A DNA stretch of 61,554 nt, the filler included, from Gonapodya sp. JEL0774 (taxonomy: Eukaryota): assembly GCA_027604505.1 (NCBI GenBank). It is 6 parts of 6 records of this genome, joined end to end, with 100 filler letters (N's around TTAATTAATTAA, not from the genome) between each part and the next. Parts side by side here need not be neighbours in the genome. Positions count along the whole stretch, not along the records: positions 51,436 to 61,554 come from JADIIX010000390.1; 5 more parts are not named here. The stretch is one strand, 5' to 3'. The position numbers and the translations under genes were made by a program. Shown in pieces: positions 1 through 61,554 of the stretch. Within the stretch, counting starts at the first letter, position 1; each line of letters begins with the position of its first letter. The notes below the pieces were generated by a model. It had not been told where the DNA came from and searched no databases. It was given only the letters and a program-made list of their open reading frames with translations.

Positions 1-1777
1 ATTCTCATCTGGGGTGTGGCAAAGCATCCGAAGCAGGGACCACCCCATATGGGGTGCCCCAGAATTCTGTTATCCGACACCAGAGGGTCGTATTCCCACA
101 CTTGATGATCTCTGTTGTCTCTCCGTTTCTCTTATAAGTTACTACGTCAATCTCTGGCCTTCATCTACACTCGCCCGATTTCATTGCAATCATATTTCCC
201 CCGCCCGCCGCTCAGGAATCCTCTCTTCCTCATTGTCGTTGACCCAGAAGTCACCAGTCGCATTCTTTGCCGCATCCGTACTTGTTCGAAAACAGGACTA
301 ATTCGCCGGCTTGCCTTTCATACTACTGTAATCACTGGACCAAACACGAGTGCAGCCTCCTCCATCCTACATCATCCCAAGTCTACTTCCATTCTTGAAT
401 AATTTACCAACCCACCATTCGACCTTATAATCACCTAATCACCAGCTGATTCTCAATCAATTCATCCATCAAGCTCGGTCCGCATTGTCGTCCACGATAT
501 CCTTGATTGATTTAAGGTCACGATCCAGCTTGTTCGAAGCTATTTCATCCTGCTTCAACCAATCCTTATCCTCCGACATCTTTTTGCTTCCTCACCGTAA
601 ACACCGGACATCGCTGTTGTATTGTTTACACCTGAATTCACTCAACAATGGAGCGAGGAACCTTGGTGTGTTTATGACCATGGTGAGTTCTCAGGAAGGG
701 TCTGCTGCGATAAGGGAAGGCACCGCTGGCAAAAAATCTTTCAATCACTGTCCTCGGTACTGACACAAGTGTTTTGTGTCTCGTGTTGAGGGATTGTCAC
801 TTGCGCGCGTCAATCACATTTTGCAACGATACAAACTTGGTGGCTAGTTGAATCTCGCAACTCTCCCAGTACTCTGTTCCGCAATTTGTTTCCGCCAACC
901 TCACCAACCCCATGCGATCCCTCCTTTGATTTAGTTTGGCGGAACGCGCTCCCACTCCAAATCGCACCCACTGAGGCCAGCAGTCTGTTTTGAGATACTG
1001 CTAACGATTCTACAAAAAGAGGCAGCGGAAGGATTCTGTTGGCAGGACACGGCTTGCAACAAACGGCGGGGAAGGGTGAGGAAGAACGGAGGACTCTATT
1101 GTGTGGAGCGTTTGTATTTGAGTGAGGTATGATAACGATTTGCCATGTTGAAACAATCGGATACGAATAGGCTGCTTGATTTCCTTTCATACCTCTCCCA
1201 CGTTGGTCTTCTCTCCCTCCGGCCTCTACAAACCATCAAAACGAAAGGGTGTACCTGTCAACGAGTATAAGTCTGCGGCCTGCGCGCACTTATCTTATCG
1301 TTCAACCCATCTATCGCCTGACATCTTGGGAGTCGTCAACATTGTGGTGACAATCCCGCGAGTGTGTTCGCGAAGGTGAGAATTCAGATTGCGTTGGGTG
1401 GTAATGAGACAACGAAGCGGCATCCAGGATGGCAACGCTGGTAGAGAAAGAGGCGTGTGCAAGGCTTGAATGCGACTGGGTAGTGGAAATACACATAAAC
1501 TAACGTAGTGTTATTCGCCTTGAGTACAGTGCAGAGTTGATGCAGACTTTAAAGTTAGATCCAATATCGGTGCTCAGATTCACAAAAATCAACGCTGTGT
1601 ATCAGAAAGTGAATCAGCAATCATTGGAACATTTTTTCACTGCGCTCAGCCCTCTCCTGAATTTTGCAGCTCTCAGCCGGAGACCTGTAGCTCGTGTCCC
1701 AGATCACACTATTTTAACTGTTTGTCGATACATTTATAGACTACTTTTCACTGAATCATATTTGTTCTTACGCATAA

Positions 1778-3332
1778 CTAAACGTCATTCAGTTTGATGC
1801 GACGCACTCCAGCGGGTGCATTCATCAAACCGATGGCGACGTTCGTCCAAATGGCGCGGAACTCGCTGACCCTGTCTAGTATCCCCGCGTCTTTAATTTT
1901 GTTCCATCTCCCAGTTCGAGCTTTGAACCGAACCAGCCGCTCCTGTGTGAGAAGTCCCACTGGCAGTGACTCTCTTTTCGAGATGGGAGCCAGTTGAAGA
2001 TACTCCTTGATGACCGCCGCAGTGCCGAGTGGTGGCGTGTGGGAAGGCAGTGGTCTAGCAAGAACACTCTCGTAAAACTCTCTGCTTCCATGCCAGTTGT
2101 GCGGTAGTGAGGTTGTCATCTGGCGAAGAGCTTCCTCGACTGCCAAGAGATAGCGTGTAGTATTGTAGGTCGCCTCATCATTCTGACGATGCATGAACCG
2201 AGAGATCAGGCCACCGAAAAAGACAGGTTTGATGGGTTTCATGAACAGATGAAGGTTCTGGGTCTGAGTAAAAAGATCGTGAATGCCGATTTCTTGCTGA
2301 TCGTTACTATTTATTCGTTATACTGGTGAGTTCCACTCTTTGATAAATCTAGTTGCACTGTTTCTTAGCTCAGGAAGTCGAGAACGAGTCAGTATGATCG
2401 TCACCCACCGCTCAAGTTCTCTAACCGCATGAAATGAGAAAAACGCTGGCACACAAGGAACCAGGAAATAGTTGTTGTTGGCTAACGCAATCCGATTCAT
2501 GATGCCAAGTGCTGGACTCAAATCCACGAGCACAAATCTCGCGCGGTGGGCATGGGCAGCCAGCTGAGCAAGGTGGAAAATGGCGCCAAACTTATTGCCA
2601 ATATCTCCTTGCACCATGCGCAGAATGGTGGCACTGACAAGAGTTTCTTCAAACTTATAAATACGAGAGTCGCCTCAAAGGAGGTATAGATGCCCCAGTT
2701 CAATGTTGGGCCGTTTGGGTATCAAGGGAGTCTGAAGAGAAACGATCGGTGAAAATTTGTGTTTCTTGGCACCCCGTCACTTTCACAGCTTACCTTGAGC
2801 TCAATAAGACTTGGGGCTCTCATGTGATCCTTGCTCAAACCATCCAAAGATGTATAAATAGTGTCATTTGACCCCATCGAGTCAAAAAACGCATCAAAGT
2901 CACCCCTTTGTTCCTCATTTGGCACTGTATTGATCATCCTCGCCAAACATAGCCTTGTAAGACTCATTTGCGCGTCCAGGTCTATCATTATAGCACTTTG
3001 GCCTGTTCCCATCACACTGCATGTACCGCAGACGTCTTCCCAACACCACCTTTATTGTTGAAGAATGAGACAAGCTTGAAGTCCAAGTCAAGGGAGGGTC
3101 TCTTTTCGACGACTTCTTGGGGATTTCTGGTCGATGGTCGTATGGGAGAACCCTATGGGTTTGGTTCCTTAAGCACAGGTTCAAACGCCGCATCAACCTT
3201 CAGATACTCCAGAACAGGGCCATTGATGCTTATGTCGTCGTCCATTGCGAGATCTTCGTCCTCAGTGGTGATCTCTCCATCTTCATGATCGTTGTCTGCC
3301 ATATCCACATCTGGTTTGATTTCTGCCACCAT
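1778..3332 (-). pseudogene. ParA/Soj-family (AAA_31/CbiA-like) P-loop ATPase pseudogene, intron-containing
   Basis: Manual translation: FKLVSFFNNKGGVGKTS (deviant Walker A, ~3080-3030), IMIDLDAQMSLT, LYLL*GDSRIYKFEE, FVLVDLSPALGIMNRIAL...YFLVPCVPAFFSFHAV, PVFFGGLISRF. In-frame GT-AG intron 2793-2732. In-frame stops TAG 3155-3153, TGA 2677-2675, TAA 2320-2318, plus a frameshift near 3012. Confidence 0.85.
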
Positions 3333-3760
3333 ATTGACACAACGTACACTTGTATGTCTCTGATGTAAACCGATGCTTTGATCTTCCAAACTGCAAAATT
3401 TTGGGAGTTCGCTGCTCTGCTTGTATAATATTTTGTGGCGTCTGCGACTGAGGGAGGGATTGGGAGACTGAATGAAAAAGAGATGATGGGCGACGGCTCA
3501 CATCTCGATGAGTTTCAATGCCCTTTCACCAACCCAAGTGCTGTTTTCCGTTTCCCCTCTCCCTCTCGTCATGAAGCTGTCACGTATGGGGTAGTCTTCA
3601 GGTACACAAGCACCAAAATTGGATTGGTGTTCACTGATGCGAAATGGAAAAATGGAACCCGACTCGTTCCGTGATTCCGCGCCATTCACACGTTCGCACG
3701 ATTTGCAAACGACGCATCACACTCAACATATCACCTCGCCCAACCCCTTTTCACTCACCA

Positions 3761-4704
3761 ATGTCCGACACCCACCACATTCCCGCTGTCGTGCCCCACT
3801 GCTCCAGTCTCGTCCTCCAAGTCACCAGGTCCCAGCCGGTCTCTTCCGGCCCCGTGGATGAACCTGATGCCAGCGCGCCGGTCTCGACAGGCCCCGCCCA
3901 AGAGCACCGCACCTTTGTGGTTTGCGCCTCGCAAGTGGCATCGTGCTCAGGGGTCTTTAAGAACATGATTGGGGACGTGATCGCAACGGGGACGGCGACA
4001 GGCAGTGGGGAGACGCCTGTGAGTATTCAATGGCCGCTCAGTGTGTGCTCAAGATGGCGTCACCCTCGACTATTCATAAACCACACGCCACAAACCCTCT
4101 TCTGTCCCAGCTGGTTCCCCTCCCCGAACCCGAATCCACCGTGGCTCCGTTCCTCCACTGGCTCTTCCGCACCAGTCTCGATCCTGTGATCACCCCGGCC
4201 ACGGTCTTGCCGCTCCTCGAGTTTGCCGACAAGTACGACGTGCCCCATCTCACGAGGGACGTTCTCAAGTACTTGATGGAGACGAAACCGGTGCCAGTGC
4301 CGGAGTTGGAGGTGTTTGTGGTGGCGGTTCGGCTCGGAATCAAGGAGCTGGAAGAGATGGTGTGGGTGGGAGCGTCCAAGGTATTACTGGCGGCTGAAGG
4401 GGACAAGAAGTTGATGGAGCTCATTGGCAGATTGGGCCCTGAAGCGGTGACACAGGTGTTGCAGAGAAGACGAGTGGAAGAGCACAGGATATTCCGTTTC
4501 CTGATCACTTCTTCAAACACAACGGGCTATATGCGCAAGCAGTGTGAGCAACGAGGTTACGAGAACTCTTCCACCTCAAGGAGATGTGATATTTGCGCAA
4601 AAAACAAATCCTTCACTCGGACGGAGTGGGCAGAGCACGTCAACAGCTGTGTGAAGCCAAAGTGCGCAGAATTCGGGATCGATGCGGAGTTTTGGTCCTG
4701 TTAA
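3761..4704 (+). CDS. BTB/POZ domain protein (2 exons: 3761-4018, 4111-4704)
   Basis: FVVCASQVASCSGVFKNM...LPEPESTVAPFLHWLF...VLPLLEFADKYDVPHL matches the fungal BTB pattern. Phase-0 GTGAGT...CAG intron 4019-4110 joins the two ORFs in frame. Confidence 0.85.
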
Positions 4705-4886
4705 TTCAGTCTTGGTTCCATGACAATACAAGTTTCCCCAACCACCATGAAACGTCTAGTACTAACATGATGCACGCACATGACGTTCCAAAACCCCGAC
4801 ACTCGACGATGGACCCACGTCTCCACTTGGCCCGGCCAGGACCCTAGACATAAAAGTTCGCAACGAACATGGGAGATCGGAGCACG

Positions 4887-7300
4887 CTATCTATCTACGT
4901 GCACATCGGAAGAAGGTCTTCCGTCGCTGGTTGAGGAGCGGACGCCGCACCGGCGGGATTGAAGGTGTGCAATCCAACTTCGTATGTATGTAGTCATCAG
5001 TCCCCACCTTGACTCAACGGTGCCAGGCAGGGACCACGCAAACCTGACAACCTCTTGCGGCAGCCGCTCCGCCCACCAGGGCACCGGAGTAGAGGGGTCG
5101 AACACACAAACAAAAAAAAAAAAAAAGGTCTGTTTGAGCGGCCCCTCTGCACACTTTTACGGCTTCACAGCAAAATCCAAGGAGGCATGCAGTGACGGAT
5201 GTGCGCAGTGTGAGCGTGACGGATCACGGCGCGTGGTGGTCCGCGCATGCGGACTGGAGTGGGAAGTGACCGGTGTGGGGCGTGGGGCATGGGCAGGGGA
5301 AACGAACGAGCAAACAAACGAACAAAAGAACGAAGAAATAACAAAGGGGAGGGGGGAGGGGAAAGGACGCACGTGATGACGCGACACCGAGCCGGCATCC
5401 GGCAGCCTGAAGAGGCAGTGCAGCACAGCACCGAACGTTTCGATTCTCACTTCCAACTTATTTTCCACTTTCCAGTGCATTTGTGCGATAGAAACCACGA
5501 CGGATCTCAGAACCTCGGATCTTGTGCTTTCGTGTACCACGACCCTTCCTTGGTAAAGCTTGGAACGCGTGCGGCACTGCGTTGCCCGACCTTCCACGGT
5601 CCACGGGCAAAGACAGAGGACGGAGGGATGGAGCACAAGTGGCCGCCCGCCCGCGGGGGTTAAGGCGGCTAACCACACGCACAGTGGTGGAGAGAATGAT
5701 TGCGTGAGGTTGTACTCAAAAAAAAAACAATTACCACAGGTGCACATGGAACCAAAACAAATCACAGACAACGAAAGAAAAAGAACAACAGCAGCAACAA
5801 CAACAACAAAAAAAATCAATTGGAAAATCGAAAATCGATGTACAAAGTCCCCTCCTCCCCCCCCCCCCCCCCCCTTCCCCTCCCCCCGCCCTCCCCTTCC
5901 CAACCACAACTCCACGCACCTCTGCCAACCGAGTCCACCAAGTCCACCGAGTCCACCAAGCCGGCAGCCACCTGATCACAACTAAACTTACAACTTTCCA
6001 CTTCAGTACTTCACCCACGGCCATTTGTTGGTCCCAGAGTCCCAGAGTCCCTCTGGACCCCCTATCTGGACCACACGACCACCCACCCTTCCCCCCCCCG
6101 TTTCTGGTGCCCTCCGCCTGCCTCCACCCTCCACCGTTGCCCATTTCCCCCCTTGCCCACGCCCCGACTGAGCCTCAAGGTTTCACGGTCCAAGCGAACT
6201 CCTGCCACCCACACTACGACACGAAATGCCCCTCGTGGCTCGCACATGACTCGGGAGGGACTTTGAGGTGGGAGACGGAGCTTGCCGGGTTGGGGGAGGG
6301 GGGGGTTGTTTGGGCGGGTAGGGCGAGGGGGAGTGGGGAATGGGGAGTGAGGGGTGAGGTGTTGGCGAGAGGTGACAGGTGACAGATGAGCGAATGTACC
6401 TCACCCACTGCGGGCCGTCCCGCACGGCACTCATGAACCGCACTCGTGACCACGACCCGGGACAGGGACAAAAGTCGCAAAGGTATCCAATGCCTCCGGC
6501 GGATGTGAGTTTGTCCATATGGACCGCTGAAATCATTCGCCTCCGGCAGACTGTGCCCGTCGGTGACGCTTGGGAGAGATTGGTCCATATGGGCCTTATG
6601 GACCGCTGAAATCATTCGCCTCCGGTGGACTGTGCCCCTCACTGACGCTTGGGCGAGGCGCTCGCTGACGCTCGCGCTGGCCCCCCGCAACCCCTCCAAA
6701 GTCCACAAACGCCCCCCCCCAACCACCGGTGTGCTCACCTCCCGTTCCCCGCGATCATGACTTCTGCCCACAACATGTAGGACGACTTTGCGGCCGAGGA
6801 AGGGAAGGAGGAGAGGGGGGAGTGGTCGGGGTGTGGGGGGAGCTTAGGGGAGTGGAGGGGGGGAATGGGGAAAGGAGGGGGGGGGGGGGGAAGTGAGGGN
6901 NNNNNNNNNGGCCTCGGTGGGGGGTGCGGGGGGGGGGGGGGGCGGCTTCCGGGGGGGGGGGGGGGGGGGCCGGGGCCGGGGGGGGGGGGGGGGGGGGAAG
7001 TGAGGGGGTAATGCGGTGGCATCCCTTCACCCCCCAACTACCTCTTCATACGTTCACACCACGCTCCGACCCCCCTCCCCCCGCCCCCTCCCCCAAGTGG
7101 GAAGTGAGGGGGTAATGGCGGTGGTATCCCTTCACCCCCCTTAGCTAGATTCCCATACGCACCTCGTCGAAGCCGTGGAGGACGAAAGCGTCGTGAGGGT
7201 CAGAGTGGAAGTCGATGGCCTCGCCCGCGGCCAACGCGTCTATGCGAGAGAGGGAGGATGCGAGGTCGAGGGATGCGCGGGCAGAGAGGAGGGCTGAGTT
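4887..7300 (-). CDS. probable multi-exon hypothetical gene, structure unresolved
   Basis: Exon-like segments between poly-G/C introns (NSALLSARASLDLASSLSRIDALAAGEAIDFHSD, KSSYMLWAEVMIAGNG, KLYQGRVVVHESTRSEVLRSVVVSIAQMHWKVENKLEVRIETFGAVLHCLFRL) with some GTGAG donors. No family recognised, and there is an N gap at 6900-6909. Confidence 0.3.
6518..6679 (+). repeat. short dispersed repeat, two tandem ~80-bp units (MITE-like)
   Basis: ATGGACCGCTGAAATCATTCGCCTCCGG(C/T)(A/G)GACTGTGCCC...TGACGCTTGGG occurs twice here. Reverse-complement copies lie at 8278-8366 and 8853-9012. Confidence 0.85.
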
Positions 7301-7879
7301 TGGGAGGGAGTAGGAGTGGAGGGAGGAGAAGGGAAGGGAGATGGGGGAGGGGAAAGGGGAGGGATGGAGGCAGAGGGAGAGAGGAAGGAGAGACGGGGAA
7401 GAGCGAAAGAAGAGGGAGCGTGGGATGGATGACATGGCCTGTGTGTTGGGATGGGGATGGGGATGGTGAGAGGGAAGGGGGCCAGGTGAGGGAGGTGTGA
7501 CGTCATGTGTGCGGGAGTGTGTGGGGGCGCCACATCCACATCCCCACCTGGTGCGCAGTCACTGCGGAGTGGATGAGTGCCTGGGAATCGTATGGGTCTG
7601 GAGTGGTGGGGAGCGGAGTGGGGAGTGGGGAGTGGGGAGTAGGGGGTCGAGATGGTCATGCGATGGGGCACAGCCTGAGGCGCAGCCACACCAGTTCCTG
7701 TGACGCAGCCTGTGGTGACTCACCACACCCTGGTGCCTGTTGTCTGTTTGAATTGTCCTTTTTGTCCTCTCCGCCTCCCCCTGCCCGCCCACTTCCCTTC
7801 CCATTTGCATTCACCCGACCCCCGCTGATCCGCGCTGATCCCCCCGATCCCCCGCTTTCTCCAATCCTCCAACCGCGAA

Positions 7880-10104
7880 ATGACCTCAATGACTCTGCCC
7901 TCCTTCTCCATCTCCTCTCTCTCCCGCATCTCTTCCTCCCTCCTGCCTTCCGCCTTCTCCCAACCACTCGCTTTCTCCCTCGGTAATGCCCCCCTTCTTT
8001 CCTCCCTCTCTCCTTCCCATCTCACCCTCTCTCTTCCTCCCTCCCCTCCTATCCCCCCTCTCCTTCCCATCCCTCCCTCCTCCTCCCTCTCCTTCCCATC
8101 CAGCCCCTAACACCGCTCCCAGACTCGCCAGGTCCTATCTCACTCGGAAAGGTACGTCCCTGTCTCTGTCTCTGTCTTTGTGTCCACCGAGGCCGCGCGG
8201 GGTGGTGGTGGTGGTGTCGGCCGAGAAACCTCGCTCCCTGCCGCAAGTGCCCTGGTGGACGTGGACATCGGGCGGCGCAGCGCGAGCGTCAGCGAGCGCC
8301 TCGTCCAAGCGTCAGCGACGGGCACAGTCCGCCGGAGGCGAATGATTTCAGCAGTCCATATGGGCCTTCACGCCGTTCACCCACGTGAACCTACCCCCTT
8401 TCTTCCCCACCCCCCACCTCCGCGCAAACCCACGGGGGGGTGGGCCGCTGTGACTCACGACGGGGCTCGCCGCGTGTCCGTTCTGGTTTCTCCAAACCAC
8501 CTTTCTCATCATCTCCTCATCACCCACCTCCGCGCAAACCAAACCCACCCACAGGCCCCCCCAAAATCGTCACCCCCACCGCCGCCGTCTCCACCATCCC
8601 CTCCCACTCCCGCATCTACGTCCACGGCGTCGCCGCCCACCCCACCGTCCTCACCACCGCACTTTCCCTCCGCACCGACCTCAGGCACGTCGAGCTCTGC
8701 CACTTGCACCTCGAGACTCCGAACCCCTGTGCCAAGGAGGACTTGAGGGACAGCTTCTTCGTCAACAATTTGTTCATCGGAGCCAATATGAGGAGTGCCG
8801 TGGACAAGGGGTATAGTAGTTATGTGCCCATGTTCTTGAGCGAGGTGGGTTCCTCGCCCAAGCGTCAGCGACGGGCACAGTCCGCCGGAGGCGAATGATT
8901 TCAGCGGTCCATATGGGCGGAAGAAGAGGCCCATATGGACCAATCTCGTCCAAGCGTCAGCGACGGGCACAGTCCGCCGGAGGCGATTGACCCTATGAGC
9001 GGTCCATGTGGACTATCGGACCTTCCGGTCATGCGTCAGCGAGGTGGTCCATCGGTAAAGGCAAAGGGGAGGCGGGGAAGATCGCGTGTGTGTCCCACGA
9101 GGACGGGGACTTCACTTTATACCATCGTGTCGTGGCCACCACTCCACACCACTTGGCATTCGACTCACCCTCTTCCCCACTCCCCCGACCCTCCACCCAC
9201 CCACCCCCCCAAAACAACAAAACAAGATCCCCACGGCCATGCGCCAAGGATACCTCCGCCCCGACGTGGCGTTCGTGACCGTGTCGCCGCCCGATAAGCA
9301 CGGGTACGTGAGTCTGGGGACCGAGGTGGGTGCAAGAAGAGGGGTAAAGGGAAATGGGAAGAGGGGATGGGGGCAATCGAGGAGTGACCGTCTCACCTGT
9401 TCCCCATCGCACCCGATCCCAACCGCCCACCCCCCCACCCCCCCACCCCCCACCCGCCCCACCCGCCCCACCCGCCCCGCCCAGGTCACCTGCGCCCTCG
9501 CCGCGTGCGAAACCGCGCCGACCATCATCGCCGTCATCAACCGCCACATGCCTCGCACGCACGGGCAAACCTTCATCCACTACACCGCGTTGGACTACGT
9601 CGTAGAGCACGACGAACCCTTACCGCAAAAGCACGCTGGCAAGACCAGGGACGTGGACCAAAAAATAGGAAAGATCATCGCTGGGTTGGTGCCGGACGGG
9701 GCCACACTGCAGATGGGAATAGGGGGCATACCCGACGCGGTGTTGGGGAGTTTGACGGGCCATAAGGATTTGGGGATTCATACCGGTGGGTAAGAGGGGG
9801 GAGTGGGGGGGTGGGGACGCAGGGACTCATGATGGCGCTCGGTCGGTCCCGTACTTGGGTTTGGTTTCTCATGCGCACCTTTCTCATCTCCTTCCTCACC
9901 CCTCCCGCCCCCACCCCCAGAAATGTTCCAAGAAGGCCTTCTCCCCCTTGTTGAACAAGGCGTTGTGACCAACCTCAAGAAACGTTTCTTACCGGGCCGC
10001 ATCGTGACCACCTTTTTGATGGGGTCGCAAAAGATTTACGATTTCGTAGACGACAACCCAAACGTGAACTTTATGGACGCGGCCATCGCGAATCATCCGG
10101 CTGT
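7880..10104 (+). CDS. acetyl-CoA hydrolase/CoA-transferase family I (4-hydroxybutyrate CoA-transferase-like), 3' truncated by contig end
   Basis: Spliced exons give SRIYVHGVAAHP, FIGANMRSAVDKGYSSYVPMFLSE|IP, PDVAFVTVSPPDKHGYVSLG, INRHMPRTHG, VPDGATLQMGIGGIPDAV, KDLGIHT|EMF, TTFLMGSQKIYDFVDDNP. The Ser/Leu-rich, acid-free N-terminus resembles a mitochondrial presequence. Confidence 0.93.
8278..8366 (-). repeat. copy of the short dispersed repeat in intron 2 of the CoA-transferase gene
   Basis: CAGCGCGAGCGTCAGCGAGCGCCTCGTCCAAGCGTCAGCGACGGGCACAGTCCGCCGGAGGCGAATGATTTCAGCAGTCCATATGGGCC is a near reverse complement of ~6590-6679. Confidence 0.85.
8853..9012 (-). repeat. two units of the short dispersed repeat with internal 13-bp hairpin, intron 3 of the CoA-transferase gene
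   Basis: CCAAGCGTCAGCGACGGGCACAGTCCGCCGGAGGCGA occurs twice. Perfect stem GGTCCATATGGGC (8906-8918) / GCCCATATGGACC (8929-8941). Confidence 0.85.
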
Positions 10105-10322
10105 TAGTGAGTGTGGGGAGGGTTGGGGGGGGGGGGGGGGGGGGGGCTGTGTGGGGGGGAAGGTTTTGGGGGTGGGTGGTTGTTTGGTTGTTTAGTTTTT
10201 TTTTTTTGTTGGGGGGGGAAGTNNNNNNNNNNNNNNNNNNNNNNNNNNNNNNNNNNNNNNNNNNNNTTAATTAATTAANNNNNNNNNNNNNNNNNNNNNN
10301 NNNNNNNNNNNNNNNNNNNNNN

Positions 10323-13208
10323 CCGGCGAAGTGAGGTTTCACTTGAACGACTGCGCCCTATACAACGCACGTCGAAGAACGTAAGAAACAACAAGTTTGT
10401 GTAAAGAGGTCTAGGAGGTCCAAACCTACCACTGGTTGATTTCGAATAGCCCAGCACATATTGGATTGGGAGATTCGATTAGGATGGTCGTGTATGAACC
10501 CAAAGCAATCAAGAAACCGCACCTTCCTCTCCAAGAATACGGTGTGGGAGTCCAATAACGGCGCATTCCCTGCAAAGCGTGCAAATTTTGTAAGCGAAAA
10601 GCACATTCGACTCAGCTAGTGCCTGCATTGTGGGGACGCTTACATCACGGCTTCGTGGGCGTAGAGGCAGTTCTCAACTTCCACACTGTAAACGACATAT
10701 AGCTCAGTGACGAACTGCAGAAAAAGTGATGTTGAAAGCTCACCAGTAAATGTTCTCGCCACCACGAATGAGCCTTTCAGATATTCAGAAGTTTAGTATT
10801 CAGTGAAGCCATCCTCCAATCTTCACAGCTGTGATCAATGGGCTCACATGTCCTTTGCTCGGTCCACAAGACTGAGGGTGAGAGATTCTTAGTTGCTTGA
10901 ATCTTTGAGCGTGACATCACCAGGAACATTCACTCACTAACAGAAGCCATCTTCATCGTAACGGCCCAAGTCCCCGGTCCTGAGCCAGCCATCGGGAGTG
11001 ACTATATATGCCCAAAACAGTCAATACAAGACTCAATAGGAGCACAGCAAGAAACATGTCGATCTCACTTGTCTTTGCAGTGGCTTCGGGTTTCTTGTCT
11101 AATTGAAAGTCGTCAATAGGTGAATCCTCAAACATGAGCTTTCATATGGGAAATGCTTACAGTATTCCTTCAGCACTTGAGGCCCCCTGACACAAAGCTC
11201 GCCGATCTGACCATTGGGCACTACTTTGGTAGGGTCTTCCGGGTCCCGGAAAGTAACGTCAATCACGGGACTCGGGATACCGATGGACGTGGGCTTGAGA
11301 CGATAGTCCTCGGAAGCGATACCGACCACTATGCAAATTTTGAGGATTTGCGCGTGCTTGAGCAGCCATTTCTGATGATCTTACCTCCAATAAGTGTTTC
11401 CGACATTCCCCATCCATTCTGGGGGACCTTCATGGGACCAAACTTCTTCGCCATCTGCCAAATGAAACGTTTTGAGACAATCTGAAATATGTTGGCACCT
11501 AAACCTCATCCCTCTTGAACTCACCGCTGCTGGGAAAGATGCCGGGGCTGGGGCACCTCCAGAAGCCAGACCCATCAAGCTTGACAGATCGTACTTTTCC
11601 AAGTCTGGGTGCTCCAAAATGTTGATGTGCATGCTCGGTACTAGTTGACAAAACGTATATCATGTTGTGGTGGAGCACGAGACACGAACAAGATCACCAA
11701 AACTCACCCCCCACCATAATGCTGACTTTCTCCTTTTGGATGATCTCAAGAGCATGAGTAGCGTCCCACTTGTGCATGAGAATTACTTTAACACCACCGT
11801 AGCTAAACGGAACACTGGTTGCCGTGTTGGCAGTGACATGGAACAAAGGAGTCGGCAAGAGCACCGCTTGTTGAGGGTCCTTGTTGGTACCAGTGGGGAA
11901 GAACGCTTCCGTGTAGCCCATGCGAAGCAAGCTGATTTGCGTGTTGATCCGACCAGGGACCACACCACCGACTGCTGCGCGGTTGGTGGAAAGAGCGCCT
12001 TTGGGCTTTGGGAGATATGGTTTATACCCAACATGTCAGGACTGTCGTAGTGTTCTTCATCTCACCTTTCCAGTGGTTCCGGACGTCTGTTTAAACCCCA
12101 TAGTATAGTCACAGATTAACTTTACCCCAGGATTATGGAGGCACTATCGTCTACTTACGTAGAACACCACTGCGTCATCCTCAGGGTCCACATGAGCGTC
12201 CGGCAATGGTTTGCCCAGAGCGAGGTATTTCTTCAACAAGTTTTCATACTTGAGAGTGAACGGTTGGTATGTTCCCTTCTCAGGCTGGCACTCGATGATT
12301 TCACGGACACCGCCCTTTTTCAGCCTCGATACGAGGGGTTTGAACGCTGCGGCACGCTAAGGTGATTTCCAAATGGTCAATGATCCCACGACCTGGAGGA
12401 CCGTTGACAGTTCCTGAACTTTCATACCTCGCCATCGACAAAGAGCAAAGTAGAATCGCCGTCGAGAATACAGTACTCCATTTCTTCGGGCTTGAGGAAC
12501 GCATTGATGTTGACAGTGACACCTCCAAGCGCAAGCACGGCGAAGTAAATGATTAAATATTCCTGGTTGAGTGTTGCCAAGTGATGAGTTGTGAGCACGA
12601 TATCAGTTGATTCAACGGAAATCTCACCGGATAGTTCCTCATCGCAATGGCAACGTGAGAGCCTTTTCCGACTTTGAACTCCGTTTTCATGAAATTCGCG
12701 ACTGCCGCGACGATCTTCCCCACTTGACCGTCTGAACATCACGTTGATATCACTTCCAAAATAAAGGCAAAAACAACGGACGTCCCTCACTCACATGTGT
12801 ATCTAGTCTCGATTCCTGCCGCCATATGATAATAAATAAGCCAGTCACGAGCAGCGTATTCTGTAGTGGCGTGGATGAAAAGGTCTCGCACGGTTTTGGG
12901 ACCGTTTTTCCAAACGCGCATAGCATTTCCCCGGATGACCTTAGTGGAATCAAGATCAGTAAGTTCCTTTACAATTGCTTACCACTACAGTAGAGACGGA
13001 TGGCTCACCTTCGTTTCCATCTCTCCATCTGATACATAGTTTGACCGGAGAACCCGCATAAGATGTGAAGCGATGTTGTCAGGATAAAACAAAGCATCAC
13101 ATCGCAGCCAGATGGCTGCGATTAACTTCGCGGTCTTTCGATTCGTCGGTCTCAACACTCACCTTTGCCAGGACCCGTCACAAACGCAGTGGCTTCGATC
13201 CGTGACAT
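10323..13208 (-). CDS. AMP-dependent long-chain acyl-CoA synthetase (class I adenylate-forming), multi-exon, 3' truncated
   Basis: TSGTTG, LLPTPLFHVTA, SGGAPAP, GWGMSET, GELCVRGPQVLKEY, DLGRYDEDGF, IRGGENIY, SVEVENCLYAHEAV and AVIGLPHRILGEE motifs occur in order across exons. Confidence 0.93.
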
Positions 13209-13855
13209 GGGCGGGTTGGGAGGGGGTGGGAGAGCGGCCATAATGTGATTAAGGAAGTGTGGATTGTATAGAGCGGATGGTCAGAGCAGACGGTTTGGAA
13301 GAGTGAATATTCGACGGAAATGTCCGGAACTGACCAGAATTCGGAATCGGCGGTCGGTGCCCTCATTCATGGCCCAAGCGAGGCAACGCAAACTGGACAC
13401 TGCTCAAGTATACATACTAACCGGATATGCTTCTTCGAGAAGGTCAGATGAAGAAGCTGTGATGGCTAAAAAAAATGGGAAGACATTTGGTCTTCATGTT
13501 TCGCACCATCCAAAATGGTGTACGCCTTCTTTTGAATCATCCTTTTTTTAGGTGTGTGTCTTCTCTATGTACCAACTTACTTATTTTAATGTCTCCCTGT
13601 TTTTGAGGTTTCAGCGGACAACACAAGGCGGGGTCTTGCTCGTGGCTCGTGCACCGCCGTGGATGCCAGGTTTTCGAACATCTGGAACACCAACCCGTTC
13701 CTGATATATGCCTGCCACTGGCGCTCGTCGTTGTCTCCTGCCGGTCGACAATAAACTGATTTGCGGAGACATGGGAAACAGCCCTAGTCCGACCCCTCAT
13801 CGTCGGTGACGGACTCCCCATTGATTCATTTGTCGACAGTCCCTTTCCCAACATC

Positions 13856-14795
13856 ATGGACGACATCTTATGAGCACTCTCCGTGCAATACAATCTTTGG
13901 CCCACAGATGGTCGCCTCTCCCTCTTCCGCCGCCTAAGAAAACAGATTCAAAGGAGAGATCCAAAACACCTGGGCGTTGGGACGTCACCCGTGCCGGTTG
14001 ATCGTGACGGACGATTCGGGATGGCGCGAGACGGAGAGTACGAGCAGTTTCTGGATACGGAGAGCGAGGATGTGGAGGGCGCGGTGAAGGATGAGGATGG
14101 AGACGATTTCGATCATACGAGTGGTGAGCCGACGCTTGCCTTTCACCTTGAGTCATACTCTTCTCTATGATCTCACGATTTTCGTTGTTAGGCACCACCG
14201 GTAAGTACCTTTCCATCTCGAACCCCCACTGCCTCGAAACATTCCTAACCCGCGTCATTCCCTTTCCGCGCCAGATCAAAAGGCGTCCAGTACACCTACT
14301 GCTGCCGCTACCTCACGGCGCTGAGCGTTGTCATCGGAATACGTTTGAACCTTGACTACAAATTCATGTTCGTCATGACCATGTTAGTGAGGGTTTGGTA
14401 TCGTGGATTGAACCGGCCTCTTCCGTTCGAAATTGGAAATTCACGCCCCCATTCCCCACCACCACCAGCCACTGCAACGGCTGGACGTTCCCGTGGGCTC
14501 CGGCGTCCGTTTCGGGACCCTCTACCCCGTGCGCAAGATTCACTACGACCACATGCGATAGGCGATGTCCAAGGAGAAAGTGACTCATTGCGTGGGCTGC
14601 CTACCGTGCGTTTTCATTCCATTCCTCCGTCCGGCGTCGTTGTTGGCGAGTGTACTTTCGAAACAACTACCAAACTCATGTTGCTCCCGCTCCTGCGCGT
14701 ACAAACAGGTCCAAGCCTTCCTGATAAACAACCCCAACGCCCAACCGATAACGCACGGCGTGACGGCGCTCGCGGTCGGGTCTGCTCGACGCCGT
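13856..14795 (+). pseudogene. degraded acyl-activating enzyme (AAE/medium-chain acyl-CoA synthetase) fragment
   Basis: Remnant motifs EYEQFL, GTT|..SKGVQYT, YLTALS, HCNGWTFPWA, KVTH and AFLINNPNAQP in shifting frames with stops. No intact ORF. Confidence 0.7.
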
Positions 14796-15050
14796 GTCTG
14801 CTTGGGAGGAGAAGGGAGGAGGGGATGTGTCCCATTATTCATGCGTATGTCATGACGGAGACGACGGGGTAAATGCTGCTTTTCACGCGCCTACGTCTCA
14901 CATTTCCTTATGTATTCTATCGTGACCAGACGGGCCGGACTTCACAGCGTACTTTGTGGATACTGAAATCGCATTATATTACTGCTCAAAGTCCAATTAC
15001 AATGACGATCATTCCAAAAGCTTAATCGAGTCGATACTGCAAGCTTCGAA

Positions 15051-17765
15051 TCATCCGCATTGTTGAATGAAGTCGGGCGCACTGGTATACCACAACGATT
15101 ACGAATCTACTGTGTCTTCAAGCGCGGTGGCTACACAAGACACTCACCAGATAGTGTCCTTCCAGTAGTCATACGCCTTTTGAACCGTGGGCAGGATGCC
15201 ATAGCTGGTGACTTTGCCGTTAACCACTTTCATGCCGTATGCGCTGCACATTCCACGGCACAAGATGTTGTCATCGTCTGTGTAATCATCACAGTCATAT
15301 TGCGTCCATGTACTCTTTATCTGGTCGTCGGTAAGAAGTCCCCAGGTGATTCCAGACAGAGGGTAGATCATGCCGTACTTTGCCTGTTTGACGAGACAAA
15401 GAAGAGGCAACAAATGGAGATTTAATCTCACAAAGAAACAAAGTTCGAGTGAAAGTCATTCCCACCTGGATTGAAATGCACCAATCTTTCTTGTTTACCT
15501 TCGTTGTTGTCAACACAGGCGTCGAGGTTGGCCTTGACGTCACCGTTGACGTCCTTGGCTGCAATATCGTTGTGGTTCTGGTGGCCGAAGCCATAGTATG
15601 AGTGAAAGTTCTAAATTTAGAGAAAGTTTGCTCGAACTCACTGCGAGATTGTGGTGGAACGTTTTGTATCTAGCCCAGTACTGGTGGTCGCTGTCGCAGT
15701 CGACGTTACTGTCCGTGATGTGGATGTCAACGGCGGCAATGATGATGATGAGCTTGGAGACAGAGATTTACTGGAAGTGAAAGTCGTGACGACCAGTCCC
15801 GTGGTGGTATCCTTGGACGTCGTCACCACGGGCGGCGACGATGTTGACGATGATTGTGCTGGCGGTAGTACAGCTGTGGTTGTGGTCAAACCAGGCTGTG
15901 CAGTTGATGTGACAGCAACCGACGTTGTTGAAGTGAGCTGTGCAGAATTAGTTGTTGTGACCGCTAAAGATGTCGTAATCGCCAGAGTGGTCGCGGTCCC
16001 TCCTGTCGTTGTTGTGCTCGGTCTTGATTGTTCATGCGTTCATCCCGGGGATACACAAAAGGCTCACTTTCAGTTGCCTATCGTGAAAGAAAAAGGAAAC
16101 TGAAACAAAGCCATACCTTAATTTTGCGTAGACAAAATTAAACTGGTCATATAATACTCGCCTACAAAGTACAGGGGCAACTATAAATCAGACGACGTGT
16201 ACATAACGCACTAGGCTTGTGATGTTACGTACGTGCTATCACCGAGACTTGATCTGATTGCACAGGTATTATCGTTGTAATTGATGACAAATTCGTCGCA
16301 TAAATCTGCTGCTAAATCACAGGCGTTTTTGCATTCAAGAATATTGACCGAGAAAAACCATCCAGTAAACGAATAAGAAGCCAGTGCGGAATTCGCAAGG
16401 TATGCATAACCTGGGATCGGGGATGACGGATCCAATTTGGGATACTGAATGTTGGATCGGAAACTGGGTTCGAAAAGTGTTGGAGAGGGGATCAGTCAGG
16501 TTTTCCAAAGCAGGCGGGCAATCCAAGAGCGATTTCTTACTCGCAGCGGAGAAACGAGGCAGCGCTAGGGTTGAGAGTCTGTCCATCACTTGTGTAAGTA
16601 TTCCACGTACAAGTTTTCTTAAGGTTGAATAAAATTGTCTCCGTCCATGCAACACAATCCGCGCGACTGTAACAGATTGAGGAACAATTTGCGGCAAGTG
16701 GAACTAGACTGGACCCGATTGGGTCTGGCTGCGCAACGTAGCTGACGTCGTAAAGCTGGATAGGGGCTGGCACCTCATAGGAACATCCGATTGGGCTATG
16801 AATGCGACAAAAATATGTGGTTCCAGTCGTATTGGCAAAATGACAGTAGTACGTACAGTCTGCGTGTGTAGGTGTGATATCCAACTGCACCCAAACTTGA
16901 GCAAAAAGTCAGGAGGTTCTTCCGGATTTCGTCTGTCAACATCAGCATAACACTTACAATGGGTTTGGCTTATAGCCAAGAATCGGTGTGTTTGAATACA
17001 GAAAGCAAAGGTTGTCTTGCACGGAGTAGAAGAAAGTCTCGCATTGGATATCGTTGCAAAGTCCGTAGCAATCACCGATATCTCCAGGCACTTGAGGTGC
17101 CAATACTGCTTTATATGTTGCGACCACAGAAATACTAATCGCAGTATCTCTGTGGAGGTAAAACCCCGGAATCGGGTTGAATAATGCAAGAGTCGGGTAG
17201 GGGTTCACCACAGTGAAGCTACGCAAGTTTGGGTCGATAATCAAAAATCAAAACGTAATTGATGCACCGACGATTTGATAACATACTCGCAGCGAGCAAA
17301 TGAGTCATATGCGGGTGAGTTGCTGGCTTCTGCACTTACGCTTGTGTACCAGTTGCATTGCGTGCCATCCCTTGCCAGATCATAGCCAGCACAGTCGCTC
17401 CGTGCTTGACAGAAGGTCCGGCAGATAGTCGTAAAGAAAGATGGCGGTGGTGAACTGTATGCCTGCAGTCCTCCGAAAGTAGGATTCCGGGCCGTAAAAG
17501 TTGTCAGCAAATTCGGAATGAAAGGGAGTATACATCTTCCGTGATTGAATGAGACAAGGAAGAATTCCAAATCTAGACACGATGAAGCACATACGAAGGT
17601 GTCACTTGAGCAGATCTAGAGCCATTTGGGAGAGGTCAAGAGGCTTGAAATGTCGGACGAGGCCGCAAACGCAGAAAACGACAACACGAACACATTCAGA
17701 ACGAGGAGGGTCAGGCAGTACAGATACGCTGTCACTGACAGGGCGATGATCGGTAGCTTCCCCAT
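15051..17765 (-). CDS. secreted protein: signal peptide, ~4 PAN/apple-like modules, Thr/Ser-rich linker, C-terminal Cys/Trp repeats
   Basis: Hydrophobic N-terminus MGKLPIIALSVTAYLYCLTLLVL. Modules CRTFCQARSDCAGY..CNWY, DCYGLCNDIQCETFFY..CFLY, CSSICYSRADCVAW..CTW, ECKNACDLAADLCDEFVI..CAIR. Thr-rich stretch 15500-16030. Splice model and 3' end are approximate. Confidence 0.75.
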
Positions 17766-18655
17766 AGAGGCGTTGTTGGAGTTCACACCGCAGCAGTTGG
17801 TGAACGGCAGTTTGAGCTACATTTGTACCTGAGTTATGATCTGGCTTCGTATAGGGGGCCTTAGTCTTGCACAGCCTGCAGAGGTTTTCGCCGTCTCGAC
17901 TGAACACAGCCACGACTTGGAACACCGATCGACTGTTGGTGTCACTGCAGCAGGCAAGTCGCGATGGGGAGCGTCCTGGTGTACCGATGTACCAGTATAT
18001 CGACACACGTTCGCGTCCCTCACTTTCTCCCCTTTCCTCCTCTTTTGCGTCCCTAAAACCCCTAAATCCCTTGCGTCATATTGGGCAACTGTACTGCATC
18101 CCTTTCGTCGCTCACACTCAGAGATTTTCAGTTAAACCAGTGTCAGTCCTGCTCGAGGCTCGTGTAGTTGTGTGAGCCTTCAAACACCTGCAACAGAAAC
18201 CCATTCTTGGTTAAATACAAGCCGCTGGCGCTCGTCGCTCACACATACGCACAGAAGAAAGTCGATTTCCATCGTCGTGTAGGAGCAAAACGTAGAACAG
18301 TGGAAGTTGAAGGGCAGCTGCATATTATCGTACACTTTGCAGGTCAGTTTCAGTTGCGCGATCTATGTTGACCGGGAGAAATGATAAATATTCATGACGA
18401 GCAGGTATTTGGCATTCAGGCTGCAGTACATCATACAATAGTACTACTTCGAAAATCCCCAGCCGTCCCAAGGTGAGGTGCGGAAATTTCATTAAAGTGC
18501 AACCGCACGGTTTTGTCCGTTGAGGGAGGTCGAAGCAGGACCGACTATTGGAGGACGTATTTGGGGTCCTTATGCGTTCAGTTTTTCGTTTTCGTGGATT
18601 CTGACGTGGGGGACTGTTGAGGTGCATGTTGTCCCTCGGTTGTCAAAACCTTTTT

Positions 18656-20541
18656 ATGCCTCCCAACCCAACAAAATCGAGCGGAGAAACTGAAACAAAC
18701 ACAATACACTCCCAGAAGAACATCATCACACCACCAGACTCGTCTACAAAGAAAATGGCTGGGCGGATCGACTTCCAGCACCCGAAGCTGGTGTCAGACA
18801 TCATCCAAACTTCTCTCACCCTGGAGCCTCACATTTCCACCACCGTCAACCCAGAGCTGCCCGCCAGCGTCTCCAGTGAGCGCATCGGTTTCTTGAAGTT
18901 CATCAACTTGCACTGGTATTCCCTCTGTATCTCGCTGGGAAGCGCTATTGGTGAGTTTGTTTCTCTGTGTCCTAAAATCATCCACACGTCAGCGCTCACC
19001 CATTCTGCTCTGCACTGAATACTTCCCGTACCAAGGTGGACTACTCTTTGGTTACGGTAAGTTCAGCTGTCTTATCCCTTCCTCGAAGGACATCTTGACA
19101 TGACTGCATGATTGCTACCACCGGCCGCTACAGAAATTGGCATCATCAACCAAGTTCTTCTCATGGACTCGTTTCGAATATACTTTGGTCTTTCATATCT
19201 CCCAACTGCGTCTACGGCAGACGGTGGTCGGACGTCAGCAGGTCTTCTGCGTCCAACCCCGGACGCTCCGGACCTAGAAGGGAACATTGTATCACTACTC
19301 CTCGCAGGAGCCGTACTTGGATCATTCTTCGTGTGGATATTTAGTGACTACTCTGGCCGAAGGACGAGTTTGCTCATTGGAACAATAGGTGCGCGCTCAA
19401 TTTGTCGTCAATGCATCCTGCAATGTCTCTGTTCTCATGGCGGAATGCCTGTTGTTCCAGGTCATATTGTTGGCTCCTGCATACAAGTGGCAAGTCAACA
19501 TTTGTGGATGCTATACCTTGGACGTTTTGTGGCAGGATTCGGGGTCGGGGTAATATCAGGAGTTGGTGAGTGGAAGCACAGGAGCGCACCACTTCGCCCC
19601 GAGTTCTCATGGAGTGCTCGTCGATCATCCATGACCGCAATCATGTAATTTTTAGTCCCCGTCTACATTGCGGTAAGTTTGCATGCTTTTTTCACGTTAT
19701 ATTGTCTAGTACTGAGTTGTGAACCGTTCTTCACCACTTGTGAACAGGAATGGTGCGTGAGCACTCTTTAACTCGCTTTTGCGCATTTGCGTCATCTTTT
19801 CTTATAATGCGACATTGATCGTTCATTCATCCTCATGCTTAGCGCTCCGGTAAGGTCTTTAGAGGGTCTTCTCAGGTTCGTGCTTCTTTGTGCTGATTGC
19901 ATATTCTGATTTTGCAGGCAAGTATTCGCGGGCGCATGATGGGTCTGGATCAGTTGATGATAACTATTGGTATCTTGCTGAGTAATGGTGATTTGCAAGA
20001 GTGTGAACGCAAATTACGGTTGTGGATTCTTACATGGAACCCCGATGTCCTTTAGTCGTCAACGCCATACTCATTGCAGCATTCGCCGGGGAGGACAATC
20101 ACCTCATCACAGACGATACAATGTGGCGAACCGCTTTAGGAGTTCAGGTACTGTGACTGTGTTCGTCGGTGGCTAACTTCACTTCACTCGTTTATCTAGG
20201 AGGTTTCTAAACAACTTTGGAACGCGCATTCCCCTCCTTCAGCTTGTCCCGGCAATCTTTCTTCTCATCTTTCTTGTCCTTCATCTTCTACCTGAATCGC
20301 CACGGTATCTCATCATGCGCGGGTACTACACCAAAGCTCTTTTGGTACTCAGCAAAGTCCTCAACATGCCTCCGGAGAGTCCCGAGATGCATGAAGGTGA
20401 ATTGTTAATTGTACCGTGCACGCGTACCGCAGTTATCGCATCTAACATTTCTCTACACGGGGAATTGGTGTCACAAGTCTACGACCGCTTGCTCGAACAT
20501 ATAAATGCCGAAGTCCGTGGCACTGGCGGGCAGCATCACGG
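18656..20541 (+). CDS. MFS sugar porter family transporter, 3' truncated
   Basis: IVSLLLAGAVLGS, FSDYSGRRTSLLIG, LYLGRFVAGFGVG, PVYIA, RGRMMGLDQLMITIG, WNAHSPPSACPGNLSSH region encoding QLVPAIFFLIFLVLHLLPESPRYL in the coding frame. Confidence 0.93.
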
Positions 20542-20656
20542 NNNNNNNNNNNNNNNNNNNNNNNNNNNNNNNNNNNNNNNNNNNNTTAATTAATTAANNN
20601 NNNNNNNNNNNNNNNNNNNNNNNNNNNNNNNNNNNNNNNNNTAGGGATTGATATAG

Positions 20657-22188
20657 TCATTTGTCTGCAGAAAAACGAGAGTGTTGACGGTTCAGCTCAA
20701 TGTGAAGTTCAAATTTCCCGTGTTGAGACCACCGTACCTCGCGACCGCCAACAACTTGCCAGTCTCGTCCCAAATCTCCACATCGAACTCCCTTCGCCCG
20801 TTTGTGGTGAACTTGTTGCGCGAGTTGATGAGGATCCACTCGACGCTCGGATCGGGTATGGCACGAATTTGGAGGTGATAGTCCATGGTCTGACGGGGCA
20901 CAAAAACGAACATGGTCAGAAATCACAATTTAGTGTGGCGTGCTCTAGATGTGGTATCGAACGTACCGGCATCCAGATACGACCCTCCTTTGGACGATCC
21001 TCAAACATGATGGGGTTTCCGTACAGGTCGCTCATGAATCCGAGTGAGGGCGTATCCTGGATGTCTCCGGTATTCCACTAAGCCATAATATTCAGTACGT
21101 CAGATCCTGAGCGGACACCACCGAGGACTGGAACGCAGATGACACTCACGCGAACCCATTTTGCCCAATTCGCGCCTCGTTCCGCGGTTTTCAAATCCTC
21201 CTTGACGTGGGGCTGATCCAATGTATCCATGAAGTGGTTGAAAGACAAACCCGTGCGCGGCGAAACGTATCCGGCAGGAACTTTAGCCCTCGGTACGCAA
21301 TCGGAGCGCTTGGGGAATCCTAGGCCGACGGGTTCCTCCGACACATCGGCGGTAGACATGGAGAGTGTGGTGTTAAAGGGTAACGCTGGTGGGTCGAACG
21401 GTGAAGTGATGGGTGTTCGGTTGTCGTTGGCCAGTATGGTTGTCGTTCCCCGTTCGCTGGCCAAGTCGGACATGGTGACGTTGGCGGTGACGAGGGTGGC
21501 ATATGAGGGCCCAGGGGTGCCAGCCTTGGGTGGGAGCTCTTGTCTGATAACAACGTCAAACACAGCGAACCGTCCGCCAATGCGGCGCGGGGTGAGAATG
21601 GCCAGGAAAGGCGCTGGACGTCCTCCTTCGAGGAAAACGGCAGAGCACGAGACCGGCTCTGTGGCGAGACGAGAACGAAGTGCGTGAGGTTTAGATACTC
21701 AATTCATTCTGAATACTCGCTCGTAGAACTCACCTGGGAACCGTTTATCGATCCCCAATCTCCGGACCTCCCTTCTGGTAGATTCCAGGATGATGCTTAC
21801 AATGTATCCACTAGCAGAGCACCACACAATCAGCCATCGCAGCATTTCACAACCCGCTGCTTCCTTACCAACTCACCCAAACGGCGACACCCCGGTCAAA
21901 AACTGATCATCAATCTCACCCGTCCATAATGCGGACTCCAGCGACCCACCCAACTCCGGCTCGAATTCTCTGGTCGCAGTTCGCAGAAACTTGAGGTCAA
22001 GAGCAGCATCTGTATGGCCGATCAAGCGCAAGTCGGAGGGGTGAGCTCCTCGGAACTCGGAAACAGAACTTCAGGATGATCCGAGGTTTGAATCGCTCAC
22101 GGAATTGACCGCCCTTTGACGGCTTAGGGAAGTGCGACGGCCTCCGCTTGATGTTCACTCCACTCGTCGTCGAGCTTGCTGGTTCCAT
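20657..22188 (-). CDS. thioesterase-like (double hot-dog) family protein, multi-exon
   Basis: GYIVSIIL, PVSCSAVFL, LGFMSDL, WMP|TMDYHLQIRA, NGRREFDVEIWDETGKLLAVAR|Q. 5' exons are uncertain. Confidence 0.8.
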
Positions 22189-22849
22189 TGCGGCTTCGTG
22201 GTTATCAAAGTTTCAACGCTTTACTGATCGGGCACACCTGAATGCGCTGCTTCCGACAGGGTTTACCCCGGCAAAACCACGAGAAGGCGACAAGCGCCAG
22301 TTCGAATTTATTTCGCGAGGTCTCAAAGACATTGTCTCCTGTAACTCTAAAATCCCATTTCTTGTACTTCGGTGTATGTCCGGATCTAAAGTTGATCTAC
22401 CAGTCATTGAGGGCGGTGAGGAGACAAGCATTATCTTCCGCTAGCGTTGTGTCGTCTACGTGTAATAGAGTGGTAACGTTGGGGCATTCAAGGATGACGT
22501 CACAAAACGACCGCGTGGAAAGCGCAGACATAAAGTACATCGAATCCCTTCCTCGTTCCTCCTTGTGGATGTAATGTATATTTTAAACACTTTGCTGAGG
22601 TTCTTCCACCTCTCACTGACAGTGATTCGGAAGATCGAGGTGGCGTTTGTTTCGATATCAAAGTTTCGCGGCAGACTTAATTACAGAATTGAAGTGTTGG
22701 GGTCGATTGGCCACCTGCCAAAAAACCACGTCAGATGATGTCTCGCGATACTGCCTTGATAACCACCTCCACTCCTCACACATGCCAGTCTTCGCCGCCT
22801 TAGTGCTACTCGCCCTCGCCGCCTAACACAATCATCACCAACGCGTCTA

Positions 22850-24560
22850 CAGCACCCTCGTGCTCCACCATCCCCCTCGGTATCAACATCTCCGTGACAT
22901 ACATATTTCCCGCCATGATGGTCGCAGTTAGTGCAATCAATGGTCGTGGGGCTCACACCGGTACCAGCAATCACCGCCTGAGGTCTGGCAACTCTTCTCT
23001 GCAGATTTTTCATTATATTGCTTCCTCTAGATCATCAGAGATCAATGGGGGTCACGCGACACTCCTTGTGATCTTGCCCGAAAGTAATTTGAACCCGGCA
23101 CCACCACATCCGAGATTGACAAGGTAGAGCAAACAGTCTCTGCCCATATGCTTCCCCCACGACGAGAATCACTCATGGTGACCAACCGCCATCCCGCTCA
23201 ACTCACGGCAAGGTGAGCTGCGCGTGTGCCCGATCACCATAATCAGTACTTCACTGCGACATTTCACTCATCTGATTCACGGCCTCATGGCATCCACCTC
23301 TCCCTCTTCTTGCTCCACCTCCTCGCCCCTTGGTACCACCGGAAATCCTCCTCCCGTTCTGGCGTCCCCACACCGCTTCTCCTCCTCTCCACTCACTGCT
23401 TATGGGATGTGTGGGAGTTGGTGGGTTGGCAGTGGTCATACCGCTGATACAGATATTGGTGACGGAGAATCGGGGTACAGGTGGTGGGGGGAGGGAGGAG
23501 AAGGACCGTGGATGAGGGAAACCGAGTTTGCGGTGGACGTGGCGGCCACAAACGCGGTCCTACCACCGGAGGCGGAACGTGGAGTAGGGTGAGTGGTGCG
23601 TTGGTGTTGAGTGTGTTTGTATCGCTCAAGGCGGTCTGCTCACTATCGGACGACAAAACTTTTGACCAATCGTTCCATTGCGCCAAAATGCTTTGGCCGT
23701 TGGCGCACTCGCCATGAAAGGTTGACCCGCCATGTAAGTTTCTCTCCCCACTCTTGAGCTGGATCCTATGCTCACACCCAGTCTGGATACGTCGTGCATG
23801 GAGTCCACTCCTTGTTGCGTAGCACATCAGCAAAATCTCACGAATACCTCTTCTCTTCAGTCACACTGGCCCGCACCACCGCTTTATTGCCTCTTTATAT
23901 ATGCTCCCTCCCGCTATTCACCCCCCATCTGCATTCGCACGTCCAATCTGAATCCTACAACACCAAAGGCCTAACGTCCACCGTCCTCCCCATTGGGTCC
24001 CACTTCGCCTCCCATCCCTGCGCCTGGCCAACATCCGGAGTGTTTAACGCCATCGCAATGGACGTGCTTTTCTCCTCACTACAACATCTGCAACGAAAGG
24101 GTGTCTTGCCTACACAACAAGCAAGTGGTACTGGGTGGTGGTGCCGGATGAGGCGTTGCATGTAAGGGCGAGTAGGATTGTGAGTAGTTTTCCAATCCAT
24201 GTGGCGACTACAGCGCTCACATGGTGGGGTTTAGTGGTTGGGCCTGCCGAGCATTGTGGCAATGAGTAGCAGGAGGGGGTACATGTGGTGTTGGGTTCTT
24301 GTTCAACACCAACTTCAATCCTTGATACTTTGCTAAACTCAAGGCCCATACACCCCTGCCCACATACAGTAAACTACATGTGTGCCCATGAGAAGCTACA
24401 TCTACCGCACGCAACAATCAACACCTCCGTAGCTAAGTCGCTACCTCCTCGCTCTCTTCCTGGTGCTTCGTAGGCCGACTCGGCAAAGACCCTGCCTGGG
24501 AGGTTGAATCCATCATACGCTGCAATTCTTCCACACCTCGATCTTTCCTTTCTCGAAGCT
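22850..24560 (+). mobile_element. possible highly degenerate LTR-retrotransposon remnant
   Basis: Only weak gag-like (ATTALTWW...DTLLNSRP...TVNYM) and protease-like (INGGHATLLV) fragments, broken by stops. No LTRs seen. Confidence 0.25.
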
Positions 24561-25408
24561 CACTTTTAGATAAAACATCACCATCTCATGCGGTTTTTCA
24601 TAAATCCCTAGATATGGCTAATTTTTATTGACAATCTGGATGCAAAAACATTCTTGACCGTGGCAATCCCGCGCGCTTTCATGTGCAGTATGATTCATGG
24701 TTCTCACGTTATGCCATTCAAAGTCGACGTTCATGTGTACCTTTGGACCTCTACCGCACTGTTCGTTCATGTCCACCCCTGGATCCCTAATATTTCCAGA
24801 GGGTTCAACCATATATTTCGTTTCGTTTGTGAAACTGTGCAGGGCCTATTATCGGCCAAGCCAGCAATCCCGGTTCAGATGCCGGTGCTTCCTTAGTTAG
24901 TAACCAGCAAGCCAACGAATAGGCGGATTCTTGCTTGGATGGAGGGGACTGTATTTCGTAGTATGAGCGATCGGGCGCTTAAAGCCTTCATGTATATCCG
25001 GTAGTAGGCAATATATGTAGTAGATGTAGAGTAATCCAGATATTCCAGAGGGTCGGAACAATGTGTATCCTGAGGTTTCTGCCGCCCGTATGTGACTCAT
25101 ACTAAATGCTTTACAAGCTTTTTCTACACGCCTGTGTTTCTCTGCATGGTCTCCATTTACTTTTAGTCTTTCGACACTTTCAGCTTTCCTGTACTCTAGA
25201 AATCTAGCTTCTTTGTTCTGTGAGCCAGCGTACCCGATTACTTTTGCGGGTTCAGAGAGGTTCAGAGGCAGTTGCTGAGTGCATGCAGCATGGTGAAATA
25301 TATTACGAATCTATGTGAACAGGCAATATTATCACCTTGGATCGGGATATATGTTCAGCGATATCATATCAGATCCAAATCGACAGCCCAAAGCCGTTTC
25401 GCAACAGA

Positions 25409-27802
25409 ATGGACAACATGTGCACTCTTTGGAATCTGTTCACGTTCACCAATTTCCTCTCGGCTCTCTGCATCCTCTTTGTCACTGGTTGCTTGCTCTT
25501 CTTCTACAACAACTTTGTTGTGTCTTCCCTGCGCTTTTTGCCAGTGGAATGGAGCTACTGGATGTTTCCTCCACTATGGCTCTTAGTTGCTTTGAGGGGG
25601 AAGGAATTTATCGCACTCAGTCAGATGCACAGAAGGTTCGGAAGTGTCGTGAGGTGAGTCGGCAAGGCAGATCTGAGCTGAGCTGTCTCCGGCCAAAGGA
25701 TCCGCTAGCGTTCAAAGCTGATTGGTTCCCTTGTCGGTCGTCCACAATTAGGTTTGGGGCAGGGGCCATTTCCATCGCAGACCCATAGACCGTGAACCAG
25801 GTATGTTGATCAACCCTGTTTTCTTTGCTCTGTTGGTCGGACCTCGTATGAGCTGAATTCACTTTCATTGCAGATTCTTAAAATCTGGAATTTACCCAAA
25901 CCGAAAAGTGTTTACGGCAACTTTAACTTCTCGAGATCGGTGCGTGATTTGCGTTTAGTTAGTTGGTGCGCTGCAGCACACGTCAATCTGCTCGCGACCA
26001 TCCCCAGTGGGCGCTCAAGCAGGTACATATGTCAACTACGTCTAACATGTGCATACGTTATGTTCCTCTTTTTATGTAGGACCCCGACAACATCCTGTTT
26101 ACCACTTCCGAAACCTACCACAAAAAAGCACGTCGGCTGGTCTCACCAGCGTTCTCCATCAAATACCTGAACTCCCTGGAACCGTTCACTCATCAGGTGT
26201 GGCAGACGTTTCAGAGCAAGGTAGAATTGATGCCAGCAAATGGAAGCGGATGGGCTTCTGTTAATCTGCAAGATTACTTTCAGGTGAGGGTAATTGGTGA
26301 CGATTGGCTTTGACATTGACAAGAAAGATCACGTGACTTCATACCGTGCGTCGACAATCTTTGGCTCCTCACCAGAACATGGCATTTGATATTATCGGCA
26401 TGACGGCATTTGGGGAGTCTTTTGGAATGGTAGAAACAGGTACGTTGCGTCCACTCATCTACTATTGCACCATCAGTTCACTCTGCATGATGTCCTTCCA
26501 CGTTCTTGTGCAATGAATCCAAGGCAACCATCCCGTGCTCACCGCCCGCCGTGCAAACTTTCAATTTTTGGTCATGAAGGTCGTATTCCCCATTCTCAGT
26601 TACATTGACTACCGCCTGCTCCCTATACGAGACTCTGTGGACATTGAACAAAGCGCACTTGCCAAGGTCTACACCAATCGTATAGCACTCAATAATGCTG
26701 GGCAGCGCCGCGTGGACATTCTCCAGATGCTGATTGACTATGAGGATCCGCGAACTGGAGAGCGTCTCACACAACAAGAGATTGAGGCTACGACAAGAAT
26801 AATCAACGCCGCCGGAAGTGAGACTACGGGCAACGCAATGACGTGGGTCATGTATTTCCTCCTCAAACATCCTACTGACCTCGCAAAGCTCCGCTGTGAA
26901 TTGGATGCAAGCTTCCCCGATGGACTTGAGGCACATTTGGAGCTGGCCAGGCTCAAGTCCCTGCCGTTCTTAGACGCAGTTATCAAAGAGTCAATGAGGA
27001 TGAAGCCCGGTGCACCGAGTATTTCAAGAGAGGCACCTGAGGACACATTGCTCACTTTTCACGATGCAGACGGGAATCAAAGTGAGGTGTTCGTACCGTC
27101 TGGGACTTTGGTAAGCTGTCGTTGTTTTGCTTAGTACAGCGTGTTTGAGTAATTGCTTGCTTTCCACTGGATGAACAATCCACTAAGATCGAAGCATCCT
27201 TTTTCGCAAGCCATCGGAGCCCACAGAGTGAGTTTGTCATTCATCATCTGTTGGATGATCAAAACACTAATCCCCTCCGAATCTTCTCCTAATTCCACCC
27301 TTTTAGTCTGGCTCCACCCTGATGACTTTCTCCCGGAGCGCTGGCTAGAAGGTGCCACCAGTACGGAGGATGAGGAAGTGTGTGGTGTGCGTGATCAAGC
27401 GCCGCAGAAAGAGATCAATGCTGACGCCGGGGTCGGCCCTACTTGGGGGAAACCAAAGTTGGTCAACCGCGATGCAGTTTGGCCATTCTCAGCTGGCTCC
27501 AGGTACGTACTACATCCTCAATGACTTTCTTGCAATTCGTGATCACGGGCTCATCCGCTTTGGGGGAAACCCGTCGTATTTTGTTCCTCCCCGAATCCCA
27601 CTACCACAATTATGTAAGGGACTGCATTGGCAAAAACTTTGCACTGAACGAAGTGCGGATTCTTGTAGGTTACCTGGTCCGCAGATTTGATTTGGTGCCA
27701 ATGTTTGATACTAGTAAGGAGATTGAGGGCGCGACGTTCATTACCTTGGCGGCCGATATGAAAGGGGGCTTGCCGGTTATGTTGAGACTGAGGAAAGAGT
27801 GA
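25409..27802 (+). CDS. cytochrome P450 (multi-exon) with an in-frame TAG at 25786-25788; possible pseudogene
   Basis: N-terminal TM anchor, RRLVSPAFS, AFDIIGMTAFGESFG, I-helix AGSETT, ExxR (ESMR), PERW, and heme motif PFSAGSR|DCIG split by an intron. Confidence 0.92.
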
Positions 27803-28437
27803 CGATCGTTTTATTGTTGACTGCTTGTGTGTCGACCGCCTTAGCTTCCTCTATTTTTTGTTGTGCACGTAATCCTTGTTTGTTATGTAACTGAGCGGGC
27901 ATTCTGCTGTTCTTTTTTTGGTATATGATTATCTGTCATCATTCTTCTGTGCTAAATGCATTTCCCCAACGCGCAAGTCGCAGTTGAGGCGCACCACTGT
28001 GGTACGATCCAACGTACGAATTACGTACTTACACCGCATGCACGCGCTTGGAGCATGGCGACATAGACGTACCTTGAGTTGAACCTTTCGAATTCCGTTG
28101 TGGGCATTTCCGGTGGATTACACGCTGCTCCTTCGGCAGGAGGTACTAGGTTTACGTTGCGGACTCAATACTCATACCCATGCAGCCTTTGTCTAGGAAA
28201 TATTGGGACGCCCATCACGTCACCCGCTGCGCCCAAACGCGACAAACGCGACCCGTTGCAAGTGACAAATCTATTTTTCCCCTTCCAAACTCCACATGCC
28301 ACACACAGTATGATGGGAAAACTTATATAAAATCTACATGAACGCCCGATAGTGCACGACTCGCGCCACTCGATCGAGACCACCGCACCCTCACTGGGTA
28401 CTTTTGGTGACCAGCAGCGCTCGGGCGGGAAGGCTGC

Positions 28438-30831
<2,394 letters not shown>

Positions 30832-31386
30832 NNNNNNNNNNNNNNNNNNNNNNNNNNNNNNNNNNNNNNNNNNNNTTAATTAATTAANNNNNNNNNNNNN
30901 NNNNNNNNNNNNNNNNNNNNNNNNNNNNNNNAATGAATGTCACATTACCCAACCACACCGGCGGCACATGAAACATAAAAGTCCCATTTACGGGCTTACA
31001 GAACCACCTGCCATACTCGCAGGCTGTAAAAGTTAATGTACATGCGAGTCACATCTACTGTGCTCTTACCAAACTATTGCGTGCCCCCAAATTTGTCACG
31101 CCGTCTCACGAGGAGAAAAGGGGGCGTAACTATGTAAGCAATGTGCTTTGATTCATCAGCCACCAAATGGACATATTAATGGAAGCTCGAGCAAGTATGT
31201 TATGTGATCGGGGGAAGTTTTGCCGATCAGTGGAACCATTGCCGAACTCATTCTCAAAGGCAGCCATCTTCACCCCTTCTCAGACCCCAACTGACGACAG
31301 TCGACAGTGCCATCAATTTCAGTGGAGTGTGACTTTCAGGGTTTCTAGAAGAGAGGGACTTTCGCTCGTGTGCAACGAAACATAAT

Positions 31387-32760
31387 ATGCTCGCGGTGGC
31401 AGACAATGACAGGTGGCGGCCACATCCCAGCCTCGCAGACATCGATGTCGCAAATGCTGAAGGCTGGGCCTCCCTGTCAGTCGTCGACTATTCAGGGGAT
31501 GATGCGTCTGTGGGGCAAGCGATCGTCCAAGCATGCGAGGAGAGCGGCTTTTTCGTTCTCGTGAGAAGCACCATTTGAGTTCTTCATCGTTTACCTTGAT
31601 TATGTCAATTTGGTGCAAAGGTGAATCATCCTGTCTCTCGAGACCGCATTGTTGAAGCATTTGAACTTGGTCAAACGTTCTTCTCTGAGACACCGGAGGA
31701 CGAGAAAATGGAGTATTCCTTCGAAAAGATGAATTCTAATTGTAAGATCTTTGCATTGGTCTCGCGCTTTTATTGTGTAACCATAGCAACGTCGCCATTG
31801 AAGACTTCGGATACAAGCCTAAAGGGACGCATTTGGTGAATAAGCGGGGGACAAAGGACGGATTTTCTATGTTCAACAGTGAGATCCCACCCCTTGCTTC
31901 CCTGCTATATGCTATTTATATTGTGCGCATCAGTTCAGAAGCCAGGCAGTCCAGGTGTTCCAAGTCGTCCTCTGCCAACCCTGCTCTCATCTCGCGAAGC
32001 TCAAGAGATAATACATCCACTCTCTCGTGACTGCTATGTAATTGCACGCCGATTGTTGAGGCTCATGGCTGAGACGCTAGGCATAATCCCATCGGAGATT
32101 CTCGATCACCATCGGTGGGAGGAACGCTCGGGTTGTCATCTGCGCTTCATGGAGTACAAGCCGGAACGAAATATCCACGATGAAGCCGGTGAGTTGGAAC
32201 TCGACAGAGAGGTGCTGTACTCCGTTACAGAATGCGCTGAAGATGAACGAATATCGGATTGACACTTGACAGACGACCCGAATCGGATCCAAGAACACAC
32301 GGATATAGGTACTCTAACCCTCTTATTCGCACAGCCGGTAGCTGGTCTCAAGATTCTTCAGCCGGATGGTGTCTGGAGGTATGTTAAGCCCGCCGACTAT
32401 GGAGCAATTGTGTGCAATGGTAAGTGCACGTATGTCAACACGGAAACTGATTTCCCTGCTTTATCATGCATGATAATTATGGCCAATTAGTTGGTGACAT
32501 ATTAATGGCGATTTCTGGTGGTAAATGTAAGGGGTGCTCGCGCGCCAGTTGGAAAACTCCAGTTTTCGCCTCCACCGTCCTCCTTCGCCCCCAGTTCAAT
32601 CGACTTGGCATACTGTAACTCGACCCCCTGCACCACAGCAGGATTGCACGCGATATAGCTTGGTCTTCTTTGTCAGGTAGGCGTAACATGTCACCTAATC
32701 GTCAGTTCCCAGTTTAACCATCAACGCGCTGCTGTTTTGTTAGACCTGAGGTGCATTAAG
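31387..32760 (+). CDS. 2-oxoglutarate/Fe(II) dioxygenase, isopenicillin N synthase-like family (3' end uncertain)
   Basis: QACEESGFFVL|VNH, FGY, LRFMEY, HTDIGTLTLLFAQPVAGL, IVCN|VGDIL, STWHTV, RYSLVFF. The HxD...H and RxS motifs are intact. Confidence 0.92.
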
Positions 32761-33343
32761 ACAGAATGCGGTGCTCTTCAGAGTGTGATTGACTAAAGGT
32801 ACAACCCGTGTTCCTCCAGGACAATTTCGTTTGTCGGCCTCTTGTTTCGGTCCCTGAAAATGAGCTCTCCGCGTTCCAACCGATTCGGTTTGAAGATTGG
32901 ATGTGAGTTCGTGCTCTTTTTCGCGATTAAGCCCTGTCTTGACGTCGTGGGACCCATCGATACTCACAGAAATAATAAGATCACCGGCTTGCAACGGAAG
33001 GGCAGCGAATGTGAGGTGGTGCGCCTCCACAAACGGTGTTTTACATTGATAACCCTACACGTCTCGCGCCCTGCACTCCCGTTTACTTTACTTCCAGATT
33101 CCATGCTCGCGCCAACCCCAGATACCCGCAAGAACTGGAGAACAATGCTCGAAGCCGGATACGGGCGTCCGAATGTCTAGTTCTGACAGTCAATCACTAA
33201 GACCAACTTTCTTTGTCATTTCCTCCAATCGTGTATCGCGCTTTACGTTCCTGTCGCACATTACATATTTCATTGTCGTTTGGTTCGGTTCACTAATACC
33301 CGTCCGCCGAACGGACTCACAAGCAGTATACCACATCCCTTCG

Positions 33344-34910
33344 ATGTCCCAACCAATCAATCACCAAATTCTAGGCAACTTACAGCACATCAAGTTTGAA
33401 ATCAAGGATGAAATTGCTTTGGTCTCGCTGAACAGGCCGAGATACAGAAACACAATTGCACGGCGAACTGTTTTCGAGCTGGACTCAGTTCTGACGCTGC
33501 TAGGCAACGACGACGCCGTGAAAGTCATAGTTCTGCGAGCGGAAGGTGATCACTTTTCCTCTGGTGAGCATGCCCAACACTTTCCGAATGGTCCCACACG
33601 GTGTTCGGGAGGCTGATTCACAAGAATCCGTCATATGTATTACATCGCCAGGACATGACCTGGGCACTCCCGACCACAAGGCAGACGAGCTTACTAAGCG
33701 TTTGGAAGGTCAAGGCTTTAGAGGGGAATACGAAAAGTGGAGCTCTAATGACGTCGAAGCCATCTTGAGGATGCGACAGGTCCCTAAACCGAGTAAGATT
33801 GGTTCTCTTGGCAGTCGCGCTCGTTATGATTGGTTCTGACCCTGCATTACAGTTATATGCGCAGTGAAAGGCTATGTAATCTTTCATGGAACAGCAATCA
33901 TGAGTGCCTGCGATATTGTTATCGCTGCTGACAATGTGAAGATCATGCCAACTCTCCGTGAGTGCCGACAGCTGTTTAGCTCAACAAGCGGCGAGTCCAA
34001 CTGAGATTTCGGAGGTAGTCCAAGCCAATACCCTCCCATACGACCTCAATCTCAACACTCGCAAGTATCGGGAGATCGTAATGTCGAAACGATTTATCCT
34101 AGGAGATGAAGCCGAACAGATTGGATACGTGAACCGTATTGTGCCTCTTGATCTGCTGGATGAAGAGTGCTGGAAGTGCGCGAAGGTAATCGCAAAGTCT
34201 GATCCGTGAGTAAACCTAACGGAACATCAGAGACTCCGGGCTATCAGTTCGCGAAAATTTTATGTTACTTTAAACACACATACCAGCTTCCAGCTTCGGA
34301 TGATCAAGGTTGCATGTAACGGGGTGAATGGCGTTCTTTGGCTACTGGTAGTCCGATCCTTTCTCAATGTCACTCCCCTCACTATGCGCAACCTCCAGGC
34401 CCAAGATGCTGCCGGTTACACTTCGCACGTTCGTGCATCGCTGTCAGCATACGGCACGGTGAGTGTTTGGTGACATTCTGCACAATGCTCTTAATGTGGT
34501 TTATTTGACGTGCATCTCACCTTCAGAGTCGTGCTGGGGCGAACGACCCCTTATCCACTCTGAATTATAAGGCTGGCATTGAAAGCAAAAGTCTCGCACC
34601 CATTCCGGTGAGTTGACAAGTGACAATCCGATCACGTAATGCTCCTGATATTTCAATTCCCCACTAATTTCGAATATGAAACAAAACCATGTCCTCCTCT
34701 CACAGTCCGCAGAAAGCCCCGATCTCATGTACTGGTCGAAGACAGCCGTGTCAGAAAATGCTGGAAAGCGAATTGGAAAATTGTAATTCTGCTTCGACAC
34801 CATATGTTTATCAATCGACAGGACGACGAGTTCACGGTTCACATGTTCAGATTCAAATAATCGTCGATATGCAGAATATCATGTACAAATCCGATAGTAA
34901 CCAGGAGTAA
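33344..34910 (+). CDS. enoyl-CoA hydratase/isomerase (crotonase) family, multi-exon (3' end uncertain)
   Basis: IALVSLNRPRYRNTI, VKVIVLRAEGDHFSS|GHDL, VPKP..ICAVKGY, ACDIVIAAD, EAEQIGYVNRIVP. Confidence 0.9.
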
Positions 34911-34944
34911 CTGAACACGCCGTTCACGGACAGGAGATTGTAGT

Positions 34945-35601
34945 TTATCTCCAATGCGATTTCTTCTCCGCGTTCGTCCTTTTACATTCCCCACAGCCAC
35001 AACTCTTCGCATTAGGTTTTAGAGGTTTCAGATGGATAGACCGAACATGTCGTGCGAGGTCCGATCTTCGAGTGAACGTGGTGCCACAAATTTCTCCATC
35101 CTGCAAGCGGCAAGGGAGTGAGCAAATGCACCTTTGACCATCCACGGACTTTGAGATCTTATTGATTTGCTGCATATCCGTGGTTTCCGTTGGTAAAGTG
35201 GGTGGGCTGCTCAGCGAATCCAAATGGAGCAGGATATCTGAATTGGAGGGAAACACCGGAGCTGGTTGACGTGCCGTAATACTGCGAGGTGGAGGAGGAC
35301 TAGCGCTTTCAAAAGAAGCAGGAGCAACAGCTGATCTTCGAGCTCGCGAAGGTACTGGCTTCCTTGTGGACGGAGGAGACGGTGGAATGCTAATCCGCCT
35401 GCAAGATTCTCCTGTCTGGCGCGGGTGCACCTCAAGGAGAGGTGCGGGGATGCTGAGTTCTTCAGAAAAACAATCTTGTGGTCCAACTGTGTATGAGATA
35501 AGAGCCCGAGCTTCTCGCCAACTGCCATCTCGACCTCTGACCGGTTGAGCGTTCCGTTGGAGACAGGTGAATGAACGACGTATAGGAATCTCATAGCTCA
35601 C
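34945..35601 (-). CDS. C2H2 zinc-finger protein (3' exon; upstream exons likely)
   Basis: C...ICGTTFTRRSDLARHVRSIH preceded by a Pro/Ser-rich region. Confidence 0.75.
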   Translation of the reverse strand: MSYEIPIRRSFTCLQRNAQPVRGRDGSWREARALISYTVGPQDCFSEELSIPAPLLEVHPRQTGESCRRISIPPSPPSTRKPVPSRARRSAVAPASFESASPPPPRSITARQPAPVFPSNSDILLHLDSLSSPPTLPTETTDMQQINKISKSVDGQRCICSLPCRLQDGEICGTTFTRRSDLARHVRSIHLKPLKPNAKSCGCGECKRTNAEKKSHWR

Positions 35602-37260
35602 CGCTGATATCGGACTCTAGGCACCGAAGGGTCTCTTTCAACTCCGATGGACGGCATGCAAACGCTGGAAAACCGAAAGGATTGTGAGACACATTATCCC
35701 AGGGAGGGTCACTGTACCGACTTACCGAGTGTGCCGTGGACGGGGCGTGGTGGGAGGGTGAACGAAAAGGAACGTTTTGGACCTAGAACGACATACTTGA
35801 CGTAGTGTTTACATGTCCACGTTTGAAAGGACACTCACCGAGGTGCTCGTCGAGCGATGGGTGTCGGAACAGGCTTGTATACCACGATGGTGGAAAGGTC
35901 ATCGAAAGATCTGAGATAAAAATGATCAAAACTTCATCCTATCTTCGCTCATGCATCTCGATTTCAACGCACGTCTCTGATGTCATGCTGGCGCTATCTG
36001 AAAAACCACCATCGCTCAGAGTTTGCAAGTAGGAGTCCTCCGTGCTGTTATCAGCTTCCACACCGACGGTAAAAGTTGCCTCGCTTAGCATAGGGGACCC
36101 GCGTGGAACGTAATGCGAGAAAGCATCTTCCGACGGTCGACCGGCGCCTTCTGATATTGGAGGCGAAACTGATCTCTGGAGACAATGAAGAAAGCAGTCA
36201 GGCCATACTTGGATTCAAAGATAATCTATGCATAGAAAACCTACATGTGAGGCGCTCGGAACATCCAAATTCATCGATGCTGCCGTCGTTTGTGACGCCG
36301 TACACGGTAAAGTAAGTGAGTGTCGATGCGGATTCTCGTGTTTTCGCCAGAGGCCACAAAATCGCCATTTCTTACCAGTTGCGTCTGCTTCGCATTGGTA
36401 CATTAGTACTCCTGGAACGTGGGAGTCCTCCAAAGTCAATTTTCCAAACCCTTCGCCGCCCAGAAGACGAGTGTGATGGATGGTCCAACAGCACAGAAAA
36501 GCAGAGCAAACGATAGCTCTCACCATATTCCTTGACTTCCCCACCAAAGTTGTACCCCGGATCGTACGGCATCTCGCTAGTCTGTCGAAGTAGGAGGATT
36601 GCAATAAACTTTCCCAGCGATCTTTTGCGAACTCGATATAAAGAAACCCCGCACTTTCTTGGCAATGTATCCATCGTTATGCAGGCCTGCGTACTGGTTC
36701 ACGGGCACCATCTGCTGTGGGTGTGCCAAAGAAAGCGCGCGTGTCGACGAAAATGGAAGTCCGGCACCATTCCGAAACTCCGCGTCCCCACTCACGGTGC
36801 TGAAACGTATGACGCTGATCCTTAGTTGTTTAGAGCACCAAAACCTTTCGGGCGGTTTCCGCAATCGATTCTATGTGTGGGTAAAGGCTGGGCGCGTGGT
36901 GTGCATGAAAGCTCCGGCGGCCCCGCCGCACTCACAACCTGGGGGCAACCCCAATTGACTGCAGTCCTCAGAAACTGAGCGCAAACCACGAATCTAACTC
37001 TATGTTTGATCCACCGTTCTCACAAGACGTACACAAGTTAGTTTCGTAAGAGGGCAGTAGTGTTCCCTTCATTTGTATAAAAGCTCGACATCAGTTTCCT
37101 GAGTCATCTTGGGTCACCTGATCCTGATGGCAATTCATGGTTGGTCTGCCATCTGATCAACATTGCAAATTTCTGCCGGTTCCGGGATCAGTTGCCTCTG
37201 TGGCCAAGTTACACTGCCCGCGTAATCACTTGCCATTCTGAACCGGACGAGTTTGACTGC

Positions 37261-38933
37261 ATGGAAAATCTCCCCAGCGAAGTTCTCGCTGTTGTGCTAT
37301 CACTCTGCTCACTCGGCGATGTCCTTGCGGTGGCTGGAGTCTCTCGAACTCTACGTTCTAAAGTGGAATTGTCCCTCACCGAAATTTTCAAAGCGCTCAC
37401 CACATCCACATTCGATAGTCTCACAGCAAATCGTCTCGAGTGCGGAGTACCGTTGTCCAGCGTGGAGAATGAGAGCAGGGTTGACCAATGGCGAACTGTT
37501 TCACCCACCTTTGCGGATTTTCAAGACCGATTCCTCCTCCGTCAAGCACTTCGGGAGAGGACCGGATATCTCTCTCTGGATCATCTTGTTACCTTGACTC
37601 AGATGCTTGCGGAGGACAGTGGCCGAAATGCGGTGTTCCTCTTACGGGGAAAAGGCTCCGACAGTTCCCAAAGCGATGGTATTCAAGAAAAAGGAGCTAT
37701 TCAACAACCCACGTATTCGCGGGTAGCGGACCAAGTACTAAGAGTTATATGGATACACTGGTCGCACGACAGTTTGGCGGCGGTCGCCGGATCCGAGCAG
37801 CAAAAGGTAGACGAGCTGCAAGATCCTTCAGCATATGAAGCTACAAGACGGAGCCAGGATCTGCTTGGTGCGTCCTTAGGACTTCTTGTTCTGGCCTACA
37901 CCGTTCGTAGGTATCCTGTCGCTTCTGTCCCGTTAATTGCTCTGAGCAAGTTACAATGTGATGGTCTCTAGAGATACCAACGTCCAGAGTAATCTCAAAA
38001 CTATTCTTTGATGCCAGCGTGCTAGCGCGAGTGAAGCGCAGAGGGTCTTCCACTGCCCTAGAGAAGCTGCTTGCCGCATCTCTAGCTGCAGTTCATGTGT
38101 GTCAACGCCGCCGCCTCTACCACCCAGCACAGGCAAGGCCGCCTGCAATGCTCCATCCTACTCGCCGACAAATATCCTCTTCAAATGAGCTGCTCCCTAT
38201 ACCCAGACTTTCAAGGCTAGTGAATGCGAGACTAAATGCGAGACTTCCCCAACAAATCGCTTCTTTGACTGGTGCTTATCGAGATGGTGACATTGGCAGC
38301 ACCAGGACGCTTGCAAGAACGCATCCCAACTACTTTATACACTTGAAATCTGATGGTTGTTCCCATCATTCACGGGTGATTACAGTAAGCACCAATGTTT
38401 GTATTCTCATGAGCAGACTCAACGTTCCGTCCATATCCACTTTTATTTCGATGTGGATTTTCTAGCCGATATCAAGCTCTCTAGACGCCACTGTTACACC
38501 GGACTTAGGACGTGCCATCAACTTCTCAGAGTATATGCTTACTGGGTACATCCGCGAGAGTCTTTCAACTGTGCCTCACTTGCTCTTGGGGGCATGGCGA
38601 GGATTCTATCAGTACCATCTTGGTGACAGGAGGATGGATCCAGCGATGACTTTCCATATTTCCATTTGCAAGGGCCAACGTTCCTTTTCGGCATTGGCTA
38701 ATGAAATATCTGCCTCACGGTGGCTCTTGAAGGGCCGCGGTCAAGACGGCAATGGAGACTTTACTTTGAATGGCTACATGTACCTCGACGGAACACTGAC
38801 TATCGAAAAGCAGTGCGGTACTCAACATTGGCAGTATGATGGAATGTTGTTGCCGTATTGTGTCGCAGGCGTCTGGGGGAACGCAGATAGGGCGCCAGAA
38901 GGGACATTTTTATGGTGGAAGGAGTCTCTTTAA
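37261..38933 (+). CDS. F-box protein, multi-exon
   Basis: N-terminal MENLPSEVLAVVLSLCSLGDVLAVAGVSRTLR. C-terminal beta-type domain GAWRGFY...GRGQDGNGDFTLNG...WQYDG..LPYCVAGVWG...GTFLWWK. Confidence 0.8.
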
Positions 38934-39235
38934 ATATCCCGACTCCATATCTTCGGGTGTTTGTGTGATGTATCATGTAAAGTTGAATGTTATGCAAAAA
39001 TTCCCATGATTTCCAACAATGTGTTGATCATAGATGACAGAATTTGTATTGCATCCCGAGACTGAGTGTCACTTTTTCAGACTCTTTCATCTACAGGGTT
39101 CGCATTTTGCGGTATGAGCGGTAGATCCGATGCGGAGGAGCGGAAGACATACCTCTGCCGGAGTAATGAACCCGCACCGAACAATGCTGTCCAGACGTCT
39201 CCACGGACCCAACATAAGCGATGCACTCAAAGTCC

Positions 39236-40740
39236 ATGCCATCATCTATCGAAGGAAAAGTGTGCATCGTCACGGGAGGCGCTGAAGGTGAAAGACCTCG
39301 AACTACACCGGAGTTGCTGCTCGTATCCTTTCGATTCACAGTCAGATTCATTTTACTATCAGGCATCGGCCGGGCGATAGTGGAGCGCTTGCTTTCGCTG
39401 GGAGCTCGGGTCATGATTGCTGATATTCAGGTGGAGCTTGCAAAACGAGGTTTGTCGATTCGCGCTGTGAATCATGTTCGGGACTCAGCGAGCTTCCGAA
39501 TTTCTCGAAAATGGCAGTGATGTCTGAATACGCGAAAGGGGATTCGTCTTTATCAACTCGTGTAGCTTTTCAGAAGACTGATGTTACATCGGCGGATGAT
39601 TGCCGGGCACTGCTGCGAGCAACAGTAGACCAGTTTGGGACGTGTGACGTAATGATCCTGAACGCGGGTTTCAGTGGAAAGCCTTTCCTATCCGAGGTGG
39701 ACTCTGACAGGTGAGCACTCGCTGGTAAACATCACAAATAGAGATACCCACGTGGTCGGCCTTCGATAAAACTCAGTGATGAAAGCTGGTTGAGGGGGAT
39801 GCAAGGGAACCTCATTGGAACTATGTTGCTCTCTAGAATTGGTGCGTCGCTATTCCATTTTGAGCATCTCTCTTCATCGCAGCTGCACCCGTTGTTCACA
39901 TTTTCCCAACCTCTGAACAGCTCTCACATACTGGAACCGAAACGATATTGCTGGGGTGATTGTCATTACTTCATCGATCGCTGGGTTTTTCCCATCCATC
40001 GGTCATCCATGCATGAGTTATGCTGTTTCGAAAGCGGGGCAGAGTAAGTGCTAGATGTTGCGAATTTGTCTCGCCTTGTTGACGAAATGGAGAAATTCGC
40101 ATATGCATCGCTATCTGTACTAATTCACTGGCGATATCAGCCCAGTTCGGTGAGAGTGGCCTCCTCTCTCCACATTGTGCAATGGGAAGTCTGATTAACG
40201 TTGTTTCCTTGTGTCATTAGTTGCAAATCTCCACTTTGTCCTCGAAAAGGCTGCTAAGGAAAAGGGGCTCCAACGTTCACCCATCAGATGCAACGCGATT
40301 ATGCCAGGAGCTGTTTGGACGGGTATCTGGTCTAAGGGACGACATGCTGCTGTACGTCTTCAAGTTGCAATGCCGGGAACATACTCTGATGTGATGTCAT
40401 CACTTCTTTCCTAGGCGAACTACAAAGATCCCGAAGACTTTTTGAGTCGAAACCCCTTCGGTGATGATTATTTCGACAAAATGAATGGCGGCTGGTGGGT
40501 CCCACCCAGCGTGAATCCTGGCCCACTCACTGTTCAAATTATCAAATCCTCGTTTGCAGGACGCCAATGGATAAACTCGTCGATGCATACATAAAGTGTA
40601 TCGAAGATGAATCCATTCGCGGAAGTTGTTTTGTGTTGAATGGTGCAGGAGGTGAGATGTTGCCCTATCCCGCGCCAGGAGCATTGGAGGATGGTGGTTC
40701 TTTGGCATGGGAGAACTACGTCAGTAGAGTGAAGCCATGA
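39236..40740 (+). CDS. short-chain dehydrogenase/reductase (15-hydroxyprostaglandin dehydrogenase-like)
   Basis: VCIVTGGAE|GIG, VMIAD, KTDVT, ILNAG, GNLIG, SSIAG, YAVSK, IRCNAIMPG. Confidence 0.92.
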
Positions 40741-40964
40741 GGGAAATAAGTCCAGACTGGCTGCAATTGGGTTCTCGCAAACTCTCACCTCCCGGAACAA
40801 GGACAATATTTTTAGCATTATAGCAAGGAAGAACTTCTTAGATTTCCATTTGCATTTGAGATACATCCAACAATCATGTATGAAAAACGGATGCACATTG
40901 TTCGGAGATTTGTCACCCACTGATCAACCAAACTGAGCGGAGAGCAGAAAGCAATCTTGAACGA

Positions 40965-41095
40965 ATGGTCAGCTTGAAGGACATAGAACTCATCGAGGCA
41001 GTAGAGGATGGGAGCCCAGCGCTCGTTCAAAGACTCCTCATGGAAGGTGCTGATCCCAATGTGCGGAAAAGGGTGACGCTGACTGTTCGGACGAA
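40965..41095 (+). CDS. ankyrin-repeat protein, 5' fragment cut by contig end
   Basis: LIEAVEDGSPALVQRLLMEGADPNVR is an ankyrin-like repeat. Confidence 0.65.
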
Positions 41096-41326
41096 NNNNN
41101 NNNNNNNNNNNNNNNNNNNNNNNNNNNNNNNNNNNNNNNTTAATTAATTAANNNNNNNNNNNNNNNNNNNNNNNNNNNNNNNNNNNNNNNNNNNNACGAG
41201 AGGGCGCACAGAGTCGGCGGGATCTTATCGTTGAATGGCCAGTTCTCACCACCACCCGCCGTGACCCACCTTGCCCTACCCCCCTGTGCCCCCCCCCCAC
41301 CCCCCCCGCCCCCCACCACCCCACAG

Positions 41327-43858
41327 GTCCTCACCGACGGCGAAATCTACGACACCGACCCGGTCTTCCACCTGGCCTCCACCGTCTCCCTCACCACTCC
41401 CACGCGGATCTTCACATTGGGCGTGGGCAACGCCGTGTCGCACCATCTGGTGAACGGGCTGGCCAGGGCAGGAAGGGGTACCGCAGAGTTCGTGGGGTAT
41501 GGCGAACGCATGGAGGCGAAGGTGGTCAGGATGGTCAAGGCGGGGGTCAGGGGGTTTGTGGAGGATTTGAAGGTGAGCAACGGGGGGGCGGGGAAGGGGA
41601 AGGGGGGGGCCGGGGGGCGAGCATCTCTGGTCATGGTGGTTCTGTGTTTTATTTATTGCAATTTTTGTTTAATTTTTCTTTTCCTTTCTTCTTCTTTTTC
41701 TTCTTCTTCTTTTTTTTTTGTGTGCGTGGTGTTGCGTAGGTGACGTGGCTCCCCCAAGCCGTGGTCGACAAAGTCCAGCACGACCAGTCCTCGACCCCCA
41801 CTCCACCTCCACCCTACTCCGCCGCCGCCGCCCCCTCCACCGAACCCCACCACCCTGCGCCTTCCTCCTCGTCCTCCTTCTTCGACGAAGACGTCACCCC
41901 CGACTCTGACGACCCGCTCCACACGCTCGCCCCTCCCGCCCCTCCACCCGCGCTCGTCCAACAGGCACCCTTTTTCGCACCGCCCATCTACGCAGGTGCC
42001 CGGTACGTGTGCTTCGCCATCATCGACCCCCGCCTTCCGGACCCCACGGCCATCGTCATCACGGGACACTCGGTGGACGGGCCAATGAGGGTCGAGGTGC
42101 CTGTGGGGGACAACGCGGTCGTGGTAGGGGAGACGGGAGAGGGAGGCACGGAGGAGGTGGCGGTACTGCATACTATGGCGGCTAGGACGCTGGTGCAGGA
42201 TATCGAGGAGGGGAAGAGTTGGATGCACCGAGGGCAAGGGGAAGGGGCAGGCGGGGATGTGGATGAGGCGGTGAGCAGGGCAGAGGTGGTGAGGTTGAGT
42301 AAGAAATGTGAGTGGAAGAGGGTTCAGGTGTGGGGGTGGGGTTGTGGGGTGTGGACCAACCTTTTACTCACCGCGAAAATTGTTTGCATGTTTTTTGTTT
42401 TCTGATATTGTGCAGATGGGATCGTGTCCAAGTACACTTCGTACGTCGCGGTTCAGATCGTCGACGGAAGGGAAAGGGCGACCGGGATGCCTCAGCGGAT
42501 CGTGGTGCCCAGCAGGGTGAGTCATGCGAGAATCTCGTTTTAGTGGACGGCCACTGCCAACCTCACATGTGCACTCACTGCACAAACCCCCTCCCATATC
42601 CACCTCCTGTGGTTTTTGTCCCCCACCCTAGCGCGAGGCACAACTGGTGGACCAAACTTCCGTTAGTGCCATCCAAGCCATCATGCACGCCAACATCCAC
42701 AGCGTCGTCTCCCGGGGCGACAAGCTCGATGCCATCGAAATGCGCACGGACCAGTTGCAGGCGCAGTCTCGGCAGTTTGCAAAGAGCACCAAGAAGTCGG
42801 CCGGGTTCGGGTTCTCCATGCCGTCCATGCCGTCGATGTCCATGCCGTCGGTGTCGTCGCTGTTTGGAGCAGCCAACAAACAAGGCGCTCCACCGCCCAC
42901 CGCCCCGCCGCCGCCGCCGCCGCCCCCCGCGAAACCCATGGCGATGCCCGGTCCGCCTTCGTCTGGGGCGACCCCTGCCAGCCCCGTCTGGGTCGGCGGG
43001 TCTTCTCCGGTACCAGGGGATTCCAGACCCCTCAGAGCCGCGTATCCAATCGACGCTTCCTATTGGTGGGCTCCGCTAGCTCCATTCCCCGCACCTGCAG
43101 CCAGTCCACTACCCCCACCTGCAGCCAGTGCTCCTCTGGCACCATCATGGTCCGAACCCGCTCCAGCACCACCGCGGCAAGGCGATTCCGCGTGGCTACC
43201 TCTGCAAGCTCCACCTCCCCCACTTGCTCCCAGAGCTCCCCCTCCAACGTTCGCCTACCCGCCTCCGGTGATTTCGTCGGGTTCCAACGCTGCACCCCCA
43301 CCCCCACCACCGCCTCCTCCAGGTGCTCCCTCGATGGCTCCTCCGCCACAGCCAGAGTATTATTCATCCAGACCGAGTTCGTTCCGTGTTCCACCGCCAT
43401 CCTACGGAGCTCCAGCGCAATCTTACGGATCGCAGACTTCGCAAGCTTTGGATGATGCTCTACCGATGTCACCTCCCCTAGAGCGAAATTACCGGGTAGC
43501 GTCCACATTGTCGGACGGTGCAATCCCCACCCGTCGTGCCCCCCCTCACTACACCCCCCAGCAAATCCTGGCCATCCTCGTTTCTTTGCAGAACTTTGAC
43601 GGATCCTTCCCGTCCGACAACCGCCTCTTTGGCATTTCTCTCGCTATCACGGCAACCCCGCCCGCCGGCCGCACCCCCGAGGAATGGGCTACGGCGGTGG
43701 CCATCGCGCTGATGCAGGTTCGGTTGGCCGCTCAAAAGGACGAGTGGGAGTTGATGGCAGACAAAGCGGTGGCGTGGCTGGATGGGAGGGTTGGAGAAAA
43801 GGAGAGGAAGAGGTTGGTGGCGAAGACGGCGAGGGTTGTGATGGGCAGTCCGTGGTGA
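41327..43858 (+). CDS. VIT/vWA (VWA5A-like) protein, 5' truncated, with internal R-SNARE (synaptobrevin-like) motif and Pro-rich region
   Basis: VLTDGEI...RIFTLGVGNAVSHHLVNGLARAGRGTAEFV (vWA end), LHTMAARTLVQDIE, LSKK|YGIVSKYTSYVAV, IMHANIHSVVSRGDKLDAIEMRTDQL, LVSLQNFDGSF, WATAVAIA, DEWELMADKAVAWL. Confidence 0.9.
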
Positions 43859-44247
43859 GGCGGGAGAAGTCGGGGAATTATTGTCCACGCAGAGTACTTT
43901 GAATTTGAAGGATGAAGTCATTAGTTTGTTCTTTCAATAGTATTACATTTTTAAATACCGCATACACTTGCTCCGAGTTCGAGTGAGGACACTTAGTTCT
44001 TGGTCTATGGTCTATCTAATTCGACGTGTACGCGATTCTACATTTCTAAGGATCTCTTCTTTGAACTCATGGCTTGGTGCAGGATTCACACGCATTGTAG
44101 CGCCATGTGTCTGGCATGGAATAAGAACACGCGGCGATTCCTGACACTCAACCCTCCGCAATCGCCCTAGCACAATGCTTCGGCGTTGAGGTACAACCCG
44201 CTCCATTTACTCCCCGTTCCAACACTCCCACCTCCTACAATCCACTC

Positions 44248-45586
44248 CTACCGCCTTTCCAACACCAACTGCGGTCCACCCCTCTCCCCCGGCCCCATAT
44301 GTCCCGTATCGTTCAACACCACGGGTTTAAACCTGACCCTGATCCGCCTCTCGACATCGGCACCCTTGGTTCCACCCACTGTGTACACGAATGCTGGTCC
44401 GACCCACCCCTCCACCTCGGGGCGGGCAAGGTGGTGTCTGGAGAGCGAGACGTCACCGTCGAGTTTGACGGTGCGGGAGTTGGTGGTTGGTCCAGGGTCG
44501 TCCGAGTCACTGCTGGCGTCGTCGGCGTCGTTGACGGCACCGGCAGTGGTGGGTGTGGTGCTGGTTGTGGCGACAGCGTGGGAGTCTGCCAGCGAGGTAG
44601 GCGGGTCGGAAAGGAGAGAAGATGGAGGGAGCACCTCGCATAGTACGTCAAGGATGTTGACGCAACAGTTTTCGTGGTGGAATGCGGGCATGTATGCGAG
44701 GGAGTTGTAGATGAGGTGTGCGAGGAGGATGCGGAGGGTGCGGCCGTGCGCTGGGGACAAAAGTGGTAGAGGTCAAAGATTGAAGTTGTCGAGAGTGGTT
44801 GGAGGGGTCGAGTTGTATCGCAAATAGAGCCGAAGTAGGTTGTTACAATTTTCGATAAAACATTGCAGTGAACGTGTAAGTACAGCAAAGATAGCCAACT
44901 GACCGACGACCAGGACGGATCCTTCTCCACCACTCTCCACGATGCTCCCCATAACCGCCGCAACTCTGTTTCTGACCATGTTGGGACTCTCGCCCTTCTC
45001 GCCCGGAGGTTTCGCGTCGAAATCTCCTTCATGTTCCCAGCGTTCGATCATGTCCATGAGTCCTGGGGCGTGAGATTTACCCTCCCAGTCACCCCATGAG
45101 ATTTCTCGGAGGTCCGGATGAGAGTGGAGGGACGCAGTGGGGTGGAGAGCGTGCACGGCCTGCGCTGTCTCTTTGGCTCGCTAACGAAGTCGGTAGCGGG
45201 ATGCGCAAAGAGGGCGAAATTTTAACGTCTGCAATGAGTACGTCGTCCGTGAAGTTTCTTTTCGATTGGTTCGATTTCTTCTTTGAGAAATGTCAACGTA
45301 CTTTGAGATTGCTCGCCCACACGGCGCGGATGTCCACGTCCTGCATCCGTTTCCCAAGAGCCAGCGCTTGTCTCAGGCCACGATCGTTCAAGGACATATC
45401 GATTCCACTTCCCTGCAGCACTCTAGCAGCATTCGCGTCCGTTTCACCGTGTCTGCACAGAAAAAGCCGAGTGACATATCGCGGATTCGTGGGGTCCAGA
45501 GCGAGCTGTTCGGGGAACGGCGATCGAGGTGGAAAAGGTGTTGGTAACGGGGTCTGCGGTATTTGATGGCCCGCGTGCGGTGACAT
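44248..45586 (-). CDS. histidine phosphatase / phosphoglycerate mutase family protein (3' end uncertain)
   Basis: LFLCRHGETDAN...QG...LNDRG, SNLK|RAKETA, LREISWGDWEG, GES, VLVV|AHG, LNDTGH. Confidence 0.92.
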
Positions 45587-46113
45587 GGACGTGATGGAAA
45601 AGAGTTGGTGATTGGTGTGTTCACACACTTGCAGAAGCAGATACGTCACAAAACCCCAACAAACCTCTGCTCGCCCAACCTGGCCCAGAGTATCGCAAAC
45701 GGTCTGGTGCAATCTGGAGAGGTCTGGAGCGCTCTGGACTTGCTCAATTAAGAAACAAAGCTAATAGCAAGTGGGAATTCACGGACTATTATTTTGTGTG
45801 AGTGTGCATGCCGGTGAAACCGACCATTACAACATCTCGATGAGAGGTCTCCAACCTCCTTCTCGATTTTTCACCACATCCTGAAATCCGACGGTCAGAA
45901 GCAGTATTATATATGTAATATCCGATGTAGATCTATCCGATTCAAGCATATCTGAACTGAAAACGACAATCCGACTGATATCCGCTGGTTGCACTTTGCT
46001 CCACTCACAAAGTGCTCTCCACGTCAAATGTGCGGAGGAGGATCAAATACCCGGAAATGGATTCCACCCCGTACTCCAACCTTGTCTTTCCTTCACATAC
46101 CAGTGCAACAGCA

Positions 46114-46745
46114 ATGCCCCGTAACCACTCTTCTTCATCGTGGCCGCTCTTGGTTCTGCTCGCATGTGTCGCCTGTTTCGGCATTACTCCTGTTGTGACC
46201 TCCACGGCACCGCAGCTCCGATTGCAAAGTGCAGTCTGGCTCAAAGCATGCCCAGGAGATATGAGGATCAACTTTCAGTACTGTCTAAATGACATGTAAG
46301 TTGTACTCCATTCGTGCTCTTGAGGGGCTTGTCCGTGGATGATTTACTCTTTGCCCCCCGGCTCCCAGTTGGATAGCCCCTTCATTCTTTATTGAGATCT
46401 GTTCAGTACACAAACCCAGGCGGCACTCCGTTCTGGTACAACAATGCGGCGTCCAGTTGTTTCATCAACTCCGTCACCGGGAAACTCACGAGAAAGGATT
46501 TTCAACCGGGCGCCCTTAACGCCTTCAAGGGCGAACGCGTGATCATTGGTGTGGAGTTCACGATCAAAGTGACCCAATATGGAAAACAGCAAACAACCGA
46601 GGGGCTGTACGTGGAGACCGCGGCGTCGGAAATATCCGTCCCAACGTTCAAGAATTCCTGGCATCACGAGATTACTCAAGGATTTGCAAAGTTTTTGTAT
46701 AGGCTAAGCGGCGGTGACGTTTGCCCACTATCAAGCTTCGTATAG
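46114..46745 (+). CDS. small secreted protein of unknown function (2 exons)
   Basis: Signal-like WPLLVLLACVACFG. GTAAGT donor near 46296, then a beta-rich exon (VIIGVEFTIKVTQY) with several Cys. Confidence 0.6.
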
Positions 46746-47850
46746 ATCATATTCATATACTTTATTGGCTTCGCGAATGAAGTTTACGTTGTGTAAGCTA
46801 CCCTCGTTACTCCCGATGGGTGATGTTATAATTGGAAGACTTTGTATATCTCAGGTCAAGTCATCAGTCATTCCATGATTCCTCCTCAACTTCTCACCTG
46901 CACTCACGCGTGAACCCGCACGGCTGCCAGGAGGACCTGTATGTAATAGCAATTTTGGGAATGTTCAGAGAGCCAACTCGTTTCCTTGTTCGAGACATTT
47001 TTGCGGACTATGTATAATGAATAATCTATTGGGCACGAAGTGTAGGAGGGTTTTGGCGTCATTTTTTCTGCTTCCAGTGAAACAGTATCAACCATCTTCG
47101 TTGATTTGCGAAGCTCAGGTGATACACATATTCTGCTCTCTCGGCAGCATGCTGACTTCAATTTGCCTTCCAGCACCCGCGGAGAGCGAAACCAAGCCAT
47201 TCGTGATATGACCAAGCTGTGATCGAACGTTGTATTGTCGCTTAACAGTATAATGGTGTAAGGATGATATGGCATTGTTTTGTCATGTCTGCTACCAGAC
47301 AACTCTGCATTCGGTACTGCTTCAGGGGCCCGGAACTGAAATTCAAATACCCTCTCTGAACTGTTTTTGCAAGGTGTGATTGATGGGAAGGAAAAAAATA
47401 AAATGGAGTGCTCAAAAGGATGAGCGTGGGAACACTCCCGAAAACCCAATTAGTCTCTGGTACCCTCCCCTGTAGCATGGTGTTCGTGACTATGCACTGG
47501 ATATCCATATTGAAAGTAAGTCTGAGCTGTTCGTGATTCTTGGGGAGTATCCTTGGAGAGTTTCACCACGAAGCATACCAGGAACCTCAACAAGTTCATT
47601 CTCGTCCCCTCCTTCCGATATACTTACCCAGACTCAAACGTATTGTGGTCAGTCGAAGTCAGTATTCTATTCCTCCTTCCTCCAACCGGCCAGTCCAATA
47701 CCTCAAGTGAAAGAAAAGTTGTTGCATTTTATTGGCAATTATTCTGTTAAAGATTATTAAAACGAGTTCCGCTTTTGTTTCTTTTAATCAGTCTCGATTA
47801 TTCGATTAACTTTGCACCCGATATTCGCATCCAATGAACGATTACTTTCA

Positions 47851-50800
47851 TCATTTCTCCCTGAGTTTCTTTCCCGCAAATGGAGTTTGCGCACTTGCTG
47901 AGTACTGCTCTTCAAGCTTCCTCTTCTTTGGTGGTTGGTCCTGTGATTTCTCGTCCCGTTTCTCTCCCTCTGCTTTCACCTTGACCTCTTTCGTCCACTC
48001 CGGCCTAAACTTCGCGAATTCCTTCTCCAGCACTGGCCTGCGAACACGGGGGTCCACGGTTGTGTGCGGTGTGTATGAGGCCGATGTGCTGATCGGCTCG
48101 CTGCATGAGGCTGCTGCGCCTATCGGCTCGTCCGCTTTCTCGAGACCCAGGCCCCAGTGACCAGTTTCCGACTGAACCCACACCACCTCCATGTCCTCTA
48201 AACCATCCTCATCAGGCGTGCGCAACGCATCGACGTCGATGGGGTCAGAGCGAGATCGTTTGTGGCTCGTCGATGCCGTAACTTGCCTTTCTGTCTCACC
48301 TGAGACACGACGTGCGACTGTTTCGTCCACCTCAGATACACGACCGTTGCCGTCAACGAGATCCTCTGTCCTTGTAGCGTCTGGCGTGATCGGAACTGCT
48401 TTGCGTCCACTGAATATCGCTGTGCCTCTGACGTGCCTTCCGACAATTTCGAGTAGATCGATTCCAGTGAGTACGGATATTCGATCAACGTCCGAGAAGG
48501 ACAGCCCGAACTCGGTCAGCACCCTAAGGAGGTGACGGCGCGCTGCTGGGGTTGTGGCCAACGTTCGATCTGTTGCAGGTGACGCGGGGGTGACTGGTCG
48601 CGGATCATGCACACTTTGGTTTCCTGAAGGGGGAGTGTCACGCCGCTCATGCTGCGCTTCACCCTCATAACCAGGAACAGCTTGTGATCCGATATCAAGG
48701 CCCATCTCACCAGACTCTCCCGAAGTTCCAGCCTCTGAGCTATCCTCATCCTCGCTCCGTGACAACTGCGCACTCGGAACAAGCATTTCTTCCTGATCTG
48801 AATTCATGTCGGTGGGACCATTGCCATTCTCTTCCCCGTCAATTCCTGCAGTATGGTTTTGTGGGTCCTCTGTAAGGTCTTGCAGATCTCCATCCGACCG
48901 GCGCTCATCCAACGCACGCTTCACAACTCGCATGAGGACCAGAAGCGCGTCACGATACGTGGTCGAAAGCTCCTTGTGTGCTTCTCGCTCAGCTTTGAAA
49001 TGCACGATGTACTGATGGAGTGAGCAAAAACAGAAACGGACAGTGCAGGATTGCAGAGATTGGAGTTGTGGTTGTGTAAATCGGACAATTGAGAGAATGA
49101 TGAATATTCGAATACATGAACCGAGAAACCTCGGCCACTCGAAACCACACCAAAGTGAATACTCACCGTTCCCAGAAGGTCACACCTGTTGCAATGGGGC
49201 TTCTTGTTTGGGGACGACCCCCCCTGCTCCAACAGCCGGTCCGTACTCTCCTCCGTCGCAGCGTGGGGCCGCGGTGGCTTCGGAGAATCGCTGTTGGGTT
49301 TCCTGGACGATTTCAGTCGCAGGGTTAACCGTGCTGGGGGTGACATGGGTCTCTGGCCGGCGCCAGCGGTTGCTGTTGGGTTGGCTGGGTTGTGACGGGC
49401 CCCAAACATGACGACCGACGCATCTCCTGCGGCAATCTGAACACTGTACGGATCTGGCCCCGGACGCACGTTTACGATTCTGGGCTTCACCGACTTGGGC
49501 ATCTCCCTCTCTGAGTCCGATTCGGAATCGGAGGACGAACCTGCTTGATTCTGCAGCCTGGTGGCAACATCTGCGGCAAATGCAGCGAGGCCAAGGTCCT
49601 TCACAGAGTTGCAGTTCTTACACCGGGATGGAGCTGTCACACTAAGGTTCGTCCGGTTCTGTTGTGGTGGAGGAGGTCCGCGTTCTACCGACGGGATGTA
49701 CAAAGGACGAGCTGCTGGATCCAGCATAGGGTGGGGTTTTGGAAGTACCTCAGGCAAGGGAAATGCGACGAACTTGGTCGTGGTGGGTGCATCGGGAACG
49801 TAGATCACGCTGGTTGTTGAAAGTACGAATTGCGCGAGGGGGGCGTCGATACCAATTTCGCCTGCCTCCCTCAAGGACGACCTGCGGAGCTTCTTCCGAG
49901 CGGCTTTGGAGAGGGACTGAATGTTGTGGGTCCGAATGATTCCATGACCAGGCCCTGCGATGGGTCCGCTGCTGTTGGCAGCATTGGAGAAAGCGTCTGG
50001 TGTGGCTGGGATGAACAAGAACGGACCCGAATCTTGCGGCACCGTGGGCAATGTCATGTTTAATCCTGGAGGGTCTACGAACCCAGCCGCCGGTGTGGTG
50101 GCGGTTGTGGATACGGGTGCAGGACTTGCCAGCGGGTGCATCAGAGTCCCTTCCGGGCCGGTACTCACAGATTGGGTCGTCTCAATTCCCGAGGGCGTGC
50201 TTGAGTGTCGTGCGCCACCGCACCCACCGCGATCATGATACGCCGGCCTTGCATCAGAGCGAGAGCTCGCCCGGGAACCCATCCACAGTGCATTATCTTG
50301 CCTTGATGCGTTTTCCGTTGCAGACCGCCTTGCATCCGAGTGAGAGCTCGCCCGGGGACCCATCCACAGTGGATTATCTTGTCTCGATGAAATTTCCGTT
50401 GTAGACCGCCCAGATACAACTTCCCGATTCCGCTCCACTGCGACCACCCTCCCGACAACAATCTCCTTTCGTGGCACAAGCTGCTGCTGTTGCTGCACCT
50501 GCTTAGAAGCAGGTACCACGGTAGCAGAGCTCGCGGACACATCGAGAGCTGTATCGATTGGGAGTTTCGCAGATAACGCGTCGGCAGGACTGCTTGAACG
50601 GGGGATGTATTGCGCAGCGGTTCTGGCAGGCTTGGTGGCGACAGAGACAGAGCTTGAGGTGAACGTGAATTTACCTTCGGAGTTTCGATGAGTGTGCATA
50701 TTCCCCTCTGTATCAGGCGACTGGTGTGCAACCCAGACAGATGTGGGGGCATGTGTGCGAGGAATGACTGCCTATGCACTTACCGTCAGAGTCTGTTGCG

Positions 50801-51179
50801 CGCCGGTAGCCATAGGAGCAGCTCTTGAGTTATATTGACTCATCTGATTCTGATAATAGGCCTGTATCCAGTACTGTTCGAGCGTTCGTGAATCGAATGG
50901 GAAGCGGTTGGGAACGTCGTGACCAAACTGTTGGGGGATCGGGCCGGTTTGCGAGGCCGGAAACACTTGGTAGGCACCGTGCTGGGGGTACTGGGGGTAC
51001 GAAGCGTACTGGAATGGCATTGCTTGAGAAGCTGGGCTGGGAGGAATGGGTAAAGCGCCAAGACCATGCGGGGGCGGGATAATCTGCCCAGAAGGAGGCA
51101 GCGGGGGCCGAGTCAAGCTTTGCAGTGCTTGCCATCTTTTCTCAGAAGGCAGTGGCGGCGGGGATCTGTTTCTGCTCAT
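47851..51179 (-). CDS. large low-complexity hypothetical protein, multi-exon
   Basis: Long ORFs 50772-51263, 48921-50699 and 47851-49005 can be linked by GT-AG introns. Contains an internal 22-aa duplication (SRQDNPLWMGPRASSHSDAR / SRQDNALWMGSRASSRSDAR), a short coiled segment and basic PPKKRK. Confidence 0.65.
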
Positions 51180-51435
51180 TTGGTTGTTCGTTGGTTGTGA
51201 TCCATCAACCCTGCCAGGGATGACCCAACGGAGGCGGCGCTGAATGTGGGCGGTCGCACTCATGGCACGCGGCTGACCGAAGCCCGTGTGCTCGGTGGCT
51301 CCAGACTCCCCCCGTGTCTACTGTCGGTCGATAATNNNNNNNNNNNNNNNNNNNNNNNNNNNNNNNNNNNNNNNNNNNNTTAATTAATTAANNNNNNNNN
51401 NNNNNNNNNNNNNNNNNNNNNNNNNNNNNNNNNNN

Positions 51436-52934
51436 GAAAGTGCCTTGAATGCGCTTTCACCAGCCTCACCAATCGAGTTGACTGGAGTCAAAGTAGAGGA
51501 GAGAGAAGAGAGAAGAGAGGAGACCGTGTGTGTGAGTCAGACTCAAAAACTCTTGAGCGAGATCGAGCGGGAGGTCACACTCTGATACTCACAACTGAGA
51601 TCGAGCGACATCAAGGTGGAGTTGGTCTTGAGGGCCTCAGCAAGCGCGGTGGCGCCAGCGTCACCGATCGAGTTCCCTGAGAGGAGTAGAGTCAAAGTAG
51701 AGGAGAGAGCATAGGAGAGAGAGCAGAGAGGAGACGGTGTGTGTGTGTGCTCGTGTGGGGGTGTGACAGACTCACCGACTCTTGAGCGAGAGCGAGCGGG
51801 AGTTCACACTCTGATACTCACTATTAAGGTCGAGCAACATCAAGGTGGAGTGGGTCTTGACGGCCTCAGCAAGCGCGCTGGCGCCAGCGTCACCGATCGA
51901 GTTGTCTGCAGTAGTAGAGTCCAGAGGAGAGAGAGGAGAGAGAGGAGACGGTGTGTGTGTGTTTGTGTTCGTGTGGGGGTGAGACAGACTCAGCGACTCT
52001 GGAGGGAGAGCGAGAGGGAGATCACACTCTGAGACTCACAATAAAGGATAAGCGACGTCAAGGTGGAGTTGGTCTTGAGGGCCTCAGCAAGCGCTCTGGC
52101 ACCCGCCTCACCGATTGAGTTCCCTGAGAGGTGTAGAGTCAAAGTAGAGGAGAGAGAGGAGAGAGAGGAGACGGTGTGTGTGTGTGTTTGTGTGGGCGTG
52201 AGACAGACTCAACGACTCTGGAGCGAGAGCGAGAGGGAGATCACACTCTGACACTCACCACTGAGATCGAGCGACGTCAAGGTGGAGTTGGTCTTGACGG
52301 CCTCAGCAAGTGCGCTGGCGCCAGCGTCACTGATCGAGTTCGCTGGAGTCATAGAGTCGAGAGAGAGGAGAGAGGAGATGGCGGTTTGTGAGTGTGTGTG
52401 TCACTCAGCGAGGCTGAGCGAGAGCAAAAGGGAAGTCAACCTCTGATACTCACCATAAAGGTAGAGCAACGTCAAGGTGGAGTTGGTCTTGAGGGCCTCA
52501 GCAAGCGCTCTGGCTCCAGCCTCACCGATCGAGTTCACTGGAGTCAAGAGAGAAGAGAGAGAGGAGAGAGGACAGAGGAGACGGTGCGTGTGTGTGTTCG
52601 TGTGGGGGTGAGACAGACTCAGCGACTCTTGAGTGAGAGCGAGCGAGAGGTCACACTCTGATACTCACCACTGAGATCGAGCGACGTCAAGGTGGAGTTG
52701 GTCTTGAGGGCCTCAGCAAGCGCTCTGGTGCCAGCCTTACCGATCGAGTTCCCTGTGGTTTGGGTGGGCCGGGGTGGTGGTAAAATCATAATTATAGAAG
52801 ACACATTAACATCGCATGTCGTAACTCTCCATACGCCCTGCTGGACTCACCCGTCAATGTTAGGGTCGTGACGGTACTATTGCTTTTGAGCGCGTGGGCG
52901 AGCGCCCTTGCTCCGCCAACTCCAATTGACTTAA
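51436..52934 (-). repeat. tandem exon+intron array encoding 28-aa LRRs (xNSIGxAGAxALAEALKTNSTLxxLxLx)
   Basis: Seven full 84-nt phase-1 exons plus one partial. Most introns are homologous to each other (GTGAGT.TCAGAG.GTGA...GAGTCGCTGAGTCTGTCTCAC...(CA)n...(CT)n...AG). Unit length is ~180-230 bp. Confidence 0.95.
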
Positions 52935-55199
52935 CTTTGGTGGAGGCACGACAGTTGGAGGAGGAGGACAAGGTGAGAAGGGACTAGAGCGTCTACATTA
53001 CCAGACTACTAGGGGAGAGTAGAAACACGCAAATTGAGATACAACGCACAATTCACGTCAAGTTCGGTTTCGTTGTTGGCTATGTCTTGCAGCACCTCGG
53101 TTAAAGCACCTGCCCCGGCAGCTCTGCTTGTGTCTCTGGGAGCTTCCAATAGCAGGTTCGCTATTGTGGAGGCCTCGCGTTAGTACCCAGTGAATTGTGT
53201 GGTGTCTGCCAACTCACCATATTTCCAAGTCTCCAGATCTTTCTCCGATAAAATTCTGGCGGGATCGTCTTCCGGCAGCGTCTTCTCCCGGATATGGTGT
53301 ACACTCTTCAGAAGGGCCATTGCAAGTTCTAACTGCCCTTGGGAAAAGTACGCTCTTGCGAGCGCGTGCTGGGCAGCCAGCAGATCTGGATGGTCTTTCG
53401 AGAGGACTCGTTTCCTAGCAGCAACGACGAGTTTGAGCATGTCCACTGCCTTGTCTACTTGTCCGGTATACTCGTAAGCGAGGGCAAGCTCTTGCTGCGC
53501 CTCTAGCATAGAAATGTCCTGTTGTGTAAGGGCCGGATTTAGAAGACGTTGGAGTGTTTCATCCAGTTGGGCAAGCCAACTCTTTGAGGGCTTCCTGTCC
53601 CCCCCTTCTTGTTTTTGACCTTTCACCACCACAGAAAGTTGTTGTCTTCCAAAGACGCATGCTTGAAGCCATAAAACTGCTTCTGCGAATCGTCCGTCGG
53701 AGTTCAAGCACCGCCCAACCAGAAAACACAGGTCGTGTCTCGGTTCCAGCTCCTTTCCTTCACCACTTCCCAGTACCTTCACGGCGTGCGGGAGGTACTC
53801 CCTCCATCGCTCTCGATTCTCCCAATCATTGGTTGGAAATATTGAGCTGATGTGTGTGATCGCCTCTTCCATCTTTTTCGACGCAAGGCGCTGTGTGCAC
53901 AGCCAGTCCCATGCCGCCAGGTGCACGAGACGGTGGAGATCATACACTTCATCCTCTCTGTTGGTTTCCTCTGAGCGACGTGACACGAATGCGTACCCGA
54001 TGAGGGTATTGATCGCTCCTTCCATTTTCACGGCAGTCCCGGCTGTGGGCAGGATGGTTCGAGGGATGGACTTCCATTCGATACACGACATGAAGCCCAG
54101 GATGTCCGCTGCAAGGGGATTTTCTTGAGTTATCCGCTTGAACGAGACCACCCACGTTTTGGCCACTGTACTTTGGGATTTCTCGTAGTGGGTTTGGTCA
54201 TGGAAGCCTTCGCTTAGGATTTCCGTCTTCTCTTCATCCAGCATTTCCCGATATCTTTTGATTGTAATTGCATTAATATTCAGGTACGCTGCTGCTTGGG
54301 CAATTGCCAGCGGAAGGTTGGTGAGTTCTTTGAGGAGTTTTGTGGTGTTCAACTGATCCTCAAGCAATTCTTTTCTTTTGAGTGATTTCTTGAAAAACTC
54401 TACTGCCTCCTCGTCGCTCATTGCTTCCATATCAATGGTTTCAGCTCTTGCGAGGAATGTTCCGACCTTCAGAGGGCGGGTTGTGAACAGAATGAATCCT
54501 TGTTCACTCTGTGGAAGGTAGTAATCAATACCTCGACCCTGTTCGGTGTTGAACATTATCTCTGCGTCGTCGGCATTGTCTACGATCAAGAGCCACCGTC
54601 CGGCTGCATCCTCGCTCAAATATCGCTTGACAGCCTCCTTTATGTCCTCCGTTGCCCCAGTCGTATGAGAGATGCCAACTTTAATAGCCACCTCCTTGCA
54701 CGCCTGCTCAAAGCTCTCCAAACTGAGCGCAGAAAACCAGAAGATCGAGTAGTCTTGATATGTCTCCTTCACTCTGTACGCAAACTCGAGTGCAACCTGT
54801 GTCTTTCCCACTCCACCGAGTCCCACAAGAGCTGCCCTCTGACAATCCTTATCGTCAAAGAGTTTTCTGTTCAAGGTCGCGAGGACGTGATTCCGTCCCA
54901 CAAACTGTTTGTTCCTCGAAAAGGGAATGTAGTAGTGGGGTGGGGAGGAGCCAGGATTCGCATCAACTCTGGATTGAAAAGCACTGATGACATTCATGAT
55001 ATTGCAGCGGTCACAGGTACGGAAAATAAGCACGCGGAGCCTTGAATGGTGGAGCTTACCTCGAGCCTTGGTTGTTAGAGTTGCCGATGTGAACGCGGCC
55101 ACCTTCAATGTGTTGGGAGTGTATTATTATGTTGGTGACGTTACTCGTCGGTGCATGCGAATTTGGAAAGGTTTGTTGTCCATCATGGGTGGTCAGCAT
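51436..55199 (-). CDS. NLR-like receptor: N-terminal amyloid-like motif - NB-ARC - TPR - RI-type LRR array; 3' truncated
   Basis: Frame-consistent splice model: 55199-55060, 54983-53218, 53160-53050, then 84-nt exons 52934-52851, 52752-52669, 52537-52454, 52342-52259, 52123-52040, 51905-51822, 51676-51593 and partial 51481-51436. Walker A GLGGVGKT, Walker B WLLIVDNAD, ILFTTR, LPLAI, LHRLVH, kinesin-light-chain-type TPRs (HPDLLAAQHALARAY). Confidence 0.85.
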
Positions 55200-55778
55200 G
55201 GGACCGATGGTTGGGACTGGGAGGGGGGTTGGGTGGTGCCAGAGGGGGACGACAAGGATTTGTTGGAATTGAAAAGGCGCACGGTCCACACACGAGCAGA
55301 ATGGCCGAACCAACAAGGATCAAAGGTTTCTCCCGTTTGCAGTCCTTGGAAAGGGTCACGCGACTGATCCTGCTGAGGCTGACCTAAGGTGGCACAGCAA
55401 CTATGACCACCCCACATCACTCGGTGCATCAACCTCGAACGACATCATATTGACAAAACGCACCATCTTATGCCGCACTTCTCGCCTCCGCTTTACTCTT
55501 ACGACCTCCCATCGTCTTTTCTATTCGACCTGAAACCGCGCGCCCCGCTACCGTTTCCCCCGCGCACAGACCAACAATGCTTTACCCTGTCAATCTCATC
55601 GCGTCCCGCGCCAGGTTTCTGCTCTCGCCCCTAGGGAAAGAGTTGTTTCCTCTCCCGTGTGTCGCGTCTTTTGATTTTCCCGGGGAATCGCGTCGTTCCT
55701 TCGTGTCCATGGGGAACCTGCCAATCGCACAACCACACGAGTAAGTTGTCCCACTTCCCCCGCACATCTGCATCAGTG

Positions 55779-57080
55779 ATGGACTTCGTATTTCTTGGTT
55801 TCAATCCTTCCTGTCGCGTACTCAGTTTTCAACTCGGTTGGCATCATCATCCGCTGCTCCCCTACCCGGTCTTTCCGTCGTCGTTGCCTACCTCCGGAAG
55901 TCCAAGGATGAATAAAAAGGCCAGAGTGTGTCAATTGGAGCTCGAAACCATTCGTTCGCGACCTGAAACAGCGGGGCTGCGGCTTGCACCAAACGTTCTT
56001 TCAAGAAATCAAGAGCGGGGGACGGCCATCTGGTCTCTGCAAGAAGGAACGCGATGGATTTGAACGAGCTCTCACCCTCGCGTGTAGGGCCACGACGCGT
56101 CACCGGCAATCAAAAGGGGCAAGATATGAGCAATGATTACTCTAGACGATAATGGAAACGCGGGATGCATGACTGGGATCGCATCTTACAGGCTGGATCG
56201 TCTTGCTCGCGACGCATGTGTCTCCTCGGGGTAACAGAGCGTCTTCGGGCTGCAGACAAGACGTTTAATCGCGGCCACTCAACCAGAGAGATCCATGCGA
56301 CGGCTTTTCCCACATGGCTACGAGAAGACTTTGCATATTTTCTTCAACGCACTTCAGTCAGAGATGAAGGTTACGATTGCAAAGAGAGCCAAGGACAGCC
56401 AGTCTCATCTTCGACTTGCTGGTTACTGTACAGGGCTGATTGCACCGCATGGGGAAATCTGGAGTGCTGTGGATCAGACTGGTACATCGTATCGTAGCTA
56501 TTCCACGAGCGACATTCGATCTCAGGTTCTGGCGAAGGAGGAAATCCGTCGAGTGCAGGACGAGCGAGAACATCAGCAACTGAGAGAATCAGAAATCTTT
56601 CACATCATGGTTCTCAAGAAGTTCAATAGACCTTCAAGCACCTCTGAAGTTCAAAGATACCTGCCTCGATCGGAATGTATGTGAATTATCGCGGCAACGA
56701 CCCAATGGCTTGACGTGCCACTTTCGTTCGTGTAATGAAGTTCCACCTCGCCAGAATGACCAGAGACGAGCTGGATGCTCTTTCCGAAGCCGCCGATTTG
56801 CGAGCCGCGGAGTTGGAGGTCGCAAAGAAGGAAGTCGGCGTTTTCTTGCGACCGGAGTGGAGTGGATGTAATTGGAAGAAGGAGCCGCAGGGAGGGGCGG
56901 CGAATGGTGGGTGGGCAGTTCGTGTTGTTGGCGTTGCCAGAGCTTCAACATCACATCAGACGGTCTTCTGCTACCCACCTCGCGGGAACCCACCTTGGTA
57001 ACACCTATCCTACGAAATAACACAGAGTCCATTGATGCGTGAAAGGCTCGGAGGATCATTTTTGTCCACCTGAGGTGAGC
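55779..57080 (+). pseudogene. possible degenerate gene (helical N-terminus plus kinase-like remnants), divergent from the NLR
   Basis: Fragmented frames: AAPLPGLSVVVA, NKKARVCQLELETI, KEEIRRVQDEREH, GVFLRPEWSG...GWAVRVV, EPTLVTPILRN. Many stops and frameshifts. Confidence 0.25.
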
Positions 57081-58667
57081 GAACTTTGTTTTGGGGGGAC
57101 CATCGTGTGCATGTATTGTTTCAATCTACACTCTTCGTCCGGTTTTCATAGTGAATTGTCTTCATCCTTAAAGTGACCTGCATACTTATTATATAATACA
57201 TTCATAATAGATTTGGTATTCTACTATTCGACACGCGCTCCCACGGTCTCTAACGCACCACAGGAACATGGGTGCGGACGGGGGATTCAGATTTCGCCAA
57301 TTTGTGATCCCCGCTTCTATGACTCACCTCTTCCTCTCTTGCGGCACTCTTCTCGACCTTTGCGTTTATGAATTTGCGTCACGCCCAGAAGATCTTTTTG
57401 CCTGTTGTCTTGCGACCGGGGTGGGGTATGGCGCGCGGTGTTGAGTGGGTTGTGAGGTTGAGAGGACGGAGGCCAGGTGCAGTGGGCCAAGGGGGACGCA
57501 GAAGGAGAGGAGACTGAGGGGACAGCAAACGGTGATCCAACCTTCGTCCAGAGATGAGAAAGGCGGGGTGGACTCCACACGACCAGCTCGCTCATCACAC
57601 GAGGCTGTGGCGCCGAAACGTGATCTACCGCAAAAGCATATGTTCGCCCTCTGGACTGTGCACCCCAGACCTTGTCTGGGTTGAAATTGGTTCCAATTCG
57701 GAGACGTCAACAACCATTGGGACTTGGGGGCCGGTGAGTGCGGGAGGTGAGACAGACATGACGCTTAGATTTCACAGACTCCACTCACCTAGACTTTCGA
57801 TCCCACCCCATCTTTGTGTGGAGAGAACGGATCCGTTCTGGCAACCTCCCATTGTCTGACAGTGGTGTGGTTCCTCGCATGGACCCATCGCCAGCTTCTG
57901 ACCCCGCTACCCTCTCACCCCACTCAGACGCCTTAGTTCCTCAAAATCCAACACGTCTATTAAAGACCATTGCCATGCGTCCTGGAATCACTGATTACCC
58001 CCCGGAAACCCCGGTAGGCTGCAACATTTTTCTCTGCAACAAGCCCAAGTATCCCACCACATGTATCGTGGCCTGGAGTCTGCCGAGAGGAAGATTGATG
58101 AGATTCAAAGCGCGGAATTGAAAATGGTTCGGTAGAGGTGGTGGGTATTTCACGTATATTGGAAGAATCGAGAACGGCTTTAAATAAGGAAGGATGAAGA
58201 GAGGGTGAACAGAGAGGGTGAAAGTCGGAAAGGCATGTCCTGAACTTCATTACACAACAGCACAACCCCCCGAACGGCAACAATTCACTTTTTGCCTTTC
58301 ATCCCCTGATTTATTCTCTGATTTCACTGAGACAGCAAAGAAGAAGGCCGTCACTTGTGACCATGATCCAGTGACTGTCACTTCACTTGGCCATACTAAT
58401 GGGTTAGGGCATATACGCACCAGAATGGGTAGGAATAGATATCCAGATAGATTCAGCACCTTTGCGTTCCAACGGCGATCCTCTGATTGAGCAACCAGCA
58501 TGCCTTACGCATCCACCATCCGAGGCCACCAGCGTACACTAACAAATATTAATGTAGCACCAGGGCATTGACCGACTATATGAAGCAGAGTCCTGCTAGC
58601 CTCCTCAAGTGGATGCTTTTCAGCTGCTGGTCAGTGTTGGGTGTCAGCACAAGGCACATCACATGAC

Positions 58668-58868
58668 GTGCTCTCAAACGACATTGCCCACTCTTCAAGC
58701 CACCGAAAGCTATCGAAAATCATCCCTCATGTGAATGAGTGCTCAAGCACCGGAAAGCTCAGCTCCACCCCATCCCAAAGGACGGAGTGATATGCTCTCA
58801 AATGACAACACCTCCATCCCAAAAGATGGTGTGATATGCGCTCAAATGACAATGCCCACTCTTCAAGC
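58668..58868. repeat. local imperfect direct repeats (~46-bp tandem plus 30-bp flanking repeat)
   Basis: CCATCCCAAA(G/A)GA(C/T)GG(A/T)GTGATATGC(T/G)CTCAAATGACA occurs twice in tandem. CTCAAA(C/T)GACA(T/A)TGCCCACTCTTCAAGC occurs at ~58674 and ~58841. Confidence 0.7.
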
Positions 58869-59185
58869 AAGGCAAAGCATGCTGTTCGGACTCATCAGTC
58901 CCGCTGGCTGAGCGCCTCTACCTTCCCACGCCAACGCAGCCGTAACAACGGAAGTGGCCTGACCATAGACCGGACTAGGGTCTCTCTTGATGGCGAGACT
59001 TGCCCGCGACGAGTCAGCACAGCTCAGTGAGAATCCAGATGGTGATGTACCGGCGGCACGGACGAGGTGTGGTGTTGCCCGTTGGGGAGGGTCGTGGGAG
59101 CGAGGGAGGGAGGGCGAGAAGAGAGAATGGGCGGGGGCCGGCTTGCGCGGACGTGATGTGGGATGCGCTTCGGTGGGGGAACATA

Positions 59186-61554
59186 TCACTGCACGGTGAA
59201 TGACACGACTACGTGCCCAAACGGCTGTGGAGAACTCACCAGCAACCCCATCCTCCACCTCCTCCACCTTGACGTCATCCCGTCCAGAAGACCAAGCCCT
59301 CCACCCTCCTTGTTCGATTCAGACTCCGCCACGATCCCCAAGAGCGAAGAATCCAGCGAAGGGAATGGAAGCGCGGTGAGCGCACCTGATACGAGGAGCG
59401 GTGTTGGTCGGTGGAGCGGATGTTCGACATCGTCCGTGTCAGGATAAGCGAGAGGAGAATCTAAAAACATATCGGAACAAAGAAAGCAACGCGGGAAAAT
59501 GAGTACTTCCAAAATCCGGTGTGTGTCAGCACAACTAGAACAGTGGCACGTACCATCGTCCTACGAACCCCTCCTTGTCCCGGCCCAAACCATGACGGAG
59601 TACCCACATACTCATTCCCCGTTCCGTTGGCTTCCCTCCCATCCAGCCCGTCCTCGTCCATCATGTTCACACTCCCGTCACTCCTCGCTCCCCTCTTCTT
59701 GCTCTGCTTCCTCCCGTCAACTTTGCAAACGTCCACTGAAGGAAGTTCCGTTTCGGGGAGTAGAATGCCCGGGATTGGAGGTGGAGGCGGCTGTGGGGGT
59801 GGCACAGTTGTCGCCGATTGTGATACTGCTCCAGCTCCCGACACCCCGGACACTTCCAACTCAGTCCGTCCAGTGTCCACACCGGCATCCCCTTCCACAC
59901 TCCTCTCCCCATCGCTCAACCTCGGACTCGGACGCATCTTAGCCTCCACAGTCTCCCCCCCTCCCTCCATCTCACCACTGGCCTTCTGCTCCACGGCCCC
60001 GCTCCCGTTCCACCCAGCCACGAACCCCATCACCATTGTCAACGACATGAAATTGAAAGTGGACACTCCGATCCCAGCGTCCCGTACTCGCACGGACCGT
60101 GATGTTCCTCTTGGTGTGGTTCTGTAGGGACGTGATCCGTCTCGCCATCGTCGCCGTGTCTTGGGGACCATCGCCGTTGCTCCGGGGTTGGTCGGCGCAC
60201 TGGATGTGGACGTGCGCGATGGAGACGGCTACGGTTGTTTCAAATGCCCCGAAGCGCGGTACGGGAACGAGGAGGGCAGTCTGGCACCCCAGGCAATGAC
60301 CACTTGTGGGAGTAGGCGCTGACGCCACGGAGGCGTGCGACTCCTTGGACCGGCAGGGTTCGAGCGTGTTGAGGAGGGACTCGAGGATGGTGGTGCGAGC
60401 GGCGGTTGGGGTTTGTGTCGGACTGGGCGGCGTGGGTGTCTCCAGGCGTCAGTGTCAGTGTGAGATCGTCCACCCTGGCCAACTCGTCTTCATTGTCGTC
60501 ATTGTCCGTCGTGGTGGGCTCCGACTTGGTGTCACTGCTCGCCACGTTGGCCATCTGCACCAACGCCACCTGTACCAAACTACTGAGCCGGTGCTGTGGT
60601 GCCGCTCCCCCACCTCCAACACCCGACACCGTCGACGCAGACACATTCGACACAGGCCTTCTGATTACGTTCCCACCGCCGCCACCGTCGCAATGGTGAC
60701 CATGTGGGCCGCTACGGGGAACCTCGCGCCTGTGATCGTGTCTGTGTACGACGGACCCGACGGCGACGAGCCTGGCACACGCGATCGTGTCTGTGTACGA
60801 CACACCAGACTACGACGAGCTTGTCGACATGATCGAGAACAATGGACCACGATGAGCTTGTGCACACGGCCGAGGACGCTGACGCAGTGGTTGCGAGCGG
60901 GGTGAGCGAGTGGGACGAGAGGAGGGAGGCGGAGGGGAAGGGGGTCCAGGTGTTGGAAGCGGGTCGAGGTGGTGGCTTGGGTCAGCGACGCCGGGTCTGC
61001 ATCATTTGAGGATAAGGAATCAGTTGGGTAAGTCGTACACATCCACCACCAACCTGACACAGCCCACCAACTTACGCGTGGTCGTCCAACTCCATGCCTC
61101 ATCCCCCCGATTTCGTGCCCATCCCTCCCCCTCCCCCTCTCGGCAGGAGATAAGGGGGGTCGGGGTGGTTGGGGTGGTTGGGGTGGTGGGTATGGACGGA
61201 ACGTTGAAGGAGGGGGAGGAGGTGGTTAGGGAGGAGACGATGGTGGCGACAATGGATGTGTACGCCCACAAGGCGGAGGGGTTGGGGGAGGTGGTCGGTG
61301 TACGGGGCCGCACGAGGTACGGAAGCGCCGAAGCGCCGCCGACATGTTGGACTCTAGGAACCTAGACAATCCCGATCCATAGGACGACTTGAGCTGGTCC
61401 CTGTCCCTATCCACCACAACCGCGGCGCCTGCCGGGGTGGACCACGACCTTCCGTCCTTTGACAACCTCAGTTCCACCATCGCCATACTCTTAAGGTTCG
61501 GGCAACGAGGGGGGAGGGGGGGGGGGGGGACCCGAGTGGTTGGGGTGGGGACAG
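59186..61554 (-). CDS. multi-exon hypothetical protein, low complexity, 5' truncated
   Basis: Overlapping long ORFs (59186-59512, 59461-60171, 59972-60328, 60240-60803, 61020-61313) with GT-AG boundaries. No family recognised. Confidence 0.4.

Follow-up and report, generated by a model that had tools for sequence, protein, structure and literature searches.

The NBS-LRR question at this locus

The locus raises the question of whether a single fungal gene can join an NB-ARC domain and TPR units to an array of LRRs. That described fungal NLRs lack LRRs, as an initial annotation of this DNA had it, is indeed stated in published surveys, and the NBS-LRR layout is given as absent from the analysed fungal genomes in surveys from 2010 up to a 2025 review (PMC2939053, PMC4986451, PMC5658179, PMC12881547). 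Gonapodya sp. JEL0774 is a zoosporic, early-branching fungus (a monoblepharid), water-mould-like and not dikaryan, and its assembly is fragmented. The window, that is, the whole 61,554-nt stretch that was analysed, comprises six contigs of 10.1–10.2 kb each with 100-nt N linkers between them. The NB-ARC/LRR locus lies on the last contig (51436–61554), whose end truncates the LRR array.

Gene model and splice sites

The locus can be modelled with 11 exons and 878 codons, stop-free through the modelled splices, in the order N-terminal exon, NB-ARC with a short TPR run, 111-nt linker exon and LRR exons. Judged from the sequence, it is likely to be a single gene for a predicted NB-ARC, TPR and LRR receptor of ~890 residues. 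The features are the following:

51336..51435, no strand: artificial 100-nt linker between contigs, outside the locus (identical linker at five evenly spaced places)
55060..55199, minus: exon 1, 46 codons, without a folded effector domain (frame in the model)
54969..55059, minus: intron 1, 91 nt, GTAAGC...CAG (splice signals)
53218..54968, minus: exon 2, with NB-ARC, winged helix, helical arm and two canonical TPR units (Pfam, motifs, paralogue model)
53161..53217, minus: intron 2, 57 nt, phase 1, GTGAGT donor, TACTAAC, TAG acceptor (NCBI model P0001 splices identically)
53050..53160, minus: exon 3, 111 nt, linker exon, which probably forms the N-cap rung of the LRR solenoid (paralogue identity, P0003 model)
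52935..53049, minus: intron 3, 115 nt, GTGCGT...AAG, weakest splice of the model (splice signals)
52851..52934, minus: exon 4, 84 nt, encodes the first LRR, which is distinct in type (match to the first LRRs of paralogues)
51593..52752, minus: exons 5–10, six 84-nt RI-type LRR exons at 52752–52669, 52537–52454, 52342–52259, 52123–52040, 51905–51822 and 51676–51593 (open frame, 80–92% mutual nucleotide identity)
51436..51481, minus: exon 11, 46 nt, truncated by the contig end, probably the last (capping) repeat (P0003 alignment)

The 642-aa ORF first noticed here is the NCBI model HDU93_006545 (P0001) of Gonapodya sp. JEL0774; this length is correct only when the 91-nt intron 55059–54969 is spliced, whereas unspliced the ATG at 54997 gives 605 aa. 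An alternative intron 1 acceptor at 54984 likewise preserves the frame. The in-frame TAA (53182–53180) is embedded in a perfect TACTAAC branch point (53185–53179), and the GTGAGT donor at 53217, the CTAAC 23 nt upstream of the acceptor and the TAG acceptor at 53161 are all present as claimed and delimit an in-frame 57-nt intron. The window holds a single instance of this donor–branch–acceptor pattern, where chance predicts 1.25 and 63 of 100 shuffled sequences have at least one; it is thus not rare window-wide. Its placement exactly over the stop, with the frame kept, is unlikely by chance, at an estimated ~1 in 1000 per 100-nt neighbourhood. Intron 3 has a weak GTGCGT donor, an AAG acceptor and no branch match. 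As a control, the adenosylhomocysteinase gene of the window (7 introns, 423 codons open) was modelled; it has the GTGAGT donor in four of seven introns and one AAG acceptor, and the donors, acceptors and intron lengths of the locus agree with it.

It could be argued that the short NB-ARC-TPR protein is the working product, with intron 2 retained or the splicing of intron 3 failing, and that the LRR array stands as a separate unit, neighbouring or residual, without being co-translated. Intron 2 has a length that is a multiple of three, its splice pattern is not rare, intron 3 is weak, the NCBI model P0001 uses intron 2 and ends within exon 3 (it is flagged partial), and the model of a paralogue, P0004 (82%), ends at the same intron-embedded stop without LRRs. 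A separate LRR gene would, however, have neither a start codon nor room for a promoter; the stop and exon 3 are only 19 nt apart, and any ATG between 53300 and exon 4 would need a splice to reach the LRR frame. From 53300 to the contig end a search for five common A/T-rich end or TATA motifs, signals that are loose in fungi, gave no match. Since linker and LRRs also keep their order at three loci, and the framework codons of the repeats have a pN below pS, the short product is considered improbable.

NB-ARC, TPR units and N-terminal motif

The NB-ARC domain occupies ~54880–54221 on the minus strand (Pfam E 7e-13, 48.8 bits against a cut-off of 23.5) and all five of its motifs are intact: Walker A, Walker B, sensor-1, a GLPL-like motif and an MHD-like motif with the winged-helix histidine. 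It is followed in exon 2 by TPR_10 (Pfam E 6e-16), with two canonical units at ~53506–53261 on the minus strand. There was no NACHT match in Pfam at E 0.1, and no TIR or CC family was matched. The NB-ARC motif set and C-terminal superstructure-forming repeats, two features of NLR/STAND receptors, are both present, and exon 1 offers a candidate for the third, an N-terminal effector or signalling part.

Exon 1 contains an HRAM-like amyloid signalling motif at codons 23–40 (~55133–55080, minus strand). The HRAM rules ask for G19, hydrophobic residues at 5, 8, 10, 16 and 18, R/K15 and N/Q/H3 (PMC4518210), and exon 1 conforms at six of the eight positions (3, 5, 15, 16, 18 and 19), a result that 2.1% of shuffles also give, and fails at 8 and 10. 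The Pfam HET-S profile gives E=0.034 and 14.5 bits, below its cut-off of 24.3, and no solved structure was matched at E 10. A frame compatible with exon 1 is present in P0003 and in P0119, a TPR-only paralogue. The partner of an HRAM motif is a HeLo or HeLo-like gene with a doubled motif, usually adjacent. No HeLo-type gene lies in the 6.3 kb upstream on the contig, the downstream side being cut off.

The initial annotation envisaged two sensor types, a reading in which the fusion is real and the TPR and LRR parts both bind ligands. It would be in line with two intact TPR_10 units, which match a solved Podospora TPR array in structure comparison. Against it, the TPR run has one third of the usual length (two units, compared to a median of six in the 115 non-Gonapodya relatives among the best 120 matches), its two units do not amount to near-identical copies, and the variation between paralogues and between repeats falls on the LRR strand. 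A two-sensor receptor was thus not borne out and is regarded as quite improbable. With the TPR run cut to two units, it is more likely that the LRRs took over as the sensor than that they came as an additional one; as read from the sequence, the reduction fits such a replacement, with the remaining TPRs left as an arm.

Linker exon and LRR array

At least eight LRR exons, all phase 1, had been proposed downstream of the linker. All of them do enter and leave in phase 1, although only seven are whole 84-nt exons, followed by 46 nt of the eighth. Their RI type is confirmed by the exon size (84 nt, 28 residues) and by best structure matches that are ribonuclease-inhibitor-like; in the paralogues, LRR_6 of Pfam scores 43 and 80 bits. 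The 111-nt exon, described as a degenerate LRR, is present in frame but is weakly LRR-like. Against a profile built from 600 repeats it scores 5.6 bits, a value reached by one of 500 shuffles, while real repeats score 39–57 bits. Its 36 residues alone found no match among 1.84 billion representatives, and against proteins of fewer than 345 residues there were three candidates and no match. Its core shares 18 of 22 residues with P0002 and 15 of 22 with P0003, and its counterpart in the structure model of P0003 is a helix and a strand.

Exon 4 shares 20 of 27 and 14 of 27 residues with the first LRR of these two paralogues. In alignment, the eighth LRR (exon 11) falls on the final repeat of P0003, a complete paralogue, and the array is therefore probably almost whole. 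The introns between exons 5–10 are homologous (98–145 nt), and these exons were duplicated as units of exon plus intron. Being symmetric and in phase 1, the exons would leave the frame intact when a repeat is gained, lost or skipped. In the 24 codons of the LRR framework pN is 0.073 and pS 0.137, as opposed to 0.47 and 0.35 in four codons of the strand (23, 25, 27 and 28, picked after seeing the data). The codon split by the intron is the most variable position, with six different residues in six repeats.

Paralogues and the source of the contig

The paralogues P0002 and P0003 (85% and 76%), located on other contigs of 12.1 and 39.9 kb, are modelled with the corresponding parts in unchanged order. 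Their NCBI models have NB-ARC or AAA_16, TPR and LRR_6 above cut-off, except for the NB-ARC of P0003 (20 bits, under the cut-off of 23.5), and they agree with the locus, position for position, in the linker and in the first and last repeats. The combination of NB-ARC, TPR and LRR_6 in one predicted chain is hence repeated in the family; both models are gene predictions, which demonstrate adjacency in DNA and not splicing. P0003 is without ~30 residues, sensor-1 among them, and so may be damaged or mis-modelled. Its AlphaFold model (mean pLDDT 80.7, from an alignment that mixed 40 NB-ARC-TPR and 9 LRR-only rows) shows an NB-ARC, a helical solenoid and an unbroken LRR solenoid starting with the linker exon. 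It supersedes a single-sequence model of pLDDT 43, which was dropped.

The fragmented assembly leaves room for contigs of a non-fungal or different organism, or for a misassembled junction. The locus contig lacks another gene as an anchor (no Pfam match at E 0.001 in its other long frames), and no G. prolifera protein appears among the best 120 matches. Yet three contigs share the same order of parts, which makes a chimera unlikely, and the tetranucleotide profile of the contig correlates with the other five at 0.79–0.84, compared to −0.39 to 0.63 with seven metagenomic relatives. The splice signals agree with those of the housekeeping gene of the window, and all 35 named non-Gonapodya NB-ARC relatives and 60 of the best 120 LRR matches are fungal. 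The fungal source of the contig is thus upheld, and contamination or misassembly is highly improbable. The frame at 56153–56494 has a faint DDE_Tnp_4 score (Pfam, E 0.14), unsupported by Atlas.

Relatives and origin of the NB-ARC

The NB-ARC is 38–50% identical to ascomycete and other relatives, and none of the 115 non-Gonapodya proteins among the best 120 matches carries LRRs. No LRR match was found in 13 metagenomic loci of 41–46% identity, nor an HRAM-like pattern in 11 upstream stretches of metagenomic relatives. In the Atlas (large clusters only) NB-ARC-TPR clusters alone were seen, with LRR families in none of 10 rows. Prokaryotic relatives reach only 23–39% identity (80 loci), so that a direct bacterial source is unlikely.

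In a rooted NB-ARC tree (distant prokaryotic root, without basidiomycete or other chytrid rows) the Gonapodya clade (94/75) and the 35 named ascomycete rows (95/76) come out as sister groups. This tree shows no nesting within Pezizomycotina, the placement by which a lateral ascomycete origin was judged; the unrooted 120-row tree gives no support around the Gonapodya clade. Lateral gain of the NB-ARC from ascomycetes is possible.

Proposed function and history

The preferred explanation, held with fair confidence, is a single-gene immune receptor with an NB-ARC, a shortened TPR run and LRRs, the latter likely being the sensor. By analogy with STAND receptors, a ligand on the concave LRR face would release the ADP-bound NB-ARC, leading to nucleotide exchange and oligomerization, and the two TPR units with their preceding helices would form an arm joining switch to sensor. 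There is an about even chance that oligomerization brings copies of the HRAM-like motif from exon 1 together as an amyloid seed, which would activate a separate HeLo-type cell-death protein. As to its history, a member of a Gonapodya NB-ARC-TPR family may have shed the greater part of its TPRs and taken up, via a phase-1 intron, an RI-type LRR array rich in introns, the fused gene then being duplicated.

A more elaborate version is rather unlikely. It holds that this zoosporic fungus arrived at the NBS-LRR layout independently, when an amyloid-signalling NB-ARC-TPR gene of ascomycete type, acquired laterally, was joined to a native RI-type LRR array with one exon per repeat. Recognition would then diversify as exons are gained, lost or skipped, with every newly joined pair of exons altering the intron-split hypervariable codon.

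Comparison with known systems

Fungal NB-ARC-TPR NLRs, some with an N-terminal amyloid motif, have been described (Dyrka 2014, PMC4986451), and 68 amyloid/NB-ARC/TPR genes are listed in Sordariales (PMC12258605 supplement file 10). Gonapodya shares with them the NB-ARC family, the 42-residue TPR units and the short N-terminus with an HRAM-like motif, but differs in the run of two TPR units, the RI-type LRRs that follow and the monoblepharid host.

The locus resembles the animal NACHT-LRR receptors (NOD2, NLRC3, NLRP) in its 28-residue RI-type repeats and in the P-loop followed by LRRs; the animal genes likewise have one exon per repeat. However, its nucleotide-binding domain is NB-ARC and not NACHT, a TPR arm lies between and there is no CARD or PYD, and whole-chain TM-scores against the animal receptors are only ~0.2 in structure comparison. 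Plant NB-ARC-LRR resistance proteins also have an NB-ARC followed by LRRs, but the Gonapodya NB-ARC is of the fungal/bacterial TPR-linked kind, the repeats are of RI type, unlike the plant-type LRRs that come straight behind the winged helix, and neither TIR nor coiled coil is present.

Brown-algal ROCO-LRR and NB-ARC-TPR genes have one exon per repeat (Zambounis 2012, PMC3341825) and are similar in their equal-length symmetric repeat exons and in variable residues on the concave face (PMC3341825). In the algae, NB-ARC pairs with TPR, and LRRs with a ROCO GTPase (PMC3341825), whereas in the Gonapodya model NB-ARC, TPR and LRRs share one gene. Repeat shuffling is a further difference, being at most hypothetical in Gonapodya.

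The closest repeats are those of Mortierellaceae RI-type LRR proteins (21–22 of 27 residues identical to exon 5), but 59 of the 60 matched proteins list no NACHT or NB-ARC. Linnemannia hyalina P0207, a predicted NACHT-LRR model already in databases, combines a STAND domain with LRR_6 in a fungus; it has NACHT and no TPR, unlike Gonapodya with NB-ARC and TPR. The Gonapodya locus is an exception to the rule, not a new kind of system, and there are probably other such exceptions among fungi. If true, this recently duplicated family would be a further independent assembly of the NBS-LRR layout, from a fungal NB-ARC and animal-style RI-type LRRs, with intermediates still visible in the TPR-only paralogue P0119, the LRR-bearing copies with shortened TPR runs, and the joining intron. 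Two questions would become testable with it: in what way a STAND switch takes on a new sensor, and whether repeats that are modular at the exon level provide a combinatorial fungal receptor repertoire.

Gene model and splicing

The gene is encoded on the minus strand of the window's last contig (51436-61554) and continues past the contig end. Its long open reading frame is identical to the partial NCBI model HDU93_006545 from Gonapodya sp. JEL0774, a monoblepharid, zoosporic fungus whose sister species is G. prolifera according to a preprint (10.1101/2024.01.07.573240). Features noted in the window are:

10223-10322, 20542-20641, 30832-30931, 41096-41195, 51336-51435: five identical 100-nt linkers
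30610-28440 (-): complete adenosylhomocysteinase gene on another contig, 7 introns, 423 codons, used as splice control
47851-51263 (-): long low-complexity frames on the adjoining contig that match no Pfam family and hold an 81-nt duplication (50246-50410)
52935-53049 (-): intron 3
53161-53217 (-): intron 2
54969-55059 (-): intron 1
56153-56494 (+): low-scoring DDE_Tnp_4 match (E 0.14) roughly 1 kb upstream of the NLR gene, possibly a transposon remnant by sequence; no support for a transposon here was found in Atlas
59186-61486 (-): GC-rich frames on the locus contig, interrupted by intron-like breaks and matching no Pfam family, probably a gene of unrecognised kind

The predicted 11-exon model starts at ATG 55199 and runs for 878 stop-free codons through exons of 140 nt, 1751 nt and 111 nt, seven exons of 84 nt and a last one of 46 nt, with phase 1 at all junctions downstream of exon 2. 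The 111-nt exon and the phase-1 LRR exons behind it, described in the initial annotation, are present, the LRR exons as seven whole repeats and 46 nt of one more. Retention of intron 2 gives a predicted product of 642 residues on condition that intron 1 is spliced out, in agreement with the 642-aa frame reported earlier. The claim that splicing removes the stop also holds in the model, where intron 2 runs from a GTGAGT donor to a TAG acceptor and the stop falls inside its TACTAAC branch point. This pattern occurs once in the window against 1.25 occurrences expected by chance, and is therefore informative by its position alone. GTGAGT donors occur in 8 of the 10 introns of the model and in 4 of the 7 in the adenosylhomocysteinase control, whose introns measure 80-246 nt and in one case end in AAG. 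Intron 3, with a GTGCGT donor, an AAG acceptor and no branch-point match, is the weakest link of the model.

A separate LRR gene would be hard to start, since from 53300 to exon 4 there are only two ATGs, one opening 19 codons out of frame and the other a single codon. Each of exons 5-10, together with its intron, is a copy of a single exon-intron unit, and the exons share 80-92% nucleotide identity.

Paralogs and assembly

The window joins six length-sorted contigs of 10,119-10,222 bases, so that contigs flanking a linker are not genome neighbours. By tetranucleotide profile the locus contig resembles the other five contigs (r 0.79-0.84) but not the metagenomic loci compared (r -0.39 to 0.63; 7 of 13 loci).

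The best 120 of 1877 matches to the long frame comprise five from JEL0774, 35 with other organism names, which we take to be all Pezizomycotina, and 80 others; non-Gonapodya identities are 38-50%. Among these 120, two carry LRRs, the JEL0774 paralogs P0002 (85% identity) and P0003 (76%; complete, 793 aa). Both retain the order of the locus, a linker core (18/22 and 15/22 residues identical, respectively), a distinct first repeat (20/27 and 14/27) and standard repeats, and the last repeat of P0003 aligns with exon 11. One order on three contigs makes a chimeric junction unlikely; being gene predictions, the paralogs are evidence for DNA adjacency only. Counting against fusion, the NCBI model of the locus ends within exon 3, paralog P0004 (82%) is modelled to end at the intron-2 stop, and P0003 lacks about 30 residues including sensor-1. 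The C-terminus of P0004 is a read-through of the same intron-2 donor and branch point as at the locus, and its locus may carry unannotated LRR exons. P0119 is a TPR-only relative (48%), and no LRR match was found near the loci of 13 metagenomic relatives (41-46% identity).

The NB-ARC-TPR-LRR feature is real in the DNA and recurrent in this genome. Fusion in some form is quite probable, and the favoured interpretation, held somewhat less firmly, is a single spliced receptor in which the LRRs act as sensor.

Domain anatomy

Exon 2 matches NB-ARC (7e-13) and TPR_10 (6e-16) and keeps 5/5 switch motifs tested. For P0003, AlphaFold (alignment of 50 rows, mean pLDDT 80.7, pTM 0.64) predicts an NB-ARC, a winged helix, roughly five hairpins of helices and an LRR solenoid. 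The linker exon, faintly LRR-like by sequence, would supply the first helix and strand of this solenoid. Among solved structures, the best matches are to a Podospora TPR array at residues 503-589 and to ribonuclease-inhibitor-like repeats at 636-776. NOD2 and NLRPs rank highest in Foldseek with TM-scores near 0.2, which reflects the order of the domains, not similarity in overall shape. In the first TPR-like hairpin (~53640-53540), an insertion, predicted with low confidence, is 16 residues longer in the locus and P0003 than in P0002 and P0004.

By a pattern count that undercounts P0119, the locus has two canonical TPR units against a median of six in 115 non-Gonapodya matches. The likely reading is therefore that the LRRs took over the sensor role and the TPRs remain as an arm, in place of the two sensor types first proposed. 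Exons 5-10 have a single residue at 17 of 28 codon positions, and variation clusters at strand codons 23, 25, 27 and 28 (pN 0.47 vs pS 0.35; other codons 0.073 vs 0.137; uncorrected values for non-independent repeats, with positions picked after inspection). The intron-split codon encodes six residues across the six repeats.

Origin and N-terminal motif

The five Gonapodya NB-ARCs form a single group (support 0.988 in one tree, 94/75 in a rooted tree). In the rooted tree, built from Gonapodya, the 35 named ascomycete rows and 12 prokaryotic rows as root, leaving out the other 80 rows, Gonapodya is sister to the ascomycetes (95/76) and not nested in them. Identities to prokaryotic relatives are 23-39%. 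Lateral gain of the NB-ARC-TPR gene has about even odds. It is somewhat favoured by the similarity to Pezizomycotina, by the HRAM-like motif of exon 1 and by the best 120 of 1877 matches, which include no basidiomycete or chytrid name. For the LRR units, the nearest proteins are from Mortierellaceae, which account for 60 of the best 120 matches (up to 22/27 residues identical).

At their N-termini, the NCBI models of P0003 and P0119 continue across the intron-1 donor without splicing. A one-base shift makes both starts compatible with the R-hydrophobic-x-hydrophobic-G core of the locus (55199-54969), placed 12 and 13 codons ahead of the donor (chance in random 16-mers 0.8% at a fixed place, 8.5% anywhere), and an amyloid-like exon was probably overlooked in both. 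A motif of this kind acts as the seed for a separate effector in NWD2/HET-S (PMC5485727). No partner gene was found upstream on the locus contig, which ends on the other side.

Comparison with known systems

The statement that fungal NLRs lack LRRs agrees with the literature: no NB-ARC or NACHT protein with LRRs in 49 fungal genomes (PMC2939053, using PF00560, PF07723 and PF07725 and not LRR_6), LRRs missing from all 5,616 candidates and NLRs from chytrids (PMC4986451), and the same absence in PMC5658179, PMC9815663 and a 2025 review (PMC12881547). A screen of 122 proteomes including G. prolifera allowed LRR profiles; its accessible text reports no LRR-bearing fungal NLR, and "LRR" is absent from 17 supplementary files (PMC12258605). 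Gonapodya is mentioned in PMC11291939 only for other transferred genes, and exon-per-repeat receptors are described in brown algae (PMC3341825, PMC13449251). No published fungal NB-ARC-TPR-LRR was found in the literature searched, a coverage that leaves most subscription journals outside. Of 119 LRR matches, 40 have a P-loop, and the sole fungal name among these is P0207, a Linnemannia hyalina model whose NACHT domain scores 37 bits, above cut-off, and precedes ten or more LRR_6 stretches. P0207 is a second fungal STAND-LRR model, which speaks against uniqueness of the Gonapodya locus.

By domain content the Gonapodya gene would be classed as an NLR, and by analogy its product would work as one, presumably sensing a ligand, oligomerising and giving an amyloid output via the exon-1 motif. 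As modelled, it is a variant within the known NLR class and not a new class of system, and among NBS-LRR receptors it is of neither the plant nor the animal type.

Follow-up and report, generated by a model that had tools for sequence, protein, structure and literature searches.

An array of single-repeat LRR exons predicted to be spliced onto an NB-ARC-TPR exon in the early-diverging fungus Gonapodya

Introduction

To what kind of protein does an array of exons belong, each encoding a single LRR and separated by introns that are nearly copies of one another, and how might its repeats come to differ? The question is raised by a locus of Gonapodya sp. JEL0774, a member of the Monoblepharidomycetes, an early-diverging fungal lineage. 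The original prediction, which described the exons, took them for a device that diversifies recognition through unequal crossover or alternative splicing. We present evidence that the array is likely the C-terminal sensor part of an NB-ARC protein in a fungus, a point that matters more than the exon layout.

No protein combining NB-ARC or NACHT with LRRs was found in fungi according to the available text of PMC2939053, and the portion consulted of PMC4986451 gives no LRR among 5,616 candidates, chytrids being without matches, and proposes that NOD/LRR was lost in fungi. The absence of LRR-type NLRs from fungi is restated in passages of PMC5658179 and of a 2025 review (PMC12881547), and excerpts of PMC9815663 describe fungi as devoid of NB-LRR, citing NBS-TPR as ancestral. 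In a scan of 122 fungal proteomes, LRR profiles included and with G. prolifera and Entomortierella among them, the accessible text mentions no gene with both NB and LRR, and the term 'LRR' does not turn up in the 17 supplements searched (PMC12258605). NACHT-PPR-WD40 receptors common to Mortierellomycota and Mycoavidus were described in a paper whose main text does not contain 'LRR' (PMC11291939). To the extent that these partial texts allow, a fungal NB-LRR is not in print in the open-access literature from 2010 to 2025.

The window, that is, the whole stretch of 61,554 nt that was analysed, consists of six contigs of about 10 kb chained by N linkers (N runs with a short linker at 10223-10322, 20542-20641, 30832-30931, 41096-41195 and 51336-51435). 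Contigs on either side of the N runs are unrelated, and neighbours across linkers are not linked. The locus lies on the last contig (51436-61554, 10,119 nt), with the LRR array at the left end, truncated by the contig edge at 51436 that the last linker adjoins. Elsewhere in the window, Pfam recognises an acetyl-CoA hydrolase (9059-9793), a sugar transporter (19112-19648), a cytochrome P450 (26517-27134), an adenosylhomocysteinase (28795-29334), an enoyl-CoA hydratase (33053-33616), an F-box protein (37081-37971) and a histidine phosphatase (45293-45760). An intron-containing gene at 41196-43858 (plus strand), vWA-like by eye, has a proline-rich tail and a Synaptobrevin-like coiled segment (Pfam, 1.6e-10). 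The minus strand of 47851-51317 is taken up by long coding stretches of low complexity that contain cysteine motifs; an 81-nt duplication lies at 50246-50410, and a Pfam scan of two ORFs there matched no family. A translated segment common to 6214-6843 (minus strand) and 8111-8746 (plus strand) suggests an inverted duplication around the long G and C tracts near 5850-8100.

Results

The exon array and the gene predicted to contain it

Seven LRR exons of 84 nt lie on the minus strand at 52934-52851, 52752-52669, 52537-52454, 52342-52259, 52123-52040, 51905-51822 and 51676-51593, where the original prediction had placed them; its lists of the x residues in their LxxLxLxxN strand motif and of the junction residues (G, V, A, G, Y, R, F) also prove correct throughout. 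Each is preceded by AG and followed by GTGAGT and is made of 2 nt, 27 codons and 1 nt; one exon is thus one 28-residue RI-type LRR, and all seven share one phase. Repeats 2-7 are mutually 80-92% identical in DNA and form, with near-copy introns of 111-145 nt, a homogenised block (51593-52752) in which Tandem Repeats Finder detects a period near 218. Repeat 1 (52851-52934), which follows an AAG acceptor, is atypical, lies outside this block and is 51-57% identical to the others; it does not fit the near-invariant helix motif claimed for the array. Similarly, the introns that follow repeats 2-7 resemble one another as claimed (72-93% pairwise, mean 83%), but the two introns preceding those repeats, including 52850-52753 after repeat 1, are unrelated to the homogenised set, and the (CA)n/(CT)n tracts, although present, are imperfect. 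A repeat-plus-donor pattern gave 4 matches against 0 in 100 shuffles. All significant tblastn matches to an LRR query were on the coding strand and inside the array, and the same search found no spare or antisense repeat exons.

The extent of the array was incomplete in the original prediction, which overlooked an exon at either end. An LRR N-cap exon of 111 nt in the same phase (53050-53160, minus strand) precedes the repeats, and a homologous segment precedes the LRRs in two paralogues, P0002 and P0003. A partial last exon (51436-51481, minus strand), likely an LRR end cap, is cut by the contig end; it resembles the last segment of P0003, a resemblance suggesting that the array here probably lacks little and has six core repeats.

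The NB-ARC-TPR exon directly upstream was also overlooked, and the gene had been left unidentified. This intron-free exon of 1751 nt (53218-54968, minus strand) encodes an NB-ARC, two TPRs and a TPR end helix, and a 57-nt intron (53161-53217, minus strand) with a GTGAGT donor, a TACTAAC branch site and a TAG acceptor would join the TPR end to the LRR part. The NCBI model P0001, a partial hypothetical protein of Gonapodya sp. JEL0774 that matches the locus's long frame at 100%, uses the same 53161-53217 join and ends in the N-cap exon. Pfam finds NB-ARC in P0001 (7.6e-13, above the cut-off) as well as TPR_10/TPR_12, and the P-loop, Walker B, RNBS-B, GLPL-like and MHD-like motifs are intact. Eleven exons are predicted to join into a stop-free frame of 878 codons, in which a short N-terminus is followed by NB-ARC, two TPRs, the LRR cap, seven LRRs and the partial end cap; the weaker splice signals are the GTGCGT donor of the N-cap exon and the AAG acceptor of repeat 1. 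No NACHT matched P0001-P0004 in Pfam, by which membership of the animal NLRC3/NOD group is ruled out, and no ROC or COR family was found in the Pfam scans, by which ROCO identity is ruled out. In the ESM Atlas the whole protein falls in NB-ARC-TPR clusters only, and the tail in generic LRR_6 clusters.

Probable exchange between exon-intron units

Variation statistics were computed on repeats 2-7 only (six repeats), with one-sided Fisher tests. At the nucleotide level these repeats agree at 63% within the five x codons and at 91% in the rest of the exon, compared with 83% for the introns. Moreover, of the 55 pairs of informative sites, 32 do not fit a single tree, as expected from exchange between units, although recurrent mutation or assembly error could contribute. 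Together with the introns, this is good evidence that exon and intron evolve in concert as one unit, and exchange between units at the DNA level appears highly likely. Because the introns are near-copies and the exons share a single phase, crossover within introns would add, delete or reorder whole repeats; it would also alter the junction residue on the binding face. The number of core repeats differs between paralogues, with six here and four in the P0003 model (two of them identical), and repeat order and number here could be distorted by assembly.

Could diversity arise mainly in RNA instead? A fused receptor might be diversified by alternative splicing, with exon skipping producing many LRR faces out of a single gene and retention of the 57-nt intron yielding an LRR-less form. 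The 36 forward pairings of donor and acceptor (8 native and 28 skips) are all in frame with 0 stops, which bears out the claim that skipping or reshuffling exons keeps the frame. Several splice variants are described, in the part of PMC11378527 consulted, for brown algal ROCO genes in which each LRR has its own exon, and the paralogue P0004 is annotated as a read-through form. However, tandem duplication alone gives equal phase, and splicing cannot cause homogenised introns or site incompatibilities, which speak for exchange in DNA. It is therefore improbable that splicing is the main source of diversity; that it has some functional part is easier to accept, but still unlikely.

Paralogues and the predicted fusion

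P0002 (87% identity) and P0003 (76%) are paralogues on other contigs (12 and 40 kb) and combine NB-ARC, TPR and LRR_6, the last at 2.5e-11 in P0002 and 5.7e-23 in P0003 (Pfam). The P0003 model consists of an N-cap, one atypical repeat, the four core repeats and an end cap. Since both share the domain order on contigs of their own, this order does not stem from a single misassembly, and with the junction common to three loci an assembly chimera is ruled out. The annotated end of P0004 results from read-through of the fusion intron; because its C-terminal peptide is identical at 9 of 12 residues to the read-through peptide here, P0004 probably has the same intron. All four paralogue models retain four of the five NB-ARC motifs intact; the RNBS-B stretch is missing from the P0003 model.

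A transcript that fuses NB-ARC, TPRs and LRRs is, judging from gene structure, very probable, and at the level of gene models the C-terminal LRRs belong to the same polypeptide (the 11-exon frame here, LRR_6 in P0002 and P0003). If instead a short NB-ARC-TPR gene lay beside a separate or decayed LRR gene, the fusion would be a prediction artefact. An in-frame stop 12 codons past the fusion donor, the annotation of P0004 and the partial state of P0001 agree with two genes. But merely 57 nt separate the parts, with donor, TACTAAC and acceptor in frame, no in-frame ATG occurs in the N-cap exon, and order and frame are kept at three loci with 76-87% identity, so that we find two genes quite improbable.

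Variation at the strand positions

The concave face of RI-type LRRs is formed by their strands. In an AlphaFold model of P0003 (43-sequence alignment; mean pLDDT 70, pTM 0.44; TPR-LRR linker below 50), the helix-strand period is 28, the x residues lie in or beside strands, and the N-cap is modelled as helix plus strand. The best Foldseek matches are NOD2 and NLRPs at a TM of about 0.2, which indicates shared parts, not a shared arrangement. Among paralogues the strand residues differ and the helices are shared.

Within the array, x codons show variation at 8 of their 10 first- and second-position sites. Other codons do so at 6 of 46 such sites (p=7.5e-5), and the corresponding figures are 8 of 23 for third positions (p=0.021) and 37 of 103 for ungapped intron columns (p=0.009). 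Removal of the junction codon leaves 6 of 8 x sites variable (p=0.06 versus third positions, 0.037 versus introns). Pairwise pN/pS is 0.42/0.28 in x codons, with few synonymous sites and non-independent pairs, and 0.065/0.14 in the other codons, where pairs are again non-independent. Evidence for diversifying selection at the strand positions is thus moderate: the expected excess of non-synonymous change is seen between x codons and the rest, and is slight within the x codons themselves. As to recognition diversifying by unequal crossover, its two expected signatures, concerted evolution and excess change at x positions, are both present, which upholds that part of the original prediction in part.

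The same data might describe a real but young fusion that is no immune sensor, its array expanded by slippage-prone crossover and its strand positions unconstrained. The x-codon pN/pS of only about 1.5 is noisy, significance drops without the junction codon, and no ligand or effector is known. Against this, x sites vary more than introns, with or without the junction codon, the helix codons are conserved, and four of the five NB-ARC motifs persist in the four paralogue models; we rate this reading marginally below that of two genes. Given the fusion, a sensor function seems well favoured.

A predicted first exon with a partial amyloid-like motif

Upstream of the NB-ARC-TPR exon, a predicted first exon of 46 codons plus 2 nt (55060-55199, minus strand) has a GTAAGC donor and joins in frame; it lies outside the NCBI model, which begins at a later ATG. 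It contains a partial HET-s-like (HRAM-like) motif. HET-S was the only Pfam family matched and fell below the cut-off (E=0.034, 14.5 bits; cut-off 24.3). HRAM motifs, in the text consulted of PMC4518210, have N/Q/H at position 3, hydrophobic residues at 5, 8, 10, 16 and 18, R/K at 15 and G at 19; here positions 3, 5, 15, 16, 18, 19 and 20 fit, and 8 and 10, two core positions, misfit. A motif pattern, written post hoc, matched twice in the 123,104 six-frame residues of the window, once at this exon, and in none of 229 annotated N-termini of relatives; phmmer with exon 1 returned nothing among the proteins collected. HRAM-type NLRs commonly, though not universally, lie next to the gene of a HeLo-type effector in which a matching motif occurs twice. 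Ten upstream ORFs, a set from which intron-rich genes may escape, contained no effector family by Pfam, and the other flank is off the contig. Amyloid signalling through the first exon is a lead, and one that we are inclined to doubt.

Origin of the NB-ARC-TPR part

The 240 relatives listed are the best 120 of 1758 near-length and the best 120 of 867 longer matches. Four are from Gonapodya, and the other organism-named rows are from filamentous ascomycetes save one from Quercus suber (oak), which we take for fungal contamination; other chytrid-grade, zygomycete or basidiomycete names do not occur among the 240. LRR motifs are present in P0002 and P0003 and in none of the 236 non-Gonapodya relatives. 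Among the matches listed, the 21 best ascomycete-type proteins share 47-56% identity over the NB-ARC region (about 380 residues). Bacterial NB-ARC relatives, from a scan of 11 of 64 parts, reach only 23-32%, which makes a bacterial donor unlikely. The 236 relatives have a median of 6 TPR-linked motifs and end a median of 37 residues after the last; in Gonapodya there are two TPRs only, and the splice donor lies about 20 residues past the last TPR motif. As this is near the relatives' usual C-terminus, the LRRs would have been appended close to the old end of the protein.

Trees of the NB-ARC were built from hand-picked rows (91 of 270 domains in the first; 62 in later trees and the AU test, after the removal of 29 rows that were long-branch or near-duplicate, P0002 and eight bacteria among them) and contain no basidiomycete or other early-diverging fungal rows. 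Gonapodya is sister to the ascomycetes in two quick trees (83-86, unstarred), the first of which places one long-branch Aspergillus row outside both, and sits in a basal polytomy in the careful tree, where Gonapodya and ascomycete NB-ARCs group against bacteria (100/100). The AU test did not reject a grouping with two other rows, chosen after the tree was seen (p-AU 0.615), and no tree nests Gonapodya within ascomycetes. A horizontal origin from an ascomycete-type gene is, on balance, the explanation we lean towards, because of distribution and identity; the tree does not show it.

Other accounts of this origin, a contig from another fungus, namely a contaminating ascomycete, or vertical inheritance of the NB-ARC (which concerns the origin only), could appeal to the ascomycete-like NB-ARC in one long intron-free exon and, for the latter, to a basal position compatible with the trees; they appear very improbable, since the tetranucleotide profile (r 0.27-0.50) and GTGAGT-dominated donors match the five neighbouring contigs and no ascomycete, basidiomycete or other Dikarya name occurs among the 120 LRR-part relatives listed, and since vertical descent needs many lineage losses and unusually slow change.

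LRR modules and NACHT in Mortierellaceae

The 120 listed LRR-part relatives come mostly from Mortierellaceae, corals, vertebrate NLRC3 and rotifers. P0212 of Linnemannia hyalina has a NACHT and 12 LRR motifs. A search with it against 1.84 billion representatives, in which the query favours LRR-bearing matches, gave, with relatives from the LRR-part search included, 40 proteins matching strongly in the NACHT region, 6 of them with LRRs. These six (P0212, P0360, P0374, P0382, P0417 and P0430) are from five Mortierellaceae taxa: two L. hyalina paralogues, whose NACHTs are 99% identical and which have 12 and 6 LRR motifs, and one each from Dissophora ornata, Mortierella sp. GBA30, M. alpina and L. 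zychae. Pfam NACHT is above the cut-off in three and just below it in three, and an ARM_5 domain lies upstream of NACHT in three. The six, being automatic gene models in which neighbouring genes could be merged, suggest a second fungal origin of NOD plus LRR. In these models and the Mortierellaceae RI-like LRR proteins the repeat unit is very similar to that of Gonapodya, the best repeats matching the majority unit of the window at 20-22 of 27 residues; in place of NB-ARC the six have NACHT.

In metagenomes, the DNA pattern of repeat plus donor matched 0 loci. With the donor omitted it matched 27, whose organism is assigned by similarity and in which the repeats form long open frames. Since these arrays run as open frames, the one-repeat-per-exon layout seems special to Gonapodya among the material examined.

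Most of the Mortierellaceae RI-like proteins among the listed LRR-part relatives lack a Walker A motif and do not count as NLRs. A large Mortierellaceae family of 900-1300 aa (P0121-P0235, for example P0121 and P0159) shares an N-terminal region of about 600 residues in which neither a Pfam family nor a P-loop is found; behind it come as many as 19 near-identical LRRs whose strand residues vary. These proteins are candidate receptors of another kind. The LRR module appears promiscuous, since among the metagenome loci L009, L011, L020, L024 and L026 it follows an F-box-like start (by eye) in four and Sel1-like repeats in one. P0201 begins like the Gonapodya LRR N-cap (by eye) and continues with LRRs and then TPRs, the reverse order.

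Discussion

The LRR array, predicted to be spliced onto an NB-ARC-TPR exon, is likely to be part of a fungal NBS-LRR receptor whose LRR face is diversifying by crossover or conversion. We suggest that an ascomycete-type NB-ARC-TPR gene was acquired horizontally and kept two TPRs, that it became joined to an RI-type LRR cassette through a splice donor close to its former C-terminus, and that the fused gene was then duplicated into at least four paralogues. Working in the STAND/NLR style, the protein would rest in an ADP-bound closed state, bind a ligand, likely non-self, on the concave LRR strands, exchange ADP for ATP and oligomerise; the short N-terminus might then signal, perhaps with an unlinked death effector as the target of amyloid templating. 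The LRR face would diversify as exon-intron units undergo unequal crossover or gene conversion.

On a wider view, NBS-LRR immune receptors may have arisen de novo at least twice in early-diverging fungi, in Gonapodya from a transferred NB-ARC-TPR with vestigial TPRs, an amyloid tip and a self-reshuffling LRR cassette, and in Mortierellaceae from NACHT and the same LRR; we put this forward tentatively, as a scenario that falls somewhat short of being favoured. If true, a four-member monoblepharid family and six Mortierellaceae models would overturn the no-LRR rule for fungal NLRs and imply further independent NBS-LRR origins beyond plants and animals. The retained TPRs would then represent a living intermediate for the proposal, cited in the text seen of PMC9815663, that NBS-TPR is ancestral. 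The exon layout makes the mechanism of diversification directly testable.

The closest known systems share parts of this design. The ascomycete (Pezizomycotina) NB-ARC-TPR NLRs, often annotated as kinesin-light-chain-like or nephrocystin-3-like, have the same NB-ARC subfamily and TPR type, and the amyloid/NB-ARC/TPR architecture counts 68 genes in Sordariales in the PMC12258605 supplement consulted. Unlike them, the Gonapodya protein has two TPRs followed by LRRs, its TPR array is not the C-terminal sensor, and its host is a monoblepharid. Plant NBS-LRR proteins likewise join NB-ARC to C-terminal LRRs (PMC4986451, in the passage available) with variable strand residues. The Gonapodya NB-ARC, however, is of another subfamily, TPRs intervene, the repeats are 28-residue and RI-type with one exon each, and CC, TIR or RPW8 is lacking; we infer that it was assembled independently of the plant proteins.

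Animal NLRC3/NOD2-type NLRs and coral NACHT-LRRs resemble the array in their 28-residue RI-type LRR_6 repeats, and differ in that the Gonapodya protein has NB-ARC, not NACHT, and no CARD or PYD, and combines homogenised introns and strand hypervariability inside one gene. Exons of 84 nt with one LRR each occur in animal NLR genes. The part seen of PMC5536018 offers no confirmation of such exons. For repeat-exon shuffling, the precedent claimed in brown algae is indeed published: ROCO genes have one repeat per exon with a 2+1 codon split and positive selection on the concave face (PMC3341825 and PMC11378527, as far as consulted). The symmetric one-repeat exons and the 2+1 split are shared with Gonapodya; in the algae the LRR exons measure 72 nt and belong to a ROC GTPase, every NB-ARC protein has TPRs, and spare or antisense repeat exons within introns are a further trait. 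The precedent in fungal HNWD genes is likewise in print, with repeat homogenisation and a proposal of unequal crossover in Podospora NLRs (PMC13449251, in the excerpt available). Like het-d and het-e, the array has near-identical repeats with few hypervariable positions, the pattern by which het-e-type genes are recognised; in those genes the repeats are WD40, ANK or TPR, not LRR, and in Gonapodya the unit of homogenisation is exon plus intron. The exon layout alone is thus a further instance of a published pattern, and the new part is the predicted NB-ARC-TPR-LRR order in a fungus.

Follow-up and report, generated by a model that had tools for sequence, protein, structure and literature searches.

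The window analysed here, a 61,554-nt stretch of DNA from the monoblepharidomycete Gonapodya sp. JEL0774, joins six contigs of about 10 kb through 100-nt spacers (N44-TTAATTAATTAA-N44) at positions 10223, 20542, 30832, 41096 and 51336. Because the window consists of six joined contigs, its other genes were rejected as neighbours of the NOD-like receptor (NLR) described below. The last spacer and the Pfam matches on the other contigs are:

9059-9793, plus strand: acetyl-CoA hydrolase/transferase
26517-27134, plus strand: cytochrome P450
34945-35616, minus strand: C2H2 zinc finger
37081-37971, plus strand: F-box
42632-43858, plus strand: synaptobrevin
51336..51435, no strand: artificial spacer, after which the NLR contig occupies 51436-61554 (10119 bp)

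The NLR gene lies on the minus strand, and its NB-ARC open reading frame finds its best database match in P0003 (KAJ3335087.1, Gonapodya sp. JEL0774), with 100% identity over 92% of the ORF. Four further Gonapodya paralogues, P0004, P0005, P0006 and P0048 (KAJ3335265.1, KAJ3336596.1, KAJ3336464.1, KAJ3335028.1), belong to the same family. The features of the gene, all on the minus strand, are:

55060..55199: predicted exon 1, from ATG 55199, 46 codons, with a phase-2 donor; absent from public model P0003
55077..55136: predicted HRAM r0-type amyloid signalling motif (residues 22-41), called from identity to NWD2 r0, a sub-cut-off Pfam HET-S match and a third-position signature in the paralogues
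54984..55059: intron 1, 76 nt, GTAAGC...CATCAG, with the in-frame ATG 54997 inside
53218..54983: exon 2, encoding a linker, NB-ARC, a helical region and 2-3 TPR
about 54880-54221: NB-ARC in exon 2 (Pfam E 8e-13), with Walker A, Walker B and MHD-like motif intact
about 53506-53261: 2-3 TPR in exon 2 (Pfam TPR_10/TPR_12)
53161..53217: intron 2, 57 nt, GTGAGT...TACTAAC...TAG; the splice is also in public model P0003
53050..53160: exon 3, 111 nt, a linker/cap leading into the LRR array; aligns to P0003, P0004 and P0005
51593..52934: exons 4-10, seven 84-nt phase-1 exons, each encoding one 28-residue RI-like LRR
52934-52851, 52752-52669, 52537-52454, 52342-52259: LRR exons 4-7
52123-52040, 51905-51822, 51676-51593: LRR exons 8-10
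51436..51481: exon 11, a further LRR unit, truncated by the contig end

The resulting 11-exon model spans 883 codons with zero stops and has GT-AG borders at all 10 introns; the tail of the model can be aligned to P0004 and P0005, which Pfam resolves into NB-ARC, TPR and LRR_6 or AAA_16, TPR and LRR_6, with LRR_6 strong in both. Within the LRR array (51436-52934, minus strand) the tandem unit measures about 218 nt including its intron, and exons 5-10 share 80-92% DNA identity. Since the LRR exons are symmetrical (84 nt, phase 1), repeats could be skipped or duplicated without a frameshift. By this model the gene likely runs on into at least eight one-repeat LRR exons, giving a predicted HRAM-NB-ARC-TPR-LRR protein, a point that the first-pass annotation of this DNA had missed. 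Retention of intron 2 would bring in a stop at 53180 and leave a protein without LRRs, and the P0006 model ends likewise; the gene may thus yield isoforms with and without LRRs.

At the other end of the gene, minus-strand positions 55199-55060 form a stretch of 140 nt (46 codons plus AG) whose translation is identical to that reported in the first-pass annotation; the 76-nt phase-2 intron proposed there is likewise recovered, running from GTAAGC at 55059 to the AG ending at 54984, and its predicted splice joins exon 1 in frame to the NB-ARC-TPR exon. The encoded N-terminus is N/Q/H/S/T-rich and low in charge, and on exon 1 Pfam shows just a weak HET-S match, in line with the earlier claim that no folded effector domain stands ahead of the NB-ARC. 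The motif had also been described as hidden in a separate exon, and public model P0003 does without that exon, beginning, as the P0004 model does, at ATG 54997 within intron 1. Farther upstream, an AG resembling an acceptor at 55217 and a donor-like sequence at 55502 could extend the protein by a few residues; neither Pfam on the ORFs of this region nor tblastn found a domain in it.

That the join is in frame carries little weight alone, because four of the seven AGs within 160 nt of the exon 1 donor would keep the frame (intron lengths 19, 76, 91 and 145 nt; the in-frame AGs besides 54984 end at 55041, 54969 and 54915). At the first acceptor P0004 carries I instead of S, and this copy would have to use the second AG. 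The branch pattern [CT]T[AG]A[CT] is absent from the last 45 nt of intron 1 and present in 5 of the 10 introns of the model. Intron 1 is also without a stop in the NB-ARC frame, and between the Gonapodya paralogues it carries 5-6 inferred changes per 24 codon equivalents against 5-10 per 14 in the motif exon, making the intron the more conserved of the two; such a conserved, stop-free intron containing ATG 54997 could possibly reflect a motif-less isoform or recent gene conversion. The start of the P0003 and P0004 models at this ATG, the open and conserved intron with no strong branch site, and the number of in-frame AGs would all suit a gene in which exon 1 is untranslated, or is no exon, with translation beginning at ATG 54997 and the likeness of the motif to known ones arising by chance.

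Alignment of residues 22-41 (55136-55077, a small offset from the 55133-55071 reported earlier) to the r0 motif of Podospora anserina NWD2 shows 10 of 20 residues identical with one gap, including a shared R-V-H-hydrophobic-G-N-S end. With NWD2 r0 as the query, exon 1 scores 50 and the runner-up among 2177 stop-free six-frame segments of the window scores 35; among 20000 shuffles of the peptide, just one attains the score of exon 1. An Antav1-type second query, chosen by eye, gives a weaker result (score 39, equalled by 185 of 20000 shuffles). Cores of the [RKQ][VIL]x[IVL]G[NDS] type occur twice in the six frames of the whole window, one of them in exon 1, and the sole match of exon 1 against 24736 Pfam models is HET-S (PF17108; E 0.034, 14.5 bits, below the cut-off of 24.3).

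HET-s-related motifs (HRAMs) are defined, in the accessible text of PMC4518210, by G at position 19, R or K at position 15 and hydrophobic residues at positions 5, 8, 10, 16 and 18, with the r0 motif on the NLR side charge-poor and S/H-rich. The Gonapodya motif has the G at 19 and the R at 15 in register with NWD2 r0 and, in the one-gap register, fills four of the five core hydrophobic positions (I, I, V, I), position 8 being Q; ungapped, only three of the five are filled. Position 3 in the one-gap register is I, not N/Q/H, and an N stands at position 2. The motif is one residue short of the 21-residue HET-s repeat and occurs as a single copy, its 20 residues including 1 E, 1 R and 3 H, which is the low-charge make-up of an r0; its N-terminal placement depends on the predicted splice. 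As far as the published HRAM table is accessible (PMC4518210), it includes gapped r0 motifs and motifs with Q8, position 3 varies among its r0 entries, and RVHIGN is found in it 19 times, RVHIGN and RVQIGN being ordinary HRAM1 cores. Because position 3 is I, the residue there does not assign the motif to any of HRAM1-5. Judged by its sequence, the motif is of the HET-s-related (HRAM) r0 type.

In its placement the motif resembles that of the NWD2/HET-S system of P. anserina (HRAM1 r0), where a single motif likewise lies close to the start of the NLR and no effector domain accompanies it. Compared with NWD2 r0, it is one residue shorter, has Q8 and I3, begins at residue 22 and occupies an exon of its own; compared with the NWD2/HET-S system as a whole, the Gonapodya receptor is NB-ARC-TPR(-LRR) rather than NACHT-WD40, no adjacent HeLo gene is seen, and the host lies outside Dikarya. 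Antav1 r0, in the accessible part of the HRAM table (PMC4518210), has a similar first half (N-three hydrophobics-x-x-Q-x-I-E-G, with Q8); its C-terminal half differs, and it is the weaker match. The motifs of Agaricomycete NLR05/08/22/29/44, which we compared by their description in the accessible text of PMC9815663, share the three N-terminal hydrophobics and G[DN]; there, many NLRs occur per genome and effectors are unlinked, but the lineage is another and these receptors have no LRR.

The first-pass annotation had proposed a HET-s/NWD2-type amyloid motif at the NLR N-terminus with features of the RHIM class as well. Identity to NWD2 r0, the shuffles and the HET-S match bear out the former, and the absence of the RHIM tetrad leaves the latter unsupported. 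RHIMs (RIPK1/RIPK3) and the fungal PP motif are, like the Gonapodya candidate, short beta-arch amyloid signalling motifs with a hydrophobic-x-hydrophobic-G core, and the candidate might be read as a RHIM, or as intermediate between HRAM and RHIM, pairing in the manner of RIPK1/RIPK3 or of the PP motif; G-x-x-N does follow its core, the back-translated core of P0005 permits VQIG, and a RHIM/HET-s resemblance is already in print, as the accessible part of PMC4262963 indicates. The RHIM core tetrad, however, is given as (V/I)-Q-(V/I/L/C)-G in the accessible text of PMC9444067 and reads VHIG here, and the GxQxG segment that defines the PP motif in that of PMC5485727 is not in exon 1. Pfam yields no RHIM match, a Q stands where an apolar residue is expected two places past the RHIM asparagine, and the core is an ordinary one among HRAM1 motifs. 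We give this possibility almost no credence and, because the tetrad is absent, take the motif to be an HRAM r0, not a RHIM.

The NB-ARC-TPR family does bear short amyloid-type tags, since three of the 120 listed homologues, all from Penicillium, have GxQxG in their N-termini. Four Penicillium NLRs of the family, P0022, P0024, P0036 and P0041, have short, G/N/S-rich N-termini, with the GxQxG pattern in three of them and a weak Ses_B match in P0024.

In all five public models of the Gonapodya family the motif exon is either left out or read in the wrong frame, and a motif survey working from proteomes would therefore overlook the motif. The models of P0003, P0004 and P0006 begin too far into the gene to bear on exon 1; those of P0005 and P0048 read through its end and the intron in the NB-ARC frame, which lets back-translation recover two bases in three. 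At the same offset and in the exon-1 frame, both copies permit [AGS][RK][VIL][HQ][VIL]G, which random window DNA does in 294 of 200000 trials, the pattern having been set post hoc after viewing these two copies, which share ancestry. The motif is compatible in all three Gonapodya copies that reach it, with S or P replacing N20 in back-translated P0005. In a test built on back-translated proteins and limited to 14 codons, the distinct changes inferred favour third positions of the exon-1 frame by 11:2 (p 0.011), and by 8:1 within the six core codons (p 0.02). The 11:2 ratio differs from the 70:90 seen in genuine NB-ARC coding DNA (Fisher p 0.007) and shows no significant difference from the 5:3 of intron 1 (Fisher p 0.33). 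Such an excess in the motif frame is as would be expected under purifying selection.

These results weigh against a chance match in an untranslated leader, which we regard as improbable: shuffles and the six-frame ranking put the probability of chance low, the motif lies exactly at the usual r0 location and is then followed by an AG/GTAAGC donor, and the third-position signature of P0005 and P0048 fits the exon-1 frame, not the frame in which they are annotated. We favour, with moderate confidence, a gene in which exon 1 carries a single HRAM r0 motif, is predicted to be spliced to the NB-ARC-TPR part and likely to the LRRs, and would serve as the likely amyloid seed for a separate cell-death effector.

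A six-frame motif scan of the whole window found no effector repeats, and neither Pfam on 41 ORFs of 55056-61552 nor tblastn of 135 proteins against the 6.3 kb upstream of the gene found an effector; the neighbourhood thus covered is the 10119-bp contig, the downstream neighbour lying beyond the contig end. In the upstream region, positions 56235-57001 (plus strand) hold two short ORFs resembling fragments of one helical protein, with weak, unrelated Pfam matches. Searches with the exon 1 peptide, which have little power for a motif of 20 residues, returned no word-sharing protein of 84-2000 aa and, among 1.84 billion representative proteins, no effector; the single match among these representatives was a repetitive spurious ORF and was rejected. 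A PDB search with the peptide gave nothing significant (E 1.5), and an Atlas search gave matches of at most 0.80, which are uninformative. Among related metagenome loci, no such motif was present in the 40 scanned upstream or the 80 scanned whole; in several of the 80, in-frame upstream sequence resembles other effector domains by eye. A tblastx match of the exon region to one locus, L012 (E 0.009), involved antisense frames and was rejected as chance.

With no effector on the contig or in the database searches, the motif might be a true HRAM r0 by descent that came with the NLR and is now partnerless, a relic or an aid to self-assembly. The S or P at the expected N20 of P0005 and the greater divergence of the motif exon than of intron 1 between paralogues would fit such an orphan. 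Changes nevertheless cluster on motif-frame third positions, every Gonapodya copy that reaches the motif is compatible with it, and the effector search read only 10 kb of the genome. Effectors adjoin their NLR in 98 of 155 cases in the accessible text of PMC4518210, and effectors away from their NLR are documented, being the rule in basidiomycetes according to the accessible part of PMC9815663. We consider an orphan motif unlikely, though less so than a chance match, and retain a seed for a separate effector as the preferred reading.

By analogy with NWD2/HET-S, as described in the accessible texts of PMC4518210 and PMC5485727, binding of a ligand at the TPR/LRR end would free the NB-ARC to oligomerise, and the r0 motifs clustered in this way would adopt a beta-solenoid fold. 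The solenoid could then act as a template for the r1/r2 repeats of an effector, either a pore-former of the HeLo type or an enzyme of the PNP_UDP/SesB type, whose gene would probably lie elsewhere in the genome, as has been proposed where many NLRs share one effector. To this scheme the sequence itself contributes the motif, the intact NB-ARC motifs and the open 11-exon frame.

The named non-Gonapodya matches among the best 120 listed are all Pezizomycotina, at 38-47% identity (unnamed ones reach 50%), and no Gonapodya prolifera protein is among those 120. A tree was built from 65 NB-ARC regions, with 5 from Gonapodya, 30 from named Pezizomycotina, 20 from unnamed sources and 10 from outgroup loci judged bacterial by eye, and samples 55 of the 120 homologues; it places the five Gonapodya copies in one clade on a long branch (support 98/100), at an unresolved fork with other fungal sequences. 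Nesting within Pezizomycotina was not recovered, and a topology grouping all the other fungal rows is not rejected (AU p 0.48). Horizontal transfer from Pezizomycotina is plausible.

The same match list would also be expected if the contig derived from a contaminating ascomycete, in which case the gene would be an ordinary Dikarya HRAM-NLR and the claim about the lineage would fall; the uniformly Pezizomycotina affiliation of the named matches and the absence of G. prolifera from them point that way. The five copies, however, form a single long-branch clade, and the LRR module has its closest relatives in RI-like proteins of Mortierellaceae (12 of 14 non-Gonapodya matches), not in ascomycete ones. 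LRR units of this kind occur in three of the best 120 listed homologues, all three from Gonapodya, and in none of the 115 non-Gonapodya ones among them. These LRR affinities make contamination very unlikely. In the reverse direction, none of eight Mortierellaceae-type LRR relatives scanned has an NB-ARC match, and an Atlas search with P0005 returned NB-ARC-TPR clusters only, with no LRR among the families shown.

Less securely than the mechanism above, the motif-NB-ARC-TPR part may have come from a Pezizomycotina-type family and undergone fusion, within Gonapodya, with an LRR module of early-diverging-fungal type. The product would recall plant NB-ARC-LRR receptors, in which LRRs follow the NB-ARC, and brown-algal receptors, whose repeats sit one each on separate symmetrical exons according to the accessible text of PMC13449251. 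Unlike both, the Gonapodya protein has an NB-ARC of the fungal/bacterial TPR-linked type and keeps 2-3 TPRs before its LRRs; the LRRs are RI-like and nearest those of Mortierellaceae, and an amyloid motif would form the signalling end. We put forward tentatively, as a possibility we hold to be somewhat doubtful, that this is an NBS-LRR built in Gonapodya, in which an ascomycete HRAM-NB-ARC-TPR was combined with an LRR array open to reshuffling by splicing or recombination, and which would signal by amyloid templating to an unlinked cell-death effector.

The motif is of a known kind, and the novelty lies in the lineage that hosts it and in the predicted HRAM-NB-ARC-TPR-LRR arrangement. In fungi, motifs for amyloid signalling have been documented from Ascomycota and Agaricomycetes, and the earlier description of this lineage as poorly documented agrees with the literature searched, where none was found reported. 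In searches that reached few subscription journals, we found no report of an amyloid NLR motif in Gonapodya, of NOD-like receptors in Monoblepharidomycetes, or of convergent NBS-LRR formation by exon shuffling in chytrids or fungi. Among the rows listed in the accessible part of supplement file 2 of PMC9815663, the largest survey, all 34 from Chytridiomycota, including the one G. prolifera NLR, are marked motif-less, and none of the 34 lists an LRR. According to the accessible texts of PMC4986451 and PMC12881547, fungi yielded no NLRs with LRRs, and that of PMC12258605, a 122-proteome screen that allowed LRRs and included G. prolifera, contains no LRR result that we saw. NLRs of Mortierellomycota and Gigasporaceae are treated in the accessible part of PMC11291939; those of PMC10197012 and PMC12261475 make no mention of chytrids.

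A real HRAM in a monoblepharidomycete would imply either a much older origin of this mode of signalling or the transfer of a working module across phyla. An HRAM-NB-ARC-TPR-LRR protein would, for its part, directly counter the view that fungi have no LRR-bearing NOD receptors and offer a test case for the repeated origin of NBS-LRR proteins. If the proposed reading is true, amyloid signalling would extend beyond Dikarya, and the NBS-LRR design would have arisen a further time, independently, within the fungi.
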